Positions 1 to 64,000 of a stretch of DNA of 64,000 nt are shown here, piece after piece (positions within the stretch are counted from its first letter, which is position 1; each line of letters starts with the position of its first letter). The notes under the pieces are model-generated. The model was not told the origin of the DNA and made no database searches. It saw only the letters and a list, made by a program, of their open reading frames with translations. The position numbers and the translations under genes were made by a program. This DNA is from an uncultured Lachnospiraceae bacterium (lineage in GTDB: Bacteria; Bacillota; Clostridia; Lachnospirales; Lachnospiraceae). The stretch lies in the NCBI GenBank assembly GCA_964586425.1, contig CAZPHI010000004.1, positions 6,956 to 70,955 on the forward strand, given 5' to 3'.

Positions 1-2853
1 TCAGATAAGGGCGCCGCTAAAGCTAGTGTGCTTGGAAGTTTGGCTAATGGTGTTTGCATAGAATCATCAAAGAGTAGTAAATCTGATAATAATGGGACTG
101 GAGCCTATACGCAAAAAGGTGAACAGGAAAATGATAAGACATCATTAGCTTCTAAGGAGAATTCAGAGGTAATTGAAGATATAAAGGATAGGGCTAATGC
201 GATGCAATTAAGCCTGAAAGGTGTATTTGCAAAGCTGGACGGAAGTACAGCGGTGGCTGTTGATGAAAGTGGTTATGATGTTACAGGCAGTGATGTAAAA
301 CAATGTGTTGGTGTAATTGAACGAATTAAGATTAAGCTTGCAACATATTGTGATGATTACAATCCGGCTCTTGATAATGTGGGCATGGATCAAATCAAGG
401 CAGTTGTAGGTGATTCAGGAATGGCAGTTAAAGTGAGTGAAGCGATGAGTAAGGCATCATCACTTAAGCCCATTGATAATAATGCAAAAGTATATATGGC
501 AGAAAATGAATTAGAGCCAACTATTGATAATCTATTCAAGGCAAGTTTTAGCACTCAAAATATGGATACAACCCAAAGTGTTAATAGTGATACTTATGAT
601 GTATGGAATCAGCTGAAAGGGCAGTTAGACAACATTTTCTCGAATAATGGAATTGATAATACCCAGGAACACATTGACATAGCAAAGGAGCTATTCGATA
701 ATCAGCTTCCAATTAATGCGGATAACATTGAATTGATGAAAGAGTTGGATTCATTAGAACTTGATAATATGAATGATGCTGATAATATGCTAGATACATT
801 CAACAAGATAATGGATACAGTTTTTGAAGGTGGACAGCCAGGTGATACACTACTGTTAAATAGAAAAACAGATATGCGTCAGGTGATTGATACAATAAAG
901 CTATTATCAAGCAATGATGGTAATCTTGAATTAGATAAAAGTCTGGATCTACAAACAGCCATTGACAATGCAAAACAGCTAGATGAAGAATTAGAGGCAA
1001 ATGATAATACATATATCAGGCTTCAGGAGATTAGGATTCATATGACAGCTGAAGCTGGACTGAGCATAACTAAGAATGGAATTAATCTGGAGACGATTAC
1101 TGTTGGACAGATGGAAAGTGAATTAAAGGCACTGACTGATGAAGATTATAATCTTGATGAGGTCAACAAGGCACTGGATAATATAAAATACGCACCTGTT
1201 GAGGTAATCGGAAGTGTTGACTGGAGTGAAAAGGTTACACTTAATGTGTTATCTGTAAACAGTGTAAATATGACAAAAGCATTAGACAATGCAAAAAGAA
1301 CATATGAGACGGTTGGAACACAGATAAGAGCTGATTTGGGTGATAGAATTACTGATGCATTAAAGAATAGTACGGATTCGATGCTTGAAGGATTAGGGCT
1401 TGATAAAACACAGGCTAATAAGGACGCAGTCAGAATTCTTGCCTATAATAACATGGATGTAACTAATGAGAATATAGATATAATTAAGCAGGCATACCAG
1501 AAGGTGCAGAATCTTATTGAGAATGCCAAGCCACAGGCTGTTATGAACATGATAAAAGCTAATGTTAATCCAATGGATACGGATATTAGTGAGTTGACAA
1601 AGTATCTGGTGGAGAATGAGGGTGATGGAGCTCTTGATTCATATTCAGAATTCCTATACAAGCTTGACAAAAAGCAGGAGTTAACAACAGAAGAGAGAAA
1701 GCAGTATATTGGTATCTATAAGATGATTAATGTGTTCACAAAAGATGCCGGAAGAGCGGTTGGAGCACTCGTAAAACAGGGAAGTGAGCTGAATATGGAG
1801 AATCTTATGTCTGCATATGTAAGCAGGAAAAATTCGCAAATATACAATTCTGATTTTAATTTTGAGCAAAATAAGAAAATAGAAGGATATGTTGACTATT
1901 ATACAGCTTTATTTGAAAAAACAGAGAATAAACTAACTCCGGATACAATGATAGACGCTGCAGCGATAAAGGACAGTATGCTCTATGGAATTGAGGAGTA
2001 TTGTGAAACAATTGCTAATGTATATGATGCGGATAGAGAAGCCGAGAGTATTAATGAGTATTATAGAGAAATGCTTTCAAAAACCTCAAATCAGCAGGCA
2101 GCAGTGGAGTATTTGATTAAGAATGAGCAGACTGTTTCAATTAATAATATAATTGCGGCAGCAGATATTCTTAATGGAGATATGTTAAAGAAAAATAAGA
2201 GGACTAATGATGAAGAGTCATCAACGGATTCTGTACTAGAAGAAGTGGAGATATTAGAGCAGTCAGATGAAAAAAATAATGCCAAGATAGAACAGATTCT
2301 TGCAGAAACAGGACTTGATACAACATATAAAGAGATAGAAAAACTTAGAAATGAAAAGATAGAATTAAAATTATACCAGAATCTTCTTGATAAAGGGACT
2401 GTAACAATACCTATGGAAATTGAAGGCAGGGATACAATGGTTAATGTATCATTTCAGAGTAATTCGGAAATTGGTTCTAATGTTACGGTATCAATGAAGA
2501 CTCAGAGTTATGGAGAGGTCAGAATTACCGCAGAGTTTGAAGTGGATATGGTTAATCAAGAGGATATAGTTAATCAGGAAAACGCAGATAATCAGCAGCA
2601 GATAAAGGTTAGAGGTTTTTGTAACTATAATAATACAGCACTTACAAAATCCATTACAAGCGTGTTTTCTTATGGCAATACTACAGTTAATACAAGTGTT
2701 AGTATTGCGCAGGCATATATGATTCCTGATAATTCATTGGATAAAACTATTGAAGCTGATGAATATAGTAATGGAAAATCCAAGGCAAATCCAAAGCAAA
2801 TGCTTAGAATTGCGGACAGATTGATTCAGGGAATTAAAAATAAGGTTATATAA
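1..2853 (+). CDS. Large acidic N/D/E-rich protein of unknown function, 5'-truncated by the window edge; lies immediately upstream of flagellin
   Basis: Frame 1 is open from nt 1 (no stop before the GTG at 28). It runs more than 941 codons to a stop at 2851-2853. I recognised no catalytic motif; the only functional hint is the flagellar-locus context. Confidence 0.6.
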   Translation, partial: SDKGAAKASVLGSLANGVCIESSKSSKSDNNGTGAYTQKGEQENDKTSLASKENSEVIEDIKDRANAMQLSLKGVFAKLDGSTAVAVDESGYDVTGSDVKQCVGVIERIKIKLATYCDDYNPALDNVGMDQIKAVVGDSGMAVKVSEAMSKASSLKPIDNNAKVYMAENELEPTIDNLFKASFSTQNMDTTQSVNSDTYDVWNQLKGQLDNIFSNNGIDNTQEHIDIAKELFDNQLPINADNIELMKELDSLELDNMNDADNMLDTFNKIMDTVFEGGQPGDTLLLNRKTDMRQVIDTIKLLSSNDGNLELDKSLDLQTAIDNAKQLDEELEANDNTYIRLQEIRIHMTAEAGLSITKNGINLETITVGQMESELKALTDEDYNLDEVNKALDNIKYAPVEVIGSVDWSEKVTLNVLSVNSVNMTKALDNAKRTYETVGTQIRADLGDRITDALKNSTDSMLEGLGLDKTQANKDAVRILAYNNMDVTNENIDIIKQAYQKVQNLIENAKPQAVMNMIKANVNPMDTDISELTKYLVENEGDGALDSYSEFLYKLDKKQELTTEERKQYIGIYKMINVFTKDAGRAVGALVKQGSELNMENLMSAYVSRKNSQIYNSDFNFEQNKKIEGYVDYYTALFEKTENKLTPDTMIDAAAIKDSMLYGIEEYCETIANVYDADREAESINEYYREMLSKTSNQQAAVEYLIKNEQTVSINNIIAAADILNGDMLKKNKRTNDEESSTDSVLEEVEILEQSDEKNNAKIEQILAETGLDTTYKEIEKLRNEKIELKLYQNLLDKGTVTIPMEIEGRDTMVNVSFQSNSEIGSNVTVSMKTQSYGEVRITAEFEVDMVNQEDIVNQENADNQQQIKVRGFCNYNNTALTKSITSVFSYGNTTVNTSVSIAQAYMIPDNSLDKTIEADEYSNGKSKANPKQMLRIADRLIQGIKNKVI

Positions 2854-2856
2854 GTA

Positions 2857-2884
2857 TAAGTTATGTAACAGCATTTACCGATAC
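2857..2884 (+). promoter_or_regulatory. Candidate sigma-28 (SigD/FliA)-type promoter for flagellin
   Basis: TAAG (2857-2860), 16 nt, ACCGATAC (2877-2884), compared with consensus TAAA-N15/16-GCCGATAA. A second and better -10-like GCCGATAT lies at 2953-2960 but has no matching -35. Confidence 0.4.
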
Positions 2885-2925
2885 ATATAACAGATAAAAC
2901 AGACAGTAAGCAATGTGTAATGACT

Positions 2926-2977
2926 CACGGATGAGGAAGTTAGGCATGGATAGCCGATATAATACACGGAAATGAGG
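2926..2977 (+). promoter_or_regulatory. Duplicated CACGGA(N)ATGAGG motif in the flagellin 5' leader; candidate CsrA binding sites, the second overlapping the Shine-Dalgarno
   Basis: CACGGATGAGG at 2926-2936 and CACGGAAATGAGG at 2965-2977. The GAGG at 2974-2977 is the SD for the ATG at 2983. Twin GGA-containing sites resemble the B. subtilis hag leader logic. Confidence 0.35.
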
Positions 2978-2982
2978 TCATT

Positions 2983-4380
2983 ATGAGAATTAATACAAAT
3001 ACATCAGCTATTACAGCAAATAATCAGTTAGCAAAAGTTGAACAGAGCCTGTCAACATCGCTTGAGAGACTTTCTTCTGGTTACAAATTAAATCAGGCAT
3101 CTGATAATGCATCAGGAATGGCTATTTCATTGAAGATGAAGCTTCAGATTAGAGGCTTGAAACAGTCAGATACTAATGCAGCAGATGGTATGTCAGTTAT
3201 TCAGACAGCGGAGGGTGCACTTGAAGAGATTCAGGCAATGATAGAGCGTATGAAGGAATTGACGGTACAGGCAGCGAATGACGTAAACTCAGATGAGGAA
3301 CGTGGAGCAATTCAGTCAGAGATTAATACTTTGAATGATGAGATTAATAGAATAACTAAGGATACAGATTTTAATACGCAGCCTTTGTTAGATGGAACAC
3401 TATCAAGAAGAGTCTATGCAGATAATAGCAATGTTAATATTCTTGAATGCACTAATAATATATCAGCCGGAATGTATGGTATAGATATAGTTGCGGATGC
3501 AGAACAGGCAGAACTTAGCGGAAGCTTTGCAGGATTCACTGAACCGGTAACAGCAGCAATGGCAGGTACAATTACAATTAATGGCTATGATTTGGCAATA
3601 AAAGAAGGAGAAAGCCTTAATACAGTTAAAACTAATCTTAATGCTGCACTTGATAATATTGCCGGAAGAATGGAACTTAGTGGGGATAATGTAACATTTT
3701 CAACTAATGCATATGGAGTTGATGAGAAGCTTGATATTAGTTTCTCAAACAGCAGTCTTGCGAGTGCATTCGGTATGTTCTCTGAGAATACGGCAGAAGG
3801 TAAGGATGCAGAGGTTACATGGGCATTGGATGATGATGGCCAGAGAATTGGCTTTGAAGATACAGCAACAATAACAGCACAGGGTAATAAGATTACAGTT
3901 AATGATACCAATAGTCGAAAGTTTGAATTCACTATTCAAGAAGGTATGGCTGGACAGACTGTCATGAATGAAGTTACAGATATAGGAATGATGACAGTTC
4001 ATGTTGGAGCTAATCAGGGACAGCAGATTGACCTTGATATACCAGCTGTTAATAGTGTTACAATAGGAACTGATGATATTAATGTTATGACATATCATAA
4101 CGCAAGTAGAGCTATTACAAAGGTTGATAGTGCGCTTACCAAAGTTTCTTCAATCAGAGCTAATCTTGGTGCATATGAGAATCGTCTTGAACATACTTCT
4201 AATAACCTAACTGTGTCAAACGAGAATCTTGAGACAGCATTATCAAGAATTACTGATACAGATATGGCGGAAGAGATGACTGCTTATACATCTAATAATG
4301 TGTTAGTTCAGGCGGCAACTTCAATGCTTTCACAGGCAAATCAAAGACCTGAAAGTGTATTGCAGTTATTGCAGAAATAA
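2983..4380 (+). CDS. fliC: Flagellin
   Basis: Canonical N-terminus MRINTNTSA...LERLSSGYKLNQASDNASGMAIS and C-terminus ...RITDTDMAEEMTAYTSNNVLVQAATSMLSQANQRPESVLQLLQK. SD GAGG lies upstream. A long variable middle domain is present. Confidence 0.97.
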   Translation: MRINTNTSAITANNQLAKVEQSLSTSLERLSSGYKLNQASDNASGMAISLKMKLQIRGLKQSDTNAADGMSVIQTAEGALEEIQAMIERMKELTVQAANDVNSDEERGAIQSEINTLNDEINRITKDTDFNTQPLLDGTLSRRVYADNSNVNILECTNNISAGMYGIDIVADAEQAELSGSFAGFTEPVTAAMAGTITINGYDLAIKEGESLNTVKTNLNAALDNIAGRMELSGDNVTFSTNAYGVDEKLDISFSNSSLASAFGMFSENTAEGKDAEVTWALDDDGQRIGFEDTATITAQGNKITVNDTNSRKFEFTIQEGMAGQTVMNEVTDIGMMTVHVGANQGQQIDLDIPAVNSVTIGTDDINVMTYHNASRAITKVDSALTKVSSIRANLGAYENRLEHTSNNLTVSNENLETALSRITDTDMAEEMTAYTSNNVLVQAATSMLSQANQRPESVLQLLQK

Positions 4381-4424
4381 TCAAAGTATTGATTATTGAT
4401 ACTGCGGGATAATGGAGGCTGTAG

Positions 4425-4937
4425 ATGAAACAAGAGGACATAAAGACATATTCATATAGAATAACTCAGGCAAATAAGAGTGAATTGACAGTTATTACTT
4501 ATGACATATGTCTTAATTATATAGATGAAGCATTAGTAGAACTTGATGATTATAATTCGAGTAAAAAGGAGATATTATTAAGCAATATCAGACAGGCAAG
4601 AGCCTGTATAGATCAGCTTATTAATTCACTTGATATGCAGTATGATATATCAAGACAGCTGCTAAGCATATATATGTATATTAATATTGATTTGAACAAA
4701 ATCAGATGCAGTTACATTGGTTCTAATAAAGAACGACAACTGCAAAGCTGCAAAGAATTACAAAGATTAAAGGAAATAGTTTTCAAATTAAGAAATTCAT
4801 TCTATCAGGTAAGTCAGACAGATAAGTCAGAACCATTGATGGCAAATACGCAGAAGGTATATGCCGGGCTTACATATTCGGGAAGAAATCTTAATGAAAC
4901 ATATACAAATAATAACAGCCGAGGATTTCTGGTATAG
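4425..4937 (+). CDS. fliS: FliS-like flagellin export chaperone (longer than typical FliS)
   Basis: Immediately downstream of flagellin. The pattern ITQANKSELTVITYDICLNYIDEA...NIRQARACIDQLINSLD...LLSIYMYI parallels FliS (V.TA.P.EL.LMLYDG...KAQ.II.EL...L..LY.Y). Strong SD GGAGG. Confidence 0.65.
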   Translation: MKQEDIKTYSYRITQANKSELTVITYDICLNYIDEALVELDDYNSSKKEILLSNIRQARACIDQLINSLDMQYDISRQLLSIYMYINIDLNKIRCSYIGSNKERQLQSCKELQRLKEIVFKLRNSFYQVSQTDKSEPLMANTQKVYAGLTYSGRNLNETYTNNNSRGFLV

Positions 4938-4951
4938 AAATCCCCGGCTGT
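4915..4951. terminator. Bidirectional stem-loop terminator between convergent fliS-like and pfp genes
   Basis: ACAGCCGAGGATTTC (4915-4929), 7-nt loop, GAAATCCCCGGCTGT (4937-4951): 15 bp with 1 mismatch. T-rich on both sides. Confidence 0.6.
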
Positions 4952-4974
4952 TGTATATAATTAAGTTCTAATAA

Positions 4975-6198
4975 TTATAAGCTGAGTTTAAGATGTCTTG
5001 GAAGACCATCAACCATAATTGGAGTAAGCTCTGCCTGAATCAAAGGCTTAATATAGTTGATTAAATCATCTGTAATATAGTTATCATCAGTAATCCACTC
5101 AAGTGGAACTTTCTTTTCAATATTAGCAATCTTGTGTACATCCTGAACATCTGTAATACAGATATATGGATCATCAGAAATTCTCTTAAGAATTACAACT
5201 TTACCTGTATCTCCTTCAAATGCAGCCTTAACAGCAGCACCACCAACCTGGAAAGCTTCTGTAATATCTGTTCTTGATGTAAGATGTGCAGCACAACGCT
5301 GTAAAGTACTTAATTCGATTGCTCTGGCTTTAACACCAAGTTCAGAACCAATCTTGTCAGCAAGGAACTGTGCGGAACCCTGTAACTGTTTGTGACCAAA
5401 AGCATCAACGAATTCTACATGCTCAGTAAGCTCGAATACATAACGGCCATCTGCAACTTTAATACCTTCTGAGATAGCAATAACTAAAGAACGTCTTTCT
5501 TTAAGCTTTTCTTTAATGCTGTTCATGAATTTGTCAATATCAAAGGCAATTTCAGGAAGATATAGCATATCTACGCCTTCGCAATCCTCACCTTTGGCAA
5601 GAGCAGCAGCAGCAGTAAGCCATCCTGCATTACGTCCCATAATTTCAACTATTGTAATAGTTGGATAATCATATACAAGACCGTCTCTGATAATTTCCTT
5701 CATAGAAGCTGCTATGTATTTAGCGGCACTACCATAACCAGGAGTATGATCTGTAATGGCAAGATCATTATCGATTGTTTTTGGTACGCCCATGAACTTG
5801 ATATCGCTGTTAACAAGAATTGCATAATCTGATAACTTCTTAATTGTATCCATTGAATCATTACCACCAATATAGAAGAAAGCAGAAATCTCTAATTCTT
5901 CAAGTTTGGCAAAAATCTTCTCATATACTTCACGATCGTCACAAATTTCTGGAAGTTTATAACGACATGAACCTAGGAATGATGATGGTGTACGTTTTAG
6001 GAGATCAATATCAAGACTAGTCTTAATATGCTCAGATAAATCTACATATTGTCCATCAAGTAAACCTTTAATACCATGAAGCATACCATATACTTTATTA
6101 GCACCTCTGTCTTTTGCTGTTTTATAAACACCAACAAGGCTTGAATTAATTACCGATGTTGGACCACCAGACTGGCCAACAATAACATTTCCTATCAT
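4975..6198 (-). CDS. pfp: 6-phosphofructokinase, PPi-dependent-type (diphosphate--fructose-6-phosphate 1-phosphotransferase-like)
   Basis: MIGNVIVGQSGGPTSVINSS, GGNDS (Asp where ATP-PFKs have Gly in GGDGS), PKTIDNDL, MGRNAGWL. Start moved to the ATG at 6198, preceded by AGGAGG; the longest ORF starts at 6231. Confidence 0.88.
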   Translation of the reverse strand: MIGNVIVGQSGGPTSVINSSLVGVYKTAKDRGANKVYGMLHGIKGLLDGQYVDLSEHIKTSLDIDLLKRTPSSFLGSCRYKLPEICDDREVYEKIFAKLEELEISAFFYIGGNDSMDTIKKLSDYAILVNSDIKFMGVPKTIDNDLAITDHTPGYGSAAKYIAASMKEIIRDGLVYDYPTITIVEIMGRNAGWLTAAAALAKGEDCEGVDMLYLPEIAFDIDKFMNSIKEKLKERRSLVIAISEGIKVADGRYVFELTEHVEFVDAFGHKQLQGSAQFLADKIGSELGVKARAIELSTLQRCAAHLTSRTDITEAFQVGGAAVKAAFEGDTGKVVILKRISDDPYICITDVQDVHKIANIEKKVPLEWITDDNYITDDLINYIKPLIQAELTPIMVDGLPRHLKLSL

Positions 6199-6359
6199 AA
6201 CGGATCCTCCTATAATATGTGCTATACACAATATTTTGATAACAGTATTTTAACATATAAAATTATAAGGTACAATAAGCAAAATAATTTTAAGTATTAT
6301 TTGCAATGAATGAACATATCTATGTAAAAAAGCAAAATAATACATTAGAATATTAAATG

Positions 6360-6388
6360 TTGAAAAAAATGGCATATTATGTTAATAT
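6360..6388 (+). promoter_or_regulatory. Candidate sigma-A promoter for the zinc-ribbon membrane protein gene
   Basis: TTGAAA (6360-6365), 17 nt, TAATAT (6383-6388), with an extended -10 TGt. Confidence 0.35.
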
Positions 6389-6430
6389 TTTAGAGGATTT
6401 ATAAAACTTTTATATTTTAGGAGGATTATC

Positions 6431-7222
6431 ATGGGATTTTGCACAAAATGCGGAAGACAATTAAACGATGGTGAAGTTTGTAACTGTCAGTCACAGACAA
6501 CAACACCAGTACAGCCAGTACAGCCACAGGCAGCACAGCCACAGGCAGCATCAATCAACACAGCACAGGCAGGTGCTTTCTTTGGAAAGGTTTGGTCAGT
6601 TATCAAAGGCGTAATTACAAAGCCAGTTGAAACAATCAGCTCATATGTAAACAGTGCTAATGTAGCAATTGCTTGCGTACTTATTGGATGTAATGCTTTA
6701 GCAGCATTCCTTGTAAGATGGTTTAGATTACTTAAAGTTAATTCAGCAAAATCATCTAGCGATGTATTAAATAACATGTCACTTGATGATATATTAAGCT
6801 ATGCATCAGGTTCTTCACGCTCATCTAAGCTTTCAGCTGGATATATGTTTAAGCATATGTTCTTTGACGCACTTGAAGTATGTTTAATAGCAGCAGTTGT
6901 TGCAGTTGTTATTATGTTATTTGCTAATGTATTAGCAAAAGTTAAGATGTCATATGTTAAAGCACTTTGCATCACAAGTTTATCAGCAATCATCGCAACA
7001 CCAGCTACAATTATTGCTTGGTTATTCGGTTTATTCGGTGTTGAGTTCTTTACACAGCTTGCATCATGGATATCAACATTCTCAGTACTTTGTACTGCAG
7101 CATTCATGTACATCGGTATCAAAGCAGTAGTTAAGAACGAGAATAAGATTCCATTCATCATGGGATTAACAGCATTCGGTTCAGGATTAATGTCATATCT
7201 TGTATACCTTATCAGTAAGTAA
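6431..7222 (+). CDS. Zinc-ribbon domain membrane protein with a P/Q-rich linker
   Basis: N-terminal CxxC...CxC (MGFCTKCGRQLNDGEVCNC), a PVQPVQPQAAQPQAA repeat, then several hydrophobic helices. Strong SD AGGAGG. Confidence 0.7.
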   Translation: MGFCTKCGRQLNDGEVCNCQSQTTTPVQPVQPQAAQPQAASINTAQAGAFFGKVWSVIKGVITKPVETISSYVNSANVAIACVLIGCNALAAFLVRWFRLLKVNSAKSSSDVLNNMSLDDILSYASGSSRSSKLSAGYMFKHMFFDALEVCLIAAVVAVVIMLFANVLAKVKMSYVKALCITSLSAIIATPATIIAWLFGLFGVEFFTQLASWISTFSVLCTAAFMYIGIKAVVKNENKIPFIMGLTAFGSGLMSYLVYLISK

Positions 7223-7263
7223 TTAGAGAAGTTTAGAGAAGTGTAACAAAAAATTATTTATAT

Positions 7264-7308
7264 AAGAATGTCTTTTTATTTGTGCAGATAAAGAGACATT
7301 CTTTTTTT
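7264..7308 (+). terminator. Rho-independent terminator
   Basis: AAGAATGTCTTTTTA / TAAAGAGACATTCTT stem (1 mismatch) followed by a T7 run. Confidence 0.7.
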
Positions 7309-7413
7309 GTGCTGATAAATGTTGCATCACTGTTGTTTAAATTGTTATTTATGGTACAATATAGATAGTATTATTATGTATGCAATAATCTAATTGCATA
7401 GAAAAGAGGCAGT

Positions 7414-8139
7414 ATGGAATATTTAAGTGTTGAGGAAAATAAAGCATTTGCAGGAACGGGAGAAAACAATAGCAGTGGACAAAATCTTGACGAATTCTTG
7501 AAAGCATATGACCCTTTCAGATATAAGAATCCGAGCAGTACGGTAGATACGCTGGTGTTCACAAGAAAGGATGATAAAATCAAAAGGCTGCTGCTTATCA
7601 AGAGAGCAAATCATCCAAGTATTGGATGGTGGGCACTTCCAGGTGGATTTGTTGATTTTATGGAGGATACAGATAAAGCTGCAAAGAGAGAGTTAATGGA
7701 AGAAACTGGTATAGATAATATTAATATTGAACAGTTAAAATCCTACGGTGCATATAATAGGGACCCAAGGACAAGAATAATTACTACAGCATATGTAGCG
7801 ATTGTGGATGATAGCAAAGCGCTTGCGACAGCTGGAGATGATGCCAAAGATGCGGCATGGTTTGAAATCGAGGATATTCTTATTAGAAGATTGAATATGG
7901 GAGAGCGTACCAGAGAAGAACACAGAGTGTCACTTATGGATATTAAGACTGGTAATAATCCAACGGCGATTGTATCTAAGGAATATAATAATAATGCAAT
8001 ATTAGATAATGTAGAATATAATGTGTGTAATCGTAATATGTTAGCGGCAGATCATGGAGCAATTATACTTGAAGGGTATGAATATGTAAGCAGAAAGTTG
8101 AGAGAGTATTATGAAAAAGCAAAATTGGAAACCAGGTAA
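7414..8139 (+). CDS. NUDIX hydrolase (ADP-ribose pyrophosphatase-like)
   Basis: Nudix box GGFVDFMEDTDKAAKRELMEETGI. Confidence 0.85.
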   Translation: MEYLSVEENKAFAGTGENNSSGQNLDEFLKAYDPFRYKNPSSTVDTLVFTRKDDKIKRLLLIKRANHPSIGWWALPGGFVDFMEDTDKAAKRELMEETGIDNINIEQLKSYGAYNRDPRTRIITTAYVAIVDDSKALATAGDDAKDAAWFEIEDILIRRLNMGERTREEHRVSLMDIKTGNNPTAIVSKEYNNNAILDNVEYNVCNRNMLAADHGAIILEGYEYVSRKLREYYEKAKLETR

Positions 8140-8743
8140 TATGCTATATCCATTACCAGCGGTAATGATTAGTTGTCAAAGAGAGAATGAAAAGCCTAAT
8201 ATTATAACTGTAGCATGGGCTGGTACAATATGTACTAATCCACCAATGGTTTCTATATCGGTAAGGCCGGAAAGATATTCATATGATATAATCAAAGAGA
8301 CAAAGGAGTTCGTAATTAATCTGACAACGGAGGAACTTACGTATGCAACTGATTATTGTGGGGTAAGATCCGGACGTGATGTTGACAAATTCAAAGAATT
8401 AGGATTAACACCTCAGGCTATGGAACATGTATCAGTACCGGGAATTGAAGAGTCGCCTGTTAATATTGAGTGTAAGGTGGTTGAGATTAAGGAACTGGGA
8501 AGTCATCATATGTTCATTGCAACGGTAGAGGGTGTTAGCGTAGATGAGCAATATATGGATGAAAAGAACAAGTTTGATCTGAATAGTAGTAAACTGTGTG
8601 TGTATTCACATGGTGAGTATTATGGATTAGGTAAAAAGCTTGGAACATTCGGCTATTCAGTAGCAAAAAAGAAATCAAAAAAAATACAGGGAAATAGAGT
8701 AAACAGGGATGAAAATAAACTACATCAAAATAAAAAACTATAA
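8111..8743 (+). CDS. Flavin reductase family protein with an atypical basic C-terminal tail
   Basis: N-terminus KPGNMLYPLPAVMISC...NIITVAWAGTICTNPPMVSISVRP is typical of the flavin reductase-like domain. The last ~25 aa (KKKSKKIQGNRVNRDENKLHQNKKL) look non-homologous and overlap the next gene. Confidence 0.85.
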   Translation: MKKQNWKPGNMLYPLPAVMISCQRENEKPNIITVAWAGTICTNPPMVSISVRPERYSYDIIKETKEFVINLTTEELTYATDYCGVRSGRDVDKFKELGLTPQAMEHVSVPGIEESPVNIECKVVEIKELGSHHMFIATVEGVSVDEQYMDEKNKFDLNSSKLCVYSHGEYYGLGKKLGTFGYSVAKKKSKKIQGNRVNRDENKLHQNKKL

Positions 8744-10574
8744 ATCAATTGAGGAACTTGAAATCACAGATATTGAAGATGTTCTTATTCTGGTAGGACG
8801 TAATAATGCTGGAAAAAGTGTGGTTCTTGATGCAATAAGAGCTGTATCTGGTTATTATGTGATTAGTGGGAATGATTTTAACAATAGTGAAGGTAATATT
8901 GTTATCAGTATGAAGCTTGCAATAGATGATAATGACTTAAGATATATGTGTGATAAAGGAACAGTAAGTAATTTTAAGCATTATGATTTATGGATTAAGG
9001 ATTTTAAGACAAAGCTTCCGTCGTACAAAGATGGTGAACTTGTATTTGATTTTGTATACAGTCGTGATGGTGTTGTAAGATATAGAGACGGAGTGCATAA
9101 GAATAATAGTTATATTAAGGCGGTTGTACCAAAGATATATTTTGTGGATCATTACAGAGACAAATCATCCATTCAGGAAGATTTGATTATGCTGCAGGGC
9201 AAAGGGGATTATGCAAAGCTTAAGAATAATGACTGCATTTTTGAGAAGAATAAGCCATGTAATCAGTGTTTTAATTGTATTGGAATGATTAATAAAAAGA
9301 AACCTGAACAATTGTCACTTGTAGAAACTGCAAGACTTATGCAGTATAAGCTTTTTGATATTAATCTTGCGCAGTTTGAAGATAAACTGAATGAGAATTT
9401 TGAAAGAAATGGTGGAAAAGGTGAACAAATTCATTATGAAATTAACTTTGATGTTGAAGAATTAATGAAGATTAATACTGTTGTATATAATAAGACCAGG
9501 AATACGGAAGGAGAATTATCTTCGCTGTCTGAAGGTCTTAACAGCATCTACATATTATCATTGTTGGAAACATATGCAGATAATGGTAATACAGCGCCAT
9601 ATATTATCTTAATTGAGGATCCAGAGATATATCTGCATCCACAGCTACAGAAGGTAGCGAGTGAGATTTTGTACAGATTATCTAAGAAAAACCAGGTAAT
9701 TTTCTCAACTCATTCACCAACCATGCTTTTTAATTTCACGACAAAGCAGATAAGACAGGTCATTGTAAATAGGGACAATAACACAACAATCAATGAAGAG
9801 GCGGATATCGATGATATACTAGATGATTTGGGATATGCAGCTAATGATCTGATGAATGTAAGCTTTGTGTTCATTGTTGAAGGAAAGCAGGATAGAAGCC
9901 GACTTCCACTATTACTTGAGCGTTTTTACTCAGAGATATATGACAGCTCTGGCAAGCTTAATCGTATTGCAATAATTGCTACTAACAGCTGCACCAATAT
10001 TAAAACTTATGCTAATCTAAAATATATTAACACACTGTATCTAAAGGATCAGTTTTTGATGATTAGAGATGGTGATGGCAAGAACAGAAAGCGACTTACA
10101 GACCAGCTCACGAACTATTACAGCGAACGTGCTAAACAGGATGTAGGAAATCTTCCGCGTGTAACAGACCGGAATGTGCTTATTCTAAAGTATTATTCTT
10201 TTGAAAATTATTTTCTTGATCCAGAGGTAATGACTAAGATAGGTGTGGTTAAAAGTGTTGATGAGTTCTATGATATTCTCTATAGTAAGTATAAAGAGTA
10301 TCTGTATAAGCTTGTTAGTACCAAAAAGATGCTGGACAAACTGGGACTTGTGATTGACTCACGACAGAAGCTTATCGATAATATGGAGAATATTAGAATA
10401 TATGTCAGAGGACATAATTTGTATGATATCTTCTATGGAAGGTATAAGGGTGAGCGTGAAAATGCTATCTTGAGGGCATACATTGAGACTGCCCCTAAAA
10501 AAAATTTTGATGATATATTTGAGGCTATTGATAGGTTTGTGTATTTCCAAAGCCGTAGAAATAATTTGAAATAA
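8709..10574 (+). CDS. ABC-type ATPase fused to a Toprim-like domain (OLD-family / fused AriA-AriB PARIS-like nuclease candidate)
   Basis: Walker A GRNNAGKS (8796-8819). Signature-like LSEGLNS. Walker B/D-loop YIILIEDPEIYLHPQLQ. H-loop FSTHSP. C-terminal half has FIVEGKQD (Glu codon 9879-9881), IRDGDG (10065-10079) and YSFENYFLDPE. Confidence 0.75.
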   Translation: MKINYIKIKNYKSIEELEITDIEDVLILVGRNNAGKSVVLDAIRAVSGYYVISGNDFNNSEGNIVISMKLAIDDNDLRYMCDKGTVSNFKHYDLWIKDFKTKLPSYKDGELVFDFVYSRDGVVRYRDGVHKNNSYIKAVVPKIYFVDHYRDKSSIQEDLIMLQGKGDYAKLKNNDCIFEKNKPCNQCFNCIGMINKKKPEQLSLVETARLMQYKLFDINLAQFEDKLNENFERNGGKGEQIHYEINFDVEELMKINTVVYNKTRNTEGELSSLSEGLNSIYILSLLETYADNGNTAPYIILIEDPEIYLHPQLQKVASEILYRLSKKNQVIFSTHSPTMLFNFTTKQIRQVIVNRDNNTTINEEADIDDILDDLGYAANDLMNVSFVFIVEGKQDRSRLPLLLERFYSEIYDSSGKLNRIAIIATNSCTNIKTYANLKYINTLYLKDQFLMIRDGDGKNRKRLTDQLTNYYSERAKQDVGNLPRVTDRNVLILKYYSFENYFLDPEVMTKIGVVKSVDEFYDILYSKYKEYLYKLVSTKKMLDKLGLVIDSRQKLIDNMENIRIYVRGHNLYDIFYGRYKGERENAILRAYIETAPKKNFDDIFEAIDRFVYFQSRRNNLK

Positions 10575-10582
10575 TATATTGT

Positions 10583-10930
10583 CTACATAATAATATTATG
10601 TATATTATCAAGAGCTGTTTTAATAAGTATTAACTGCTCTTCTGTACATTTTGAAAAAATATTCTGCAAAAGATATTGATCTGGGTCAGAATATTTTTTT
10701 TGAGTATTTCTAAGAAGATAATCTGTAGAGACATCAAAATAATCTGCGATTTTAATAAGAGTATGAAGACTTATTCGGGCATTACCACTTTCAATATTGG
10801 ATATATGTGAAGCTGAGATATTAAGTAAAGCAGCAAGCTCAGAATGAGTCATATGATGTGAAACGCGCAGGCTTTTCATACGTTTACCGAGTTCAACATA
10901 GTTGATATAAGAATCCTGATTATATTTCAT
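10583..10930 (-). CDS. XRE-family helix-turn-helix transcriptional regulator
   Basis: MTHSELAALLNISASHISNIESGNARISLHTLIKIADYFDVSTDYLL. SD GGAGGG. Confidence 0.9.
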   Translation of the reverse strand: MKYNQDSYINYVELGKRMKSLRVSHHMTHSELAALLNISASHISNIESGNARISLHTLIKIADYFDVSTDYLLRNTQKKYSDPDQYLLQNIFSKCTEEQLILIKTALDNIHNIIM

Positions 10931-10945
10931 AAAAAAACCCTCCGT

Positions 10946-10991
10946 ATGTTATAAAATATAATTAATAAAACTATATAACGTATTATAACAT
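10946..10991. promoter_or_regulatory. Inverted repeat in the XRE promoter/5' region; candidate operator
   Basis: ATGTTATAA (10946-10954) and TTATAACAT (10983-10991): 9-bp perfect arms with a 28-nt spacer, just upstream of the XRE gene start. Confidence 0.25.
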
Positions 10992-11073
10992 ATGGGAGAT
11001 TATTAAGAAGTATATATAAACTTTTTGTTGCATTATAATTATATATATATGTAAACACATACATTTATTTGAT

Positions 11074-12132
11074 CTAGTATTGCTTAATCAGATTCATTAT
11101 AGTCTCAATTGCGTTGTTCTGCGTGCTTGATGACATCTTCTTTGTGTATGAAGCACGTAAATCATAGGTTTCATTAACGGCATTAAGCAAGGTCTCAGGA
11201 GTGACATCTTCTTCCATAAGAACTTTACTATAGCCTTGCTTAGCGAATGAACGAGCATTAAGAATTTGATCACCACGGCTTGCATTAGCAGAAAGTGGAA
11301 TGAGGATATTAGGTTTTCTTAATGCAAGTAACTCACATATAGCATTAGCACCGGCTCTTGATATTACAATATCGGACATTGCAAAGAGGTCTCTAAGTTC
11401 TTTGTCTATGTATTCAAATTGAACATAGCCATCAGTATTGTTAAGTGATGAATCTGTTTTTCCTTTGCCACATAGATGAACTATCTGGTATCTGTTAAGA
11501 AGTTCAGGTAATACTTTTCGAACAGCTTCATTAACCTTGACAGCACCAGTACTTCCTCCGACAACCATAATAATTGGTTTTTCAGAATTAAAACCACAGA
11601 ATTCGCGTCCTTTAATAGCATTGCCACTAAGAAGTTCGGCTCTTATTGGGGAACCTGTAAGTACTGCTTTGGATTTTGGAAGATATTCAATAGTTTCTGG
11701 AAAGTTGCAGCAGATTTTGACAGCGCTTCTCATCGCGATTTTGTTGGCAAGACCAGGAGTCATATCTGATTCATGAATAATTGCAGGAATATGTCTGCTT
11801 TTTGCTGCAAGAACTACAGGAACAGAGACAAATCCACCTTTTGAGAATACAACGTCAGGTTTTATTTGTTTCATTAATTTTTTTGCCTGAAATAATCCAT
11901 GAAGTACACGGAATGGATCAGAGAGATTCTTAAGGCTCTTATATCGTCTCAATTTGCCTGAAGAGATACCATAGTAGGTAATTCCTAGGTCCTCAATAAG
12001 CTTCTTCTCAATTCCTTCATATGAACCTATGTAAGATATGTCATAACCAGCTTCTACAAGACTAGGAAGTAATGCTATGTTAGGTGTTACATGTCCAGCG
12101 GTTCCACCGCCTGTTAGTACAATTTTTTTCAT
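11074..12132 (-). CDS. murG: UDP-N-acetylglucosamine--N-acetylmuramyl-(pentapeptide) pyrophosphoryl-undecaprenol GlcNAc transferase
   Basis: MKKIVLTGGGTAGHVTPNIAL..., GGFVSVPVVLAA, GGSTGA. Start set at the ATG at 12132, preceded by GAAAGGA; the longest ORF starts at 12162. Confidence 0.93.
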   Translation of the reverse strand: MKKIVLTGGGTAGHVTPNIALLPSLVEAGYDISYIGSYEGIEKKLIEDLGITYYGISSGKLRRYKSLKNLSDPFRVLHGLFQAKKLMKQIKPDVVFSKGGFVSVPVVLAAKSRHIPAIIHESDMTPGLANKIAMRSAVKICCNFPETIEYLPKSKAVLTGSPIRAELLSGNAIKGREFCGFNSEKPIIMVVGGSTGAVKVNEAVRKVLPELLNRYQIVHLCGKGKTDSSLNNTDGYVQFEYIDKELRDLFAMSDIVISRAGANAICELLALRKPNILIPLSANASRGDQILNARSFAKQGYSKVLMEEDVTPETLLNAVNETYDLRASYTKKMSSSTQNNAIETIMNLIKQY

Positions 12133-12158
12133 ATTAATCCTTTCTATAATAAATAATT

Positions 12159-12268
12159 GCAAAACTCTGAAATTATTATTGAACCGCTACGCTTAAGCAC
12201 GAGCGGAAGCGTGTACGCGTGAATTACGTCCTGGTTGTACATATATAATATTAAAAATAGAGTTTTGC
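12159..12268 (-). other. GC-rich structured island closed by a 10-bp perfect long-range inverted repeat, between the radical-SAM gene and murG
   Basis: GCAAAACTCT (12159-12168) pairs with AGAGTTTTGC (12259-12268). The 90-nt interior holds mutually exclusive stems ACGCTT/AAGCGT and CCGCT/AGCGG and is far more GC-rich than its flanks. Confidence 0.3.
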
Positions 12269-12306
12269 CATTATCTATATATTATATTACTATTATATGC
12301 ATTAAT

Positions 12307-13101
12307 CTATTTTTTAAAACGTTCTTTATAGCTACAATGTATGCAAAGGGGTTCCACAGCTTTTCGATTTCTTGTGAAATTCCATATTATATCCTGGCAT
12401 CTTTGGCCGGTAAGAATATCGTTAAGTGGTATATCAAGTATATTACCAAGATTAACGGTGCCATTGCCATCAAGGCAGCATGGAACAACGGAGCCATCAC
12501 AGAGGATTGCCATGTGTGACTTGAGTCCCTGACAGGTTCCATCTGTACAGGAATATGAATTACTTGTATCAGGCCACTCAAAGGGACTACCAACATTGAT
12601 ATGAAGACGTTTTCTGATATCTATATTACTTTGACCAAAGATATATGGATTAACAGGTGTTACCCATAGTCGAATGGATATCTCAGTATCAGTTAACTCA
12701 TTAATCTTATTGCAGCAGTAAAAGACATCATGTACGTATTGGTCAATATCAACAGATGAATTATCATCTGCGCTGTGGAAGGATATGTTAATCTGCTTGA
12801 CTGGATGTCTTAATAATATATCAAGCCTGTCTAATAGAAGTGTTCCATTAGTCGTGATACACACCTGTATTCCAGCCTGTTCACATATTGCAAGAATCTC
12901 TTCTAGATGCGGGTGAAGCAGGGGTTCACCTTTAACATGAAGATATATATAATTAGTATAATTCTTAATGTCATCTATTATATGCTGAAATTCATCAACC
13001 TTCATATAATGTTTTGGCCGTTTTGTTTCCTGACAAAAAGAGCAGTCAAGATTACATGAATTGGTAATCTCTACATATATTCGTTTAAATCGTTTTGCCA
13101 T
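12307..13101 (-). CDS. Radical SAM protein with a Cys-rich (SPASM-like) C-terminal region
   Basis: CNLDCSFC (CxxxCxxC) near the N-terminus. C-terminal CTDGTCQG...CDGSVVPCCLDGNG...CIHC. Confidence 0.9.
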   Translation of the reverse strand: MAKRFKRIYVEITNSCNLDCSFCQETKRPKHYMKVDEFQHIIDDIKNYTNYIYLHVKGEPLLHPHLEEILAICEQAGIQVCITTNGTLLLDRLDILLRHPVKQINISFHSADDNSSVDIDQYVHDVFYCCNKINELTDTEISIRLWVTPVNPYIFGQSNIDIRKRLHINVGSPFEWPDTSNSYSCTDGTCQGLKSHMAILCDGSVVPCCLDGNGTVNLGNILDIPLNDILTGQRCQDIIWNFTRNRKAVEPLCIHCSYKERFKK

Positions 13102-13103
13102 AG

Positions 13104-13349
13104 TTAGTTATTTGCTTTGTACTGTTTAAGTGCAGTAGCTAACTGGTCAGGACAAGAAGTTGACTTAAAACCGCATTTGATACCATCCATGCGCTTAATA
13201 GCTTCATCGATATCCATTCCTTCGATAAGTTTTGCGACTCCCTGTGTGTTACCAGAACATCCTCCCTCGAAAGAAACATTAGTTACTTTATTGTCGACTA
13301 CATCAAATTCGATTGAGCGTGAACATACGCCTCTTGTCATATATTTCAT
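13104..13349 (-). CDS. Small TSCPD-domain four-Cys protein (TIGR03905-like)
   Basis: 81 aa containing GVCSRSIEF...FEGGCSGN...KSTSCPDQL. Its stop is 2 nt from the radical-SAM gene start. Confidence 0.85.
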   Translation of the reverse strand: MKYMTRGVCSRSIEFDVVDNKVTNVSFEGGCSGNTQGVAKLIEGMDIDEAIKRMDGIKCGFKSTSCPDQLATALKQYKANN

Positions 13350-13455
13350 AAGTTTTTTACACTACCTTTCTAATTATAATTACGTTGGCATTATAGCACA
13401 TATAATGCTATAATAATAGTATTGAATCATAAATTATATGGAGGAAAAACACAAT

Positions 13456-14148
13456 ATGATAGGTATCATTGGAGCAATGGATGAGGAAGTTAATAACATC
13501 GTTGAGAGTATGGTAATTGATAAAACCGAAGAGAAAGCGGGAATGAAATTCAATAAGGGTACGCTTGCTGGAAAAGATGTAGTTATTGTAAGAAGTGGAA
13601 TTGGCAAAGTTAATGCGGCTGTATGTACTCAGATTCTTTGCGATGATTTTAATGTAGATTATGTAATTAATACAGGAATTGCAGGTTCACTTAAGAATGA
13701 GATTAATATAGGAGATATAGTAGTTTCAAGTGATGTCGTTCATCATGATGTAGATGCTACAGGATTTGGATATCAGGTTGGTCAGATACCAAGAATGGAT
13801 ACATTGGGTTTTGCAGCTGACAAGAAATTAATTGAATTAGCTAAGGAATCATGCAAAAAGGTAGTGCCAGAGATAGAAGTATTTGAAGGACGAGTTGTAA
13901 GTGGTGACCAGTTTATCTCTGATAAGTCAGTAAAAGAAACAATTTCAGCTAATTTTGATGGCTTCTGTACAGAGATGGAAGGAGCAGCAATTGCACAGGC
14001 AGCATATCTTAATAAGGTGCCTTTTGTAATTCTTCGTGCAATTTCTGATAAGGCTGATGATTCCGCAACAGTTGATTATCCTACATTTGAAGCTCAGGCA
14101 ATAAAGCATTCTGTATTATTAATTAAAGAATTAGTAGGAAGAATCTAA
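13456..14148 (+). CDS. mtnN: 5'-methylthioadenosine/S-adenosylhomocysteine nucleosidase
   Basis: MIGIIGAMDEEV..., SGIGKVNAA, TEMEGAAIAQ, RAISDKAD. Start set at the ATG at 13456 after GGAGG. Confidence 0.92.
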   Translation: MIGIIGAMDEEVNNIVESMVIDKTEEKAGMKFNKGTLAGKDVVIVRSGIGKVNAAVCTQILCDDFNVDYVINTGIAGSLKNEINIGDIVVSSDVVHHDVDATGFGYQVGQIPRMDTLGFAADKKLIELAKESCKKVVPEIEVFEGRVVSGDQFISDKSVKETISANFDGFCTEMEGAAIAQAAYLNKVPFVILRAISDKADDSATVDYPTFEAQAIKHSVLLIKELVGRI

Positions 14149-14227
14149 TTATAAGATAAATAACTGTCATATAATAAGATGTCGCTGCATATAATCTAAG
14201 AAAAAGCTTAGAGAGGATGTAGCAAGG

Positions 14228-14557
14228 ATGATTTATATAATAGCAGGAATAATAGGATTATTTGTAATAGTATTACTTATTGAAACAATCGTGTTAACCT
14301 CAGTTTTAAAGGAGATAAAGCATTTGATTAATGCAAAAACAATTGAGGAAAAGAGACGTAATATTCTTGGGGATAATCTGGCCAATGCTGTGACGGAACA
14401 AAACATATATAATAATAAACAAGCATATGCCCCAAAGCTTACAAAACAAAATGAAAATGAGTTTAAAAGATTAAGTCAAAAATACAAGAAAATTCAGCAG
14501 GAACGCGACTGTAGGGATGATATAATTGGACAAGTTCTAGACGAATTTCTTACTTGA
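14228..14557 (+). CDS. Hypothetical membrane-anchored protein
   Basis: N-terminal hydrophobic helix (IYIIAGIIGLFVIVLLIETIVL) followed by a charged tail. No recognised domain. Confidence 0.5.
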   Translation: MIYIIAGIIGLFVIVLLIETIVLTSVLKEIKHLINAKTIEEKRRNILGDNLANAVTEQNIYNNKQAYAPKLTKQNENEFKRLSQKYKKIQQERDCRDDIIGQVLDEFLT

Positions 14558-14649
14558 ATAATGACTATATAATGGTATAATAATTGTATACACAATTGTC
14601 TTACGAAGAGACGTAAAAAGTGAATATACATAGTGGAGGTTTGTGAAGT

Positions 14650-15999
14650 ATGAGCAATAAAGTTACATTTGATTATTCAAAAACAGGTAGTTTTATTAAA
14701 GCACATGAGATGGAATCAATGAAAGCGATTACAGAAAGTGCCAAAGAGTTGTTATTATCAAGAAAAGGCGCTGGTAATGATTATCTTGGATGGATTGATC
14801 TTCCAGTAGACTATGACAAAGATGAGTTTGACAGAATTAAGAAGGCAGCAGCTAAGATTCAGTCTGATTCAGAAGTACTGTTGGTAATTGGTATCGGTGG
14901 TTCATATCTTGGAGCGAGAGCCGCAATTGAGTTTTTAAGACATAATTTCTATAATTCAGTATCAAAAGAAGTTAGAAAGACACCAGAGATTTATTTTGTT
15001 GGTAATAGTATCAGTTCTACATATATAGCTAATCTTATTGATGTAATTGGTGACAGAGATTTTTCTGTTAATATTATCTCTAAGTCAGGAACAACAACAG
15101 AGCCAGCTATAGCTTTCAGAGTATTCAAATCAATGCTTGAGAAAAAGTATGGCAAAGAAGAAGCTGCAAAGAGAATATATGCTACAACAGATAAAGCTAA
15201 GGGAGCATTAAAGAACCTTGCTGATGCAGAAGGTTATGAGAAATTCGTAGTACCAGATGATGTAGGCGGACGTTTTTCAGTTCTTACAGCTGTTGGTCTT
15301 CTTGCAATCGCTGCAAGTGGTGCAGATATAGATAAGTTAATGGAAGGTGCAGCATCAGCTAGAAAGAGATGTCTTGAATTACCATTTGAAGAGAATGATT
15401 CTATGCTTTATGCAGCAGTTAGAAATACACTTCTTAGAAAAGGTAAAGAGGTGGAAATCCTTTGCGATTATGAACCAAGTCTTCATTATACACTTGAATG
15501 GTGGAAACAGTTATTTGGTGAGAGTGAAGGTAAGGATAATAAAGGATTATTACCAGCTTCTGTTGATCTTACAACAGATCTTCATTCAATGGGACAGTTT
15601 ATTCAGGATGGCTCAAGAATTATGTTTGAGACAGTTCTTAATGTTGAACAGTCAAGATGTAATATTGTTATTGAAGAAGAAGCTAATGATCTTGATGGCT
15701 TAAATTATCTCGCTGGAAAGAGCGTTGATTTTGTTAATAAGAGTGCTATGAACGGAACAATTCTTGCTCATACAGATGGTAATGTTCCTAATGTAATGGT
15801 TAAGATTCCAGAGCAGAACGAATTCTATCTTGGTGAATTGTTCTACTTCTTCGAGTTTGCATGTGGAATTAGTGGATACATTCTTGGTGTTAATCCATTC
15901 AATCAGCCAGGCGTAGAAAGCTATAAGAAGAATATGTTCGCATTACTTGGCAAACCAGGATATGAGAAAGAAAGAGAAGAACTCTTAAAACGTCTATAA
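14650..15999 (+). CDS. pgi: Glucose-6-phosphate isomerase
   Basis: Firmicute-type PGI of 449 aa: [38 protein letters not shown]. Confidence 0.95.
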
Positions 16000-16011
16000 G
16001 GATATAATGCT

Positions 16012-16971
16012 ATGAATATTGTTATTTTAGATACGAATACACTGGGTGATGATATTGATTTAAGTATTTTTGATAAATTAGGTAATGTAACAGTTTATCA
16101 GTCATCGACTAGTGAAGAAGCAGCTCTGCGTCTAATGGACGCAGATGTTGCTGTTGTTAATAAAGTTTTGATTAATTCTGATACGTTAAAGTACGCTTCG
16201 CATATTAAACTGGTTGCACTTACGGCAACTGGATATAATAATGTTGATTTAGATTATACAAAATCAAGAGATATTACGGTATGTAATGTTGCTTCCTATT
16301 CGACAGATTCAGTTGTACAGCACACATTTGCGTTGCTTTTCTATGTACTTGAGAAACTTAACTATTATGATAATTATGTTAAATCAGGAGATTATGTTAA
16401 CAGCAATTCATTCTCGCATTTTGATAGAAGGTTCATGGAACTGGCAGGCAAGACCTGGGGGATTATCGGTCTAGGTGAGATTGGCCGAGGTGTAGCTAAG
16501 ATAGCAACGGCTTTTGGATGTAATGTAATATACTATTCCACATCAGGACGTAATAATAATTCGGATTATACCAGTGTTGAGTTTGATGAGCTTTTACGAA
16601 AATCAGATATTATATCGGTACATTGTGCACTAACGGATAAAACAAATAAGAAGATGGACTATAAAGCATTTTCCAAAATGAAGAATAATGCGATATTCCT
16701 AAACCTTGGACGTGGACCAATAGTTGATGATGAGGGATTGTGCAGAGCACTTGAAGAAGGTCTTATTGATGGAGCTGGATTGGATGTTGTAACGAAAGAA
16801 CCAATTGAGGCAGAGAATCCATTAATGAGATTCAAGGACAGCAGCAGATTAATTATTACACCTCATATTGCATGGGCTACATTAGAGGCAAGAACCAGAC
16901 TGATTGAGACTGTATGCGATAATATCAGATTATATCAGGCTGGAACACCACAGAATGTTGTAACAAAATAA
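16012..16971 (+). CDS. D-isomer-specific 2-hydroxyacid dehydrogenase (glycerate/hydroxypyruvate reductase-like)
   Basis: NAD-binding GIIGLGEIGRGVA, LNLGRGPIVD, TPHIAWAT. Confidence 0.9.
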   Translation: MNIVILDTNTLGDDIDLSIFDKLGNVTVYQSSTSEEAALRLMDADVAVVNKVLINSDTLKYASHIKLVALTATGYNNVDLDYTKSRDITVCNVASYSTDSVVQHTFALLFYVLEKLNYYDNYVKSGDYVNSNSFSHFDRRFMELAGKTWGIIGLGEIGRGVAKIATAFGCNVIYYSTSGRNNNSDYTSVEFDELLRKSDIISVHCALTDKTNKKMDYKAFSKMKNNAIFLNLGRGPIVDDEGLCRALEEGLIDGAGLDVVTKEPIEAENPLMRFKDSSRLIITPHIAWATLEARTRLIETVCDNIRLYQAGTPQNVVTK

Positions 16972-16976
16972 ATTGA

Positions 16977-17246
16977 TTAATCTTCTTCGATTACCTGAAT
17001 CTCAAGGTAGTCGAAGTCGATTGATTCAACAAAGTTATCTTGAGTAAATCGTACTTTGGAGTACTTCTGGAATGTTTTTATATTAGAGTCAAGCCACATA
17101 GGTTTGCCGAGATTGAATTCATAGCAGGCACTTTCAAGGCCATCAAGTATCTTAGCGGTTCTTGATAAAGCAGGATTATTATTTTCGATGACAGTATCTT
17201 TTATAAGGTGTGTATTCTCGAATATTTTGCACCATAATCTAAACAT
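16977..17246 (-). CDS. Hypothetical small protein
   Basis: 89-aa ORF starting at MFRLW, preceded by GGAGG. No recognised domain. Confidence 0.55.
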   Translation of the reverse strand: MFRLWCKIFENTHLIKDTVIENNNPALSRTAKILDGLESACYEFNLGKPMWLDSNIKTFQKYSKVRFTQDNFVESIDFDYLEIQVIEED

Positions 17247-17432
17247 AGGAACCTCCATTGTGAAGTGTTTGTTTTATTTTTAAGAATTTTAGTATACCAC
17301 TAAAGTTCTTTTTTTTATACCCTAATATTTTGGTTGTTTATGATGTGCATAATTTGGATGTTATTAGATGATACTAATGAAAGATACCTTAAGCAATAGG
17401 AAATTATAAAGAATAAGGGGAGGAAAAAAAGC

Positions 17433-17636
17433 ATGAAGAATAAAGATGAAAGAATGAGCGTTAATAAAAAAGAAGATGATTTTTATAAGACAGATGAGGA
17501 TTATCTTGATGAGAGTAATACCTGCAGCTTTACAGATTGCACAGGGCTCATAAGGACTGGGAGAGTTGAGGAAGACGAACTTGATGAATATAGCGAAATA
17601 TACAGAATGGAGCCGGATCAAATTAATTTAAAATAG
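17433..17636 (+). CDS. Hypothetical small acidic protein
   Basis: 67-aa ORF with a strong SD (GGGGAGGA) 8 nt upstream. No recognised domain. Confidence 0.5.
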   Translation: MKNKDERMSVNKKEDDFYKTDEDYLDESNTCSFTDCTGLIRTGRVEEDELDEYSEIYRMEPDQINLK

Positions 17637-17639
17637 TGC

Positions 17640-17668
17640 TTGCATTAAACTATTAGTCGTGATAAACT
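17640..17668 (+). promoter_or_regulatory. Candidate sigma-A promoter for the EIIC-like permease leader
   Basis: TTGCAT (17640-17645), 17 nt, TAAACT (17663-17668), with an extended -10 TGa. Confidence 0.4.
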
Positions 17669-17678
17669 AGCTGACAAG

Positions 17679-17740
17679 ACACCTGACTATACAGCTATAT
17701 GCTGATGCGACCTGACAGTGCAAAAGTCAGGTGTTATTTA
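17679..17740 (+). promoter_or_regulatory. Terminator-like hairpin inside the 5' leader of the EIIC-like gene (possible attenuator or unclassified riboregulator)
   Basis: ACACCTGACT (17679-17688) pairs with AGTCAGGTGT (17725-17734), followed by TATTTA. The 36-nt loop contains a second CCTGAC copy that could form an alternative pairing. Confidence 0.35.
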
Positions 17741-17822
17741 CAGCTGTTTGTAATAGTTTGAGCTGCGCACAAGACTAAGGACAGCTGAATCTAATAATGA
17801 AGACGCAGCATGGAGATTAATA

Positions 17823-18869
17823 ATGGAAAAAATAAAAAAAGCTCTGAATCATGTATTTATCGATGGTCTTGGAGGCATGGCATTAGGTCTGTTTTCAACA
17901 CTTATTATTGGTACAATTATCGCTCAGATAGGCTCCTTTGTCGGTGGCGATATTGGTACATATCTTACAGCAATTGCTAATGTTGCTAAAACCCTTACAG
18001 GTGCTGGTATTGGTGTAGGTGTAGCGGTTAAATTCAAATCATCACCTCTTGTTACGATATCAGCGGCTGTAGCAGGTATGATTGGTGCATTCCCAACAGT
18101 TACGGGAATGACAGCATTTACCCTGGGAAAACCAGGTGAGCCATTAGGTGCATTCGTTGCAGCGCTTGTTGCAATTGAACTTGGTAATCTTGTAGCTGGT
18201 AAAACAAAGGTTGATATTATTGTTACACCATTCGTTGCTATTTGTTCAGGTGCAGCAGTGGGATTCGTAGTTGGTCCTCCTATCACAGCATTTATGGGAT
18301 GGCTTGGAGCACTTGTTAATGTTAATGTTGAACAGCATCCAATTATTGGAGGAATGATTATCTCAGTTCTTATGGGAATTATTCTTACACTTCCAATCAG
18401 TTCGGCCGCAATTGGCGTATCAATGGGAATTACAGGACTTGCAGCTGGTTCAGCAACAATCGGATGTTGCTGTCAGATGGTTGGATTTGCAGTCGCAAGT
18501 TACAGAGAGAACAAGATGGGCGGACTTATTGCCCAGGGACTTGGAACATCAATGCTTCAGATTCCTAATATAGTTAAAAAGCCTATAATCTGGCTGCCGG
18601 CGATAATATCGAGTGCAATACTTGGCCCAATATCGAGTGCAGTTCTTAAGATGACAAGTACACCAACAGGTTCTGGTATGGGCTCAGCAGGATTCGTCGG
18701 TCAGATAATGACATGGCAGTCCATGGCAGCAACAACATCAGAGGTGCAGCTTATAATTGAAATTGTGATTATGCAGTTTGTACTACCTGCAGTTATAACT
18801 TTAGCAGTTTCAGAATTCATGCGTAAAATGAAATGGATAAAAGAAGGAGACATGCTTCTTCGTCTGTAA
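17823..18869 (+). CDS. Polytopic membrane protein, PTS EIIC-like (PTS_EIIC_2-type) permease; orphan with no IIA/IIB neighbour
   Basis: 348 aa, Gly/Ala-rich with about 10 predicted helices. The N-terminus MEKIKKALNHVFIDGLGGMALGLFSTLIIGTIIAQIG is, from memory, typical of the short EIIC family. Confidence 0.7.
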   Translation: MEKIKKALNHVFIDGLGGMALGLFSTLIIGTIIAQIGSFVGGDIGTYLTAIANVAKTLTGAGIGVGVAVKFKSSPLVTISAAVAGMIGAFPTVTGMTAFTLGKPGEPLGAFVAALVAIELGNLVAGKTKVDIIVTPFVAICSGAAVGFVVGPPITAFMGWLGALVNVNVEQHPIIGGMIISVLMGIILTLPISSAAIGVSMGITGLAAGSATIGCCCQMVGFAVASYRENKMGGLIAQGLGTSMLQIPNIVKKPIIWLPAIISSAILGPISSAVLKMTSTPTGSGMGSAGFVGQIMTWQSMAATTSEVQLIIEIVIMQFVLPAVITLAVSEFMRKMKWIKEGDMLLRL

Positions 18870-18955
18870 TACGTTCGAAAGTACTATTGAAAAAAAGTAT
18901 TTATACTGTTACCCTATTAGTTGCAGTGGGAAAATGCTTCTAATGGGGGAAGGCT

Positions 18956-19618
18956 ATGTGGAAATTAATAAGAGTTGCGTTGTTTTTACTACCAACAATA
19001 ATTGGTGGATATCTTGTATATTATGGTATTACAGGTATAAGAGAAATCAGTAAGGCACAGCCGATGGAATTGCTGGCTGAAAGTGATACAGCCAATTATG
19101 AGTATGTAAAGGGATATACGAATGAATGTACAATGAAAATCTGTGATTTGACGCATCAGATTTCAGGCTTTATAACACTTGAAAGAACAAGACTTTATTT
19201 TGCAAGAATTGGTGACAGCATGGTATATACTGTGATTGAGTGTGATAAAGAATTGGGTGATAAGCTAGAGAAGCTTATTAATGGAGAGCTTCAAAGTGTA
19301 CAGATAGAAGGCAGATTAAAAGCACTTAATGATAACTGGAGAGTGGAGATTCAGGATATTGAACTATCAATATTAGATAGTTGTGATGAAAGCTATATTG
19401 CTAAACCGGAATTCACGGAATACTACATAGATACTATGGTAAGAGATAGATTCACGGCAACAATTGTTGCAGGTGTACTGTTAATAATATCAAATATACT
19501 TTTGCTGGCAACTCTTGTATTAGATAAAAGAATATTCAAAGTATCAGTGGTTGTATTAGCAGTTATTATGGCGATAATAAGCATTGTTTTGCTCGCAGTT
19601 AATATTGAGATTAGATAG
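18956..19618 (+). CDS. Hypothetical membrane protein
   Basis: One N-terminal and two C-terminal hydrophobic helices. SD GGGGGAAGG. Confidence 0.6.
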   Translation: MWKLIRVALFLLPTIIGGYLVYYGITGIREISKAQPMELLAESDTANYEYVKGYTNECTMKICDLTHQISGFITLERTRLYFARIGDSMVYTVIECDKELGDKLEKLINGELQSVQIEGRLKALNDNWRVEIQDIELSILDSCDESYIAKPEFTEYYIDTMVRDRFTATIVAGVLLIISNILLLATLVLDKRIFKVSVVVLAVIMAIISIVLLAVNIEIR

Positions 19619-19629
19619 CATAAGAATAA

Positions 19630-19668
19630 AAAGGCAGAAAGGATTATAATTAAGTCCTTTCTGCCTTT
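19630..19668. terminator. Bidirectional rho-independent terminator
   Basis: AAAGGCAGAAAGGA / TCCTTTCTGCCTTT perfect 14-bp stem, A-run upstream and T-rich downstream, between convergent genes. Confidence 0.75.
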
Positions 19669-19693
19669 GTTAGTGATAAATTAAGTTAGATTA

Positions 19694-21493
19694 TCAGTTA
19701 GCTAACTGACTGCTAATCCATATATCCAATCTGTTTTCAATTATGCTAAATGGTGCTGCTCCAATATCCATTAGGAATTGATGAAAATCTTTGATGTTGA
19801 ATTTGCTGCCAAGAGCATCCTGAGCCTTAGCTTTTAATTCGTATATAGCAAGGCATCCGATGGCGTATTTTGAATAATTGCCTGGTTCAGAAATCATTGC
19901 AGTATAGAAGCTTGTTGCAACTTCATCATCACTAATTCCATAATTGACTAAGAACTTCTTCACGTCATCTATATTCCATCCGTAATAATTAACTCCTAAA
20001 TCAACTTTAGAATACATATATAATATTGCAAGATAATTATCAGACATTACTTTGCCAAGATTAGAATTATTAAGTTCAGCAAGTGAGTATGAATATGCTT
20101 CGCAATAGCTGGCCCATCCTTCAAGGAATCCACCAGATCTTATTAAGGTACGTATTGGCGCATTATTGGCATTATTGAAATAAGTGGTTTGATACATATG
20201 TCCAGGATAACCTTCATGTGCAAGTGTTGAATAAAGTTGGCTTACATCAGGATTACCTGCATTAATATATATTGAATTATTTTTGTAATCATCTAACTGA
20301 GGTAAGAAAAACATAGCAGGGCTGGCATATTCCTCAAGTGATTTATCCACATATTTTATTGTGTAATTGACATCTGGAATTGCAGGAAAATCAGCTTTTA
20401 TTTTTTCTTTTAAGTCAGAAAGTATCTGTTGTGGGTCTGTTAATGAGAATGAAAATGTGTCTACATCATTAATAACAGATGAATCTGCAGAGATTACTAT
20501 GCTCATATCAACCATAGCAGCCTTAAGGTGCTTATCAAGCAGACTGTTATATTCATCAACGGATTTGCCCCATCCTAGTTCTGATTCAAGCAGATATTCA
20601 AAATACTTTTTTCCATTGGCATAATTACATAGCCCTCCACCTGTCTTATTACTGCCCTTTAGTGCAGTCAATCCTGATATCAAAAGCTTATATGCTGGAA
20701 TTATGTGCTCGTTAATTGCAGCTTCATTGGCAGCTTTGTATTCTTCGCGTTTTGCTTCAGAGATGGAAGTGACATTACTAAGTCGTTCATTAAATGTTGA
20801 TATTAGATAATTATCTTCAGCAAGTTTTTCAATGAATATATTGCACTGGTCAATGACTTTATCTGCAATATCATCAGACATAAATAATCCGTTATCGGCT
20901 CTAAGCTTCTCGAAATCAAGCATACTCTGATAGTAAGAATCGGTTTCCTTCAATAGTGTTATATATTCAGTAACATCAGTCTCGCTTTCGAATGCATACT
21001 CTGCATATACAATAGGTAATTCTACCTGCATACCAATTGTTGGTGTAAGAGCTGTATTAAAAAGATACAAATCTGAATATTCTAGGCAAGTATTAAAATA
21101 ATTAAGAAGTATATCATAAGTAAGCTGTTGTTTTGAAGTAAGCGTATTACGATCAAATGACTTTAGTTTGGTAAGTTCTTCAACAACATCACTGGTATCA
21201 TCTAGCTCATCAAGGTCCAAATCTCCAAGAGTAACATCATAATCTGTTATTCCAAAGTTGGCTGGATCTTTGACAAAACTGTGAAGCGTAATTGTGTTAA
21301 CCGAGACAAGATGCTTGAATAGCTCATCTGTATAGTCGTTAAATGCTGTTAATTCAGAGTCAGAAGACGGACCCTGTGTCTGAATCTCAAATGTTGAATT
21401 GTTGGCATTGTCACTGTTCTTACCACATGAGAATAGTGATAATGATATTGAAAGCACAAGAAGCAGTGCCACAAGCCGGCGTTTTAGTTGCAT
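19694..21493 (-). CDS. DUF885-family lipoprotein (putative metallopeptidase-like)
   Basis: Lipobox LSLFSCGK after the signal peptide MQLKRRLVALLLVL. HEGYPGHMYQ motif. Start set at the ATG at 21493 after GGGAGG. Confidence 0.85.
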   Translation of the reverse strand: MQLKRRLVALLLVLSISLSLFSCGKNSDNANNSTFEIQTQGPSSDSELTAFNDYTDELFKHLVSVNTITLHSFVKDPANFGITDYDVTLGDLDLDELDDTSDVVEELTKLKSFDRNTLTSKQQLTYDILLNYFNTCLEYSDLYLFNTALTPTIGMQVELPIVYAEYAFESETDVTEYITLLKETDSYYQSMLDFEKLRADNGLFMSDDIADKVIDQCNIFIEKLAEDNYLISTFNERLSNVTSISEAKREEYKAANEAAINEHIIPAYKLLISGLTALKGSNKTGGGLCNYANGKKYFEYLLESELGWGKSVDEYNSLLDKHLKAAMVDMSIVISADSSVINDVDTFSFSLTDPQQILSDLKEKIKADFPAIPDVNYTIKYVDKSLEEYASPAMFFLPQLDDYKNNSIYINAGNPDVSQLYSTLAHEGYPGHMYQTTYFNNANNAPIRTLIRSGGFLEGWASYCEAYSYSLAELNNSNLGKVMSDNYLAILYMYSKVDLGVNYYGWNIDDVKKFLVNYGISDDEVATSFYTAMISEPGNYSKYAIGCLAIYELKAKAQDALGSKFNIKDFHQFLMDIGAAPFSIIENRLDIWISSQLAN

Positions 21494-21560
21494 AGATAAA
21501 AACCTCCCTATATTAATTAATAGCATTACTATAGCATAAAAATACATATATTGTAAAACT

Positions 21561-21596
21561 ATTATTGTTATAAGAAAATTATGACAATAATATAAT
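21561..21596. promoter_or_regulatory. Inverted repeat abutting a perfect TATAAT in the divergent promoter region
   Basis: ATTATTGT (21561-21568) and ACAATAAT (21584-21591), with TATAAT at 21591-21596. Confidence 0.25.
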
Positions 21597-21675
21597 GTTT
21601 TTTAATATATATGTATTGATTATATAACAAATATATGTTATGGTATAGATACCAAAACAACACAACGTTATAGAG

Positions 21676-24069
21676 ATGAATAAAAAAACAAGAATAGGCA
21701 TAATTTTCGGAGGCGCAATAGTACTGACAATTCTATATATTATTGCAGGATATGCAATGGCATCAGAGTGGCCGGAATTGTATTTTGACGAAGATGGAAG
21801 GGTATCTTTTGAGAATACGGATAATGCAGCAGTTAATATTGCTTATAAGACAATTGGCTGGACAATTAAGAGGTATAATCTGCCAATTGATGATGAGAGG
21901 AATCAGACTATAGTATGTCGTATTGATGAAGAAGAATATATGGATGAGGACGGATTAAAGCATTCTATATATTATGTTGATAAGAATACAATAATTAATA
22001 TAATATCTGAGCAGTGGGAAGAATGGGCAAATCAGCTTAATTCATATGGTGGAGCTGTATATATGGATAGTATTGACACCATTCGTGAATATGGAGAATA
22101 TCTTGGCGGATTGGATGAGAATAATAATTCCTGGGGAGAGGTTTATTATGATTACGAAGGAATAAGTAATGCCAGGTGGTGGAGAAGACCAGAGGATCTT
22201 AAGCAATATTTTAACAGGAAACTGATAATTACTCCTAATGATCAGACATATGAGGAACCATATGGCGAGGATTATGAGAAACAGTTGGTACTATCATATA
22301 ATTATGATAATGATAATGATTGTATCAGGGTTGATAATAAGGCATCATTAATCAGCAGCGAATTTGATGTAAGAGTTGCAATACCAGGGAATGCAAAAGT
22401 GGATTTGATTAATGAACTTGATACAACTGCATATACATTATCACTATGCAGACATTATGGGTACAGATATTATCCGGTAAAGGTACATATTAACAGAGAC
22501 CTTGTATGGTATGAAGATTTTAACGAGTGCAGACAGTCAATAGAATACACTAGGGTATACTATGTTAGACGTGATTATGAATACTACACATATGTGGATT
22601 CCAAATTGTATGGATTAAGGCGCTTTTCGGCAGAAAGTGATGCCTTTGGGTTCGTAAGCGAATATACGGAACAATGGCCTATGCTTAATGTGGATTCCAA
22701 AGCGTATATTAGAGATTTGGAATATAATATTGATATGTATATAAGAGCAGAGGATATTATTAGTGATTCGGGAGTATGCCCAACAGTATATGAAGAAGAT
22801 TATTACGAGTTAGCATCGAATTCGATGGGGCAGGTAGAGACCGGAAGTGATGATATTACAATTAATAACAAGAAGATATTAGATGCATCTGGGAATATAA
22901 GCTCATATGAAGAGAATAAAACCAAGCTTTTGCGAAGCGGAATTAATCTTAGAAAAACAGCTCCAGATGGATTATATAGTGTGTATGGAGAATGTATATA
23001 TGTGTTATATGATACGAATGAAATTATTCATATGCCAGTTAGTATGAATAAGATTAATATATTCACACCGATTAGTAATGATTTGTTATTAGGAGATCTA
23101 TATCAGTACAATCAGCTGGAGAATCCATATAATAATCTTGCTTCTGCCATATTGGGAAAGGGAATGGAAATAATCTGCAGAAAAGGCGTTGCAGTGGGTA
23201 ATTACAAGTATAAAGGATATAATCAGCGAGTAGAGGAGTCACTAATTCAAGAGAGAAAACTAATGTTTGAATGTGATGTTATTCTTGATAATAAGCGCGT
23301 GGCAGCAGGTACATGGATTGATTTTATTAATATTAGGGAAGTAATGATTCCATGTGATATTAAAGAAGGCAATTATGATGTATTCTCTTATACTAAGACC
23401 TTCAATGGAAAGATGGCATCAGATATCCAGAGATTTAATGTATCCGGACAGATACTGGGATATAACGTATCTATTGAAGGGAAGAATACATATACGTGGG
23501 AACTTCCATGGCAGAATAGTGATAATCTAAAGACGGTAATTAATCCAGAATTTGATTATAGCGTTGTTTTTGTTGGAGATAAAGATAATGCACGAATATG
23601 CCCCGTTATTTCGATTAGATATGAAGATATGAGTGGCAATGTAGTACCTGTAGGACTTTATGAAAGAAGCGGAACAGGTGAAAATTATTCGTATATTCCA
23701 TATAACTACAAGAATAATAATGAGAAAGATATGAAGTTGATAGAGAATGTGGCTCCAGGAATAAGCGTATGGAAAGGCAGATTCATACTTCCAGATAACA
23801 TATATGTGTTAAAAGAAGATACACAGTTAGACGATAGTATACATGTAACAGAAGGGAAGCTTATTGTTAATATGGATATATATGTGTATTATGGAGAGAA
23901 TTTGTATATGACATACAGCAATAGGAATAATTGTCAGTATGGCTTCTGTAATATGTGGAACACAGAGAATTATGATAATAGCAGATTCATAGATGGAGAT
24001 GTGTTTGTATATGATTTATCATATAAAAAAACAGAGGAGCAGTTACATAGGATATATGGAACACATTAA
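21676..24069 (+). CDS. Large N-terminally membrane-anchored protein of unknown function
   Basis: 797 aa. One N-terminal hydrophobic helix (IGIIFGGAIVLTILYIIAGYAMA), then a Y/N/D/E-rich sequence with no recognised motif. Confidence 0.7.
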   Translation: MNKKTRIGIIFGGAIVLTILYIIAGYAMASEWPELYFDEDGRVSFENTDNAAVNIAYKTIGWTIKRYNLPIDDERNQTIVCRIDEEEYMDEDGLKHSIYYVDKNTIINIISEQWEEWANQLNSYGGAVYMDSIDTIREYGEYLGGLDENNNSWGEVYYDYEGISNARWWRRPEDLKQYFNRKLIITPNDQTYEEPYGEDYEKQLVLSYNYDNDNDCIRVDNKASLISSEFDVRVAIPGNAKVDLINELDTTAYTLSLCRHYGYRYYPVKVHINRDLVWYEDFNECRQSIEYTRVYYVRRDYEYYTYVDSKLYGLRRFSAESDAFGFVSEYTEQWPMLNVDSKAYIRDLEYNIDMYIRAEDIISDSGVCPTVYEEDYYELASNSMGQVETGSDDITINNKKILDASGNISSYEENKTKLLRSGINLRKTAPDGLYSVYGECIYVLYDTNEIIHMPVSMNKINIFTPISNDLLLGDLYQYNQLENPYNNLASAILGKGMEIICRKGVAVGNYKYKGYNQRVEESLIQERKLMFECDVILDNKRVAAGTWIDFINIREVMIPCDIKEGNYDVFSYTKTFNGKMASDIQRFNVSGQILGYNVSIEGKNTYTWELPWQNSDNLKTVINPEFDYSVVFVGDKDNARICPVISIRYEDMSGNVVPVGLYERSGTGENYSYIPYNYKNNNEKDMKLIENVAPGISVWKGRFILPDNIYVLKEDTQLDDSIHVTEGKLIVNMDIYVYYGENLYMTYSNRNNCQYGFCNMWNTENYDNSRFIDGDVFVYDLSYKKTEEQLHRIYGTH

Positions 24070-24147
24070 TCTATACAAAGATAATTATATGATGTAAGAT
24101 ATATCAAAGATTAGAAGATAGATATTGTTTATAGGAGATATGGATTT

Positions 24148-25344
24148 ATGTTGATTAGTATTGCGTATATGTTGTTATTGGGGATGTTAAGTGGATGGAT
24201 ATGTAAGAAGCTTCACTTGCCATCTCTTATAGGAATGATATTAACCGGAGTTGTGTTGGGACCATATGTCTGCAATCTTATTGACCCTTCTATATTGTCA
24301 ATATCATCACAATTAAGAAAGATCGCTTTAATTATAATACTTACAAGAGCTGGTTTATCACTGGATATTAATGATTTAAAAAAAGTTGGACGGCCGGCAA
24401 TTCTTATGTGTTTTGTTCCAGCATGCTTTGAAATAGTTGGGATGGTTATATTAGCACCATTGTTACTTGGAATTAACACATTAGATGCAGCAATAATGGG
24501 AGCTGTAGTGGCAGCAGTATCTCCAGCGGTTGTTGTTCCTAAGATGATTAAGCTTATGGAGGAAGGCTATGGAACAAAGCAGGGAATACCGCAGCTTATA
24601 CTTGCAGGTGCTTCTGTAGATGATGTTTTTGTAATAGTAATGTTCACAGCATTTACAGGACTCGCGCAAGGTGAGAATATATCGGTAATGAGTTTCGTTA
24701 ATATACCAATTTCCATTATTATTGGTATAATTGTTGGAATAATAACGGGGATATGTTTGGCAGTATTTTTTCAAAAGGTACATATAAGAGATACTTCAAA
24801 AGTAATAATTGTATTATGTATATCTTTTATTTTAGTAACATTGGAAGATTCTCTGGCTGGAATTATTCCATTTGCATCACTGATTGCGGTAATGTGTCTA
24901 GGCATTGCATTACAAAAGAAGAGAAAAGTTGTAGCTGAAAGATTATCACTTAAGTTCAATAAGCTATGGGTAGCTGCAGAATTATTACTATTTGTTCTTG
25001 TGGGTTCAACAGTAGACATTAATTATATATGGATTGCTGGTATATGGACAGTAGTATTAATATTGGGCGTGTTAGTATTCCGCGTTATTGGGGTATTGGT
25101 ATGTTTAATCAAAACACCACTTAATGTGAAGGAACGCTTCTTCTGCATGATGGCATATACACCTAAAGCTACTGTACAGGCTGCAATTGGAGGAGTTCCT
25201 CTAGCACTTGGATTAACATGTGGTAATATTGTACTTACAGTAGCGGTAATGGCAATTGTTATTACGGCACCACTTGGAGCTATAATGATTGATGCATCTT
25301 ATAAGAAACTTCTGCAAAAAGAAGACTCAAAGACAATAAATTAA
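24148..25344 (+). CDS. Cation:proton antiporter (Na+/H+ exchanger family)
   Basis: 398 aa with about 11-12 hydrophobic helices. Sequence character matches CPA-type exchangers. Confidence 0.85.
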   Translation: MLISIAYMLLLGMLSGWICKKLHLPSLIGMILTGVVLGPYVCNLIDPSILSISSQLRKIALIIILTRAGLSLDINDLKKVGRPAILMCFVPACFEIVGMVILAPLLLGINTLDAAIMGAVVAAVSPAVVVPKMIKLMEEGYGTKQGIPQLILAGASVDDVFVIVMFTAFTGLAQGENISVMSFVNIPISIIIGIIVGIITGICLAVFFQKVHIRDTSKVIIVLCISFILVTLEDSLAGIIPFASLIAVMCLGIALQKKRKVVAERLSLKFNKLWVAAELLLFVLVGSTVDINYIWIAGIWTVVLILGVLVFRVIGVLVCLIKTPLNVKERFFCMMAYTPKATVQAAIGGVPLALGLTCGNIVLTVAVMAIVITAPLGAIMIDASYKKLLQKEDSKTIN

Positions 25345-25455
25345 GAAATAACCCTGTAAAATGGCGAATTTAGAATGTGCTGTAATATTGTAATTGCAAT
25401 CTATTAGAGATATAATTTATACATATGTTATTTTTTATATGAATTGGAGGACATT

Positions 25456-25626
25456 ATGGATCAGGAATTATTAGATAAATTAGAAGATATGGATGCTGAA
25501 GTAGAAGATACACTTGAAAGACTTATGGGTGACGAGGAGATGTATCTTGAATATGTAAGAAAGTTTCCAGAGAATGAGAATATTATCAAACTTAGAGAAG
25601 CAGTAGATGCAGGAGATTGCAATTAA
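25456..25626 (+). CDS. Short ORF resembling only the N-terminal part of an Hpt-domain protein (possible remnant)
   Basis: MDQELLDKLEDMDAEVEDTLERLMGDEEMYLEYVRKFPENENIIKLREAVDAGD stops before where the phospho-accepting His helix (H.LKG) would be expected. GGAGG SD before the ATG at 25456. Confidence 0.4.
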   Translation: MDQELLDKLEDMDAEVEDTLERLMGDEEMYLEYVRKFPENENIIKLREAVDAGDCN

Positions 25627-25744
25627 GCAATTCAGTTAGGCAAAATTATTAGGTTATTAGCAAACAGGTTGAATTAGAAGGTTGACAATCAACTTTTCTT
25701 ATGCTAGGCTTAAATAACTTGTAACAGACTAATTATATAATATA

Positions 25745-25990
25745 ACACGATGAAGGAAAGAGTAGCTGTGGGAAGGTATCAAAGAGAATCCGGTAAGGTG
25801 AGAGCGGATATACGAATAACTCAGTGAACATGGCTCTGGAGTGGCGCACCGAACAGGAAGCTGCAAGGCTGCGACAGGTTCCGCCTGATATAGCGGTAAG
25901 AGGCTTTTAGATATAATATCTGGAAGTGAAGAGAAGTGGTACAGCGATAATACGCCTTCTCGGGTAATATGCCCGAGAGGGCTTTTTTAA
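25745..25990 (+). promoter_or_regulatory. T-box leader (Met specifier) controlling metG
   Basis: Stem I elements GATGAAGGAAAGAGTAG, AGAGA and GGTGAGAG. Candidate specifier AUG at 25830-25832 (GTGAACATGG). T-box sequence AAGTGGTACAGCG at 25934-25946. Terminator GCCTTCTCGGG/CCCGAGAGGGC plus T6 (25954-25988). Confidence 0.9.
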
Positions 25991-26030
25991 TCTTCAAAAT
26001 GAAAATTTGTAGAAAAAGGAGATATTAACG

Positions 26031-28025
26031 ATGGAAAAGAAACCTTATTACATTACAACAGCTATTGCTTATACATCAGGCAAACCTCATATTGGTAATA
26101 CTTACGAGATCGTACTTGCAGATAGTATTGCAAGATATAAAAGATTAGAGGGATATGATGTAAGATTTCAAACAGGAACAGATGAGCATGGTCAGAAAAT
26201 CGAATTAAAAGCCGAGGAGGCAGGAATTACACCAAAGGAATTTGTAGATAATGTATCCGGAGAGATTAAGAGAATATGGGACCTTATGAACACTTCTTAT
26301 GATAAATTCATTAGAACAACAGATACAGATCATGAAAAACAGGTTCAGAAGATATTCAAGAAATTATATGATAAAGGTGATATCTACAAAGGATTCTATG
26401 AAGGAATGTATTGTACACCTTGTGAGTCATTCTTTACTTCATCACAGCTTGTAGATGGAAAATGTCCTGACTGTGGCAGAGAAGTTCAGCCAGCTAAGGA
26501 AGAAGCATATTTCCTCAAATTAAGTAATTATACAGATAGACTTATTAAGCATATCGAGGAACATCCGGAATTCATTCAGCCTGAATCAAGAAAGAATGAG
26601 ATGATGAATAACTTCATTAAAGCAGGACTTCAGGACTTATGTGTATCAAGGACATCTTTCAAATGGGGCATCCCTGTTTCTTTTGATGACAAACATGTTA
26701 TATATGTATGGATTGATGCACTTTCAAACTATATCACAGGTTTAGGTTATGATTTAGATGGAAATAACGCAGTAGAGTTCAATAAATACTGGCCAGCAGA
26801 TCTTCACCTTATTGGAAAGGACATATTAAGATTCCATACAATATATTGGCCAATTATGCTTATGGCACTTGACCTTCCACTTCCAAAACAGATATTTGGA
26901 CATCCATGGTTACTTCAGGGTGATGGTAAGATGAGTAAGTCAAAGGGTAATGTGTTATATGCTGATGACCTTGTTGATATGTTTGGTGTAGATGCTGTTA
27001 GATACTTTGTTCTTCATGAGATGCCATTCGATAATGATGGTGTTATAACATGGGAATTAATGGTAGAGAGACTTAATTCAGATCTTGCGAATACATTAGG
27101 AAACCTTGTTAATAGAACAGTTGCAATGAGCAACAAATACTTTGATGGCATGGTTAATCATACAGGTGTTAAGCAGTCTGCAGAAGTTAGTGCAGATGGA
27201 AGCGATGAAGATTATGATGCAGACTTAATTAAAGTAGTTACAGAGACAAAAGCCAAGGTCGCTGCAAAGATGAAGGATTTGAGAGTTGCCGATGCTATGA
27301 CAGAAATCTTCACACTATTTAAGAGATGTAACAAATACATTGATGAAACAATGCCATGGGCACTTGCCAAGGAAGATAGTAAGAAGGATAGACTTGCAGA
27401 AGTATTATACAATCTGGTAGAAAGTATAACTATTGGTGCAAATCTTCTTGTTCCATATATGCCTGAAACAGCAGAAGGAATATTTGGACAGTTATATCCA
27501 GATAATGCAAAAGCTGGAGTAAGAGAATACGAGGATCTCGACAAATTTGGACTTAGAGCTAATGGAATTAAAGTGATTGAAAAGCCAGAGATATTATTCG
27601 CTAGATTAGATCTTGAAGAGGTACTTAAGAAAGCCGAAGAAATTAAGGCGGCACAGGCAGGTCCTGCAGAAGTTACTTATCCGGTTGTTGAGAAAAAACC
27701 AGAGATAACAATTGATGATTTTGATAAAGTTCAGATTCAGGTTGGCGAAGTATTAGAGTGTGAACCAGTTAAGAAAGCAAAGAAACTCCTCGTGTCACAG
27801 ATTCGTGTGGGTGATGAAGTTCGCCAGATAGTATCAGGTATTTCTGCTTATTACAAACCAGAAGAGATGGTTGGTAAAAAAGTAGCAGTTATAACTAATC
27901 TTAAACCAGTAAAACTTTGTGGAATTGAATCACAGGGTATGATTCTTGCAGCAGGTGATGATGATGGTAATCTTTCAGTACTTACAGTAGATAAGGATAT
28001 AGTAGCAGGATCAGAAATCAGATAA
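26031..28025 (+). CDS. metG: Methionine--tRNA ligase with a C-terminal tRNA-binding (EMAP/Trbp111-like) domain
   Basis: HIGN (TSGKPHIGNTYE), KMSKS (GKMSKSKGN), Zn knuckles CTPCE...CPDCG. The C-terminus IQVGEVLECEPVKKAKKLLVSQI is typical. Confidence 0.97.
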   Translation: MEKKPYYITTAIAYTSGKPHIGNTYEIVLADSIARYKRLEGYDVRFQTGTDEHGQKIELKAEEAGITPKEFVDNVSGEIKRIWDLMNTSYDKFIRTTDTDHEKQVQKIFKKLYDKGDIYKGFYEGMYCTPCESFFTSSQLVDGKCPDCGREVQPAKEEAYFLKLSNYTDRLIKHIEEHPEFIQPESRKNEMMNNFIKAGLQDLCVSRTSFKWGIPVSFDDKHVIYVWIDALSNYITGLGYDLDGNNAVEFNKYWPADLHLIGKDILRFHTIYWPIMLMALDLPLPKQIFGHPWLLQGDGKMSKSKGNVLYADDLVDMFGVDAVRYFVLHEMPFDNDGVITWELMVERLNSDLANTLGNLVNRTVAMSNKYFDGMVNHTGVKQSAEVSADGSDEDYDADLIKVVTETKAKVAAKMKDLRVADAMTEIFTLFKRCNKYIDETMPWALAKEDSKKDRLAEVLYNLVESITIGANLLVPYMPETAEGIFGQLYPDNAKAGVREYEDLDKFGLRANGIKVIEKPEILFARLDLEEVLKKAEEIKAAQAGPAEVTYPVVEKKPEITIDDFDKVQIQVGEVLECEPVKKAKKLLVSQIRVGDEVRQIVSGISAYYKPEEMVGKKVAVITNLKPVKLCGIESQGMILAAGDDDGNLSVLTVDKDIVAGSEIR

Positions 28026-28121
28026 TATAATAAAGCTTACAAATCAGCCAATTCAGTATCGATGTGTATTCACACAAAACTGCATTGGCTGAATTAGCAA
28101 TTAATAGTAGGAGAAAAAATT

Positions 28122-28901
28122 ATGATATTTGAAACGCATGCACATTATGATGATGAAGCATTTGACCAGGATAGAGACGAGCTTATTGCATCAATGCCGG
28201 ATAATGGTATTGAATGCATTGTAAATGTTGGAGCGAACATGGACACTTCAAGAAAAAGTATTGAGCTTGCTGCAAAATATAGTTATGTATATGCGGCGGT
28301 TGGTGTTCATCCATCAGAGACAGGAAGGCTAACAGAAACAGATATGCAATGGCTTCTTAACGAAGCGAAAACTAATCCCAAGGTGTTAGCGATTGGAGAA
28401 ATTGGACTTGATTATTATTGGACAGAGGATAATCCAGAAGATAAGGATGGTCAGAAAAAGTGGTTTAGACGCCAGATTGAGTTAGCAAGGGAAGCAAAAA
28501 AACCAATAATGATTCATTCAAGAGATGCTGCACAGGATACTTATGATATTATGAAAGAGATGAAGACGGATGAGATAGGTGGAATAGTACATTGTTTTTC
28601 ATACTCAAAAGAGATGGCAAAACAATTCTTAGACCTTGGCTTCTATCTTGGTATAGGTGGCGTAGTAACATTTAAGAATGCCAGAGTTGTTAAAGAAACT
28701 GTTGAAATGGCTCCAATTGAGAGAATAGTACTTGAAACAGATAGTCCATATCTTTCACCAGAACCAAATAGAGGAAAAAGAAATAGTTCACTTAATATTC
28801 CATATGTTGCAAAGAAGATTGCTGAGTTAAAGAATATGGAATATCAGGATGTAATTGATATTACTACTCAGAACGCTAAAAGATTACTTTCACTTTCATA
28901 A
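28122..28901 (+). CDS. TatD-family metal-dependent hydrolase/DNase
   Basis: MIFETHAHYDD, EIGLDYYW, IHSRDA, HCFS, LETDSPYL. Confidence 0.93.
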   Translation: MIFETHAHYDDEAFDQDRDELIASMPDNGIECIVNVGANMDTSRKSIELAAKYSYVYAAVGVHPSETGRLTETDMQWLLNEAKTNPKVLAIGEIGLDYYWTEDNPEDKDGQKKWFRRQIELAREAKKPIMIHSRDAAQDTYDIMKEMKTDEIGGIVHCFSYSKEMAKQFLDLGFYLGIGGVVTFKNARVVKETVEMAPIERIVLETDSPYLSPEPNRGKRNSSLNIPYVAKKIAELKNMEYQDVIDITTQNAKRLLSLS

Positions 28902-29023
28902 ATTAATATATTTACATTTCGTTAACACAATCGAAAGATAAGTTCTGCTATAATATACACATAGCTAATAAAAAACGATAATAATCTACAAATTATCAGT
29001 TACTAAGATAACTGGAGGATAAT

Positions 29024-29704
29024 ATGAGTAATAGCAATATTAATATAAATAACAAAATTTTGATTGTTGAAGATGAAAAACCTATCTCGGATTTGATTGT
29101 AATGAATCTGAAAGTAGCAGGATATGACACAATTACGGCATATGATGGTGAAGAAGCAAAGAATATACTTCTAGATGAGCCTATGATAGATTTGGCATTA
29201 TTTGATGTGATGCTTCCCAAAATAGATGGCTTTGAATTATTGGAATATGCTGTAAAGAGGGAGATACCAGTAATATTCCTTACTGCGAAGAATGATATTA
29301 ATTCGAAGATAACAGGGCTTAAGGGTGGTGCTGAGGATTACATTGTAAAACCATTTGAACCATTAGAGCTTCTAGTTAGAATTGAAAAGATACTTGATAG
29401 ACAGGGAAAGCTTAGTACACAGCTTAACTTCAAAGATATAACGGTTAACACAAAGGACAGGATTGTATGTAAGAAAGGACAGCAGGTTAATCTAAAACCA
29501 CTTGAATTTGATATTCTTGTAATGCTTATAAGGAATAAAAATAGAACAGTAACCAGAGAGAAGCTTCTGTCGGAATTATGGGGAACGGATTATATTGGAG
29601 AAACCAGAACCCTGGATGTGCATATGGCACAGGTTAGAAAAAAATTAGGACTTCATGATAATATAGTTACAGTCCATAAAACAGGTTACCGATTGGAAGA
29701 GTAA
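29024..29704 (+). CDS. OmpR-family response regulator
   Basis: Receiver domain (ILIVEDE...DVMLP...LTAK) plus a winged-helix output (LEFDILVMLIRNKNRTVTREKLL...VHMAQVRKKL). Confidence 0.93.
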   Translation: MSNSNININNKILIVEDEKPISDLIVMNLKVAGYDTITAYDGEEAKNILLDEPMIDLALFDVMLPKIDGFELLEYAVKREIPVIFLTAKNDINSKITGLKGGAEDYIVKPFEPLELLVRIEKILDRQGKLSTQLNFKDITVNTKDRIVCKKGQQVNLKPLEFDILVMLIRNKNRTVTREKLLSELWGTDYIGETRTLDVHMAQVRKKLGLHDNIVTVHKTGYRLEE

Positions 29705-29739
29705 CTAATTATTTCTACATATGATCAGGGAGGAATACA

Positions 29740-31224
29740 ATGCATTTTTCAATAACGCTAAGAACGAAGATTACTATATTCTTTATCCTGACTCTTGTAG
29801 TAGTAGTATATGCCTTTAATATGCTTGTTATGGAGCAGGCATGGCAGCAGACGATAGATATTAGGAAAAGTGATACTACTGATGCTCTTGCAGATGAACG
29901 TACAAAATTCATATCATTGATGAATGAAAGTGGATATTATTACAGCAGTAAAGATGAGACAATATATTATTATTCCAATGAAAAGACGGCAATAGATGAC
30001 AGTAACAGATATGTTATGGAATTGCTTGCAAAGTATTATTTTCAGCAGAATTCAAAAGCAGGAATGATACTTATGAGAGGCGATGAAACAATATATAATA
30101 ATACATTCGTTAATCCTTATGAAACATTCCAAAAAGTGAATACTTCTGAAGAAAAAAGTATAGAGATTAAGAATGCCGGAGAATATTATATACTTGCAAA
30201 GCAGGATACAGGCTTTGAAAACTATACAATATACTACGCAAACGAAAGTACAAGCCTATATGATAATATGAATAATCAGGAACGCAGGGCATATCTTATA
30301 CTTATTTTTAGTATAGGACTTGGAGTTATAGGAATTATATTCTTTATGAGGCAGTCCTTTGCGCCATTGGATGAGTTAAAGAAGAACGCTAAAAAGATTG
30401 AAAATGGTGATTTTGACTGCAGATGTGAGATTAAAAGATATGATGAGGTCGGAATTGTTGCCAATTCATTTAACGAGATGACCGATGCGATTCATCTATA
30501 TATAGACAAGCTCAATTCCGCTCTGGAACAGCAGAAGCTATTTATCGCAGGTGCAACTCATGAGTTCAAAACACCACTTACATCACTGATTGGATATTCG
30601 GATACATTAATTAATACAAAGCTTGATGAAGAATCAAGAGATATTGCACTTAACTATATTAACAAAGAATGTAAGAGACTTGAAAAACTGATTCAGAAGC
30701 TAATGACTGTGCTTACAATTAGTGGTAATGAACAGATAGATAAGGAACCAGTATACATAGAAGATTTGTTTAAAAACCTGCAGGAGATATTAAAAGAAAA
30801 CAGCAGAATCCGTCAGGTTAACACAGCATTTGTCAATAATAATGCAGGATATATAGAAGGCGACAAGGATTTGCTTATAAGTGTTATGGTTAATCTGATT
30901 GACAATGCAATGAAGGCATCATTGCCTGGAAATGTTGTTAACATTGAGGCGGGAAGATGTACAGATAAGAATGAGGCTGTGTATATAAAAGTAATTGATC
31001 ATGGCGTAGGTATTCCTAAAGAAAGCATAGAACATATAACTAATCCATTCTATATGGTTGATAAATCAAGGAGTAAGAAGCTTGGTGGAACAGGACTTGG
31101 ATTGACACTTGTATCTGAAATTGTAAAGGTTCATGGAGCGGTTATGAATATAGAAAGTGAATCTGGAAAAGGTACATGTATTACGATTATATTCGCTGGG
31201 GAGGAATCACATGATAAGATATAG
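29740..31224 (+). CDS. Sensor histidine kinase (TM, extracytoplasmic domain, TM, HAMP, HisKA, HATPase)
   Basis: H-box ATHEFKTPLTSL, N-box NLIDNAMKA, G-boxes DHGVGI and GGTGLGL. Confidence 0.92.
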   Translation: MHFSITLRTKITIFFILTLVVVVYAFNMLVMEQAWQQTIDIRKSDTTDALADERTKFISLMNESGYYYSSKDETIYYYSNEKTAIDDSNRYVMELLAKYYFQQNSKAGMILMRGDETIYNNTFVNPYETFQKVNTSEEKSIEIKNAGEYYILAKQDTGFENYTIYYANESTSLYDNMNNQERRAYLILIFSIGLGVIGIIFFMRQSFAPLDELKKNAKKIENGDFDCRCEIKRYDEVGIVANSFNEMTDAIHLYIDKLNSALEQQKLFIAGATHEFKTPLTSLIGYSDTLINTKLDEESRDIALNYINKECKRLEKLIQKLMTVLTISGNEQIDKEPVYIEDLFKNLQEILKENSRIRQVNTAFVNNNAGYIEGDKDLLISVMVNLIDNAMKASLPGNVVNIEAGRCTDKNEAVYIKVIDHGVGIPKESIEHITNPFYMVDKSRSKKLGGTGLGLTLVSEIVKVHGAVMNIESESGKGTCITIIFAGEESHDKI

Positions 31225-32557
31225 AAAAATCAGAATGATAACTATGCTTTGTCTCCTTATAATGGTTATGGCCGTATTAGGTGGATGTGGTAACAATGTA
31301 TATGATGCAGTAAGCTACAATAATGAGAATGGCGCTGAGAATGTAGGCGCTAAGTTAAAACAGGCAGGTGGCGGTGTACATATAACGTCTGTTGATAAGG
31401 TAATTGATATGGAGATACCAGAATTTTACAGGACCTCAATTGCCAATAATGACAACACGGTTAATTTATTCTCATCTACCTACATCTTCAAACCGAATAC
31501 AAATAAAGTAAGTTCATATAGCATGGCGGCGAGAAATATATCAACAGAAGAGATAGAAAACTGGAAGAGCATGTATATGGCGGATGTCGATATTGAATTG
31601 ACTGATGCAACAGATGCGGATGACAGCCTAAGGGATATAGCATACTATAATGAAGTTAATGATGAATATGGTTTGGTTGGAGTTACAAGGTGTTTAGAGA
31701 TTAATAATCCTGAAGATGGATGCAATTCGTATATTAGATATACAGCATTTCCAGGGAATATCAGGTTAAGTCAGGAAGATTATGATATAGTTCCGGATGG
31801 TGTGATGAACATTAAGTACGAGAGTGGCGATACTTCAGATTATGTGTTATCAAATCTAGCAACAGAAAAGATTGAGTTGACACAGTATGCTGCAAAGCTG
31901 CAGGCAATGGATGTGGCTAAGCAGTTGGTAGGAGATGATTTTTCGCTTAGTAATCAAACGAGTGCATCTATCTATCTTCCGTCATCGCAGATTGTTGATG
32001 ATGCGGGCAATGCTGTGTATCAGGATTACAGGTGGGTACGTGGTTATGACTTCTATTTTGGAAGATACATGAATGGTTTGGGATATAACTATGCACGTGG
32101 CAACGATTATTCTGAAAACGAAGATGGATATAGTGATAACTGGCATGAGGAATATTTTCATATATTTATTTCAGAAGATAATATAAGTATTGTAGAGTAT
32201 ATGAATGCGGGCGAGATAACAGAATTAATTACTAATCAGACTAAGATGCTGAAGTTTGGGCAGATTAAGAATGTATATGAGCAGATGGTAATTACAACGC
32301 ATGCTAATCTTATACGTAGACAGAGCATTAATAGTGAGGCACCTGTGAAGGGACAGCTTTGTCAAATTAATGTGGAACAGGTAAAGCTCGGATATATGAT
32401 GGTTGTTGATACTAATGATACAAAGAAGGCATATCTTTTGCCAGTGTGGGATTTTTATAAAAGGTATGATGTGACAGATGAAGACAGGTATATTCTGTCG
32501 TCGCTTACAATTAACGCGGTGGATGGCAGTATAATTGATAGAAATAGAGGCTTCTAG
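31211..32557 (+). CDS. Lipoprotein of unknown function, translationally coupled to the kinase gene
   Basis: Start ATG at 31211 after GGGGAGGAA overlaps the kinase 3' end (stop at 31222-31224). Signal peptide with lipobox VLGGCGNN. Confidence 0.7.
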   Translation: MIRYRKIRMITMLCLLIMVMAVLGGCGNNVYDAVSYNNENGAENVGAKLKQAGGGVHITSVDKVIDMEIPEFYRTSIANNDNTVNLFSSTYIFKPNTNKVSSYSMAARNISTEEIENWKSMYMADVDIELTDATDADDSLRDIAYYNEVNDEYGLVGVTRCLEINNPEDGCNSYIRYTAFPGNIRLSQEDYDIVPDGVMNIKYESGDTSDYVLSNLATEKIELTQYAAKLQAMDVAKQLVGDDFSLSNQTSASIYLPSSQIVDDAGNAVYQDYRWVRGYDFYFGRYMNGLGYNYARGNDYSENEDGYSDNWHEEYFHIFISEDNISIVEYMNAGEITELITNQTKMLKFGQIKNVYEQMVITTHANLIRRQSINSEAPVKGQLCQINVEQVKLGYMMVVDTNDTKKAYLLPVWDFYKRYDVTDEDRYILSSLTINAVDGSIIDRNRGF

Positions 32558-32618
32558 ATTTTTGCATAATAAAGGTGTATAATACAGGAATGTATTTTTA
32601 GTAGATTGGTGAGTAATT

Positions 32619-33434
32619 ATGCAGAATGATTTTTTTGATATTGAGAGTAGATTAAAAGATGGGTGTACATCAATTGAAAAGTATCAATTTTCCGGAGACG
32701 AAAGCATTAGATATATTAGTATCCCGGAAAGGATTACCGAAATTGGTGCACACGCATTTTTTGACTGCGCTAATTTGTATAGAATTGATATGTATGATCG
32801 AATAACAGATATTAATGATGGAGCTTTTAAAAACTGTGATAAATTAAGTGAGATTAATATTACCAGAGTTCCAGGCGGAAGTTTGGCTTGTTTGAAGGAT
32901 ATGTTATATGAGTGTAATCAGGAACTGAAGATAACAATACATTATGAAGATGGAGATGCACTGCTTTTATTTCCATATTATTTGCATGACTTTGATGAGA
33001 ATACACCGGCTAGAATTGTTACGCAGGTAACAGTTGGATCGGGAATGCATTATCGTGAGTGTGTGAGCCGCAAGGAAATTAATTACTTTGAGTATGATAC
33101 AGCATTTAACATTGAAAAAAGTATTGATGTATGCGAATCAGCGTATAAGATTGCGCTGTATAGAATTAATTATCCATACAAGCTGAGTATGGGGCTCAAG
33201 GTTAAGTATATTGAATATCTTGAAGCAAATAGGCTGGAAATAGGCAGACAGATTATTGATAATGTGGATATGGACAAGTTGGAACTTTTGCTTAATTGCC
33301 CAATATGGAATAGAGAATCAATGGCAGAATTAATTGAGATGGCAAGAACTAAAGGACGTATGGAATGTGTCAATGTTCTTATGAGATGTCAAAAGGAAAA
33401 GTTTGGAGCAGTAAAGAAGGTATTTGATTTTTAG
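32619..33434 (+). CDS. Cytoplasmic leucine-rich-repeat (BspA-type LRR) protein
   Basis: ISIPERITEIGAHAFFDCANLYRIDMYDRITDINDGAFKNCDKLSEINI are BspA-like repeats. No signal peptide. Confidence 0.75.
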   Translation: MQNDFFDIESRLKDGCTSIEKYQFSGDESIRYISIPERITEIGAHAFFDCANLYRIDMYDRITDINDGAFKNCDKLSEINITRVPGGSLACLKDMLYECNQELKITIHYEDGDALLLFPYYLHDFDENTPARIVTQVTVGSGMHYRECVSRKEINYFEYDTAFNIEKSIDVCESAYKIALYRINYPYKLSMGLKVKYIEYLEANRLEIGRQIIDNVDMDKLELLLNCPIWNRESMAELIEMARTKGRMECVNVLMRCQKEKFGAVKKVFDF

Positions 33435-33457
33435 TGTTAATGAAAGCGAGAAAGTGA

Positions 33458-34831
33458 ATGGAAGATAGAGGCGTTAATGCGAATGATAATACGCATGATA
33501 CTGCGCGGGCGAATGAGTCGTTGTGTATTGAAGTATTAAATTCAGTCAGAGATGAGCTGTATATTGCTATGCGTTATATGTATGTACCATTAAATAGTGT
33601 GAATTATGTAATGGACAGAAGAAGCACATATATGGGATGTGATGGCAGCTCTATATATTATAATCCTACGATAATGCTTCAACAGTACAAATTTAATCCT
33701 AATAATGTATGTCGAGCATATCTGCATATGATTCTTCATTGTATGTTTCGACATCCGTTTGATGAAGTTGAAAGAAATGAGGAGTTATGGAGTATCGCAT
33801 GTGATACTGCGGTGGAATATATAATAGATGAGCTTCCGCATCAGTGCATACGAAAGCTTATGAGCGATTACAGAGAGCTGACTTATGAAAGGCTGAAATC
33901 ATTAATGCCGGTAGTAAGTGCGCAAAATATATATAATTATCTGACAACACTGGATCAGTTGGCTGTATATAAGATGGGGGAAGAGTTTCTTGTTGATGAC
34001 CATCAGTTCTGGAAGAGTAAGAAGGAAGAAAAGGAACAGCAGAAACAAAATCAACAGAATGATAATCAGAATGATGACAGGGATTCGGAACAAAAACAAC
34101 AGCAGAAGAAACGTTGGAAATCGATAAGCTCAAAGGTGGAGACAGCGCTTGGAACATATGAGCGTAATATTGGTGATGAAAAAATGAGTATTATAGAGCT
34201 ATTGGCATCGGCTAATGAGAATCGTCCAACGTATAGAGATTTTCTTAGGAAATTCGCAGTTATTAGAGAGATAATGGATGTAGATATGGATGCATTTGAT
34301 TATGGTTTCTACAATTATGGAATGCAGATGTATGGAAATATGCCTCTTATTGAGGAACTTGAGTATAAGGATGAGGCAAGAATTGAAGATTTTGTAATTG
34401 TGCTCGATACATCAGGTTCATGTTCGGGTGAATTAATTCAAAGATTTGTGGATGAAACATATCAGATTCTGTCCGAAACGGAAAGCTTTTTTGATAAAAT
34501 TAATCTGCATATAATTCAATGTGATAATGAGGTACAGGAGGATATCTGTATACACTCAAGAGAAGAACTTGAACAGTATAAGGATAATTTTGAGGTAAAG
34601 GGTTATGGTGGTACTGATTTCAGACCGGCATTCGAGTATGTGAATGAGCTTATCAGAGAAAAGAAATTCAAACGCTTGAATGGTCTGCTTTATTTTACGG
34701 ATGGACACGGAGTATATCCTGGTACTCAGCCTGGATACAAAACAGCATTTATCTTTGTAAGAACAATGGGACAGGTTATGGATGTGCCAGCATGGGCGAT
34801 GAAGCTTGAATTAGATGATACACCACTATAA
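33458..34831 (+). CDS. DUF2201-like protein: N-terminal metallopeptidase-like domain (HxxxH, no Glu), Q/N/K-rich linker, C-terminal VWA domain
   Basis: HMILH at 33725-33739. MIDAS DTSGS at 34406-34420, with downstream GGTDF and FTDGHG. Confidence 0.8.
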   Translation: MEDRGVNANDNTHDTARANESLCIEVLNSVRDELYIAMRYMYVPLNSVNYVMDRRSTYMGCDGSSIYYNPTIMLQQYKFNPNNVCRAYLHMILHCMFRHPFDEVERNEELWSIACDTAVEYIIDELPHQCIRKLMSDYRELTYERLKSLMPVVSAQNIYNYLTTLDQLAVYKMGEEFLVDDHQFWKSKKEEKEQQKQNQQNDNQNDDRDSEQKQQQKKRWKSISSKVETALGTYERNIGDEKMSIIELLASANENRPTYRDFLRKFAVIREIMDVDMDAFDYGFYNYGMQMYGNMPLIEELEYKDEARIEDFVIVLDTSGSCSGELIQRFVDETYQILSETESFFDKINLHIIQCDNEVQEDICIHSREELEQYKDNFEVKGYGGTDFRPAFEYVNELIREKKFKRLNGLLYFTDGHGVYPGTQPGYKTAFIFVRTMGQVMDVPAWAMKLELDDTPL

Positions 34832-34864
34832 TAGTAATATAATCTTAGAATATTGGAGAAAACT

Positions 34865-36394
34865 ATGGACATTAAAAGAGCAAAACAGGAAATTATAGAT
34901 ACGGTACAGGCATACTTAAGAAAGGATGCAAGAGGACAGTATGTAATACCGTCATATCGTCAGCGTCCGGTTATGCTGATGGGTGCACCTGGTATTGGTA
35001 AGACTGCAATTATGGAGCAGGTGGCAAGAGACTGCAATATTGGTCTAGTGTCATATACTATGACTCATCATACAAGACAAAGTGCGTTGGGATTGCCATA
35101 CATTGACAAGAAGACTTACCAGGGAAAAGAGTATTCGCAGACGTCATATACGATGAGTGAAATCATTGCTTCTGTTTATGAAAAGATAGAGGCGACGGGT
35201 TGTCCGAATGGCATCCTTTTTATTGATGAGATTAACTGTGTATCAGAGACACTGGCACCAGTTATGCTTCAGTTTTTACAGTGCAAGACTTTCGGTAATG
35301 CTAAAGTGCCGGAAGGCTGGGTAATTGTCGCAGCGGGTAACCCACCAGAATATAATAGAAGTGTAAGAGAATTCGATGTGGTAACGCTTGACCGTGTAAA
35401 GATGATTCATATAGAACCTGATTATAATGCGTGGAAACAATATGCATATGAGAATAATATACATGGTGCAATTATGGCGTATCTTGAAGCAAAGCAAGAG
35501 AATTTCTATTCAATAAAGAATACTGTTGATGGAAAGCAGTTCGTAACAGCAAGAGGATGGGAAGATTTGTCTAATATTATGTTGGTTTATGAGGAGATGA
35601 AGATTAGCATTGATGCTCAGTTGATAGAGCAATATGTGCAAGATCCTGCAATTGCAGTTGATTTTGCGAATTTCCTTGAATTATATTATAAGTATGAGAA
35701 GGCTTATAATATTGATGACATAATTAACGGAAATTATGCGGATGGACTTGTGAAAAAGATTAAAGAAGGTGCATTTGATGAGAAAATAAGTGTTGTTGGT
35801 ATGATTATCAGCAGGCTGAATAAGATATGCATGGAAGAGTATCTGTTTGATCAGATTACGACTAAGGTTTATGAGGTATTAAAGTATTACAATTCAAAGA
35901 TTATGCAGGATGTTGATCTTCATGCTCTTGACTGCTTAAAAGAGATTGCATCTGATAGAAGATTACGATACAATAAGTCAAAGGAAAATGGAATGCTTGG
36001 TGGAATTAAGGAGCTCACAGAATTCGATGTACTTTCATATATTGATAGTTATGTTGCAGTACTTTCACAGGCTATGCTGGAGAATGCGCAAGGCGAAGCT
36101 GTTACGGCTGCTGAAGCATTTGAAATAGTGAGAAATGAGTTTGTTAAGTTATCACAGCAGCGTGAAGATAAGATTGAGCAGGCATCAACTTCATTAAATA
36201 ATGCATTCGATTTTTGTGACAAAGCATTCGGACAAACGCCTCAGATGGTTTTGTTTGTAACTGAACTTGCAGCAGGATTCTATACACTTAAGTTTATTCA
36301 GGATAATGGATGTGAGCGTTATTACAGTTATAATCAGGATTTTAGCGGAGATGACAGAAGAAAGAAATTAATGGAACAGATTACAATAAATTAA
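34865..36394 (+). CDS. MoxR/AAA_5-type AAA+ ATPase with a ~250-aa C-terminal extension
   Basis: Walker A GAPGIGKT (34982-35005), Walker B LFIDEIN, AAGNPPEYNR...LDRV. Start set at the ATG at 34865 (GGAG 7 nt upstream); the longest ORF begins at the TTG at 34853. Confidence 0.85.
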   Translation: MDIKRAKQEIIDTVQAYLRKDARGQYVIPSYRQRPVMLMGAPGIGKTAIMEQVARDCNIGLVSYTMTHHTRQSALGLPYIDKKTYQGKEYSQTSYTMSEIIASVYEKIEATGCPNGILFIDEINCVSETLAPVMLQFLQCKTFGNAKVPEGWVIVAAGNPPEYNRSVREFDVVTLDRVKMIHIEPDYNAWKQYAYENNIHGAIMAYLEAKQENFYSIKNTVDGKQFVTARGWEDLSNIMLVYEEMKISIDAQLIEQYVQDPAIAVDFANFLELYYKYEKAYNIDDIINGNYADGLVKKIKEGAFDEKISVVGMIISRLNKICMEEYLFDQITTKVYEVLKYYNSKIMQDVDLHALDCLKEIASDRRLRYNKSKENGMLGGIKELTEFDVLSYIDSYVAVLSQAMLENAQGEAVTAAEAFEIVRNEFVKLSQQREDKIEQASTSLNNAFDFCDKAFGQTPQMVLFVTELAAGFYTLKFIQDNGCERYYSYNQDFSGDDRRKKLMEQITIN

Positions 36395-36422
36395 TGATTT
36401 TTACCACAGAAAGGACAGGTAA

Positions 36423-37307
36423 ATGGGCAATTACGATTCAATAAAACACCTTGGAAATCCGACAAATACATTGGAGATTATTAAAAAGTATGGGTTCGCA
36501 TTCCAAAAAAAATTCGGACAGAATTTTCTGATTGATGCTAATGTTGTTGAAAAAATTGTGCGTGAAGCAGGAGTGACAAAGGATGATTTTGTATTAGAGG
36601 TTGGTCCTGGAATTGGAACAATGACGCAGATTCTATGTGAGAATGCACGTGAGGTTGCAGCAGTTGAAATTGATACAAACCTGATACCTATTCTTTCTGA
36701 AACACTTGGTGGTTACGATAATATCACAGTTATTAATCAGGATATATTAAAGCTTGATATTGCAAAATTAGCTGATGAAAAGAATGATGGTAAACCAATT
36801 AAAGTTGTTGCAAATCTTCCTTACTATATAACAACACCAATCATTATGGGGCTTTTTGAAAGCCATGTGCCACTTGATAGTATTACAATAATGGTTCAGA
36901 AGGAAGTCGCAGACAGAATGCAGGTGGGTCCAGGAACAAAGGATTATGGAGCACTTTCGCTTGCGGTTCAGTATTATGCAAAACCAGAGATAGTGTTAAC
37001 TGTACCAGCAAGCTGCTTTATGCCTCGACCTAATGTCGATTCAGCAGTTATAAAGCTTACAAGATATACGGAGAATCCAGTTAGCGTCAAGGATGAAAAA
37101 CTAATGTTCAGATTAATTAGGGCATCTTTCAACCAGCGCCGTAAGACACTTGCCAATGGACTTAGTAACAGTGGCGAATTATCGTTGTCTAAAGAAACCA
37201 TTGCACATGCAATTGAGGCGGCAGGCTTTTCGGCAAGCATTCGTGGAGAAGCACTTACACTCGCTGAATTTGCGAAGCTCGCAGACATCATCACCGACAT
37301 GAAATAA
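36423..37307 (+). CDS. rsmA: 16S rRNA (adenine1518/1519-N6)-dimethyltransferase
   Basis: KKFGQNFLID, VLEVGPGIGTMT, NLPYYITTPI. Confidence 0.95.
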   Translation: MGNYDSIKHLGNPTNTLEIIKKYGFAFQKKFGQNFLIDANVVEKIVREAGVTKDDFVLEVGPGIGTMTQILCENAREVAAVEIDTNLIPILSETLGGYDNITVINQDILKLDIAKLADEKNDGKPIKVVANLPYYITTPIIMGLFESHVPLDSITIMVQKEVADRMQVGPGTKDYGALSLAVQYYAKPEIVLTVPASCFMPRPNVDSAVIKLTRYTENPVSVKDEKLMFRLIRASFNQRRKTLANGLSNSGELSLSKETIAHAIEAAGFSASIRGEALTLAEFAKLADIITDMK

Positions 37308-37398
37308 TATTTTGGCAAAACTATTATGAAACAGGTATTAATTGGCAAGCTGATTCATACTATTCCATTAAGAGGTTATTAGGAATAGGAGGGTCAGC

Positions 37399-38283
37399 TT
37401 GCTTGATTTTAGTCGATTAGTTTCATATCTCTATATATATGAACAGGATAATAAGGGAAAATGCGTTGGCCACGCAAAGGTTATGGTGCCGGTCACGGGA
37501 GGTAAAGCGGAAATAAGAGCAGAAATAAAAGGGGTATACGAAAATGTACCTGTTGATTATAGTGCATATGCCTTGAGTCATTATGCTAAAGGTGCAGATA
37601 CCGAAAGCAAAGAATTATACCGCTATCCGTTAGGAGAAGTTACAATTGCAGATGGTGTAGGCAAATTCTATGCACAATCAGATAAAGTTAATGAATTAGA
37701 TATCGAAAAAATAAGGGGATTATTATTCGTACATCCTGATAAAAGTAATTATATTGCAACTTTATATTATGATGAAGTAATTAAGGAAGAATATATAAAG
37801 GATATCAATGAGGTAGATGAATTAAAGAATGTAAGTCAAGAAGAATTCGTAGAAGAGTTGCAAAAAAATGAGCAATTAGAAGAGCAATTAGAAGAGCAAT
37901 TAGAAGAGCAATTAGAAGAGCTGATAGAAGATAAGCCACGGGAAGAGGAATTGACAGAAGAGTCGCCAGAAGAATCACCGGAAGAGGAATTACCGGAAGA
38001 ACAGCTAGTTAGTGCAAATTCAATCAATGTTACGACATGCGAAAAATATAGTGATTGGCACAACATTTTTGATAAATGTATTAAAATGCCAATTTTTGAA
38101 GATGATAATTTTTACGATTGTGTAGAGCTTGATCTAGAACAGTTAAGGTCAATTCCGTTATCCGACATAGGAATAACAAATAATAGTTTTTTGGTGCATG
38201 GATTCAATAATTTTAAAAGAGGACATAGAGATGATTGCCGTAATCCTTACTTTGGTTATTGGTATGTGGAGATGTATATATAG
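37399..38283 (+). CDS. Hypothetical protein with an internal acidic EEQL/EE(S/L)P repeat region
   Basis: TTG start 5 nt after GGAGGG. 294 aa. The 3' end overlaps the convergent GNAT gene by 28 nt. Confidence 0.5.
   Translation: MLDFSRLVSYLYIYEQDNKGKCVGHAKVMVPVTGGKAEIRAEIKGVYENVPVDYSAYALSHYAKGADTESKELYRYPLGEVTIADGVGKFYAQSDKVNELDIEKIRGLLFVHPDKSNYIATLYYDEVIKEEYIKDINEVDELKNVSQEEFVEELQKNEQLEEQLEEQLEEQLEELIEDKPREEELTEESPEESPEEELPEEQLVSANSINVTTCEKYSDWHNIFDKCIKMPIFEDDNFYDCVELDLEQLRSIPLSDIGITNNSFLVHGFNNFKRGHRDDCRNPYFGYWYVEMYI
37870..37920 (+). repeat. Tandem 12-bp coding repeat (GAGCAATTAGAA x4.25) encoding (EQLE)n
   Basis: Four perfect consecutive 12-nt units can be read directly at 37870-37917, plus a partial unit. 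Confidence 0.9.
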
Positions 38284-38816
38284 CGTGAATAATCATTCCA
38301 ACGTCTATTAAGAAATACATAATCTTTTACATTGCTTTCGAATACAAAGCCACAGCGAAGAGCTGTTTTGATAGAAGCTGTATTATTGGGTGATATATAA
38401 GCTTCAATTCGGTGCATATGAAATTCACGACATACAATCTGCAATGCGTAATTAATAGCATTGCTTCCAATGCCGCATCTACGATAGGATTCGTCGATTT
38501 TATAACCAATATTGCAGCTACAGAAGGCACCATGCTTCATATTATTGAAAGATATAGTTCCAACAATAATCTCAGGGTCTGAGATAAGAGATACAAAAAA
38601 ACGAACCATATGCCCCTTAGTGAATTCAGCAAATTCGGATTCTAGCAGAGCTGCCTGATATTGACTTGTATAGAAATTGTGCGGCTTTTGTGTCTCAAAT
38701 GGTTCGAATGAAGCACGATTTCTATAATAAAAATCTAATGTTTCATTGCAGTGTGTGGCATCTAATATTTTAAGAATCAAAGTCCCATCAGAATATTCAG
38801 TTTGCATCTGGTTCAT
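38256..38816 (-). CDS. GNAT-family N-acetyltransferase (RimJ/RimL-like)
   Basis: The acetyl-CoA binding region YRRCGIGSNAINYAL fits a RimJ-like architecture. Confidence 0.85.
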   Translation of the reverse strand: MNQMQTEYSDGTLILKILDATHCNETLDFYYRNRASFEPFETQKPHNFYTSQYQAALLESEFAEFTKGHMVRFFVSLISDPEIIVGTISFNNMKHGAFCSCNIGYKIDESYRRCGIGSNAINYALQIVCREFHMHRIEAYISPNNTASIKTALRCGFVFESNVKDYVFLNRRWNDYSRYIYISTYQ

Positions 38817-38818
38817 AA

Positions 38819-39352
38819 TCAGAGTTCCTTTCCATTTTGCTTAGATGTAGATTTTTTTTGCTTACGCAGATTCTTAAAAAATGTTGTCATAAGTGAGGTG
38901 CACTCATCTTCCATAATGCCATTCTTTGTATCAACCTGATGATTGAATTGAGGCATGTTGAGTATATTAATAATTGAACCGGCACATCCAGCCTTGGGAT
39001 TCATAGCACCTATAACAACTTTAGGAATACGTGCTTGAACAATAGCACCAGCACACATCTGACATGGCTCAAGTGTTACATACATAGTACATTCCTCAAG
39101 GCGCCAGTCGTTTAAAACACGGCTGGCTTTTTTGATGGCTGAGATTTCAGCATGGCCAAGTGTGGTCTTATCAGTATTGCGTCGATTATATCCACGAGCA
39201 ATAATCTTGTTATCATACACAATTACACATCCAATAGGAACCTCCATCAGTGCAGCAGCTTTTTTTGCCTGTTTAATTGCTTCCTTCATATATTTTATGT
39301 CATTATTTTGAATAGATTTAGTATCAAATTCCATATTTTCCTCCATAGCCAA
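38819..39352 (-). CDS. tadA: tRNA adenosine(34) deaminase
   Basis: HAEISAIKKA and PCQMCAGAI zinc motifs. An alternative start at the ATG at 39334 (GGAGG 5 nt upstream) is possible. Confidence 0.93.
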   Translation of the reverse strand: MAMEENMEFDTKSIQNNDIKYMKEAIKQAKKAAALMEVPIGCVIVYDNKIIARGYNRRNTDKTTLGHAEISAIKKASRVLNDWRLEECTMYVTLEPCQMCAGAIVQARIPKVVIGAMNPKAGCAGSIINILNMPQFNHQVDTKNGIMEDECTSLMTTFFKNLRKQKKSTSKQNGKEL

Positions 39353-39451
39353 ACCTATACTTGCGATAAAGTTTAGATGTACTGATATTATATGATAATA
39401 ATTGTAAAATGAAAAGAATAATATACCAAGAGTTTTACATCGTTAATTATC

Positions 39452-39480
39452 TTGACAAAATAGGCAAATATAGATATACT
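39452..39480 (+). promoter_or_regulatory. Near-consensus sigma-A promoter upstream of the SRP RNA
   Basis: TTGACA (39452-39457), 17 nt, TATACT (39475-39480). Confidence 0.5.
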
Positions 39481-39533
39481 TTCAATATTGCTGTGGATAT
39501 ATCAGCAATCTATATTATAATTGTTTATAAAGT

Positions 39534-39800
39534 TTCCGTGCAGCCGGGGAGTTAGCGGCACCCTGTACCAGCAATCCGCTATAGCTGGGGTGATGCCGTG
39601 CTTAGGGTAGTGGCTTGTGGAGCTGCCCGATGTAAGTGGTGTTGACGTCTGGGTCTTTCGCAACAGAAATTCACGAATCATGTCAGGTCAGGAATGAAGC
39701 AGCATTAAGTGAAATCTTTTGTGTGCCGAAAGGTCGCCTGGGCCGAGCTAACTGCATCGGTAACGTCTGTGAGCTATTACACGAAGCACGACGCACGGAT
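39534..39800 (+). ncRNA. ffs: Signal recognition particle RNA, long Bacillus/Clostridium type (scRNA with Alu domain)
   Basis: Domain IV core GTCAGGTCAGGAATGAAGCAGCATTAAG at 39682-39709. Closing helix CCGTGC...GCACGG (39536 / 39798) followed by T7. GC-rich island in AT-rich DNA, at the classical position between tadA and dnaX. Confidence 0.85.
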
Positions 39801-39915
39801 TTTTTTGCGTGAATTAAGCCTATAAAATGTAGAAAACTGTTCACAAAATCTCATTTAAAGTGGTATTATTTTAATATATGTAATAATAGAAAATTACAAT
39901 GTTGGAGGACTAAGG

Positions 39916-40317
39916 ATGAGCGATGAACAATTAAAGAACAGTGAAGATATGAAACTATTTTATATGCAGCAGATGAATCGTTTTTTGGTGAAAGCAGTTA
40001 CTGTGCTTATATTGATTAGACAGCTTGCTGATGAGACAGAGTCAGTAAAGGACGCTAATAAGAGTTTTTCGAGTATTTCAGATGACTTGACATTGACAAA
40101 AGATGATGTGTCAACACTTCATGATAGTTGTGATACTTTAATGAAAGCTAACGAATCTGTCGTAGGACAGATATCTGAACTATCTGCATATAGCGAAGAA
40201 GTTGCAGCTCAGGCACAGTGCACATTAGCATTCGTTGAGGAAAGTGCGGGAGATTCAGAGGCTGTATCTAAGGATTTGGATCAGTTATATGATATGGTTC
40301 AGGAAGTAAATCAGTAA
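39916..40317 (+). CDS. Hypothetical small protein resembling a fragment of a methyl-accepting chemotaxis signalling domain
   Basis: ISELSAYSEEVAAQAQCTLAFVEES resembles the MCP signalling hairpin region. 133 aa, SD GGAGGA. Confidence 0.5.
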   Translation: MSDEQLKNSEDMKLFYMQQMNRFLVKAVTVLILIRQLADETESVKDANKSFSSISDDLTLTKDDVSTLHDSCDTLMKANESVVGQISELSAYSEEVAAQAQCTLAFVEESAGDSEAVSKDLDQLYDMVQEVNQ

Positions 40318-40334
40318 TAGATTTGATAATATGG

Positions 40335-40376
40335 GAATGGATGGTCAATATGGCCATCTATTCTTGTTTTTGTTTA
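40335..40376 (+). terminator. Rho-independent terminator
   Basis: GAATGGATGGTCA / TGGCCATCTATTC stem (13 bp including 2 G-U pairs) followed by TTGTTTTTGTTT. Confidence 0.65.
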
Positions 40377-40448
40377 CTTTAAAAAGAAATTATTATATAA
40401 TATTGAAGGAATTGTTTACTGATAGGAAGATTACAGGAGGAATGGCTG

Positions 40449-41522
40449 ATGAAAAGAATTGGGATGCTTACAAGTGGTGGAGATTGTCAGAGCCTTAATG
40501 CATCAATGCGCGGTGTTGCTAAGACACTATTTGGTTCAGGAGAAGATTTTGAGATATTAGGATTTGTAGATGGTTACAAAGGTTTAATGTATTGTAATTA
40601 TAGAATTATGAAATCAGAAGATTTTTCAGGAATTCTTACCGAAGGTGGTACAATTCTCGGAACTAGCAGACAACCTTTCAAATTAATGACTATACCGGAT
40701 GAGAATGGTAATGATAAAGTTCAATTAATGATTGACACATATAAAAAGTTGAATTTGGAATGTCTTGTAATTCTTGGAGGAAACGGTACTCACAAAACAG
40801 CCAATCTTTTGAGTGAAAGAGGCCTTAATATTGTTACACTTCCTAAGACAATCGATAATGATCTTTGGGGAACTGATGTAACATTTGGTTTTCAAAGCGC
40901 AGTTAACATAGCGACTAATGTAATTGATAATATTCATACAACAGCTTCTTCACATGGTAGGGTATTCATTGTTGAAGTTATGGGACATAAAGTAGGATGG
41001 CTTACACTTAATGCTGGAATTGCAAGTGGAGCTGATATTATTTTATTGCCGGAGATACCATATGATATAGATAAAGTTATTGAAGCATTGAATCGTAGAA
41101 CAAAACAGGGTAAGCGATTCTCGATTCTTGCTGTTGCAGAAGGAGCAATTTCAAAAGAAGATGCTGCTTTATCTAAGAAAGAACTTAAGGAAAAAAGAAA
41201 AGAACCACAATATCCGTCTATTTCATATGAGATTGGACATCAGATTGAGGAAAGAACAGGACAGGAAGTAAGAGTTACTATTCCTGGACATATGCAGCGT
41301 GGAGGAAGTCCATGTCCATATGACAGGGTGCTTTCATCAAGATTTGGTGCAGCGGCAGCGGCATTGATTATGAAGAAAGAATATGGCTTTATGGTAGGAT
41401 TAAAAGACGGAGAGATAGTTAAAGTTCCATTACAGGATGTTGCAGGAAAATTAAAATTCGTTGATCCTCAATCATCTATTGTTAAAGAAACTAAACTATT
41501 AGGTATAAGCTTCGGAGACTAG
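40449..41522 (+). CDS. pfkA: ATP-dependent-type 6-phosphofructokinase
   Basis: MKRIGMLTSGGDCQSLN, GGNGT (Gly at the ATP/PPi discriminator position), PKTIDNDL, MGHKVGWL, MQRGG. Confidence 0.92.
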   Translation: MKRIGMLTSGGDCQSLNASMRGVAKTLFGSGEDFEILGFVDGYKGLMYCNYRIMKSEDFSGILTEGGTILGTSRQPFKLMTIPDENGNDKVQLMIDTYKKLNLECLVILGGNGTHKTANLLSERGLNIVTLPKTIDNDLWGTDVTFGFQSAVNIATNVIDNIHTTASSHGRVFIVEVMGHKVGWLTLNAGIASGADIILLPEIPYDIDKVIEALNRRTKQGKRFSILAVAEGAISKEDAALSKKELKEKRKEPQYPSISYEIGHQIEERTGQEVRVTIPGHMQRGGSPCPYDRVLSSRFGAAAAALIMKKEYGFMVGLKDGEIVKVPLQDVAGKLKFVDPQSSIVKETKLLGISFGD

Positions 41523-41574
41523 GCCAGAGTAGGTATAGAAGTAATATAAAAAAGGTTGTAAATGGAGGAATATA

Positions 41575-43146
41575 ATGGCATATACAGCATTATATAGAAA
41601 GTGGCGACCATCTGAATTTGAAGATGTCAAAGGTCAGGACCATATTGTTACAACATTGAAGAATCAGATAAAAGCTGATAGAATTGGACATGCATATTTA
41701 TTCTGTGGAACAAGAGGAACAGGTAAGACAACTATAGCAAAAATTCTTGCTAAAGCAGTTAACTGTGAGCATCCTGTTGATGGAAGTCCATGTGGTGAAT
41801 GTGAAAGCTGTAAGGCAATTGCAGCGGGAAGTTCAATGAATGTAATTGAAATAGATGCAGCATCAAATAATGGTGTTGATAATATTCGTGAGATAAGAGA
41901 TGAAGTACAGTATTCACCTACATCAGGCAAATATAAGGTTTATATTATTGATGAGGTTCATATGCTGTCTATAGGAGCATTTAACGCGCTCCTTAAGACA
42001 CTTGAAGAACCACCGGCATATGTAATATTTATATTAGCCACAACTGAAGCTCATAAGATACCGATAACTATTCTTTCGAGATGTCAGCGTTATGATTTCA
42101 AACGAATATCAATAGAAACTATTGCAGACCGTTTGAAAGAATTAATGATTGCAGAGAATATCAATGTAGAAGATAAAGCAATTCGATATGTAGCAAAAGC
42201 TGCAGATGGATCAATGCGAGACGCACTCAGCCTATTGGACCAGTGTATAGCATTTTACCTGGGAAAAGACCTAAAATACGACAATGTATTGGAGGTTTTA
42301 GGCGCAGTTGATGTGGAAGTATTCAGTAAAATGCTTCGAAGCGTCCTGGCTAGTGATACTGGCGCATGTATTCGCCAGTTGGAGGAGCTTGTAATGCAGG
42401 GACGTGATTTGAATCAGTTTGTTCTTGATTTTACATGGTATATGAGGAATCTTTTGCTCATACAATCATCAGATTCAGTTGAGGATGTTATTGATGTCTC
42501 AACAGATCAGATAAAGATTCTAAAAGAAGAATCCAAGATGATAGATGGCGACACATTGATGAGATATATTAGAATTTTCTCTGAACTTTCTAATAATATA
42601 AAGTTCTCAACACAGAAGAGAATTCTGGTTGAGATAGCACTGATAAAGCTTACAAAACCTGCCATGGAGCAGAATTATGATGATATACTAAGCAGACTCA
42701 CAATGCTTGAAAAAAGAATTGATGAAGGCATTGTAGTAACTAATGCATCTAATATGCAGATGGGCGCTAATACAGTTAGTGAAGCACCAAAGGAAGTTAG
42801 AAAAGCAGAACGTGCTGATATGGAACGAATCTGCGTCAATGCAAAAGGGATTATTGGGGCCAATGCTGAACTGACATGTAAGTTTTTATTTGCCCGAGAA
42901 GACAGTTTCAAGATGACTGTTGATAATGATAAGATTCTAATCTACACAAGTATAACACCTGGTGATAGAAAGAATATATATGAAGCTGAATTGAACAGAT
43001 TCTTTAAAGAAACAGAAGGAATAGATGTAGATTTTGAATTCAGCGAAAAAGAGATGGCTCAAACTGAGTCAGATGAAGGAATGCCAAGTGGCATTAATAT
43101 TGAACAATTTGATACTATAGAAAATGATGATCTTAAGGAGGTATAA
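41575..43146 (+). CDS. dnaX: DNA polymerase III subunit gamma/tau
   Basis: [22 protein letters not shown], Zn module [19 protein letters not shown]. Confidence 0.96.
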
Positions 43147-43151
43147 TTACA

Positions 43152-43502
43152 ATGGCAAAGCGTGGAGGATTCCCTGGTGGTATGCCAGGTAACATGAATA
43201 ATCTTATGAAACAGGCTCAGAGAATGCAGAAGCAGATGGAGGAGTCTACAAAAGAGTTAGAAACAAAGGAATTTACTGCTACAGCAGGTGGTGGAGCAGT
43301 TGAAGTAACTGTAACAGGTAAGAAAGAAGTTGCAAAGGTAAAATTATCACCAGAAGTTGTAGATCCTGATGATATTGAGATGCTTGAAGACTTAATAGTT
43401 GCTGCAACTAATGAAGCATTAAGAAAGATGGAAGATGAATCACAGTCACAGATGTCAAAGATTACTGGTGGTCTAGGAGGACTTGGTGGAGGTTTATTCT
43501 AA
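43152..43502 (+). CDS. ybaB: YbaB/EbfC-family nucleoid-associated protein
   Basis: [17 protein letters not shown]...[15 protein letters not shown].... Confidence 0.95.
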
Positions 43503-43563
43503 GTTAAATTATAATAAGCCAGATATCAAGAAAAAGCAAAGGAATCTATAGGACGGTGAGACG

Positions 43564-44160
43564 ATGGATCTTTACGGAAGTCAGATTAATAGATTAATAG
43601 AAGAACTTGGAAGATTACCAGGCGTTGGAGCTAAATCAGCACAACGTCTGGCATTTCACATTATTAATATGCCATCAGAGGATGTTAGTCGTCTTGCAGA
43701 TGCAATTGTGGATGCAAAATCAAAGGTTCGCTATTGCAAGGAATGCTATACTCTTACAGATGATGAGCTATGCCCGATTTGCAAGAATGCAAAGAGAAAT
43801 CATAGAGTGATTATGGTAGTTGAGACTCCAAGAGATATGGCGGCATATGAGAAAACACAGAAGTATGAAGGCGTATATCACGTACTTCATGGGGCGATAT
43901 CACCAATGCTAGGAATTGGGCCTAACGATATAAAGCTGAAAGAATTAATGCTTAGACTTCAGCAGGATGTCGATGAAGTGATTATCGCAACAAATTCAAG
44001 CCTCGAAGGGGAGACAACGGCGATGTATATTAGTAAACTTGTCAAACCAACAGGCATTAAGGTTACAAGAATAGCAAGTGGAGTTCCAGTCGGAGGCGAT
44101 TTGGAATATATTGATGAAGTTACACTTCTTCGTGCACTTGATGGTAGAACAGAACTTTAA
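43564..44160 (+). CDS. recR: Recombination protein RecR
   Basis: LIEELGRLPGVGAKSAQRLAFH, Zn finger C..C...C.IC, Toprim VVE...D.... Confidence 0.97.
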   Translation: MDLYGSQINRLIEELGRLPGVGAKSAQRLAFHIINMPSEDVSRLADAIVDAKSKVRYCKECYTLTDDELCPICKNAKRNHRVIMVVETPRDMAAYEKTQKYEGVYHVLHGAISPMLGIGPNDIKLKELMLRLQQDVDEVIIATNSSLEGETTAMYISKLVKPTGIKVTRIASGVPVGGDLEYIDEVTLLRALDGRTEL

Positions 44161-44185
44161 AAATATGTAAGATAAGGACGCAGAT

Positions 44186-45718
44186 ATGGCTACAGAACAC
44201 ATTTTCCTGAATGATATTATATCCGATCACAGAGAAAGAATGCTGAATATAAAGAAGTATTATCCATTCTTTAAATTATGCGATATATCTTTCTCTCAGT
44301 TTAAGGACGGCAAATATCAGGTTTTAGATATGGGATATATTGTTATGGCCATTTTGCGCTTTTTTATTGAGGAGAATAATTTTAAAGAAAAAGACGTTAC
44401 GTATGTTGAGTTTGTAGCATTTGTATCACAATGTGTAAGACGTGATTTTGCGATGGAACTTACTGCGGATGAATATAAGGAAATTGCCGATTTTGTCTTT
44501 GACAAGATTAAGAATGATGGCAGGCCTTTTGATTTTGAATATTTTGATCCTGTTGATAGAAAGAAACGAATTTCAAGAATGAAGGTTATTGAGAGCAGGA
44601 TTATTGATAATACAGTTTGGTATTCGATTAGTGCGGATGCTATAGAGTTCTATTTAGATACCAAAGAGATTAAGGATGAAAGTCGTATTAGTGTACAGCA
44701 GCTTCTCTTGGAGAAGATGATAAATGCTCAGGATTTTGGTGGTGGAACTCAGGTTATTGCTAGAATAAACGAAGAAGTAAATCGTCTTTTGCAAAAGAAA
44801 AATGAAGTGCTGAATATCCTATCTGCAGATGTATATGCTGGAATGGATGCCTACGACGAATTTGTTGATACGGGTATGCGTTGGTTTGATGATGAGGAAA
44901 AACTATTTGTTAAGAATATGGAGTTGATTGAGGCTGCAAGAAAAAGAGCAGAGGAAAATCAATCTGTTGCACCAAGAACGCAGGCAATTACACAGATATA
45001 TGAACTTGAAAATCAACTAAAAATTGCTATTAATAAACATAGCGAATTGCTTAGAGCATGCACGGATATGCAAAAGATGACGGATGATATTGTACGCAGG
45101 GCGAAGTTAAGCAGATTCAGAAGTCATCTGGATTTTGCAGGTGCGCTTAAGGATATGATCGAAACAGATAATGCAGATTTCATGAGCATGATAATCGCAC
45201 CATTATTAAAACCTCATGCAACAAAAACATTTTACCTTAAAAATATTGATGAATGCCTCAATGTTAAGAGTGGAAGGTATGAAAAGGCGGAAAAGATAAG
45301 TCGTGAACCACAGAAGGATATTGTGTTTGATGATGAGATAGAAGAAGAGAGAATCGAACATAACTATTGCTTCTTTATGGGATGTATAGTTGAGATGTTG
45401 AAGAGTCAGAATACATTCACATTAAGAGATTTGAATGAGTATCTTAGCGAAAGATATTCGGAACGCATTCTTGCTAATGGTGATTATTATTCATTTATGA
45501 TTCATCTGTGTCAGAAGAAAGAGTATCATCTTGGTGAGGGCGGACGCTTTACAGAGAGCTTCTTAGATGCAATTCTTGCCAAAGAATATGCAAAGGGTGA
45601 GAGTATTGAGTTCTCAATTGAGCTTGCTCAGGGTCAGGAAGAGGATATGATTGAAATTGGCAATATATGCAGGATGACGAATATAACATTCACAAGAACT
45701 GATAATAAAGAGGAATAA
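44186..45718 (+). CDS. Unknown 510-aa protein; candidate MukF/MksF/JetA-like (kleisin-type) partner of the downstream SMC-like ATPase
   Basis: Starts 25 nt after recR with SD AAGGA. The only support for the functional call is size and position as the first gene of an F-E-B-like trio; no motif was recognised. Confidence 0.45.
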   Translation: MATEHIFLNDIISDHRERMLNIKKYYPFFKLCDISFSQFKDGKYQVLDMGYIVMAILRFFIEENNFKEKDVTYVEFVAFVSQCVRRDFAMELTADEYKEIADFVFDKIKNDGRPFDFEYFDPVDRKKRISRMKVIESRIIDNTVWYSISADAIEFYLDTKEIKDESRISVQQLLLEKMINAQDFGGGTQVIARINEEVNRLLQKKNEVLNILSADVYAGMDAYDEFVDTGMRWFDDEEKLFVKNMELIEAARKRAEENQSVAPRTQAITQIYELENQLKIAINKHSELLRACTDMQKMTDDIVRRAKLSRFRSHLDFAGALKDMIETDNADFMSMIIAPLLKPHATKTFYLKNIDECLNVKSGRYEKAEKISREPQKDIVFDDEIEEERIEHNYCFFMGCIVEMLKSQNTFTLRDLNEYLSERYSERILANGDYYSFMIHLCQKKEYHLGEGGRFTESFLDAILAKEYAKGESIEFSIELAQGQEEDMIEIGNICRMTNITFTRTDNKEE

Positions 45719-45731
45719 GGAGGAGCGAAAG

Positions 45732-46457
45732 ATGGAGACGAAGAATCTAGAGAAGGCAATGGAGATAGTAGCCAGTTTAATAGCATGTGAACCAATATCT
45801 GAAAAAGGCTCCAACAGCGCTTATTATCAGGACTACAGTTATAATTCAGAAGTGAATGAGATAGTACAAACAGCGCTTAAGAAGATGAATCTTGCGGTTT
45901 ATGAATACAACAATTCATTGTTTGTATGTGCCCTAGAGAATAATAAGGTCTTTGGTTATTCGAATGAGGAATTAAAGAAGGCTATTGGTGTAAGATTAAA
46001 TAAAGAATTGTACCTGTGTTATTTTATTATATACAACACAATTATGGAGTTTTACAGTGATTCAGCCAGCTATACATATGCTGAATTTACAAGGGTTGAG
46101 GACGTAATGAATAATGTTGATGCGTCTATTTCGGGTATTGTAGATAAGTCAGCAGGTGTAATTTTAGATGAGATAGAAGAAAACAGCTTTAAGCAGATTG
46201 CAATGTCATGGGATGAACTGCCGGCAATTAGTGATGATGAGAATTCAGGGGTTAGAGCAGCGCGTAATTCAAAGTCGGGTTATGTAAAGATGGTATTCAA
46301 CTTTCTAGTGCAGCAGGAATTATTTGTTGAATCACAGGCAAGGTTTTATCCGACAGATAGATTTAAAGCTTTGATTGAGAATTATTATGATGGATTTGGA
46401 GCAAGACTTGCACAGATATTAAACAGTAAGGAGGACGCTGATAATGCCACAGATTAA
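45732..46457 (+). CDS. Unknown acidic 241-aa protein; candidate MukE/MksE/JetB-like subunit
   Basis: Starts 13 nt after the previous stop with SD AAGGAGGAG. Its 3' end overlaps the SMC-like gene by 14 nt (translational coupling). Size matches MukE/JetB-class proteins. Confidence 0.45.
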   Translation: METKNLEKAMEIVASLIACEPISEKGSNSAYYQDYSYNSEVNEIVQTALKKMNLAVYEYNNSLFVCALENNKVFGYSNEELKKAIGVRLNKELYLCYFIIYNTIMEFYSDSASYTYAEFTRVEDVMNNVDASISGIVDKSAGVILDEIEENSFKQIAMSWDELPAISDDENSGVRAARNSKSGYVKMVFNFLVQQELFVESQARFYPTDRFKALIENYYDGFGARLAQILNSKEDADNATD

Positions 46458-49400
46458 CAGAATTCGAGTTAATAATGTTAAATACAACTTTGGAAACCAG
46501 ATGTATGATGATTTTGTTATGAGAATGTCTGGAAAGAATACGATATACGACCTGGCGAATGGTGGTGGTAAGAGTCTTCTTATGCTTCTGGTATTACAGA
46601 ATCTGATTCCGAATTGTACACTTGATGATAAACAGCCAATTGAAAAGCTTTTTCGTGGCAATACAGGGAATACAGCAATTCATTCTATGATAGAGTGGAA
46701 GCTCGATTCATGCTATGTAAAAGATGGATTTAAATATATGACAACAGGATTCTGTGCCAGAAAAGGCCGTGGTACTAATGATGATGAGGCAAGAGATGAC
46801 GCAGCAGATATTCAGGCATCAGATGCACAAAGCAATGTTAATGCGAGTGTAGAGTATTTTAATTACTGCATATTCTATCGCCAGTTTGGGGACAACGACC
46901 TTAAGAATCTTCCGTTATCAGATGGCAACGAGAGGATTACATATAATGGTTTAAAGACATATCTAAGAGATCTAGAGAAGAATGATTTTGGCGTAAAGGT
47001 TAAGATATTCGACAGAAAAGGTGATTATCAGAACTATATCAGCCAGTTTGGATTATTTGAGAGTCAATGGGAAATTGTAAGAGGAATTAATAAGACTGAA
47101 GGTCATGTAAGAACATACTTTGAGTCTAATTACAGAACCAGCCGCAAGGTAGTTGAAGATTTACTTATAGAGGAGATAATTCAGAAGTCATATAACAACA
47201 AATTAGGTGTTGAGAATGATGAAGGTGAGATGGCACAGACTCTTATCGACATCAAAGACAAGCTTTTAGAATTATCCAAAAAACACGGAGAGATGAGTAA
47301 TTTCGACAGCCAAGTTGAGGCTATAAGTGAATTCGCAGTTAAGGCTTCAGATTTTAAAAGCATTTATCAAAGAAAAGATGAACTTAAAAAGCATCTTCTA
47401 GCAATCTACCAGCAGTGTTATACGGCGTCTTCAAAGCTGGATACCTATAGTAATGTTCTTAACGACCGCAGCGAAGCGTATATCCAGAAGATTAATTATG
47501 AACAGCAGCAGATTCTTATTGCGAAGGTTATGGAAGAGGAACGTTCACTTAAGATGATTAAGGCGCAGGTTGGTGAAACACAGGCCAAGAAACAACAGTT
47601 TGTAGAGTCTAATAAAAAGCTTTATGAAGAGTTAAAATTAAAAGAAGCGGCTAATGATTACAGTGATTACGAGGAATATAGCAAAAAGAGTCAGGAAATA
47701 AAGGCTTACATTGATAACCGACTTAAAAGTAAGGATGATATTCTTAATGAGCTTAGGGAGCTGGCAGAACAAAAATATCAATTTGATAAAGTCGAACAGG
47801 ATGTTATCAATATAAAATTAAGTGATTTGGAAGAAAAACTTAATATATTAAAATCAGAGGAACAGGAATTATCAAATCAGGAAAGAGAAAATGACCGTAA
47901 GGTATACTCTATTGGAGATGCAATTGATAAGTTAAAATCAGATATTGAGAATAAGGAATCACAGCTTGCGCAGATGCAGAGCAGTGGTCTTGTTCTGGTG
48001 GCTGATGATGCAGGTGAGAAGCTTGCAGAAACAAAGGCAAAGCTTGATGATGTAAAGAATAATATAGAATCAATAAAAGAGAGCTGTAGTAAGAGTGATT
48101 CACAGGTTATTGAATATAATAAAATTGTTAATAGATTAGAAGCATTGATTAGTGTGATTGATGGGGATATTGAAGGACTGAGTCAGACAGAAGAGAAGCA
48201 GAATGCTATAAAAGAAAAAATAGATTCCATGTCTAAGATATATGATGAATATAATCCTGCTAAGCTTCTGGATATAATTGCTAATGGCTATAAGAGCAGC
48301 CTGCTGGATGTTAATCAGCTTGGAAGTGAATTAGAAGCATTAACAGCTTATGTTGAAAGATTGAAGCGTGGTGAGTATCAGTGTGATGGAAAGCAGTATA
48401 ATCAGATAGATGATTATCTTAGAAATCATTATGGACAGGATGTAATGACGGGTAATGAGTTTATGGCAACATTGAATGTCAATCAGAGAAGAGATGTTGC
48501 AAAACGTATGCCTGGAATAGAGTATGGATTTGTAATAAAAGGTGATTTTGATAGGATTAAAGCGGATACACGCCTTTCTAATATTCAGGGAAGTTCATAT
48601 ATTGTACCTGTAATTAGTGAGAATATAGTGTATGACACGAAACTTGAAATTAATTCAGATATGGTTGTGCTTGCCACAAAGAATCAGGATTTTCTGCATG
48701 ATGATGCCAGACTGGAAGCTGAATTACGTTCATCAACAGAAGAACTTGAGAATCTGTCTAGCAGATATAACAAACTTAAGGATAGAAATAATCTGTTGTG
48801 GGAGGATTACACATATGTCCTTTCGTATTGCAATATGATTGAGGGAGATGGAACTGATTCGTCACTAATTCAGCTTGAAAAACAAAAAAGCCAGAAGAGT
48901 GCTGCTCAGACAGAGTATGCAAAAGCCAAGGACAGGCTTGCGCAGGCAGAGAAGAATAGTGAGAAGCTTAAGGCTGACCTTTGGAAAGAGCAGGAAATAA
49001 AGGATGAATTATTGGCTGATTGTACTCAATTAGAGAAAATAATTGAATTGAAATCAGATATTGATAATGCTTATGTTACATTAAAACAGAGTCAGGAATC
49101 AAAGAAGCTTGCGGCTAATGAATTAGAAAGTGCAAGAGTAAAGCTTGATGAGTTGAAAATCAACATAAATAGTTTGAGATTAGAGATAGAAAACTTTAAT
49201 TCTAAAAAAGATGTAATAAATAATGAATGGCAGCAAGTGTATAGCAGATACTATGAAGGTAAAGTGACAGATGGTATGTCTACAAATTCATCTATAAATA
49301 AAACAATGGATAATGATGAGGTTAGTAGAACATATGTAGAGAGCCGCTTTATGGGTTTGAAAGATATTATTGAAAAGGAAGTATCAGATGTAAGTGATAA

Positions 49401-50985
49401 GGAAACCCTGCTTGATAATTACAAACGTTCAATGGATAAGGCTGTGAAAGCATTAGAATATAAGGGTTACACACTTGAGACTATTGAAGCACTGTATTCT
49501 TCTCATGAGATATATGCATGTAAGCCGGAAGTACTTATAGCTATAAAGGATAAGATAAAAAGTTTTGAGCATAAACTCGATGAGATAGAGAATGAGTTTG
49601 AAGCGCAAAGTGCATTGATGAATAGAATTGAAGGTAGTGTAGAACACGGTATTCGACAGATTGAAGAAAGATATGGGGACTATAAAGCATTTGCCTGTGA
49701 CAACGAGACTGAATATGTAAGAGAACATAGTGGTCTTGTTGAACAGTTGAAGAAGGAATCAAAAGACATTGCTGCGCATATGAAGAAATGTGATAGAAGT
49801 GCCCAGGAGGTTGTGATTATGCTCAAAGATCTGGAGCGAATAATCACAAATGCTGGAATTGATAATATTATAAGTACAGGAGAAGCAGGTAATAATTCAC
49901 AGTTGGATTCGAATGATATAGATAGATTCGATCTTGACGAGATTATGGGGCAGCTTAAGAATCTTCGATATGAAGAAGTACTTAAGGAATTTGACAAACT
50001 TGTAAAGCAGGAGAATAAGCGTAAGGATGAGTTCCTTAAGTTCAGAGCAACGCTTGCGGATAAGCTGACAGCACTCAATGGAGGACAGCTTGCAACTGAG
50101 ATTTTACGAAGTGTGGTCGCTCCGGATAATGTGGAGGAAACAAATAACTTAATTAAATCACTTAATGAAACTAATGATTTGATTATTCTTGAAAGAGATA
50201 GAATCGCTAAGAATATTGAGAATATGGAGAAGATTAAGGACAGCTTTGAAAATCGATGCATTCAGACATGCAGCAACATAAAAAGTGAGCTGGACAGATT
50301 GCCAAAATTGTCAACGATCACTATGGATGAGCAGGTGATTTCGATAATTGGACTGCACATACCATATGTAAAGGAAGAGTTCTTCAAGGAAAGAATGTCA
50401 TCATATATTAATGAGACGGTGACTGGGGCAGAGAGCTTCAAAAACCCAGAAGAGAGACTTAGATTTATTCGTAACAGGCTGGCTTGGAAGCGTCTCTTTG
50501 GTGTAATAGTAACAGATATGAATGCGGTTAAGATAAATCTTTATAAAAGGGAAAGAATTATTGACCAATCGCGTTATCTTCCATATGAGGAAGCTGTTGG
50601 TAGTACTGGTCAGTCTCAGGGTATATATATTCAGTTCCTTATAGCAATTATCAATTATATATCAAGTATTAATGCTGATATAGTTGAAACATCTGGAATT
50701 GGAAAGACAATATTCATTGATAACCCATTTGGCGCAGCTAAAGATATATATATATGGGAACCAATATTCAAATTGTTAAAAACAAATCATGTACAGCTGA
50801 TTGTTCCAGCGCGTGGTGCAACACCAGCAATTACTGGAAGATTTGATGTGAATTACATTCTTGGACAGAAGATGGTTGATGGAAGACAACAGACAGTTGT
50901 GGTCGATTATCATAGTCAGATTAAGAATGAAGAAATGGAATATACAAGGCTAGATTTCGAACAGGCAAAACTTGATTTATTTTGA
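46444..50985 (+). CDS. Giant SMC-like ABC ATPase (MukB/MksB/JetC-like): N-terminal head, ~1100-aa coiled coil, C-terminal head
   Basis: P-loop ANGGGKS (46555-46575) followed by LQNLIPNCTLD. Long E/K/L/Q-rich heptad-like middle. C-terminal STGQSQG and TIFIDNPFGAAKD...VQLIVPARG (from 50707). Confidence 0.7.
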   Translation: MPQINRIRVNNVKYNFGNQMYDDFVMRMSGKNTIYDLANGGGKSLLMLLVLQNLIPNCTLDDKQPIEKLFRGNTGNTAIHSMIEWKLDSCYVKDGFKYMTTGFCARKGRGTNDDEARDDAADIQASDAQSNVNASVEYFNYCIFYRQFGDNDLKNLPLSDGNERITYNGLKTYLRDLEKNDFGVKVKIFDRKGDYQNYISQFGLFESQWEIVRGINKTEGHVRTYFESNYRTSRKVVEDLLIEEIIQKSYNNKLGVENDEGEMAQTLIDIKDKLLELSKKHGEMSNFDSQVEAISEFAVKASDFKSIYQRKDELKKHLLAIYQQCYTASSKLDTYSNVLNDRSEAYIQKINYEQQQILIAKVMEEERSLKMIKAQVGETQAKKQQFVESNKKLYEELKLKEAANDYSDYEEYSKKSQEIKAYIDNRLKSKDDILNELRELAEQKYQFDKVEQDVINIKLSDLEEKLNILKSEEQELSNQERENDRKVYSIGDAIDKLKSDIENKESQLAQMQSSGLVLVADDAGEKLAETKAKLDDVKNNIESIKESCSKSDSQVIEYNKIVNRLEALISVIDGDIEGLSQTEEKQNAIKEKIDSMSKIYDEYNPAKLLDIIANGYKSSLLDVNQLGSELEALTAYVERLKRGEYQCDGKQYNQIDDYLRNHYGQDVMTGNEFMATLNVNQRRDVAKRMPGIEYGFVIKGDFDRIKADTRLSNIQGSSYIVPVISENIVYDTKLEINSDMVVLATKNQDFLHDDARLEAELRSSTEELENLSSRYNKLKDRNNLLWEDYTYVLSYCNMIEGDGTDSSLIQLEKQKSQKSAAQTEYAKAKDRLAQAEKNSEKLKADLWKEQEIKDELLADCTQLEKIIELKSDIDNAYVTLKQSQESKKLAANELESARVKLDELKININSLRLEIENFNSKKDVINNEWQQVYSRYYEGKVTDGMSTNSSINKTMDNDEVSRTYVESRFMGLKDIIEKEVSDVSDKETLLDNYKRSMDKAVKALEYKGYTLETIEALYSSHEIYACKPEVLIAIKDKIKSFEHKLDEIENEFEAQSALMNRIEGSVEHGIRQIEERYGDYKAFACDNETEYVREHSGLVEQLKKESKDIAAHMKKCDRSAQEVVIMLKDLERIITNAGIDNIISTGEAGNNSQLDSNDIDRFDLDEIMGQLKNLRYEEVLKEFDKLVKQENKRKDEFLKFRATLADKLTALNGGQLATEILRSVVAPDNVEETNNLIKSLNETNDLIILERDRIAKNIENMEKIKDSFENRCIQTCSNIKSELDRLPKLSTITMDEQVISIIGLHIPYVKEEFFKERMSSYINETVTGAESFKNPEERLRFIRNRLAWKRLFGVIVTDMNAVKINLYKRERIIDQSRYLPYEEAVGSTGQSQGIYIQFLIAIINYISSINADIVETSGIGKTIFIDNPFGAAKDIYIWEPIFKLLKTNHVQLIVPARGATPAITGRFDVNYILGQKMVDGRQQTVVVDYHSQIKNEEMEYTRLDFEQAKLDLF

Positions 50986-51061
50986 CAATTATAGGTCTCT
51001 GTGATAGACTTGAGACATATATGACAAAATGGCAGTTACTATATGCAAAGGTGGCGTTAAA

Positions 51062-54019
51062 GTGGATAAGTATGAATTTAATATTAAACTTGATCAGATA
51101 AAGAAACTGTGTGAAAAGAAGGATTTTAAAACAGCTTCGAAGATTGCTAAGGGAATGGAATGGAAGAAAGTTAAAGACTGGTCTGTACTTTCTATGGTCA
51201 TTGCAGCACATGAGAATGCTGGTGATTATGAAGAAGCAAGAGAAGTTGCAGTTATTGCATATAATAAGAATATGGGCGGAAGACGTCTTGTATACAAATT
51301 AGCAGAGATATGTGTAAAACTTAATGATTTTAATGATGCTAATGAGTTATATAAGGATTATTCTAAGATGGCACCTAGGGATGTCAACAAATATATTCTT
51401 TTATATAAGTTGAGAAAGGCTGAGGGAGCTCCATCAACAAAACTTATTAGAATACTAGAGGAATATAAAGAGCATGAAATAGATGAGATGTATCTGTATG
51501 AGCTTGCTATGCTTTATAGCCAGGTTGGAAGAACAGAGGATTGTCTTGATGAATGTGAAGAGATAATTCTTTGGTTCAGAGATGGTATCTATGTTGAGAA
51601 TGCTATTAAGCTTAAGCAGAAGTATGTAGCAATTACTCCTTCACAGCAGAAGATTCTTGATGATGCTAAGAAAAAATACGAAGAAAGTATGTCTCTTGAG
51701 AAAACAAAGGAAATCAAATTCGAAAAAGCACAGATAGAAGCAAAACAGCATGACGAAATTGATGCTGTTTTCCGTGAGGCTGGAGATACATCACTTTCTG
51801 ATACAGCAGATATTCCAGTTAAGATTACAGCTGAGATGGTAGCTGAAACACTTAGAGGCAATGGAGCTCGAAGAGCTGTAAAGAATGATACAGATATTAT
51901 GGATACAATGGAGTCCGAGGAAGAAGACGAAGAAGATTACGATGAAGATCTTGATAGCTATGAGGATGAGACATCAACATTCATGGGTGCGTCAGGTGTG
52001 TTAAAATCTATATTTCATAAAGTATTCCATTCAGCAGATGAAGATAATGAAGATGATGGAATATATGATAACGTGGAAACTGAGAATGATACCTTGGATA
52101 TAAAAGAGGAAGATACAGATTATTCTGATGAAACAGACGATGCTGATTATTTGGATGATGTGGCAAATTCGGATTCAAATGAAGATGATGAAGAGACGAC
52201 TCCAAGTATTGATTCAGATGATGAAAAGGTGGTTTCAGATATTGATTCAACTGATACAGATACAGCTGATTTAGATTCAGATACAGATTCAGAGGCAGAT
52301 ACAGAAGTCAATGAAGATGCTGTTGATATTGCCGCAATAGAAAAGAATGAAGTTGATGCAGATGAGATTAATATTCAGATAAAAGATTATGGTCCATATG
52401 ACACACAGAATATTCAGGAAGCACTTGCTAAGGCCGTAGGAATAGTTATGGATAATGAGTCAAAGGCTAATCAGGCAGAAACTCTTGATGATAAAACAGA
52501 TGATGAATCAGAGGAAAAACCTGTAGAGGATGAAGTGTTCAAGGTTGATGCTTCAGATGAGGAACCTCAAGAAGAGCAGATTGAAGGTCAGATGAATATT
52601 CTTGACTGGATGGAAGCTGTTCAGGAGCAAAAGTATGGCGGAAGAGAAACTAAAGAATTCTCAAAGGCAGAACTTGAGAAGCTTCTTACTCAAAGAGAGA
52701 ACGAGAAAGAGGCATATAATAAGCTGATGGCTGAGAAGAAAGCACTTGCATTATCGAATGGTGTTCCTTTTGATGAGAGTAAGGCTCATTTGGAAGCTAC
52801 TGCGCAGGTTAATGTAATGGAAGCCAGATCTGATTTGATGTTTAGAGCAGGTAAAGCATTTGCCAAGTTAGAAGAAGAGGCAGCAGCTGTTAGACAAACT
52901 GCAATTAATGAAAGAGAAGCAGAAAAGAATATGACAGTGGTTGAGCAAGCTGTAATAAGTGATGCGGAGCAAGAAGTATTTTCTCCAGAACTATCTGAGG
53001 CAGTCAATGCTGCGAGAGAAGCTGCATATGAGGCTGCAAAGGTAGCAATCGAAGCTGCGACAACAGCTGTAGGTAAATCATCTGAGACAATAGAAGATAC
53101 AAGCCATAATGAAGAAATTAATATATTTGATGATGAATCAATTAATACTGATGATATAGAAGATAGTGATCAGGTTGAGATTGAGGAAGAAGAGCAGGAT
53201 TTATTCGAAGATGAAGATAGTGATGAAGCAGAGGAGGATAATAGCGAGAATGCTTCAATTCCTTCTAGCATCAGACGATTCTTTAAAAAATACGAAGAGA
53301 TGGATAAACTTTACGAGCAAATCGCAGAGTTTTATGTAACTTGTGATAAAGAAGTCAGAAGTAATGATTCAAAGCGTGGTAATCTTATTATTTCGGGTAA
53401 TAAGAGTGCGGATAAAACAAGCTTGGCTGCTAATATTGTAAAAGGTCTTAATACATTATATCCGGATATGCCAAAGCGTGTAGCAAAAACTACTGGTGAG
53501 AGTATTAATCACAAAGGTATTCTTAAAGCACTTCCAAAACTTAAGGGTACAGCATTTATTATAGAAGATGCAGGAATTATTGAGCCTAAGAAAGTTGCAG
53601 AAATAGTTGAGATATGTAATCAGGAAACAGATGGTATGATTATTATTCTTGAAGGTTCGGATACAGATATAGATGTATTGTTAAGCGTTAATCCAGAGCT
53701 TGTTGATAGATTTAATCATAGAATCGTGATAAAGCAGTATACAGTCAATGAATTAGTGGAGATGGCTAAGAGATACGCTGTTAAGAGACAGTATGCGATT
53801 GATGATAGTGCATTGCTTGCATTGTATCTTAAGATTGACAGACTTCATTCACAGAATGATTGTGTAAGCCTTGAACAGATTAAAGAAATAATTGATAGAA
53901 CTATTGTTAAGGCAGAACGAAGAGTATCCAAGAAGATATTCGGAGGTTTCAAGAAGAAACGTAGTGAGAATGGTGATATGCGACTTCTTATGGAAATTGA
54001 TTTTAAAGAAAAAGAATAA
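51062..54019 (+). CDS. TPR-like N-domain, long poly-acidic disordered region, and a C-terminal CbbX/SpoVK-type AAA+ module with degenerate Walker motifs
   Basis: GTG at 51062 is preceded by AAAGGTGG; the ATG at 51029 is an alternative start without an SD. C-terminal module has GNKSADKT (vs GxxGxGKT), FIIEDAG (vs hhhhDE), and NPELVDRFNHRIVIKQYTVNEL (cf. NPGL.SRF...I.F.DY...EL). Confidence 0.7.
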   Translation: MDKYEFNIKLDQIKKLCEKKDFKTASKIAKGMEWKKVKDWSVLSMVIAAHENAGDYEEAREVAVIAYNKNMGGRRLVYKLAEICVKLNDFNDANELYKDYSKMAPRDVNKYILLYKLRKAEGAPSTKLIRILEEYKEHEIDEMYLYELAMLYSQVGRTEDCLDECEEIILWFRDGIYVENAIKLKQKYVAITPSQQKILDDAKKKYEESMSLEKTKEIKFEKAQIEAKQHDEIDAVFREAGDTSLSDTADIPVKITAEMVAETLRGNGARRAVKNDTDIMDTMESEEEDEEDYDEDLDSYEDETSTFMGASGVLKSIFHKVFHSADEDNEDDGIYDNVETENDTLDIKEEDTDYSDETDDADYLDDVANSDSNEDDEETTPSIDSDDEKVVSDIDSTDTDTADLDSDTDSEADTEVNEDAVDIAAIEKNEVDADEINIQIKDYGPYDTQNIQEALAKAVGIVMDNESKANQAETLDDKTDDESEEKPVEDEVFKVDASDEEPQEEQIEGQMNILDWMEAVQEQKYGGRETKEFSKAELEKLLTQRENEKEAYNKLMAEKKALALSNGVPFDESKAHLEATAQVNVMEARSDLMFRAGKAFAKLEEEAAAVRQTAINEREAEKNMTVVEQAVISDAEQEVFSPELSEAVNAAREAAYEAAKVAIEAATTAVGKSSETIEDTSHNEEINIFDDESINTDDIEDSDQVEIEEEEQDLFEDEDSDEAEEDNSENASIPSSIRRFFKKYEEMDKLYEQIAEFYVTCDKEVRSNDSKRGNLIISGNKSADKTSLAANIVKGLNTLYPDMPKRVAKTTGESINHKGILKALPKLKGTAFIIEDAGIIEPKKVAEIVEICNQETDGMIIILEGSDTDIDVLLSVNPELVDRFNHRIVIKQYTVNELVEMAKRYAVKRQYAIDDSALLALYLKIDRLHSQNDCVSLEQIKEIIDRTIVKAERRVSKKIFGGFKKKRSENGDMRLLMEIDFKEKE

Positions 54020-54064
54020 ATGCAATGTACATTGTTATAATAATGTGCAGGACGGAGGAAAATA

Positions 54065-56059
54065 ATGAATACAATTGATACTATGTCGGTAAATGCTATC
54101 AGAGTTTTATCTGCTGATGCAATCCAGAAGGCAAACTCAGGACATCCGGGACTTCCACTTGGAGCAGCCCCAATAGGATACGAGCTTTGGGCAAATCATA
54201 TGAATCATAACCCGGCAGATCCAGAATGGAAGAATAGAGATAGATTTATCCTTTCTGGTGGACATGGATCTATGCTTTTGTATTCTTTACTGCATCTGTT
54301 CGGATATGGCAATCTTTCAATAGATGATATATCTAATTTTAGACAGTTGGGTTCACTTACACCAGGACATCCTGAGTATAAGCATACAGTTGGAGTTGAA
54401 GCTACTACAGGTCCTCTTGGAGCTGGTATGGCTATGGCAGTTGGTATGGCAGTTGCAGAAGCACATCTTGCTGCAACATTCAACAAAGAAGGATTCCCAA
54501 TTGTTGACCATTACACATATGTTCTTGGTGGAGATGGATGTATGATGGAAGGAATCTCATCTGAGTGTTTCTCACTTGCAGGAACATTAGGTCTATCAAA
54601 ATTAATAGTATTCTATGATTCTAATAATATCTCTATTGAGGGAAGTACTGATATAGCATTCACAGAGGATGTTGTAGGAAGATTCAAAGCATTTGGCTTC
54701 CAGACAATTGAAGTAAAAGACGGCAATGACCTTGCGGCTATTGGCGCAGCTATTGAAGAGGCGAAAGCTGATAAGAGCAGACCAACTTTAATTAAGGTTA
54801 ATACAGAGATTGGTTATGGCTGCCCGGCAAAGCAGGGAAAAGCAAGTGCACATGGAGAACCTCTTGGAGCTGACAATGTAATAGCATTAAAAGAGAATAT
54901 AGGATGGCCTTCAATGGATCCTTTCTACGTTCCACAGGAAGTATATGATAACTACAAAGCAATTGCTGCTAAGAAAGCAGAAGTAGAAGATGAGTGGAAT
55001 AAATTATTTGAAAAATATTCAAAGAAATATCCTGATATGCGCAAGATGTGGGATGAGTATTATGATGGATATGACTGCACTGAACTTTTTGAATCAAAAG
55101 CATATTGGGCAGTTCCAGATAAAGCGGAAGCAACTAGAAGTCTGTCTGGTAAGACATTGAATAAGATTAAGGGAATTATGAAGAATCTGGTAGGTGGTTC
55201 TGCTGATTTAGCACCTTCTAATAAGACAAATATGGCAGAAGCAGGTGATTTCTCAAAGAATAATTATGCTGGAAGTAATTTCCATTTTGGCGTAAGAGAG
55301 CTTGCTATGACTGCAATTGCTAATGGTATGATGCTGCATGGTGGATTAAGAGCATTCGTTGCAACTTTCTTTGTATTCAGTGATTACGTAAAGCCAATGG
55401 CAAGATTATCAGCACTTATGGGAGTTCCTCTTACTTTTGTACTTACACATGACAGCATTGGTGTAGGAGAGGATGGTCCAACACATGAACCTATTGAACA
55501 GTTAGCTATGTTTAGATCACTTCCTAACTTTAATGTAATTAGACCATGTGATGCAAGAGAGACAGCAGCAGCATGGCAGATTGCAGCTACTTCGAAGACA
55601 ACACCGACAGCTTTGGTACTTTCAAGACAGAATCTTCCTCAGATGAGTGGTTCTTCAAAGATGGCACTTAAGGGTGGCTATATTATTGCAGATTCAATTA
55701 AAGCAATTCCAGATTTGATTCTTATTGCATCTGGTTCAGAAGTATCACTTGCTGTACAGGCTAAAACTAGACTTGCACAGGAAAAATCACTTGATGTAAG
55801 AGTTGTAAGTATGCCATGTATGGAGATATTTGAACAGCAGCCAGAAGAATATAAGAACAAGGTACTTCCTAATGGATGTCGTAAGAGAGTTGCTATTGAA
55901 GCATTATCTGATTTTGGCTGGGGAAGATATGTGGGACTTGATGGTGCATATGTATGCATGAAAGGATTTGGAGCAAGTGGTCCTGCATCACAGCTTTTTG
56001 AAAAGTTTGGATATACAGTTGACAATGTTGTTGAAACAGCATTATTAATAATGGATTAA
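54065..56059 (+). CDS. tkt: Transketolase
   Basis: SGHPG, GGHGSMLLY, GPLGAG, GDGCMMEG, THDSIGVGEDGPTHEP. Confidence 0.96.
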   Translation: MNTIDTMSVNAIRVLSADAIQKANSGHPGLPLGAAPIGYELWANHMNHNPADPEWKNRDRFILSGGHGSMLLYSLLHLFGYGNLSIDDISNFRQLGSLTPGHPEYKHTVGVEATTGPLGAGMAMAVGMAVAEAHLAATFNKEGFPIVDHYTYVLGGDGCMMEGISSECFSLAGTLGLSKLIVFYDSNNISIEGSTDIAFTEDVVGRFKAFGFQTIEVKDGNDLAAIGAAIEEAKADKSRPTLIKVNTEIGYGCPAKQGKASAHGEPLGADNVIALKENIGWPSMDPFYVPQEVYDNYKAIAAKKAEVEDEWNKLFEKYSKKYPDMRKMWDEYYDGYDCTELFESKAYWAVPDKAEATRSLSGKTLNKIKGIMKNLVGGSADLAPSNKTNMAEAGDFSKNNYAGSNFHFGVRELAMTAIANGMMLHGGLRAFVATFFVFSDYVKPMARLSALMGVPLTFVLTHDSIGVGEDGPTHEPIEQLAMFRSLPNFNVIRPCDARETAAAWQIAATSKTTPTALVLSRQNLPQMSGSSKMALKGGYIIADSIKAIPDLILIASGSEVSLAVQAKTRLAQEKSLDVRVVSMPCMEIFEQQPEEYKNKVLPNGCRKRVAIEALSDFGWGRYVGLDGAYVCMKGFGASGPASQLFEKFGYTVDNVVETALLIMD

Positions 56060-56066
56060 TATAATA

Positions 56067-57305
56067 TTAATGATCAATATCTTTTTTGTAAAAGGTGCCA
56101 CGTACAATGGCACCTTTTCCGTATTTATTACGGATGTTATCTAAGGCTTTATCGAGACTGGCTTGTTTTTGAATGTTATTTTGAGGTAAGCTGCTTTGGA
56201 CGCTGGTATTAGTGATATCCATATCAAAAAGACTAAGTTGAACAGGCTCAGTTTCGGTAGTTAATTTGGTTGTTCTAACACCTATAAGACGTACTGGAGA
56301 GCCATTCCACAATTCCTGATAGAGGGAAAGAGAGTGCTGGTATATTGATTCGGTACTGTCGGAGGCTTGTGGTAAGGTTATCTGTCTGGAACAACTGGTG
56401 AAATCACTGTACTTAATCTCTACAGTTATTGTATGCGCGCGAAAGTTGTTCTTACGTAAGCGAGAGGCAACACTTTCCGATAATTTGAGAAGCACCGGTT
56501 TGGCATCATCTATATTAAGTACATCGGACTCTAAAGTTGTAGAATTACCAACACCTTTGGCTTGTGAATCAATGGGTTCAACAGGAGAATTATCAATTCC
56601 GTTAGCATATTCCCAAAGCATACGGCCATGGCTTTTTAAATGTGGTGTAAGAAGTGCAGGATCAGTTAATGCAAGTTGTCCAATTGTATGGATTCCAAGC
56701 TTTTTAAGTGTAGCAACACTTGATTTGCCACACATAAGTAAATCTTCAATTGGTAAAGGCCACATCTTTTCCTGAATCTCAGATTCGAATAGAGTATGGC
56801 ACAAATCAGGTTTTTTGAAATCAGAAGCCATCTTTGCAAGTATTTTAACATTGCTGATACCTATGTTAACTGTAAATCCAAAAGTGTCACGTACCTTATT
56901 GCGAATTATATTAGCTGCATCAACAGGACTGGCATACTTGGATACATAATTAGTAAAATCCATAAAACATTCATCAATACTAACCTGTTCAATAATGGGA
57001 GAGAAAGTACGCAATAATTCCATAAGTTCATGACTGTTCTTTCTATATAGATTAATGTCAGGAGAATAAACTGAAAGATTGGCGCACTTAAGCAAAGCAT
57101 TATGTACAGGTTCTCCAGTCTGTATATTGAATGCCTTAGCGGGTACTGATTTAGCAAGTACAATTCCGTGTCGTGTCTTCTGATTACCACCTATAATTGC
57201 GGGGATTGTACGAATATCTGTGCTGGTTGCATCCTTGGAAAGCAAATCAACAGCAGTCCAGCTTAAGAAAGCTGAATTTACATCAATATGAAATATAATG
57301 CGCAT
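56067..57305 (-). CDS. dinB: DNA polymerase IV (Y-family)
   Basis: MRIIFHIDVNSAFLS, SIDECFMD, a little-finger region. SD GAAAGGA. Confidence 0.95.
   Translation of the reverse strand: MRIIFHIDVNSAFLSWTAVDLLSKDATSTDIRTIPAIIGGNQKTRHGIVLAKSVPAKAFNIQTGEPVHNALLKCANLSVYSPDINLYRKNSHELMELLRTFSPIIEQVSIDECFMDFTNYVSKYASPVDAANIIRNKVRDTFGFTVNIGISNVKILAKMASDFKKPDLCHTLFESEIQEKMWPLPIEDLLMCGKSSVATLKKLGIHTIGQLALTDPALLTPHLKSHGRMLWEYANGIDNSPVEPIDSQAKGVGNSTTLESDVLNIDDAKPVLLKLSESVASRLRKNNFRAHTITVEIKYSDFTSCSRQITLPQASDSTESIYQHSLSLYQELWNGSPVRLIGVRTTKLTTETEPVQLSLFDMDITNTSVQSSLPQNNIQKQASLDKALDNIRNKYGKGAIVRGTFYKKDIDH
56090..56118 (+). terminator. Stem-loop terminator for tkt, embedded in the 3' coding end of convergent dinB
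   Basis: AAAAGGTGCCA, 7-nt loop, TGGCACCTTTT: a perfect 11-bp stem ending in T4. Confidence 0.5.
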
Positions 57306-57593
57306 AATTATCCTTTCAGGTATCGTAAATAAAAATAATAGTATATATATAGTATAGTTATAGAGGAATTATATGGCAAGGTTTGATTGATAATTTGATA
57401 TATAAAGTAAATCAATATATGGAAAAAGAAGAAATTAAAATGTGCTATATATTGTGTAAAAAGTAGAACAATGTCAAAAAATCTGTAAAAACATTTTGAC
57501 GAATTATTTTGAAATTCACACAAAAACATTAGTAAAAATGGGGCAGAAATGTATGAAAATAAAGTGAAAAACTATGCTTTATGCATTTTTAAC

Positions 57594-57622
57594 TTTACAA
57601 ATAAGTCTGTAAGTGATAATAT
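57594..57622 (+). promoter_or_regulatory. Candidate sigma-A promoter for the LysM/M23 peptidase gene
   Basis: TTTACA (57594-57599), 17 nt, TAATAT (57617-57622). Confidence 0.35.
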
Positions 57623-57679
57623 AAATATGTTACGAAAATATTACAAAATGTAAAAATTAATTTTGCATTTGGAGGAATT

Positions 57680-59203
57680 ATGTTTCATTTTACTAAATAC
57701 AGTAAAAAAATTAAATTTACAATAATAAAAGCAACTGCAGTAAGCTGCATCGCATTAATGTTTGCGATACCATTCGTAAGTAAGAATATATCAACTAATA
57801 AGAATGGTTATTATACAGTTGTAGTTAATGGAAAAGAATTAGGTGCTGTCAGCTCTATTGAAGAAGCTAAAGAAGCATATAATAATGCCAGAAGGAAAAT
57901 AAGTCTTGAATCTGATGCCAAGGTGTATATGGATGTAGATTTTAATATCTATCAGGAATCAATTCTTTTAGGTTCCAGGGCGTCTGAGAAAGAAATGGAA
58001 GATTGTATATATAACAGTATTGCTGGAAGTATTATTGACACTAATAGTAATAAAGCATATACAATCAGAATTAATGATTTTACTCTTACGCTTGCAAGCA
58101 AAGAGGATGTTATCAAGGTGATTGAAGGTACAAAGCAGTCATATGATGAGAATAATGAATTTCAGGTAAAGCTTTCATCAGGTGGTACAGAGGAATATGC
58201 TGTTACACTTGTTAAGTCAGCAGTTGATAGTAATGATACGAATATTGTTGCTGCAACATATGGTGACAATGGACAGTATGAAGTCGAAGAATCACAGGGT
58301 TCACAGGATGGACTTGCTCAGATAGGCTTCAATAAGAATATTGTTGTAACTGAGAGCGCTGTATCAGATGGTAATATTGTTTCAGTTGAAGAAGCAATTG
58401 AAGCCATAACAAAGCAGAAGCAGGAAAAGACAGTTTATACAGTTGTTGCAGGTGACTGCTTAAGCATAGTTGCTAATAAGAATAATCTTTCAATGGCTGA
58501 ATTATTAGCACTTAATGGTATTACAGAGGATTCAATGATAAGACCTGGAGATCAGTTAGTTGTAACTGTACCAACACCAGAGTTATCAGTTATAGTTACA
58601 CAGAGAGTAACATATGAAGAAGATTATAATGTAGATATAATATATGTTGATAATGATTCTATGTATAGAGGTACAAGCCGAGTTATTGATGGTGGAACAA
58701 CAGGACATAGAGTAGTTACTGCAGATGTAAGTTATGTTGATGGTATTGAGAGTTCAAGAACAATAGTATCACAGCAGATTCAGTCAGAATCACAGCCACA
58801 GGTTATTGAGGTTGGAACAATCACTCCACCTACTTATATTAAACCGATTTATGGTGGTGTATTTACATCAGGATTTGAATACAGATGGGGAAGTTTCCAT
58901 TCTGGAATTGACTGGTCAACACCTATTGGAACACCAGTTATGGCAGCGGCATCAGGAACAGTAGTTAGAGCTGGATATTATTCAGATTATGGCTATTGTG
59001 TTGATATATCACATGGTAATGGTTATATGACAAGATATGCTCATTGCAGCAGTCTTAATGTATCAGTTGGACAAACAGTTAATCAGTACCAGGTAATTGC
59101 ATATAGTGGTAACACAGGTTATAGCACAGGTCCACATGTGCATTTTGAAGTTAGAATTAATGGAACAGCCGTTAATCCACTTAATTATGTTAACAAATAC
59201 TAA
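57680..59203 (+). CDS. Secreted/membrane-anchored peptidoglycan hydrolase: LysM + G5 + M23 metallopeptidase
   Basis: N-terminal anchor helix. LysM region (YTVVAGDCLSIVANKNNLSMAELLALNG). G5-like region (VTYEEDY...VIEVGT). M23 motifs HSGIDW...HFEVR. Confidence 0.9.
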   Translation: MFHFTKYSKKIKFTIIKATAVSCIALMFAIPFVSKNISTNKNGYYTVVVNGKELGAVSSIEEAKEAYNNARRKISLESDAKVYMDVDFNIYQESILLGSRASEKEMEDCIYNSIAGSIIDTNSNKAYTIRINDFTLTLASKEDVIKVIEGTKQSYDENNEFQVKLSSGGTEEYAVTLVKSAVDSNDTNIVAATYGDNGQYEVEESQGSQDGLAQIGFNKNIVVTESAVSDGNIVSVEEAIEAITKQKQEKTVYTVVAGDCLSIVANKNNLSMAELLALNGITEDSMIRPGDQLVVTVPTPELSVIVTQRVTYEEDYNVDIIYVDNDSMYRGTSRVIDGGTTGHRVVTADVSYVDGIESSRTIVSQQIQSESQPQVIEVGTITPPTYIKPIYGGVFTSGFEYRWGSFHSGIDWSTPIGTPVMAAASGTVVRAGYYSDYGYCVDISHGNGYMTRYAHCSSLNVSVGQTVNQYQVIAYSGNTGYSTGPHVHFEVRINGTAVNPLNYVNKY

Positions 59204-59306
59204 TTTGTAATCTATGTATTAGTTATATTATTACTGCGTCGCCCTTTTAGCCACTTGACTAGAAGGGCGAAAATATTAATAAAGCATAAGTGAAAGGGAA
59301 AGGTTT

Positions 59307-60260
59307 ATGGAAACAATATCTGTTGTTGTATCTTGCTTGAATGAAGAGCAGGCACTCCCGCTATTTTATGAAGAGATGGAAAGAGTTAGAAAAAAAGATT
59401 TTATGGACGTAAGATTTGAATATATCTTTGTCGATGATGGCTCAAAAGACAGAACTGTTGATATTATGCGTGAACTTCATAAGAAAGACGATAAAGTAAG
59501 ATATATATCCTTCTCTAGAAACTTTGGTAAAGAGGCAGCGATGTATGCTGGTTTACAGTCCTCAAAGGGTGATTATGTTACACTTATGGATGTTGACTTG
59601 CAGGATCCACCATCAATGCTTAGGAAGATGTATGATGCTATTAAAGAAGAAGGCTATGATCAGGTAGGAACCAGACGTGTTAACAGAGCTGGTGAACCTG
59701 TTATACGAAGCTTTTTCGCTAGAGCATTCTATAAGCTTATTAATAAAATCTCAAAAGTAGAGATGGTTGATGGAGCCAGAGATTACAGACTTATGAAGAG
59801 ACAGGTTGTTGAGGCAATTCTGTCAATTAAAGAATATAATAGATACTCAAAAGGAATCTTTAGCTTTGTTGGTTTTAAGACTAAGTGGATTGAGTATGAG
59901 AATGTACAAAGAATTGCAGGAGAAACTAAGTGGTCTTTCTGGAAACTGTTCAAATACGCTATAGAGGGTATTCTGGCATTCTCAACGGTACCATTAGTTA
60001 TATCTTCATTCATGGGATTGTTATTCTTTGTTATTTCATTCTTAATGATTATTCTTATAATAATTAAAACATTAATAATTGGTGACCCAACAAGTGGCTG
60101 GCCATCATTAGTATGCATAATTTTCTTTGTCAGCGGCATACAATTATTCTCAATAGGAGTAATAGGACAGTATCTGGCAAAGACATATTCGGAAGTTAAA
60201 AATAGGCCAATATACATTGTCCGCGAAACAACTGTGGAGGAATTAGATGAAAAAAAGTAA
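59307..60260 (+). CDS. GT2 polyprenol-phosphate glycosyltransferase (GtrB/CsbB/ArnC-like)
   Basis: ISVVVSCLNEE, FVDDGSKD, DVDLQDPP, and two C-terminal TM helices. Confidence 0.9.
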   Translation: METISVVVSCLNEEQALPLFYEEMERVRKKDFMDVRFEYIFVDDGSKDRTVDIMRELHKKDDKVRYISFSRNFGKEAAMYAGLQSSKGDYVTLMDVDLQDPPSMLRKMYDAIKEEGYDQVGTRRVNRAGEPVIRSFFARAFYKLINKISKVEMVDGARDYRLMKRQVVEAILSIKEYNRYSKGIFSFVGFKTKWIEYENVQRIAGETKWSFWKLFKYAIEGILAFSTVPLVISSFMGLLFFVISFLMIILIIIKTLIIGDPTSGWPSLVCIIFFVSGIQLFSIGVIGQYLAKTYSEVKNRPIYIVRETTVEELDEKK

Positions 60261-61779
60261 TAAAAGATTATTGTTAATACATATAGCTATAATTATAGCA
60301 GGCGCCGCCTATCTACTCAGCGGTGCCTTTTATAACGCCATCTGGTTTGACGAAAGCTATACGGTAGCCTTATGAGTATTAATATGCCGGATATGCTTCA
60401 TGCATCTGCACATGATGTTCATCCCCAGATGTATTACATATTATTAAAACTGTTCACATATGTATTCGGTAATAGTATTGTAGTTCTTAGATTATTCTCT
60501 GTTCTAGGGGCAGTGCTTTTGGCACTTCTTGGCCTGACGCATATACGCAAGGACTTTGGCGCCAAAACAGGAATCTGGTTTAGTGCACTAGTATATCTCT
60601 TGCCATGTACTTACAAGTATTCACAGCAAATCCGCATGTATACGTGGGCGCCACTGCTTGTTATGCTGGCTGCCATCTACGGATATAGATATATTCAGGG
60701 TAAGGTCTTAGATGATAAATGTTTTAGCGATAATAAACAAATTGTAAAAAATAGAATTATTTTCTTGATTACAGCAGTTATGGCGGCATACAGCCATTAT
60801 TATGGACTGGCAGCAGTTGGTCTTATTAACCTTGTTATGTTGTTTGCTTATATAAAGAATAAAAAGAAAATTGGTTCATGGATAGTTAATGCTGTCATAG
60901 AATTTGCAGCGTATATACCTGGATTTGTGGTATTTGCAATACAGCTAGGACTTAATGGAGCTGACTGGATTAGAGTAAAATATCCATCGGTACTAATTGA
61001 CAGCCTTGCTTTTAATTTCATGGGTGCACCGGCTAATACAGTTGATATAAGCTCAGCAACCTACATATTCTCAATAGTAATTGGAGCAGTTTTTTTCTCT
61101 ATGATGGTGTTGCTTCTGGTACTAAAGATTAAGAGAGAAGATGACAACTGAGAACTGGACGATAATAGGCGCTCTTTTTGTATACTTTGGAGTTATAGCA
61201 GCATTTTTATTAATATCAGAATATAGAGAGATATATTACTCAAGGTATTCGATTATTAGCTATGGATTATTAATCTTTGCAATGGCGAAGCTTCTTGGAA
61301 GCGTTGACATAAAAAGATATGCTGTAACGGCGGGAAAGTTAGTTCTTGTAGTAATGCTTATTGTAGTATCCACGCTACGTGCTGACCAGCTGATGGCTGA
61401 AAACTATTCTTCTAACAATTCAGGAGTGACAGACTATCTTGACTCGAATCTGCAGGATGGGGATATATTTGTGTTTGATGCGGCGAATGCATTTGCAATA
61501 ACGGTCCAATATCCAGAACATGCGGTATATTTCTATAATATGTATGGATGGGCTGTATGGGAAGGCTATAAGGCATTCGGAGATAAGGTCGTAGTTTCGA
61601 AGGCTTTGGATGAATTATCAGACTATCATGGACGAATATGGGTTGTTAATCGTAATAGCGAAGGTGCATGGGGCAAATTGATGAATACGTATAAGGCTAA
61701 AGAGATAAAATCAATGAAAATAAAATTAGATTACTATCCATATGAGAATGATTTTGAGCTTATTTTGCTTGAGTTGTAG
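60247..61779 (+). pseudogene. GT39/ArnT-like membrane glycosyltransferase split into three reading frames (42 + 259 + 212 codons)
   Basis: Fragment 1 (60247-60375, MKKSNKRLLLIHIAIIIAGAAYLLSGAFYNAIWFDESYTVAL*) continues naturally in another frame at 60372 (SINMPDMLHASAHDVHPQMYYILL...). A second frame switch lies between 61126 and 61151 in an AAGAGAGAAG tract, continuing as MTTENWTIIGALFVYFGV.... Confidence 0.65.
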
Positions 61780-61795
61780 AAATTATAAAAAAACC

Positions 61796-61823
61796 TTTAC
61801 AAATACTCTCGTTGTGTTATACT
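61796..61823 (+). promoter_or_regulatory. Candidate sigma-A promoter for murA
   Basis: TTTACA (61796-61801), 16 nt, TATACT (61818-61823), with an extended -10 TGt. Confidence 0.4.
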
Positions 61824-61868
61824 ACTTTGAGTATGATAAACTTACTAGAATTATGAGGTGTAAATTGT

Positions 61869-63161
61869 ATGGAACAATTTATTATTAAAGGTGGAGTTCC
61901 TCTTAAAGGAGAGGTGTCTATCGGCGGCGCAAAGAATGCTGCACTTGGTATATTAGCTGCGGCTATTATGACTGATGAGACTGTTACAATTGAGAATGTT
62001 CCTAATGTAAGAGACACCCAAGTTTTACTACAGGCTATCGAAGGAATAGGAGCTAAAGTAAAACGAGTGTACAATAACACTATTCAGATAAATGGTTCAG
62101 AGATATGCGATGTTAATGTTGACTATGAATATATTAAGAAGATAAGAGCATCTTATTATCTCCTTGGAGCTTTACTTGGAAAGTATAAAAAAGCAGAGGT
62201 TGCCCTTCCAGGCGGATGTAATATTGGAAGCAGACCTATTGACCAGCACATTAAGGGATTCAAGGCCCTTGGCGCAACGGTTGATATATCTTATGGAATG
62301 ATTCAGACTAAGGCAGATGAACTTGTCGGAAGTCACATGTATATGGATGTTGTCTCAGTCGGAGCAACAATTAATATTATGATGGCGGCTGCTCTTGCAC
62401 AGGGCGATACCATTATTGAAAATGCTGCTAAGGAACCCCACATTGTTGATGTGGCCAATTTCCTTAACTCTATGGGTGCTAATATCAAAGGCGCAGGTAC
62501 TGATGTTATTAGAATCAAAGGTGTAACTAAGCTTCATGGAACTACTTATTCAATTATTCCTGACCAGATTGAAGCAGGAACATTCATGTTTGCAGCAGCA
62601 GCAACACGTGGAGATGTAATTGTTAGAGATGTAATTCCTAAGCATCTTGAATCCTTAACTGCCAAGCTTATTGAGATTGGATGTAAAGTAGAAGAGTATG
62701 ATGATGCAGTACGCGTTATCGGAAGCGAAGAATTCAAATCAACTAATGTAAAGACATTGCCATATCCAGGATTTCCTACTGATATGCAGCCACAGATGGC
62801 TGTTGTACTTGCACTTGCTAAAGGCTCAAGTATGGTAATTGAAAGTATATTCGAGAATAGATTCAAATATGTGGATGAACTTGTAAGAATGGGTGCTAAA
62901 ATCAAAGTTGAAGGTAATACAGCATATATTGATGGCGTGGAGAAGTTCACAGCTGCACCATTATCTGCACCTGATCTTAGAGCGGGAGCAGCGCTTGTTA
63001 TTGCAGCGCTTGCAGCAGATGGAATCTCAGAGATTGATGATATTCACTATATTCAGAGAGGCTATGAGGAATTTGAGGTTAAGCTTAGAGGACTTGGAGC
63101 TATTATCGAAAAAGTTGATTCTGAGAGAGATGCGCAGAAATTCAAATTAAAAATTGGATAA
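61869..63161 (+). CDS. murA: UDP-N-acetylglucosamine 1-carboxyvinyltransferase
   Basis: FIIKGGVPLKGEVSIGGAKNAAL, LPGGCNIGSRPIDQH (active-site Cys), GATINIMMAA. Confidence 0.96.
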   Translation: MEQFIIKGGVPLKGEVSIGGAKNAALGILAAAIMTDETVTIENVPNVRDTQVLLQAIEGIGAKVKRVYNNTIQINGSEICDVNVDYEYIKKIRASYYLLGALLGKYKKAEVALPGGCNIGSRPIDQHIKGFKALGATVDISYGMIQTKADELVGSHMYMDVVSVGATINIMMAAALAQGDTIIENAAKEPHIVDVANFLNSMGANIKGAGTDVIRIKGVTKLHGTTYSIIPDQIEAGTFMFAAAATRGDVIVRDVIPKHLESLTAKLIEIGCKVEEYDDAVRVIGSEEFKSTNVKTLPYPGFPTDMQPQMAVVLALAKGSSMVIESIFENRFKYVDELVRMGAKIKVEGNTAYIDGVEKFTAAPLSAPDLRAGAALVIAALAADGISEIDDIHYIQRGYEEFEVKLRGLGAIIEKVDSERDAQKFKLKIG

Positions 63162-63180
63162 TTATTATTGTAAATGTTTT

Positions 63181-63220
63181 GAAAGTTGTACGATGCTTAT
63201 TTGTCGTGCAACTTTTTTTT
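63181..63220 (+). terminator. Rho-independent terminator after murA
   Basis: GAAAGTTGTACGA / TCGTGCAACTTT stem (one G-U pair) followed by a T-run through 63220. Confidence 0.8.
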
Positions 63221-63316
63221 ATATATTTTTAATCAAATAGTTATCAAAACATAATTTGATAATATACGTTAATATGATATAATCTATGTATAAGACGCAT
63301 TAATTTGGAGGCTGCC

Positions 63317-64000
63317 ATGAAACTAAGAACGAGGCTCAAGATATCATTCTGTATTTTAATAATTATGCCTATAACAATGTGCATGATAACATTCTTGCTG
63401 ATATCACACTATCAGTCACGTAATATTAATGAGTTATATGGCATTGAAGATGCATCTTCATCAGTAGTTGCTAATATGTATACACCTGTTTCCATTCTTA
63501 ATAAGATGACTAATAGCGTATATCAAGACATGGTAAAGACTGCAAACAATAATCCACAATTATATGAAGATAAGGAATATATAACTAATCTATCAGAAGC
63601 ATTAAGTGAGAGAATGTCAACACTGGTAATAAGATGTAATGGTAATATTGCATATTCTAATTCAAAGTTCACCAGCAGACAATTATACAAGCTTCTTCCA
63701 GAGTATGATGATGCGGCTAATGATTTGGATTGTGGAACTTATCATGGAGGCGAATACCAGTGTCTTATTAAGCAGATAGATTTTATAGGCAGTAATGGTG
63801 ATGCATACAGTGTATCAATAATAACATCGCTGCAGTCACTTCTGCCACAGATTAAGATGATTGTTGTAGAAGGCATTATTGCAATGGTACTGATTCTTTT
63901 TATGACAAGTGCAATACTTACTATTTGGATTTATAGAGCAATGGTAAGACCATTGGATAGACTGAAGCTTGCAACTAAGAATATCAAAGATGGCAATCTT
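63317..64000 (+). CDS. Sensor histidine kinase, N-terminal part (TM, extracytoplasmic domain, TM, start of HAMP); 3'-truncated by the window edge
   Basis: ATG at 63317 follows GGAGG. The frame is open to nt 64000 (228 codons, translated by hand). Two hydrophobic helices are followed by RPLDRLKLATKNIKDGNL (HAMP-like). Confidence 0.65.
   Translation, partial: MKLRTRLKISFCILIIMPITMCMITFLLISHYQSRNINELYGIEDASSSVVANMYTPVSILNKMTNSVYQDMVKTANNNPQLYEDKEYITNLSEALSERMSTLVIRCNGNIAYSNSKFTSRQLYKLLPEYDDAANDLDCGTYHGGEYQCLIKQIDFIGSNGDAYSVSIITSLQSLLPQIKMIVVEGIIAMVLILFMTSAILTIWIYRAMVRPLDRLKLATKNIKDGNL

Follow-up and report, generated by a model that had tools for sequence, protein, structure and literature searches.

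Three consecutive genes in the window, i.e., the whole 64,000-nucleotide stretch of DNA from an uncultured Lachnospiraceae bacterium analysed here, form a conserved functional unit encoding a leucine-rich-repeat (LRR) protein, a zincin-like/VWA protein, and a MoxR-like AAA+ ATPase (Table 1). With slightly better than even confidence, we propose that the three products jointly form a dedicated remodelling complex of the MoxR-AAA+/VWA type that is driven by ATP, soluble, and cytoplasmic. An earlier sequence-only reading of this DNA had described three same-strand open reading frames (ORFs) spaced by 23 nt and then 33 nt, and this layout was confirmed; the 33-nt spacing assumes that gene 3 starts at ATG 34865. 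This codon has a ribosome-binding site (GGAGA) located 6 nt upstream, and the resulting product agrees with a 509-aa database entry (P0134); TTG 34853 was rejected as an ORF-finder artefact. Residue numbers of the ATPase refer to the 513-aa ORF counted from TTG 34853. The motifs quoted previously (DTSGS, GGTDF, FTDG, HMILHCMFRH, GAPGIGKT, and ILFIDEIN) were each found at the coordinates checked, and the K/E/Q/N-rich linker of the VWA protein was likewise confirmed.

Conserved linkage and inheritance of the three genes

When loci were anchored on the VWA gene, the strict order LRR, VWA, AAA was found in 66 of 80 species-level genomes, with near-variants in six more. When they were anchored on the LRR gene, the VWA gene was located immediately downstream in 71 of 75 assessable metagenomic loci, and the AAA gene was also present in 45 of 55. 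The linkage amounts to about 90% with the VWA gene as anchor and to about 95% with the LRR gene as anchor. One locus is ordered VWA, AAA, LRR, which means that the linkage survives rearrangement; in a few lineages the adjacent LRR or AAA gene is missing. In unrelated genomes, full-length orthologs of gene 1 adjoin genes for VWA and AAA proteins, and the arrangement lies far beyond chance, since it is repeated in hundreds of genomes. The earlier reading had named a lack of conserved LRR linkage as the outcome that would speak against the triad; the gene-neighbourhood analysis decisively found the opposite. No further conserved neighbour gene was detected among the approximately 80 loci. The two-component system, the DUF6034 lipoprotein, and rsmA, previously regarded as linked context, recurred in just 0 to 2 of these loci and are therefore placed outside the system.

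Compared as matrices, the pairwise identities of the three proteins correlate with one another (r=0.82-0.88). Identities within versus between genera are 68/49% for the VWA protein, 72/55% for the ATPase, and 53/32% for the LRR protein, and locus pairs share on average 2.0 flanking families within a genus versus 0.07 between genera. In Lachnospirales and related Clostridia, the triad is passed on mostly by vertical descent. The median identity of the LRR protein is 28-30%, compared to 48-55% for the other two proteins; it is an obligate, co-evolving, and faster-evolving partner with a conserved C-terminal module of its own. The hosts comprise hundreds of Clostridia species, many of them of gut origin.

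Domain architecture of the three proteins

Table 1. Genes, domains, and motifs of the triad, with positions in the window.
Feature	Position	Strand	Remark
Gene 1, LRR_5 protein	32619..33434	+	271 aa
LRR_5 repeats	32652..32864	+	aa 12-82; Pfam
Non-LRR C-terminal module	32901..33431	+	aa 95-271; conserved core, then helical end
ENTPARI motif	32997..33017	+	First position acidic in 74/76 orthologs
GSGxxYRxC motif	33036..33062	+	G142 76/76, R146 74/76 orthologs
Basic/aromatic C-terminal tail KKxFxF/L	33414..33431	+	K/R 69/76; F/Y 76/76
Gene 2, DUF2201_N + linker + DUF2201 VWA protein	33458..34831	+	457 aa
HMILHCMFRH (HxxxHxxxxH)	33725..33754	+	Three His of HExxHxxxxH kept, catalytic Glu absent
Low-complexity K/E/Q/N/D linker	34010..34117	+	Between conserved tryptophans
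Minimal VWA domain	34388..34828	+	Intact MIDAS
MIDAS D317xS319xS321	34406-34420	+	
MIDAS T386	34607-34621	+	In GGTDF
MIDAS D415	34694-34705	+	In FTDG
Gene 3, MoxR-like AAA+ ATPase	34865..36394	+	509 aa from ATG 34865
Walker A GAPGIGKT	34982..35005	+	K50, T51 81/81
Insert between strand 2 and helix 2	35063..35152	+	THHTRQSAxGLPxI + beta-hairpin
Walker B ILFIDEIN	35213..35236	+	D125, E126 81/81
Sensor-1 + arginine-finger stretch AGNPPEYNRSVREFDVVTLDRV	35333..35398	+	
All-helical C-terminal extension	35738..36391	+	aa 296-513, ~215 aa

In gene 1, the Pfam match to LRR_5 (E=4.9e-16, 59 bits versus a cut-off of 27.7) is confined to aa 12-82, and the resemblance of the fold model to crystal structures of BspA-type LRR proteins is restricted to the N-terminal part. 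The repeat region is approximately one repeat shorter N-terminally than in most orthologs, whose ORFs span 267-494 aa with starts that are uncurated first-start-codon calls. The C-terminal module has no Pfam match even at E<=5, has 621 representatives when clustered at the 50% level, and is located at the protein C-terminus in all 150 of those listed, most of these proteins being 270-410 aa long. Its helical part (aa 190-262) is confidently modelled. The acidic first residue of ENTPARI may be considered a candidate MIDAS ligand; this role is speculation because the conserved core is poorly modelled, with pLDDT below 50 in the ENTPARI region of a model built from a shallow alignment.

Gene 2 matches DUF2201_N (33 bits, cut-off 23.2) and the VWA-like DUF2201 (48.8 bits, cut-off 26.4) in Pfam as well as phrog_1314 in PHROG (E=1.1e-35), and it has more than 7,600 homolog clusters. 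As the earlier reading had written, the zincin motif is HxxxH rather than HExxH: H90 and H94 are conserved in 84/84 family members and H99 in 83/84, while position 91 is M, S, L, T, or I and in none of the 84 E. The N-terminal domain is thus predicted to be a dead protease that has lost its catalytic glutamate, whereas plasmid and phage relatives retain it (HEVLH, HEAAH, or HEIEH). The linker is disordered family-wide, spanning 14-80 aa with at least 75% polar or charged residues in 84/84 members, and each of the VWA domain's five MIDAS residues is conserved in 84/84.

Gene 3 matches AAA (34 bits) and AAA_5 (30.6 bits, cut-off 22) in Pfam and phrog_1297 in PHROG (E=5.3e-44). The alignment indicates that all catalytic residues are intact, including N163 and R181 (81/81) and R172 (80/81) in the sensor-1/arginine-finger stretch, which we take to resemble the MoxR signature NPxE...LDRF. 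The stretch inserted between strand 2 and helix 2, which is regarded as a helix-2 insert, is invariant from T71 to P82 and continues in the model with strands 83-89 and 92-98 of low pLDDT. The presence of a C-terminal extension was noted earlier and stands, but its length, given there as about 250 aa, was measured as about 215 aa. It occurs in 81/81 family members with a length of 195-255 aa, is modelled with high pLDDT as long helices (308-352, 358-378, 384-410, and 419-459), has no Pfam match, and shows a consensus fraction of 0.47 versus 0.79 for the core. The best PDB folds for the ATPase were NorQ, in its complex with the VWA protein NorD, and CbbQ (E about 3e-4), both scoring just marginally above Lon, Vps4, and ClpA; the best viral folds were AAA_5/MoxR-like phage ATPases (E down to 4.6e-10), whose E-values are six orders of magnitude better than those of the PDB matches. 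A PDB profile search matched the P-loop region only, and distant tblastn matches carry MoxR annotation. At the sequence level the MoxR assignment is weak; the AAA_5 match above cut-off, the NorQ/CbbQ folds, and the MoxR-annotated homologs together bear out the proposal that genes 2 and 3 encode a MoxR-like AAA+/VWA couple.

All three proteins are predicted to be soluble, as no hydrophobic N-terminus or membrane segment was found in any of the three families (Kyte-Doolittle maxima of about 1.6 or below). For the LRR protein, the earlier statement that a signal peptide is absent agrees with a maximum 19-residue Kyte-Doolittle score of 0.54.

Relation to known MoxR/VWA systems

The closest relative of the triad, missed in the sequence-only reading, is the pair of a MoxR AAA+ ATPase and a metallopeptidase-vWA (DUF2201) protein described in jumbo phages, where a function in virion assembly and processing was predicted (Iyer et al. 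2021, PMC7824862). Further carriers are N4-like phages (DL64 gp52/gp51), Thermus phage phiFa, and proteobacterial plasmids. Sequence comparison indicates that the triad is related to this active-protease pair: the AAA cores are homologous (phrog_1297; 23-25% identity), as are the zincin-like/VWA proteins (phrog_1314), the HxxxHxxxxH histidine spacing and the DxSxS MIDAS are common to both, and the two genes are likewise adjacent or close together. In contrast to the triad clade, the pair keeps the catalytic Glu of HExxH, its ATPases are short (335-356 aa) and devoid of the helical extension, and an LRR partner is missing; on plasmids L086 and L088, a common unrelated protein of about 290 aa takes its place. 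The pair resides on mobile elements, whereas the triad clade of Clostridia is chromosomal and vertically inherited.

NorQ/NorD and CbbQ/CbbO, in which an ATPase of the MoxR CGN subfamily and a VWA cofactor are co-encoded as in the triad, provide the best solved-structure folds for the ATPase, and their cofactors likewise combine an N-domain, a disordered linker, and a C-terminal VWA domain with intact MIDAS. Sequence similarity is, however, insignificant beyond the P-loop, NorQ and CbbQ (about 260-270 aa) lack the extension, NorD and CbbO lack a zincin-like domain, and their clients (cNOR and Rubisco) are encoded nearby, whereas the triad has no linked enzyme client. The chelatases BchI/BchD/BchH and CobS/CobT/CobN also comprise an AAA+ motor, a VWA adaptor whose linker is comparably acidic or disordered, and a third subunit that holds the substrate; the third subunits are non-homologous, the triad has no tetrapyrrole context, and the resemblance is purely architectural. 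The MoxR ATPase RavA resembles the triad ATPase in its length of about 500 aa and in the helical extension that follows its AAA+ module, but it is absent among the listed sequence and fold matches of the triad ATPase. ViaA (about 480 aa) shares the N-domain and C-terminal VWA domain but not the zincin-like domain, and RavA/ViaA has no LRR partner.

Proposed function and alternative explanations

An LRR gene that is merely an unrelated neighbour of a self-sufficient VWA/AAA pair is scarcely credible: 5 of the 80 VWA-anchored loci have no nearby LRR gene, but reciprocal linkage holds across rearranged order and unrelated flanks, and, among the 150 listed representatives, no architecture other than this one contains the C-terminal module, which effectively refutes this explanation. 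A role as a metallochaperone, in which the three-histidine site of the dead zincin would hold a metal transiently for insertion into a client by the AAA+/VWA motor, with the LRR partner, or something that it recruits, as the possible client, is rather unlikely. The three invariant histidines persist in the absence of the catalytic base, N-domain, disordered linker, and VWA domain are arranged as in NorD, and metal insertion is typical of MoxR/VWA systems (PMC13036017; PMC3893208), with parallels in NorQD (iron), CobST (cobalt), and BchID (magnesium). Against it, no metalloenzyme or metal-transport gene is conserved near the triad, no Zur, Fur, or PerR box is present upstream, and the histidines may be merely structural. 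In the LRR protein, the conserved cysteines C50 and C73 fall within the LRR_5 region and, judged by the repeat consensus, are presumably repeat residues rather than metal ligands.

A conflict or defence role, suggested in the earlier reading, was not upheld by the data. An NTP-dependent conflict (or signalling) system, in which a molecule of the invader would be sensed by the LRR protein and the MoxR/VWA pair would serve as the switch, is considered unlikely, even though evolution of the LRR partner is much faster than that of the other two proteins, relatives are carried on phages and plasmids, and the triad of one species lies next to a hotspot that varies between strains and carries a type I-C CRISPR-Cas locus or HipA. 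The vWA-MoxR ternary conflict systems already proposed also combine MoxR, vWA, and an obligatory third component (Kaur, Burroughs, Iyer, Aravind 2020, PMC7159879), but that component is VMAP, iSTAND, FtsH, or a beta-propeller, effectors are fused to the vWA protein, and the hosts are actinobacteria, cyanobacteria, planctomycetes, and others; the triad does not belong to them, as it has none of these third components or fusions and is found in Clostridia, and the bpMoxR Pfam model gives just faint matches on some triad homologs. The triad has no effector domain, its sole candidate enzyme, the zincin, being devoid of the catalytic Glu in 84/84; no triad protein has a meaningful PADLOC match; and among 146 immediate neighbours each defence family matches at most three, the neighbours being housekeeping genes such as ArgG, FolB/HPPK, NrdD, DegV, and MatE. 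Inheritance is vertical with synteny within genera, close homologs are absent from plasmids and bona fide phages, and in a species-level comparison the triad lies on the constant side of the hotspot. It is more doubtful still that the triad is a domesticated phage or plasmid module retaining an ancestral role in large-structure assembly or processing or linked to DNA replication, with the LRR protein replacing the substrate of the lost protease activity. The top family-level matches are the two phage families, viral folds surpass PDB folds, phage pairs are located in early or replication modules adjoining RNase H or a RecD-like helicase, and a virion-assembly role has been suggested (PMC7824862); this role is itself only a prediction, however, and phage or plasmid genes flank the triad neither in the window nor in the surveyed loci.

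For the remodelling complex that we favour, the MoxR/VWA paradigm (PMC9976466, PMC13036017) and the analogy with NorQ/NorD and CbbQ/CbbO suggest that an ATPase hexamer would grip the VWA domain, whose MIDAS would hold an acidic residue of a partner, the obvious candidate being the Glu/Asp of the ENTPARI loop. The histidine site of the dead zincin may bind metal or peptide without cleaving it, and ATP hydrolysis would pull on the linker and thereby remodel the bound molecule. By this mechanism, the LRR protein would either recruit substrates as an adaptor or itself be the client. The analysis found no client, phenotype, regulator site, or expression data for the triad, and a literature search yielded no functional study, in line with the earlier view that the combination of LRR, VWA, and MoxR proteins is functionally uncharacterised. 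The triad would represent a conserved yet unstudied three-part machine.

Gene organization and conserved linkage of the triad

The sequence-only reading had described three consecutive same-strand genes separated by 23 and about 33 nt, and the ORF coordinates bear this out when the ATPase gene is started at its ATG codon. This ATG is preceded by a GGAGA ribosome-binding site 6 nt upstream, which the alternative TTG codon overlaps, and the database copy of the ATPase (P0134) has the same 509 residues; the intergenic gaps accordingly amount to 23 nt and 33 nt. The proposed domain identities (LRR, DUF2201-like VWA, and AAA_5) were confirmed by Pfam matches, the motifs quoted for the three proteins were all found at verified coordinates, and the absence of a signal peptide from the LRR protein proved correct, none of the three families having a signal peptide or a membrane segment. 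NCBIfam gave no family at cut-off. The surrounding DNA is ordinary chromosome, with metG, tatD, rsmA, tadA, pfkA, and dnaX-like ORFs and a GC content of about 35% throughout. Promoter and terminator scans of the window returned counts equal to the shuffled expectation, with no terminator located within the operon or ahead of rsmA, which follows the triad after a gap of 28 nt. Upstream of 74 LRR genes, neither regulator boxes (CIRCE, CtsR, LexA, Zur, Fur/PerR, Rex, CodY, and cre) nor Spo0A and sporulation sigma promoters were enriched over background, and de novo k-mer enrichment in these regions yielded nothing beyond a generic TATAAT.

Features of the window and of surveyed loci (L-numbers). 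ATPase residue numbers in the text follow the 513-aa ORF starting at TTG 34853.
Feature	Location	Strand	Size	Description
LRR gene	32619-33434	+	271 aa	Pfam LRR_5 on aa 12-82, above curated threshold
VWA gene	33458-34831	+	457 aa	Pfam DUF2201_N and DUF2201 (VWA-like), above curated thresholds
ATPase gene	ORF 34853-36394, real start ATG 34865	+	509 aa	Pfam AAA and AAA_5, above curated thresholds
Genes directly upstream of the triad	29024-32557			OmpR-type response regulator, HAMP/HisKA histidine kinase, DUF6034 protein
ORF past rsmA	37399-38283		294 aa	Acidic repeat tract (LEEQLEEQLEEQLEE, ESPEESPEEELPEE)
VWA gene with long linker	L001:5437-6927			Linker of ~80 residues, mostly (DNK)n
Insertion, Schaedlerella MAG	L042:8301-12156		3.8 kb	Membrane-protein-like ORFs between VWA and ATPase genes
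DUF3783 genes	L055:6504-6953; L057:6468-6935			Small protein, directly upstream of VWA gene in genomes without adjacent LRR gene
Plasmid helical protein genes	L086:3460-4359; L088:3288-4148		~290 aa	No Pfam match
Phage DL64 gp51	L171:5016-6245			DUF2201 zincin-like plus VWA; annotated 'HNH endonuclease'

Relatives with 40 to 60% identity number in the thousands for the VWA protein and likewise for the ATPase; a word-index search with the LRR protein found only 13. LRR_5, DUF2201, and AAA genes occur in the same order in a JGI metagenome, Mediterraneibacter NSJ-55, and Anaeromicropila populeti, with entirely different flanks, and the LRR proteins of these three loci align end to end. In a survey anchored on the VWA gene, which scanned one genome per species and found at least 592 relatives, 80 loci were returned. 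Strict adjacency in the order LRR, VWA, AAA was seen in 66 of them; in four, the LRR gene lies 1.5 to 2.4 kb off or is shifted downstream of the ATPase gene, in two an insertion displaces the ATPase gene, in five no LRR gene is within reach, and three were not scorable as a full triad because of a short contig or because the ATPase ORF was not found. The ATPase gene adjoins the VWA gene in 74 of the 80 loci. The suggestion that the two form a MoxR-VWA couple is supported, with a MoxR-like ATPase.

The reciprocal survey, a metagenome scan anchored on the LRR gene with at least 589 matches, used an alignment of a 15-sequence subset as the query and is thus biased to members bearing ENTPARI, a conserved motif of the non-LRR part. 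The VWA gene was directly downstream in 71 of 75 assessable loci, and the ATPase gene was also present in 45 of 55. Loci without an adjacent ATPase gene belong mostly to one lineage with GH94 phosphorylase genes behind the VWA gene. Within this gut lineage (L112, L116, L118, L123, L126, L127, and L136), two genes of the cellobiose/cellodextrin phosphorylase type occupy the place of the ATPase gene, which must be located elsewhere in the genome or have been lost. The linkage sought by the gene-neighborhood check is thus strongly conserved (66/80 and 71/75 loci), and the account of the LRR gene as an unrelated neighbor is effectively refuted. Gene fusions of the Rosetta-stone type were absent among the representatives listed.

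No fourth conserved gene was detected near the triad, the next commonest flank family being present in 15 of 81 loci. The response regulator, histidine kinase, DUF6034, rsmA, and tatD genes of the window were each met again in no more than 2 of the roughly 80 loci (range, 0 to 2); the two-component system, DUF6034, and rsmA were therefore rejected as parts of the system, and the setting downstream of a two-component system and lipoprotein, noted initially, is not a conserved one. These genes are incidental neighbors of a triad that forms a conserved module complete in itself. The DUF6034 protein carries a lipobox-like VLGGC behind a hydrophobic stretch, and an internal ATG is its likelier start because the GTG start overlaps the kinase gene. 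The 294-aa ORF past rsmA has no significant Pfam or NCBIfam match, and triad loci of other genomes lack a counterpart of it.

Distribution and inheritance

At 90% identity, the VWA proteins form more than 7,600 clusters and the AAA proteins at least 8,000. Among the genera dominant in the human gut, Blautia, Dorea, Mediterraneibacter, Anaerostipes, Coprococcus, Lacrimispora, and others carry the triad, and the surveyed loci belong to Clostridia of the Lachnospiraceae, Anaerotignaceae, Acutalibacteraceae, and Oscillospiraceae type. The three proteins are inherited together: their pairwise-identity matrices correlate (r = 0.82 to 0.88), and within-genus identity exceeds between-genus identity for VWA (68 versus 49%), ATPase (72 versus 55%), and LRR (53 versus 32%). 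Pairs of loci share a mean of 2.0 flanking families in the same genus versus 0.07 in different genera, and the 146 immediate neighbors are metabolic or housekeeping genes, among them those for a calcineurin-like phosphoesterase, DegV, LUD, argininosuccinate synthase, MatE, HPPK/FolB, and NrdD. By inheritance and context, the genes look like a stable chromosomal set and not like a mobile island. Close homologs were found neither in the plasmid collection nor in bona fide phage genomes.

Matches labeled 'Bacteriophage sp.' were rejected as phage-borne homologs; they are unannotated fecal virome fragments of 4 to 15 kb carrying bacterial-type triad genes. Three contigs (L032, L041, and L044) come from MAGs labeled Alistipes onderdonkii, Prevotella sp., and Bacteroides thetaiotaomicron, and their triads are of the Lachnospiraceae type, with 42 to 44% identity to the window VWA protein; the contigs are likely mis-binned or the MAGs mislabeled.

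Features of the three proteins

In the VWA protein, DUF2201_N (33.0 bits versus a threshold of 23.2) and DUF2201 (48.8 versus 26.4) follow one another from the N to the C terminus. All five residues of the metal-ion site of the VWA domain (MIDAS; DxSxS...T...D) are present in 84 of 84 sequences. The N-domain is divergent, plasmid members reaching 70 to 175 bits. Its zincin motif reads HMILH, with H90, H94, and H99 retained, and position 91 is occupied by Met, Ser, Leu, Thr, or Ile in the 84 sequences and in none of them by Glu. Plasmid and phage members display HEVLHxxxxH, HEAAH, or HEIEHVWRHH, which identifies HExxHxxxxH as the family motif and the chromosomal clade, which has lost the catalytic Glu, as predicted pseudo-peptidases; judged from these residues, a potential His3 metal site is predicted to be retained. 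N-domain and VWA domain are joined by a linker of 14 to 80 residues, at least 75% of them polar or charged in each member of the family. Most linkers comprise 14 to 40 residues, and the repetitive one of L001 looks like a hypervariable low-complexity spacer. A search of solved structures with the VWA profile found nothing.

The ATPase contains K50 and T51 (Walker A), D125 and E126 (Walker B), N163 (sensor 1), and R181 (arginine finger) in all 81 sequences, as well as an insert between strand 2 and helix 2 with the invariant stretch THHTRQSAxGLP. It scored 30.6 bits with AAA_5 (cut-off 22) and slightly higher, 34 bits, with the generic AAA model, and its distant tblastn matches carry a MoxR annotation. 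Seven MoxR subfamilies have been named, i.e., MRP, APE0892, RavA, CGN, APE2220, PA2707, and YehL. In MoxR ATPases of the helix-2-insert clade, a helix-2 insert and a pre-sensor-1 beta-hairpin are expected; the AlphaFold model of the protein, with a mean pLDDT of 80.9, draws the insert as a hairpin (residues 83 to 98) and has short strands after helix 3, but only with low confidence, at values below 50. Long helices, predicted with high confidence, make up residues 296 to 513; every family member possesses such an extension (195 to 255 residues), which is less conserved than the core, with a consensus fraction of 0.47 versus 0.79. Pfam at relaxed thresholds gave no match for the unannotated segments of the three proteins, the helical extension included. 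Among solved structures, the best folds are NorQ, including NorQ-NorD VWA complexes, and CbbQ (E of about 3e-4), with Lon, Vps4, and ClpA only slightly worse. Predicted viral structures fit far better, with E values down to 4.6e-10; they are 'dynein-related AAA' and MoxR-like ATPases of PBS1, phage G, RaK2, and other phages. Sequence searches of solved structures with the ATPase alone found nothing, no MoxR structure included, and those with its profile gave matches at the P-loop level only, which assign it to no subfamily.

The LRR protein is the fastest-evolving partner, with a median identity of 28% to the window copy. Its signature comprises ENTPARI (first residue acidic in 74 of 76 sequences), GSGxxYRxC, YD, RLxYP, and, at the C terminus, a basic/aromatic KKxF tail. 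When the non-LRR part (aa 95 to 271) served as the query of an exhaustive search, 621 representatives (50% clustering level) were retrieved; this module is C-terminal in each of the 150 matches listed, in proteins of mostly 270 to 410 residues, which points to one architecture and to a dedicated family lacking a Pfam model. Among 76 orthologs, 75 are free of a hydrophobic N terminus or membrane segment, and the exception is an over-extended ORF call. The protein thus resembles BspA-type surface proteins in its LRR_5 repeats but differs from them in having no secretion signal or cell-surface anchor. In its structural model, built from an alignment of only 13 sequences, the LRR part and the helical end are confident, whereas the conserved core has pLDDT values below 50; Foldseek matches (4gt6, 4oju, 6mlx, and 4h09) cover the LRR part only.

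Relation to known systems and possible function

By far the strongest family-level matches were obtained with PHROG, in which the AAA core matched phrog_1297 ('ATPase') at 5.3e-44 and the VWA protein matched phrog_1314 at 1.1e-35. In the N4-like Pseudomonas phage DL64, the ATPase gp52 (356 aa) adjoins gp51, which contains HEIEHVWRHH and DLSAS, and in Thermus phage phiFa an AAA+ gene lies a few genes upstream of a DUF2201 gene. The label of gp51, also borne by phrog_1314, looks like a misannotation propagated in N4-like phages, judging from its domains. DUF2201 genes are also found on proteobacterial and Rhodothermus plasmids, with adjoining short AAA genes on Rhodovastum and Rhodothermus plasmids. 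The Rhodovastum and Simplicispira plasmids have a helical protein of about 290 aa in common; in L086 and L088, two unrelated proteobacterial plasmids, its copies are 34% identical and encoded directly upstream of a DUF2201 gene of the HExxH type, and in the plasmid clade it may take the part of another third component. Jumbo phages encode a chaperone-cochaperone pair of a MoxR AAA+ ATPase and a vWA protein with a fused N-terminal metallopeptidase, for which participation in the assembly of virions and in proteolytic processing was proposed (Iyer et al. 2021, PMC7824862). From such pairs the triad differs in lacking the protease Glu and in possessing the helical ATPase extension and the LRR subunit.

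The sequence-only reading had also pointed to the vWA-MoxR ternary conflict systems, which occur in actinobacteria, cyanobacteria, planctomycetes, and further taxa of multicellular habit and combine a VMAP, iSTAND, FtsH, or beta-propeller third component with variable fused effectors (Kaur et al. 2020, PMC7159879). None of these characteristics is matched: an LRR_5 protein, part of which is a module lacking a Pfam model, takes the place of the third component, no enzymatic effector domain was detected in the three proteins, the architecture is uniform, the LRR module occurring in one architecture among the matches listed, and the carriers are Clostridia. The view that the LRR, VWA, and MoxR combination lacks a functional study stood, as our literature search found no paper on an LRR-containing triad. 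It is best filed among MoxR/VWA chaperone-type systems, where it constitutes a chromosomal clade with the phage and plasmid pairs as relatives.

A mechanistic precedent is NorQ/NorD, in which a MoxR hexamer grips the VWA domain, an acidic target residue is bound by the MIDAS site, the N-domain confers target specificity, and a disordered linker is remodeled by the motor (PMC9976466, PMC13036017). The window VWA protein has exactly the same tripartite layout of N-domain, linker, and VWA domain, on the basis of which we propose that the three proteins may form one three-subunit remodeling complex. The LRR protein would serve as an adaptor recruiting a client, or would be the client itself, and would be held via the MIDAS site, the invariant Glu/Asp of ENTPARI, Glu127 in the window copy, being the candidate ligand; this residue may resemble acidic integrin-ligand motifs. 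The dead zincin would provide a non-cleaving site for peptide or metal. Linkage and joint inheritance of the genes, the intact ATPase and MIDAS residues, the lost catalytic Glu, the solubility of all three proteins, and the lack of an effector domain and of a defense setting are established by the data; for the complex, we infer a hexameric motor, all contacts between the proteins, the direction of force, and a further client.

A variant of this model in which the His3 site passes metal to the client, i.e., a metallochaperone, is plausible but rather unlikely; neither neighboring genes nor metal-regulator boxes lend it support. A role in defense or conflict would fit the fast evolution of the LRR partner, the relatives on mobile elements, and a variable hotspot in one species: in L172 to L175, contigs with an identical ATPase (P0169), a GntR gene and an ABC transporter upstream are constant along with the triad, whereas the flank just downstream contains type I-C CRISPR-Cas, a DUF4143/AAA_14 ATPase, MatE, or HipA, so that the triad borders the hotspot on its constant side. 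Nevertheless, the genes lack an effector, an island, and any other defense context, and look vertically inherited; PADLOC-DB v2 returned only P-loop-level IetA matches (E > 0.003) for the three proteins and two neighbors, and no family with more than 3 matches among the 146 flanking genes. We thus consider defense quite unlikely. That an ancestral phage-type assembly role has been retained is unlikely as well in our judgment.

A bolder reading, which we regard as a long shot, is that of a new cytoplasmic sensor-switch derived in Clostridia from the phage chaperone-protease pair. The fast-evolving LRR protein could recognize a protein of foreign origin or one related to stress, a peptide of this target could be trapped uncut by the catalytically dead zincin, and the MoxR-like motor could, via its unique helical extension, turn binding into an output, e.g., by sequestering or taking apart the assembly intermediates of an invader. 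If true, this would represent effector-less, decoy-type immunity or quality control in very abundant human gut bacteria.

Under the preferred model of a three-subunit remodeling complex, the triad is a soluble, tractable case in which to study how motors of the MoxR/VWA type work with a third subunit of their own, which is still an open question for the family. It is very widespread, also in genera dominating the human gut, and yet without a published study in our search; its LRR protein is bacterial and cytoplasmic and has a defined set of partners, a combination uncommon outside NLR-like systems. DUF2201 constitutes a natural experiment, the protease Glu being kept in phage and plasmid forms and lost in the chromosomal form, and this contrast offers a way into the function of a domain family on which practically nothing has been published. 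The design is clean, testable with three proteins, and abundant in gut Clostridia, and if the client is a core cellular complex, the triad would be a new maturation factor for Clostridia physiology.

Follow-up and report, generated by a model that had tools for sequence, protein, structure and literature searches.

The three genes that follow recR in the stretch of uncultured Lachnospiraceae DNA analyzed here (64,000 nucleotides; the window) encode, in a reading that we hold with moderate confidence, a complete Wadjet type III SMC holocomplex that has lost JetD and acts on the chromosome: an anti-plasmid system domesticated into a chromosomal gene set that is fixed, and passed on vertically, within a Lachnospiraceae clade. 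No published description of a JetD-less, recR-linked form of Wadjet type III was found. An earlier note on this DNA, which knew of no such trio in Clostridia, stands as regards this arrangement but not as regards the protein families, which are already catalogued as Wadjet type III in PADLOC, and in Pfam under DUF6063, though they are uncharacterized.

Layout of the locus and identity of its products

By ORF calling, dnaX (41575 to 43146), ybaB (43152 to 43502), and recR (43564 to 44160) lie upstream of the trio on the plus strand; recR encodes a standard RecR of 198 aa with a Toprim domain, and we treat this conserved neighbor 5′ of jetA3 as locus context, with only a putative role as a component of the system. 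On the same strand follow jetA3 (44186 to 45718; 510 aa), for the kleisin subunit of a Wadjet type III-type SMC complex, jetB3 (45732 to 46457; 241 aa), for the KITE subunit, and jetC3 (46444 to 50985; 1513 aa), for the SMC-type ATPase. A further conserved plus-strand gene, 3′ of jetC3 (51029 to 54019), encodes a 996-aa protein with TPR, an acidic linker, and a CbbX/SpoVK/EccA-type AAA+ region. Re-examination of the ORFs returned the sizes and junctions reported earlier for the trio (25 nt between recR and jetA3, 13 nt between jetA3 and jetB3, and a 14-nt overlap between jetB3 and jetC3), and the good Shine-Dalgarno sequences described there are AAGGA or AGGAGG, found 5′ of each of the three starts. 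A simple terminator scan of the plus strand gave only 40331 to 40367, 5′ of pfk, and 56090 to 56118, 3′ of tkt, leaving the interval from dnaX to tkt free of terminators, as had been claimed. Because the recR-jetA3 gap is 25 nt and no terminator intervenes, co-transcription of jetA3B3C3 with dnaX-ybaB-recR is suggested in this organism. A promoter-like TTGACA-17-TAGACT is found at 50982 to 51010, 5′ of the TPR-AAA+ gene. GC content is uniform (0.35 to 0.37), with no compositional anomaly at the trio.

Profile matches identify the three products as the Wadjet type III proteins JetA3, JetB3, and JetC3. JetA3 matched PADLOC PDLC00560 (E = 1.1e-220) over residues 1 to 506 of 510 and had no sequence match in Pfam, NCBIfam, or PDB. 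Its AF2 model (pLDDT 77.8) begins with a winged-helix region, continues as a long helical bundle, and ends in a second winged-helix part, a domain that follows a disordered linker at about residues 347 to 381; the predicted layout, an N-terminal helical/winged-helix part joined through a flexible linker to a C-terminal winged-helix domain, is that of a kleisin. The best Foldseek matches were 7nz2_C1 (4e-4), 9gm9_D, and 3rpu_X, chains that we took as MukF from their lengths, followed by Escherichia coli JetA (8as8_E, 2e-2). TM-scores were low (0.2 to 0.36), a consequence of the flexible links between the several domains of the protein. JetB3 matched PADLOC PDLC00571 (E = 1.4e-102) and Pfam DUF6063 (PF19539, E = 1.7e-47), and its AF2 model (pLDDT 74.1) contains two winged-helix modules, the tandem arrangement predicted for a KITE protein. 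All of its top eight Foldseek matches were KITE proteins, with probabilities of 0.85 to 1.0: E. coli JetB (8as8_C, 1.6e-3), Nse1/Nse3 (5hvq_C and 7dg2_A), and MukE (3euh, 3rpu, and 7nyw_F); ScpB was matched lower in the list.

JetC3 matched PADLOC PDLC00581 over its full length (1798 bits, E = 0), and a weak TIGR02168 SMC match spanned its coiled coil. It has an N-terminal P-loop head, about 1100 aa of coiled coil, of a composition that fits SMC proteins, with a putative central hinge region, and a C-terminal head carrying the signature and Walker B motifs. The motifs NGGGKS (P-loop), GSTGQSQG (signature), and FIDNPF (Walker B) are at least 95% conserved in the clade, and the motifs quoted earlier for this ORF, ANGGGKS, LQNLIPNCTLD, STGQSQG, TIFIDNPFGAAKD, and VQLIVPARG, are every one present. 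With hhalign, FIDN...VQLIV was aligned to FLDE...MQLII in the Walker B region of MukB. These results, together with the PADLOC assignments and the Foldseek kleisin and KITE matches, bear out the earlier description of a MukFEB/JetABC-like SMC module, and in the structure searches proposed there the closest matches were MukF and JetA for the 510-aa protein and JetB, Nse1/Nse3, MukE, and ScpB for the 241-aa protein. In place of the catalytic Glu after the Walker B Asp, JetC3 has Asn, and other type III JetC proteins have Ser or Ala; the Glu was missing from all type III JetC compared. Because of this, type III JetC may have an ATPase cycle unlike those of known loop extruders, and the family-wide loss poses a separate puzzle for SMC ATPase mechanism.

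The jetD position and inheritance of the gene set

The definitions of Wadjet type III in Doron 2018, PADLOC, and DefenseFinder include a JetD3 Toprim nuclease encoded in the same operon, but neither the window nor the ~10-kb flanks of the trio in relatives yielded one. PADLOC gave no JetD match among the 20 other ORFs of the window, and tblastn with a bona fide JetD3 from Clostridium perfringens returned nothing there at E <= 10. The same query detected no jetD in 80 related species loci, searched to ~10 kb on each side of the trio, while it does detect the JetD3 of a canonical locus (L089, 7e-20). The absence of a JetD-like nuclease noted earlier thus extends from the window to these relatives. 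In canonical type III loci (L090, L094, and L089) the gene order is jetD-jetA-jetB-jetC, with jetD adjoining jetA; here recR sits in that slot, directly 5′ of jetA.

The dnaX-ybaB-recR-jetA3B3C3 synteny is present in 78 of 80 Lachnospiraceae-type species, so the attachment to this operon described in the earlier note, and the survey it proposed, hold well beyond the window. The clade comprises Lachnospira, the Eubacterium eligens group, C. fimetarium, and metagenome-assembled genomes labelled "Butyrivibrio"; one locus (L007) has the trio without recR upstream. The recR-jetA gap has a median of 38 nt and does not exceed 60 nt in 47 of the 78 loci. Because a terminator parts recR from jetA in some species, the linkage may reflect history and not function. 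No complete locus has a broken ORF among the three, in about 80 species and at protein p-distances of up to 0.64, and dN/dS values of 0.03 to 0.08 for jetA3, 0.01 to 0.08 for jetB3, and 0.06 to 0.17 for jetC3 indicate strong purifying selection. Jet distances follow housekeeping distances (Mantel r = 0.89), comparably to recR against dnaX (0.82), which together with the synteny points to vertical inheritance in at least 78 Lachnospiraceae-type species; vertical inheritance with purifying selection is the core-genome pattern expected of a bacterial condensin. JetABC diverge faster than their neighbors, however, with median identities to the window proteins of 44 to 56% against 71 to 83%, and faster evolution of this kind is also typical of defense genes. 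No phage or IMG/VR viral match was found for the trio, and the only plasmid match was distant and JetD positive.

The TPR-AAA+ gene is directly 3′ of jetC in 64 of the 66 recR-linked loci with enough sequence. The remaining two, L006 and L075, lack it, and no yqeY-linked or JetD-positive locus has it. The C-terminal region of its product matched NCBIfam SpoVK, EccA, and CbbX, whereas Pfam TPR matches were subthreshold; the protein has no nuclease domain, and its ATPase motifs are partly degenerate. It is a possible accessory of the trio.

A separate JetD-less type III clade adjoins rpsU-yqeY, with yqeY or small ORFs, not recR, 5′ of the trio. On the tree, all 200 bootstraps placed this clade with JetD-positive loci and none placed it with the recR clade, which indicates that JetD was lost at least twice. 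We tentatively propose, at somewhat less than even confidence, that in Clostridia two or more independent domestications have turned Wadjet type III into nuclease-free core-genome SMC machines that work beside Smc-ScpAB and may be coupled to replication or to RecFOR repair, with the recR lineage possibly using the TPR-AAA+ protein.

Functional readings

Type III Wadjet was still "largely uncharacterized" as of 2025, and functional evidence for it is limited to the original transformation assay. In the reading that we favor, the holocomplex would consist of the JetA3 kleisin, a JetB3 KITE dimer, and a JetC3 SMC ATPase dimer, its JetD Toprim nuclease having been lost and the gene set having settled directly after dnaX-ybaB-recR. 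By analogy with other JetABC/MukBEF-type complexes, it would load onto DNA and entrap or translocate it in an ATP-dependent manner; without a nuclease, the output would be DNA organization rather than cleavage, in the form of chromosome folding, segregation, or repair support. Pseudomonas aeruginosa MksBEF, thought to derive from JetABCD through loss of JetD, would be a parallel. Of the two hypotheses in the earlier note, a second, origin-proximal condensin and an anti-plasmid system with another effector, vertical inheritance and purifying selection favor a chromosomal SMC complex over classical defense, without proof; "origin-proximal" describes the position of the genes, not the site at which the complex acts.

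Less probable, though the strongest competitor, is that the trio still provides anti-plasmid or anti-episome immunity without a dedicated JetD, either by entrapping, compacting, or silencing small circular DNA or through an effector encoded in trans, for which an unlinked JetD, the downstream TPR-AAA+ protein, or another nuclease would be candidates. All characterized Wadjet systems restrict plasmids, their JetABC senses DNA shape and size, and a review describes restriction of extrachromosomal or episomal viral DNA by human Smc5/6 without cleavage; the faster divergence of JetABC and the TPR-AAA+ gene in 64 of 66 loci also fit such a role. Defense systems are usually patchy and island-borne, however, whereas the trio is fixed at one housekeeping site, codiverges with its neighbors, shows no compositional anomaly, and is never on phage or viral contigs. 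A trans-encoded JetD would be atypical because jetD adjoins jetA in every canonical type III locus examined; moreover, JetD and JetABC are not exchangeable between Wadjet types, and activation of JetD has been suggested to need specific protein-protein contacts. As for the TPR-AAA+ protein, it contains no nuclease domain, its ATPase motifs are in part degenerate, and neither C. fimetarium nor the second JetD-less clade has it.

That RecR, a Toprim protein in the jetD slot, functionally substitutes for JetD and so ties the trio's complex to recombinational repair of the RecFOR type, at gaps or stalled forks, is improbable. Its position directly 5′ of jetA in 78 of 80 species, often at a gap of 60 nt or less (47 of 78), mirrors the canonical order, and a Toprim domain is common to RecR and JetD (Pfam for the one; PADLOC and record annotation for the other). 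The protein is nevertheless a RecR of the ordinary kind: it has 198 aa and the usual HhH, Zn-finger, Toprim, and C-terminal domains, its identity within the clade is about 80%, and it shows no similarity to the PADLOC JetD models. To our knowledge, RecR has no nuclease activity. Terminators part recR from jetA in some species, L007 has the trio without recR upstream, and yqeY or small ORFs stand there in the second JetD-less clade. Finally, a decaying, nonfunctional Wadjet remnant would fit the absence of JetD, which is needed for plasmid restriction in canonical Wadjet, but it is effectively refuted by purifying selection on all three genes, with low dN/dS (0.01 to 0.12), ATPase motifs at least 95% conserved, and three intact ORFs in every complete locus over about 80 species at p-distances up to 0.64.

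Comparison with known SMC systems

Descent of MukBEF and MksBEF from nuclease-losing Wadjet-like defense systems is a current proposal in the field, and the examples behind it are few, come from proteobacteria and actinobacteria, and belong to the type I lineage. The present loci show that transition in type III, the Wadjet type studied least, and in Firmicutes that abound in the human and animal gut, where it apparently took place twice; the double domestication, if true, would be a natural repeat of the proposed defense-to-condensin route. With close JetD-positive relatives at hand, the change from SMC immune sensor to chromosome organizer becomes directly testable. The locus also points to what may be a second SMC complex in Lachnospiraceae, of a kind that defense-system finders will miss or list only as incomplete Wadjet.

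With canonical Wadjet type III, as in B. thuringiensis YBT-020 and the C. perfringens plasmid pJFP838A, the trio shares the three protein families by PADLOC HMMs, the A-B-C gene order with overlapping or tight spacing, the DUF6063 JetB, and the unusual JetC Walker B D-[N/S/A]-P-[F/W]. The canonical systems carry JetD3 and are plasmid- or island-borne, whereas the trio lacks JetD3, has recR in its slot, and is chromosomal, vertical, and fixed at a housekeeping site; in the concatenated alignment, the recR-linked clade and the JetD-positive type III proteins are only ~16 to 24% identical. Eukaryotic Smc5/6 is likewise a KITE-based SMC complex, with Nse1/Nse3 among the best JetB3 structural matches, and serves genome maintenance and episomal DNA restriction without a dedicated nuclease. 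It is heteromeric with a far larger subunit set, however, and its likeness to the trio is at the fold level only.

MukBEF has the same kleisin-KITE-SMC order (F-E-B) and similar sizes; MukF chains were the best structural matches of JetA3, MukE was among those of JetB3, and the long-armed SMC without a hinge channel is also reported for Wadjet-III. Sequence similarity was not significant (hhalign E = 0.01 for JetA3-MukF and 0.4 for JetB3-MukE), and the Walker B of MukB is a canonical D-E, unlike the D-N of JetC3. MukBEF is a core chromosomal condensin, possibly from a Wadjet-like ancestor, that replaced Smc-ScpAB in its own lineage; Firmicutes normally retain Smc-ScpAB. MksBEF of P. aeruginosa belongs to another phylum and to a type I-like lineage (DUF3375/DUF4194/DUF3584), whereas the trio is type III with DUF6063; Pfam and PDB searches with JetA3 and JetB3 detected no sequence-level similarity between the two, and MksBEF has been described as scattered by horizontal transfer, in contrast to the vertical fixation of the trio in one clade. 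Like the trio, however, MksBEF is a three-gene kleisin-KITE-SMC set without the MksG/JetD Toprim nuclease, and it contributes to chromosome organization; we propose it as the functional analogue of the trio.

Layout and identity of the trio

Three ORFs follow dnaX (41575-43146), ybaB (43152-43502), and recR (43564-44160, encoding 198 aa), just as an earlier note made from the sequence alone described them: jetA3 (44186-45718, +, 510 aa), which begins immediately 3' of recR, jetB3 (45732-46457, +, 241 aa), and jetC3 (46444-50985, +, 1513 aa). The recR/jetA3 and jetA3/jetB3 gaps are 25 and 13 nt, jetB3 and jetC3 overlap by 14 nt, and AAGGA or AGGAGG precedes each of the three start codons; the tight junctions and good Shine-Dalgarno sites reported in that note hold, and the protein motifs it quoted were all located in the trio ORFs. 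The only + strand hairpins given by a simple terminator scan are one that precedes pfk (40331-40367) and one that follows tkt (56090-56118), in agreement with its view that no intrinsic terminator lies between dnaX and the tkt hairpin. Further upstream are the SRP RNA gene (39536-39798), tadA, GNAT genes, and pfk. GC content is 0.35 to 0.37 across the region, base composition is flat, and GC skew is positive throughout; the surroundings of the trio are ordinary housekeeping territory.

Several other genes of the window were recorded. A 941-aa DUF6240 protein (28-2853, +) is followed by a flagellin gene (2983-4380, +), and the organism appears to be a flagellated member of the Lachnospiraceae. 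A 621-aa OLD-family ATPase-nuclease (8709-10574, +; Pfam AAA_15, AAA_21, and DUF2813; PADLOC Old 3.8e-39, AriA 6e-28, GajA 1.5e-25) is preceded by ORFs at 7414-8139 and 8111-8743, and the 241-aa upstream ORF gave a weak PDC-S07 match; together these may form a small defence locus, ∼35 kb from the trio. A 513-aa AAA/AAA_5 ATPase (34853-36394) lies just upstream of a 294-aa methyltransferase-like protein (36423-37307, +) with a PADLOC mad2 match (1e-25).

PADLOC assigned the three proteins, over their full length, to the Wadjet type III families JetA3 (PDLC00560, E = 1.1e-220), JetB3 (PDLC00571, 1.4e-102), and JetC3 (PDLC00581, 1798 bits). The JetA3 family is small, with 309 clusters at 50% identity among 1.84 billion representatives. 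Within the trio, Pfam recognised JetB3 alone, as DUF6063 (1.7e-47), and NCBIfam JetC3 alone, through a weak SMC coiled-coil match. Searches of PDB sequences with single sequences or family profiles gave no meaningful match to any of the three, which sets type III far from the solved type I/II Wadjet and MukBEF structures; folds were therefore assigned by structure prediction, using AlphaFold2 on homolog alignments and then Foldseek. The JetA3 model (pLDDT 77.8) opens with a winged-helix region at the N terminus, continues into a long bundle of helices, and ends, beyond a disordered linker, in a C-terminal winged-helix domain; its best matches are chains of MukF length (7nz2_C1, 4e-4; 9gm9_D; 3rpu_X; 9gm7_D), followed by E. 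coli JetA (8as8_E, 2e-2). JetB3 (pLDDT 74.1) was modelled as two winged-helix modules; its top eight matches are exclusively KITE proteins, namely E. coli JetB, Nse1/Nse3, and MukE, with ScpB lower down. Profile alignment with hhalign was marginal for JetA3 against MukF (E = 0.01) and found nothing for JetB3 against E. coli MukE (E = 0.4); the JetC3 Walker B motif was aligned with LFLDEA of MukB (E = 0.0017), at low probability but in agreement with the motifs. The matches of the predicted folds, with the JetC3 motifs and alignment, support a kleisin-KITE-SMC reading independently of the PADLOC labels, and bear out the proposal that the ORFs are MukF/JetA-, MukE/JetB-, and MukB/JetC-like.

Conservation and inheritance beside recR

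When a single genome was scanned for each species, 417 species had a relative, and the best 80 of these were inspected. Loci were retrieved with the close JetA3 group, a 33-sequence JetA3 alignment being too divergent for pattern-based retrieval, and the 80 loci therefore over-represent the recR-linked clade; a profile search with distant JetA3 representatives yielded at least eight proteins. All 80 come from Lachnospiraceae-type genomes (Lachnospira, the Eubacterium eligens group, C. fimetarium, Falcatimonas, and MAGs labelled "Butyrivibrio"). The closest named relative at the trio locus is [Clostridium] fimetarium, with 63% identity in JetA and 84% in RecR. The linkage to recR, for which a survey of relatives had been suggested, is kept: dnaX-ybaB-recR lies directly upstream of jetA-jetB-jetC in 78 of these best 80 of 417 species, the exceptions being a locus with a rearranged upstream region (L007) and one with too little upstream sequence (L039). 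Where the contig permits, each trio ORF is uninterrupted and stays in one frame.

Relative to the window, median identities are 81% (RecR), 83% (YbaB), and 71% (DnaX) for the neighbours, and 54%, 56%, and 44% for JetA, JetB, and JetC. Such identities are poorly suited to judging co-divergence, which was therefore assessed by a Mantel test over all pairwise distances; across 67 loci, Jet and housekeeping distances were correlated with r = 0.89 (p = 0.001), about as strongly as recR with dnaX (0.82). In ten species pairs, dN/dS was 0.03 to 0.08 for jetA, 0.01 to 0.08 for jetB, and 0.06 to 0.17 for jetC (0.06 to 0.12 once the most divergent pair with a usable estimate is set aside); neighbour genes gave 0.00 to 0.11, and 0.00 to 0.06 in nine of the ten. 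The recR-linked clade was never found in phage genomes or IMG/VR contigs, and the sole match in a plasmid search was a distant, JetD-positive Clostridium perfringens locus. Synteny, intact ORFs, co-divergence, dN/dS, and the lack of phage or viral matches all point to a vertically inherited core gene set, fast-evolving under strong constraint. A decaying remnant or pseudogene is ruled out by dN/dS and the intact ORFs, and a mobile defence island by uniform GC, fixed position, and co-divergence, as well as by the clade's absence from phage, viral, and plasmid collections.

In three species pairs (L028/L022, L029/L024, and L064/L056), the trio genes, and partly recR, show two- to threefold the synonymous divergence of dnaX and ybaB (for example, 1.6 to 1.7 versus 0.2 to 0.5); divergent alleles may have been brought in by recombination, or codon usage may constrain the neighbouring genes.

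The spacing between recR and jetA varies (median 38 nt in 78 loci; at most 60 nt in 47 and more than 120 nt in 16), and in two loci, L073 (∼9760 to 10000) and L069, the recR-jetA spacer begins with a clear intrinsic terminator; in L073, promoter-like hexamers then precede jetA. The 25-nt gap and lack of a terminator make it likely that the trio is co-transcribed with recR in the window organism; the wide gaps and terminators elsewhere argue that co-transcription is not universal. The conserved element is position, which the trio keeps even in L073 and L069, where co-transcription with recR is improbable.

Downstream of jetC3, a 996-aa protein (51029-54019, +) has a TPR region at its N terminus and, beyond a long acidic stretch of low complexity, an AAA+ domain of CbbX/SpoVK/EccA type at its C terminus, with partly degenerate motifs (P-loop GNxSxDKT, Walker B LIIEDAG) and a promoter-like site ahead of the gene (50982-51010). 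It follows jetC in 64 of 66 recR-linked loci, and is missing from C. fimetarium, from L075, and from all JetD-positive loci and those linked to yqeY (see below). Either an accessory role or mere syntenic neighbourhood is possible for this protein.

Absence of a linked JetD, and the JetC3 ATPase motifs

On the C. perfringens plasmid pJFP838A, the canonical type III operon runs jetD3-jetA3-jetB3(DUF6063)-jetC3, with jetD overlapping the start of jetA, and the same order recurs in the metagenomic loci L094/L095 (Pfam JetD_C) and L089 (truncated JetD3). Whereas jetD3 heads that operon, its slot in the window is occupied by recR. PADLOC analysis of 20 other window ORFs identified no JetD, and tblastn with JetD3 found none in the window, the 80 related loci, or the metagenomic contigs L086-L088; the same query picked up JetD3 in L089 (31% identical) at 7e-20. 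The absence of a JetD-like nuclease noted earlier thus extends through the 64-kb window. In the JetD-positive loci L094/L095 (71-1866), a 235-aa protein with faint MazE/PrlF-antitoxin-like matches is encoded 5' of jetD, overlapping it, and some type III operons may thus include an additional component.

A second JetD-less arrangement, alaS-rpsU-yqeY-jetA3B3C3, whose housekeeping surroundings are again conserved, was found in L086-L088 and L096, with JetA3 ∼22 to 24% identical to the window clade. In a neighbour-joining tree of concatenated JetA, JetB, and JetC (2151 columns, 200 bootstraps), this yqeY-linked clade grouped with JetD-positive L089 in 200/200 bootstraps and then with JetD-positive L094 in 190/200, and never (0/200) with the recR-linked clade. 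This nesting indicates, for a small sample and a simple method, that JetD was lost at least twice within type III; both JetD-less lineages sit in housekeeping context.

The JetC3 head carries a P-loop (NGGGKS), a signature motif (GSTGQSQG), and a Walker B motif (IFIDNPF), which are at least 95% conserved in the recR-linked clade. Whether from JetD-positive or JetD-less loci, the type III JetC sequences examined all carry a Walker B of the form hhhhD-[N/S/A]-P-[F/W] (TIFIDNPFG at ∼50670-50710 in the window, compared at this position with L086, L088, L089, and L090), and lack the catalytic Glu found after the Walker B Asp in ABC ATPases such as MukB and Smc. The missing Glu is a family trait uncorrelated with JetD loss; as JetD-positive JetC proteins lack it too, it does not mark an ATPase inactivation peculiar to JetD-less loci.

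Possible function and relation to known systems

[quoted passage not shown] We infer that a JetABC3 complex would load on DNA and, without the nuclease, would organise DNA instead of cutting it; we lean towards such a nuclease-free DNA-organising complex as the function of the trio. The main rival is that the trio is still defensive, through Smc5/6-like action without cleavage or a trans-encoded effector, which we regard as possible but rather unlikely. That RecR has replaced JetD as partner is very improbable: its Toprim domain and its position in place of jetD make an attractive coincidence, but the window RecR is a standard 198-aa RecR without similarity to JetD, the second JetD-less clade has no recR beside the trio, and the recR-jetA linkage is transcriptionally broken in some species.

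The trio families are already catalogued (PADLOC JetA3, JetB3, and JetC3; Pfam DUF6063) and uncharacterised; as late as 2025, type III Wadjet was called "largely uncharacterized" (10.1101/2025.03.10.642339). Literature searches found no paper on DUF6063 and no relevant match for Wadjet with recR. JetD-less Mks trios are known in general; in the literature we found no account of a type III-derived, JetD-less trio fixed beside dnaX-ybaB-recR in Lachnospiraceae, nor any report that type III systems have lost JetD more than once. Wadjet-III resembles MukBEF in lacking a hinge channel, and in most cases its coiled coils are long (PMC12647877), which fits the 1513-aa length of JetC3 here.
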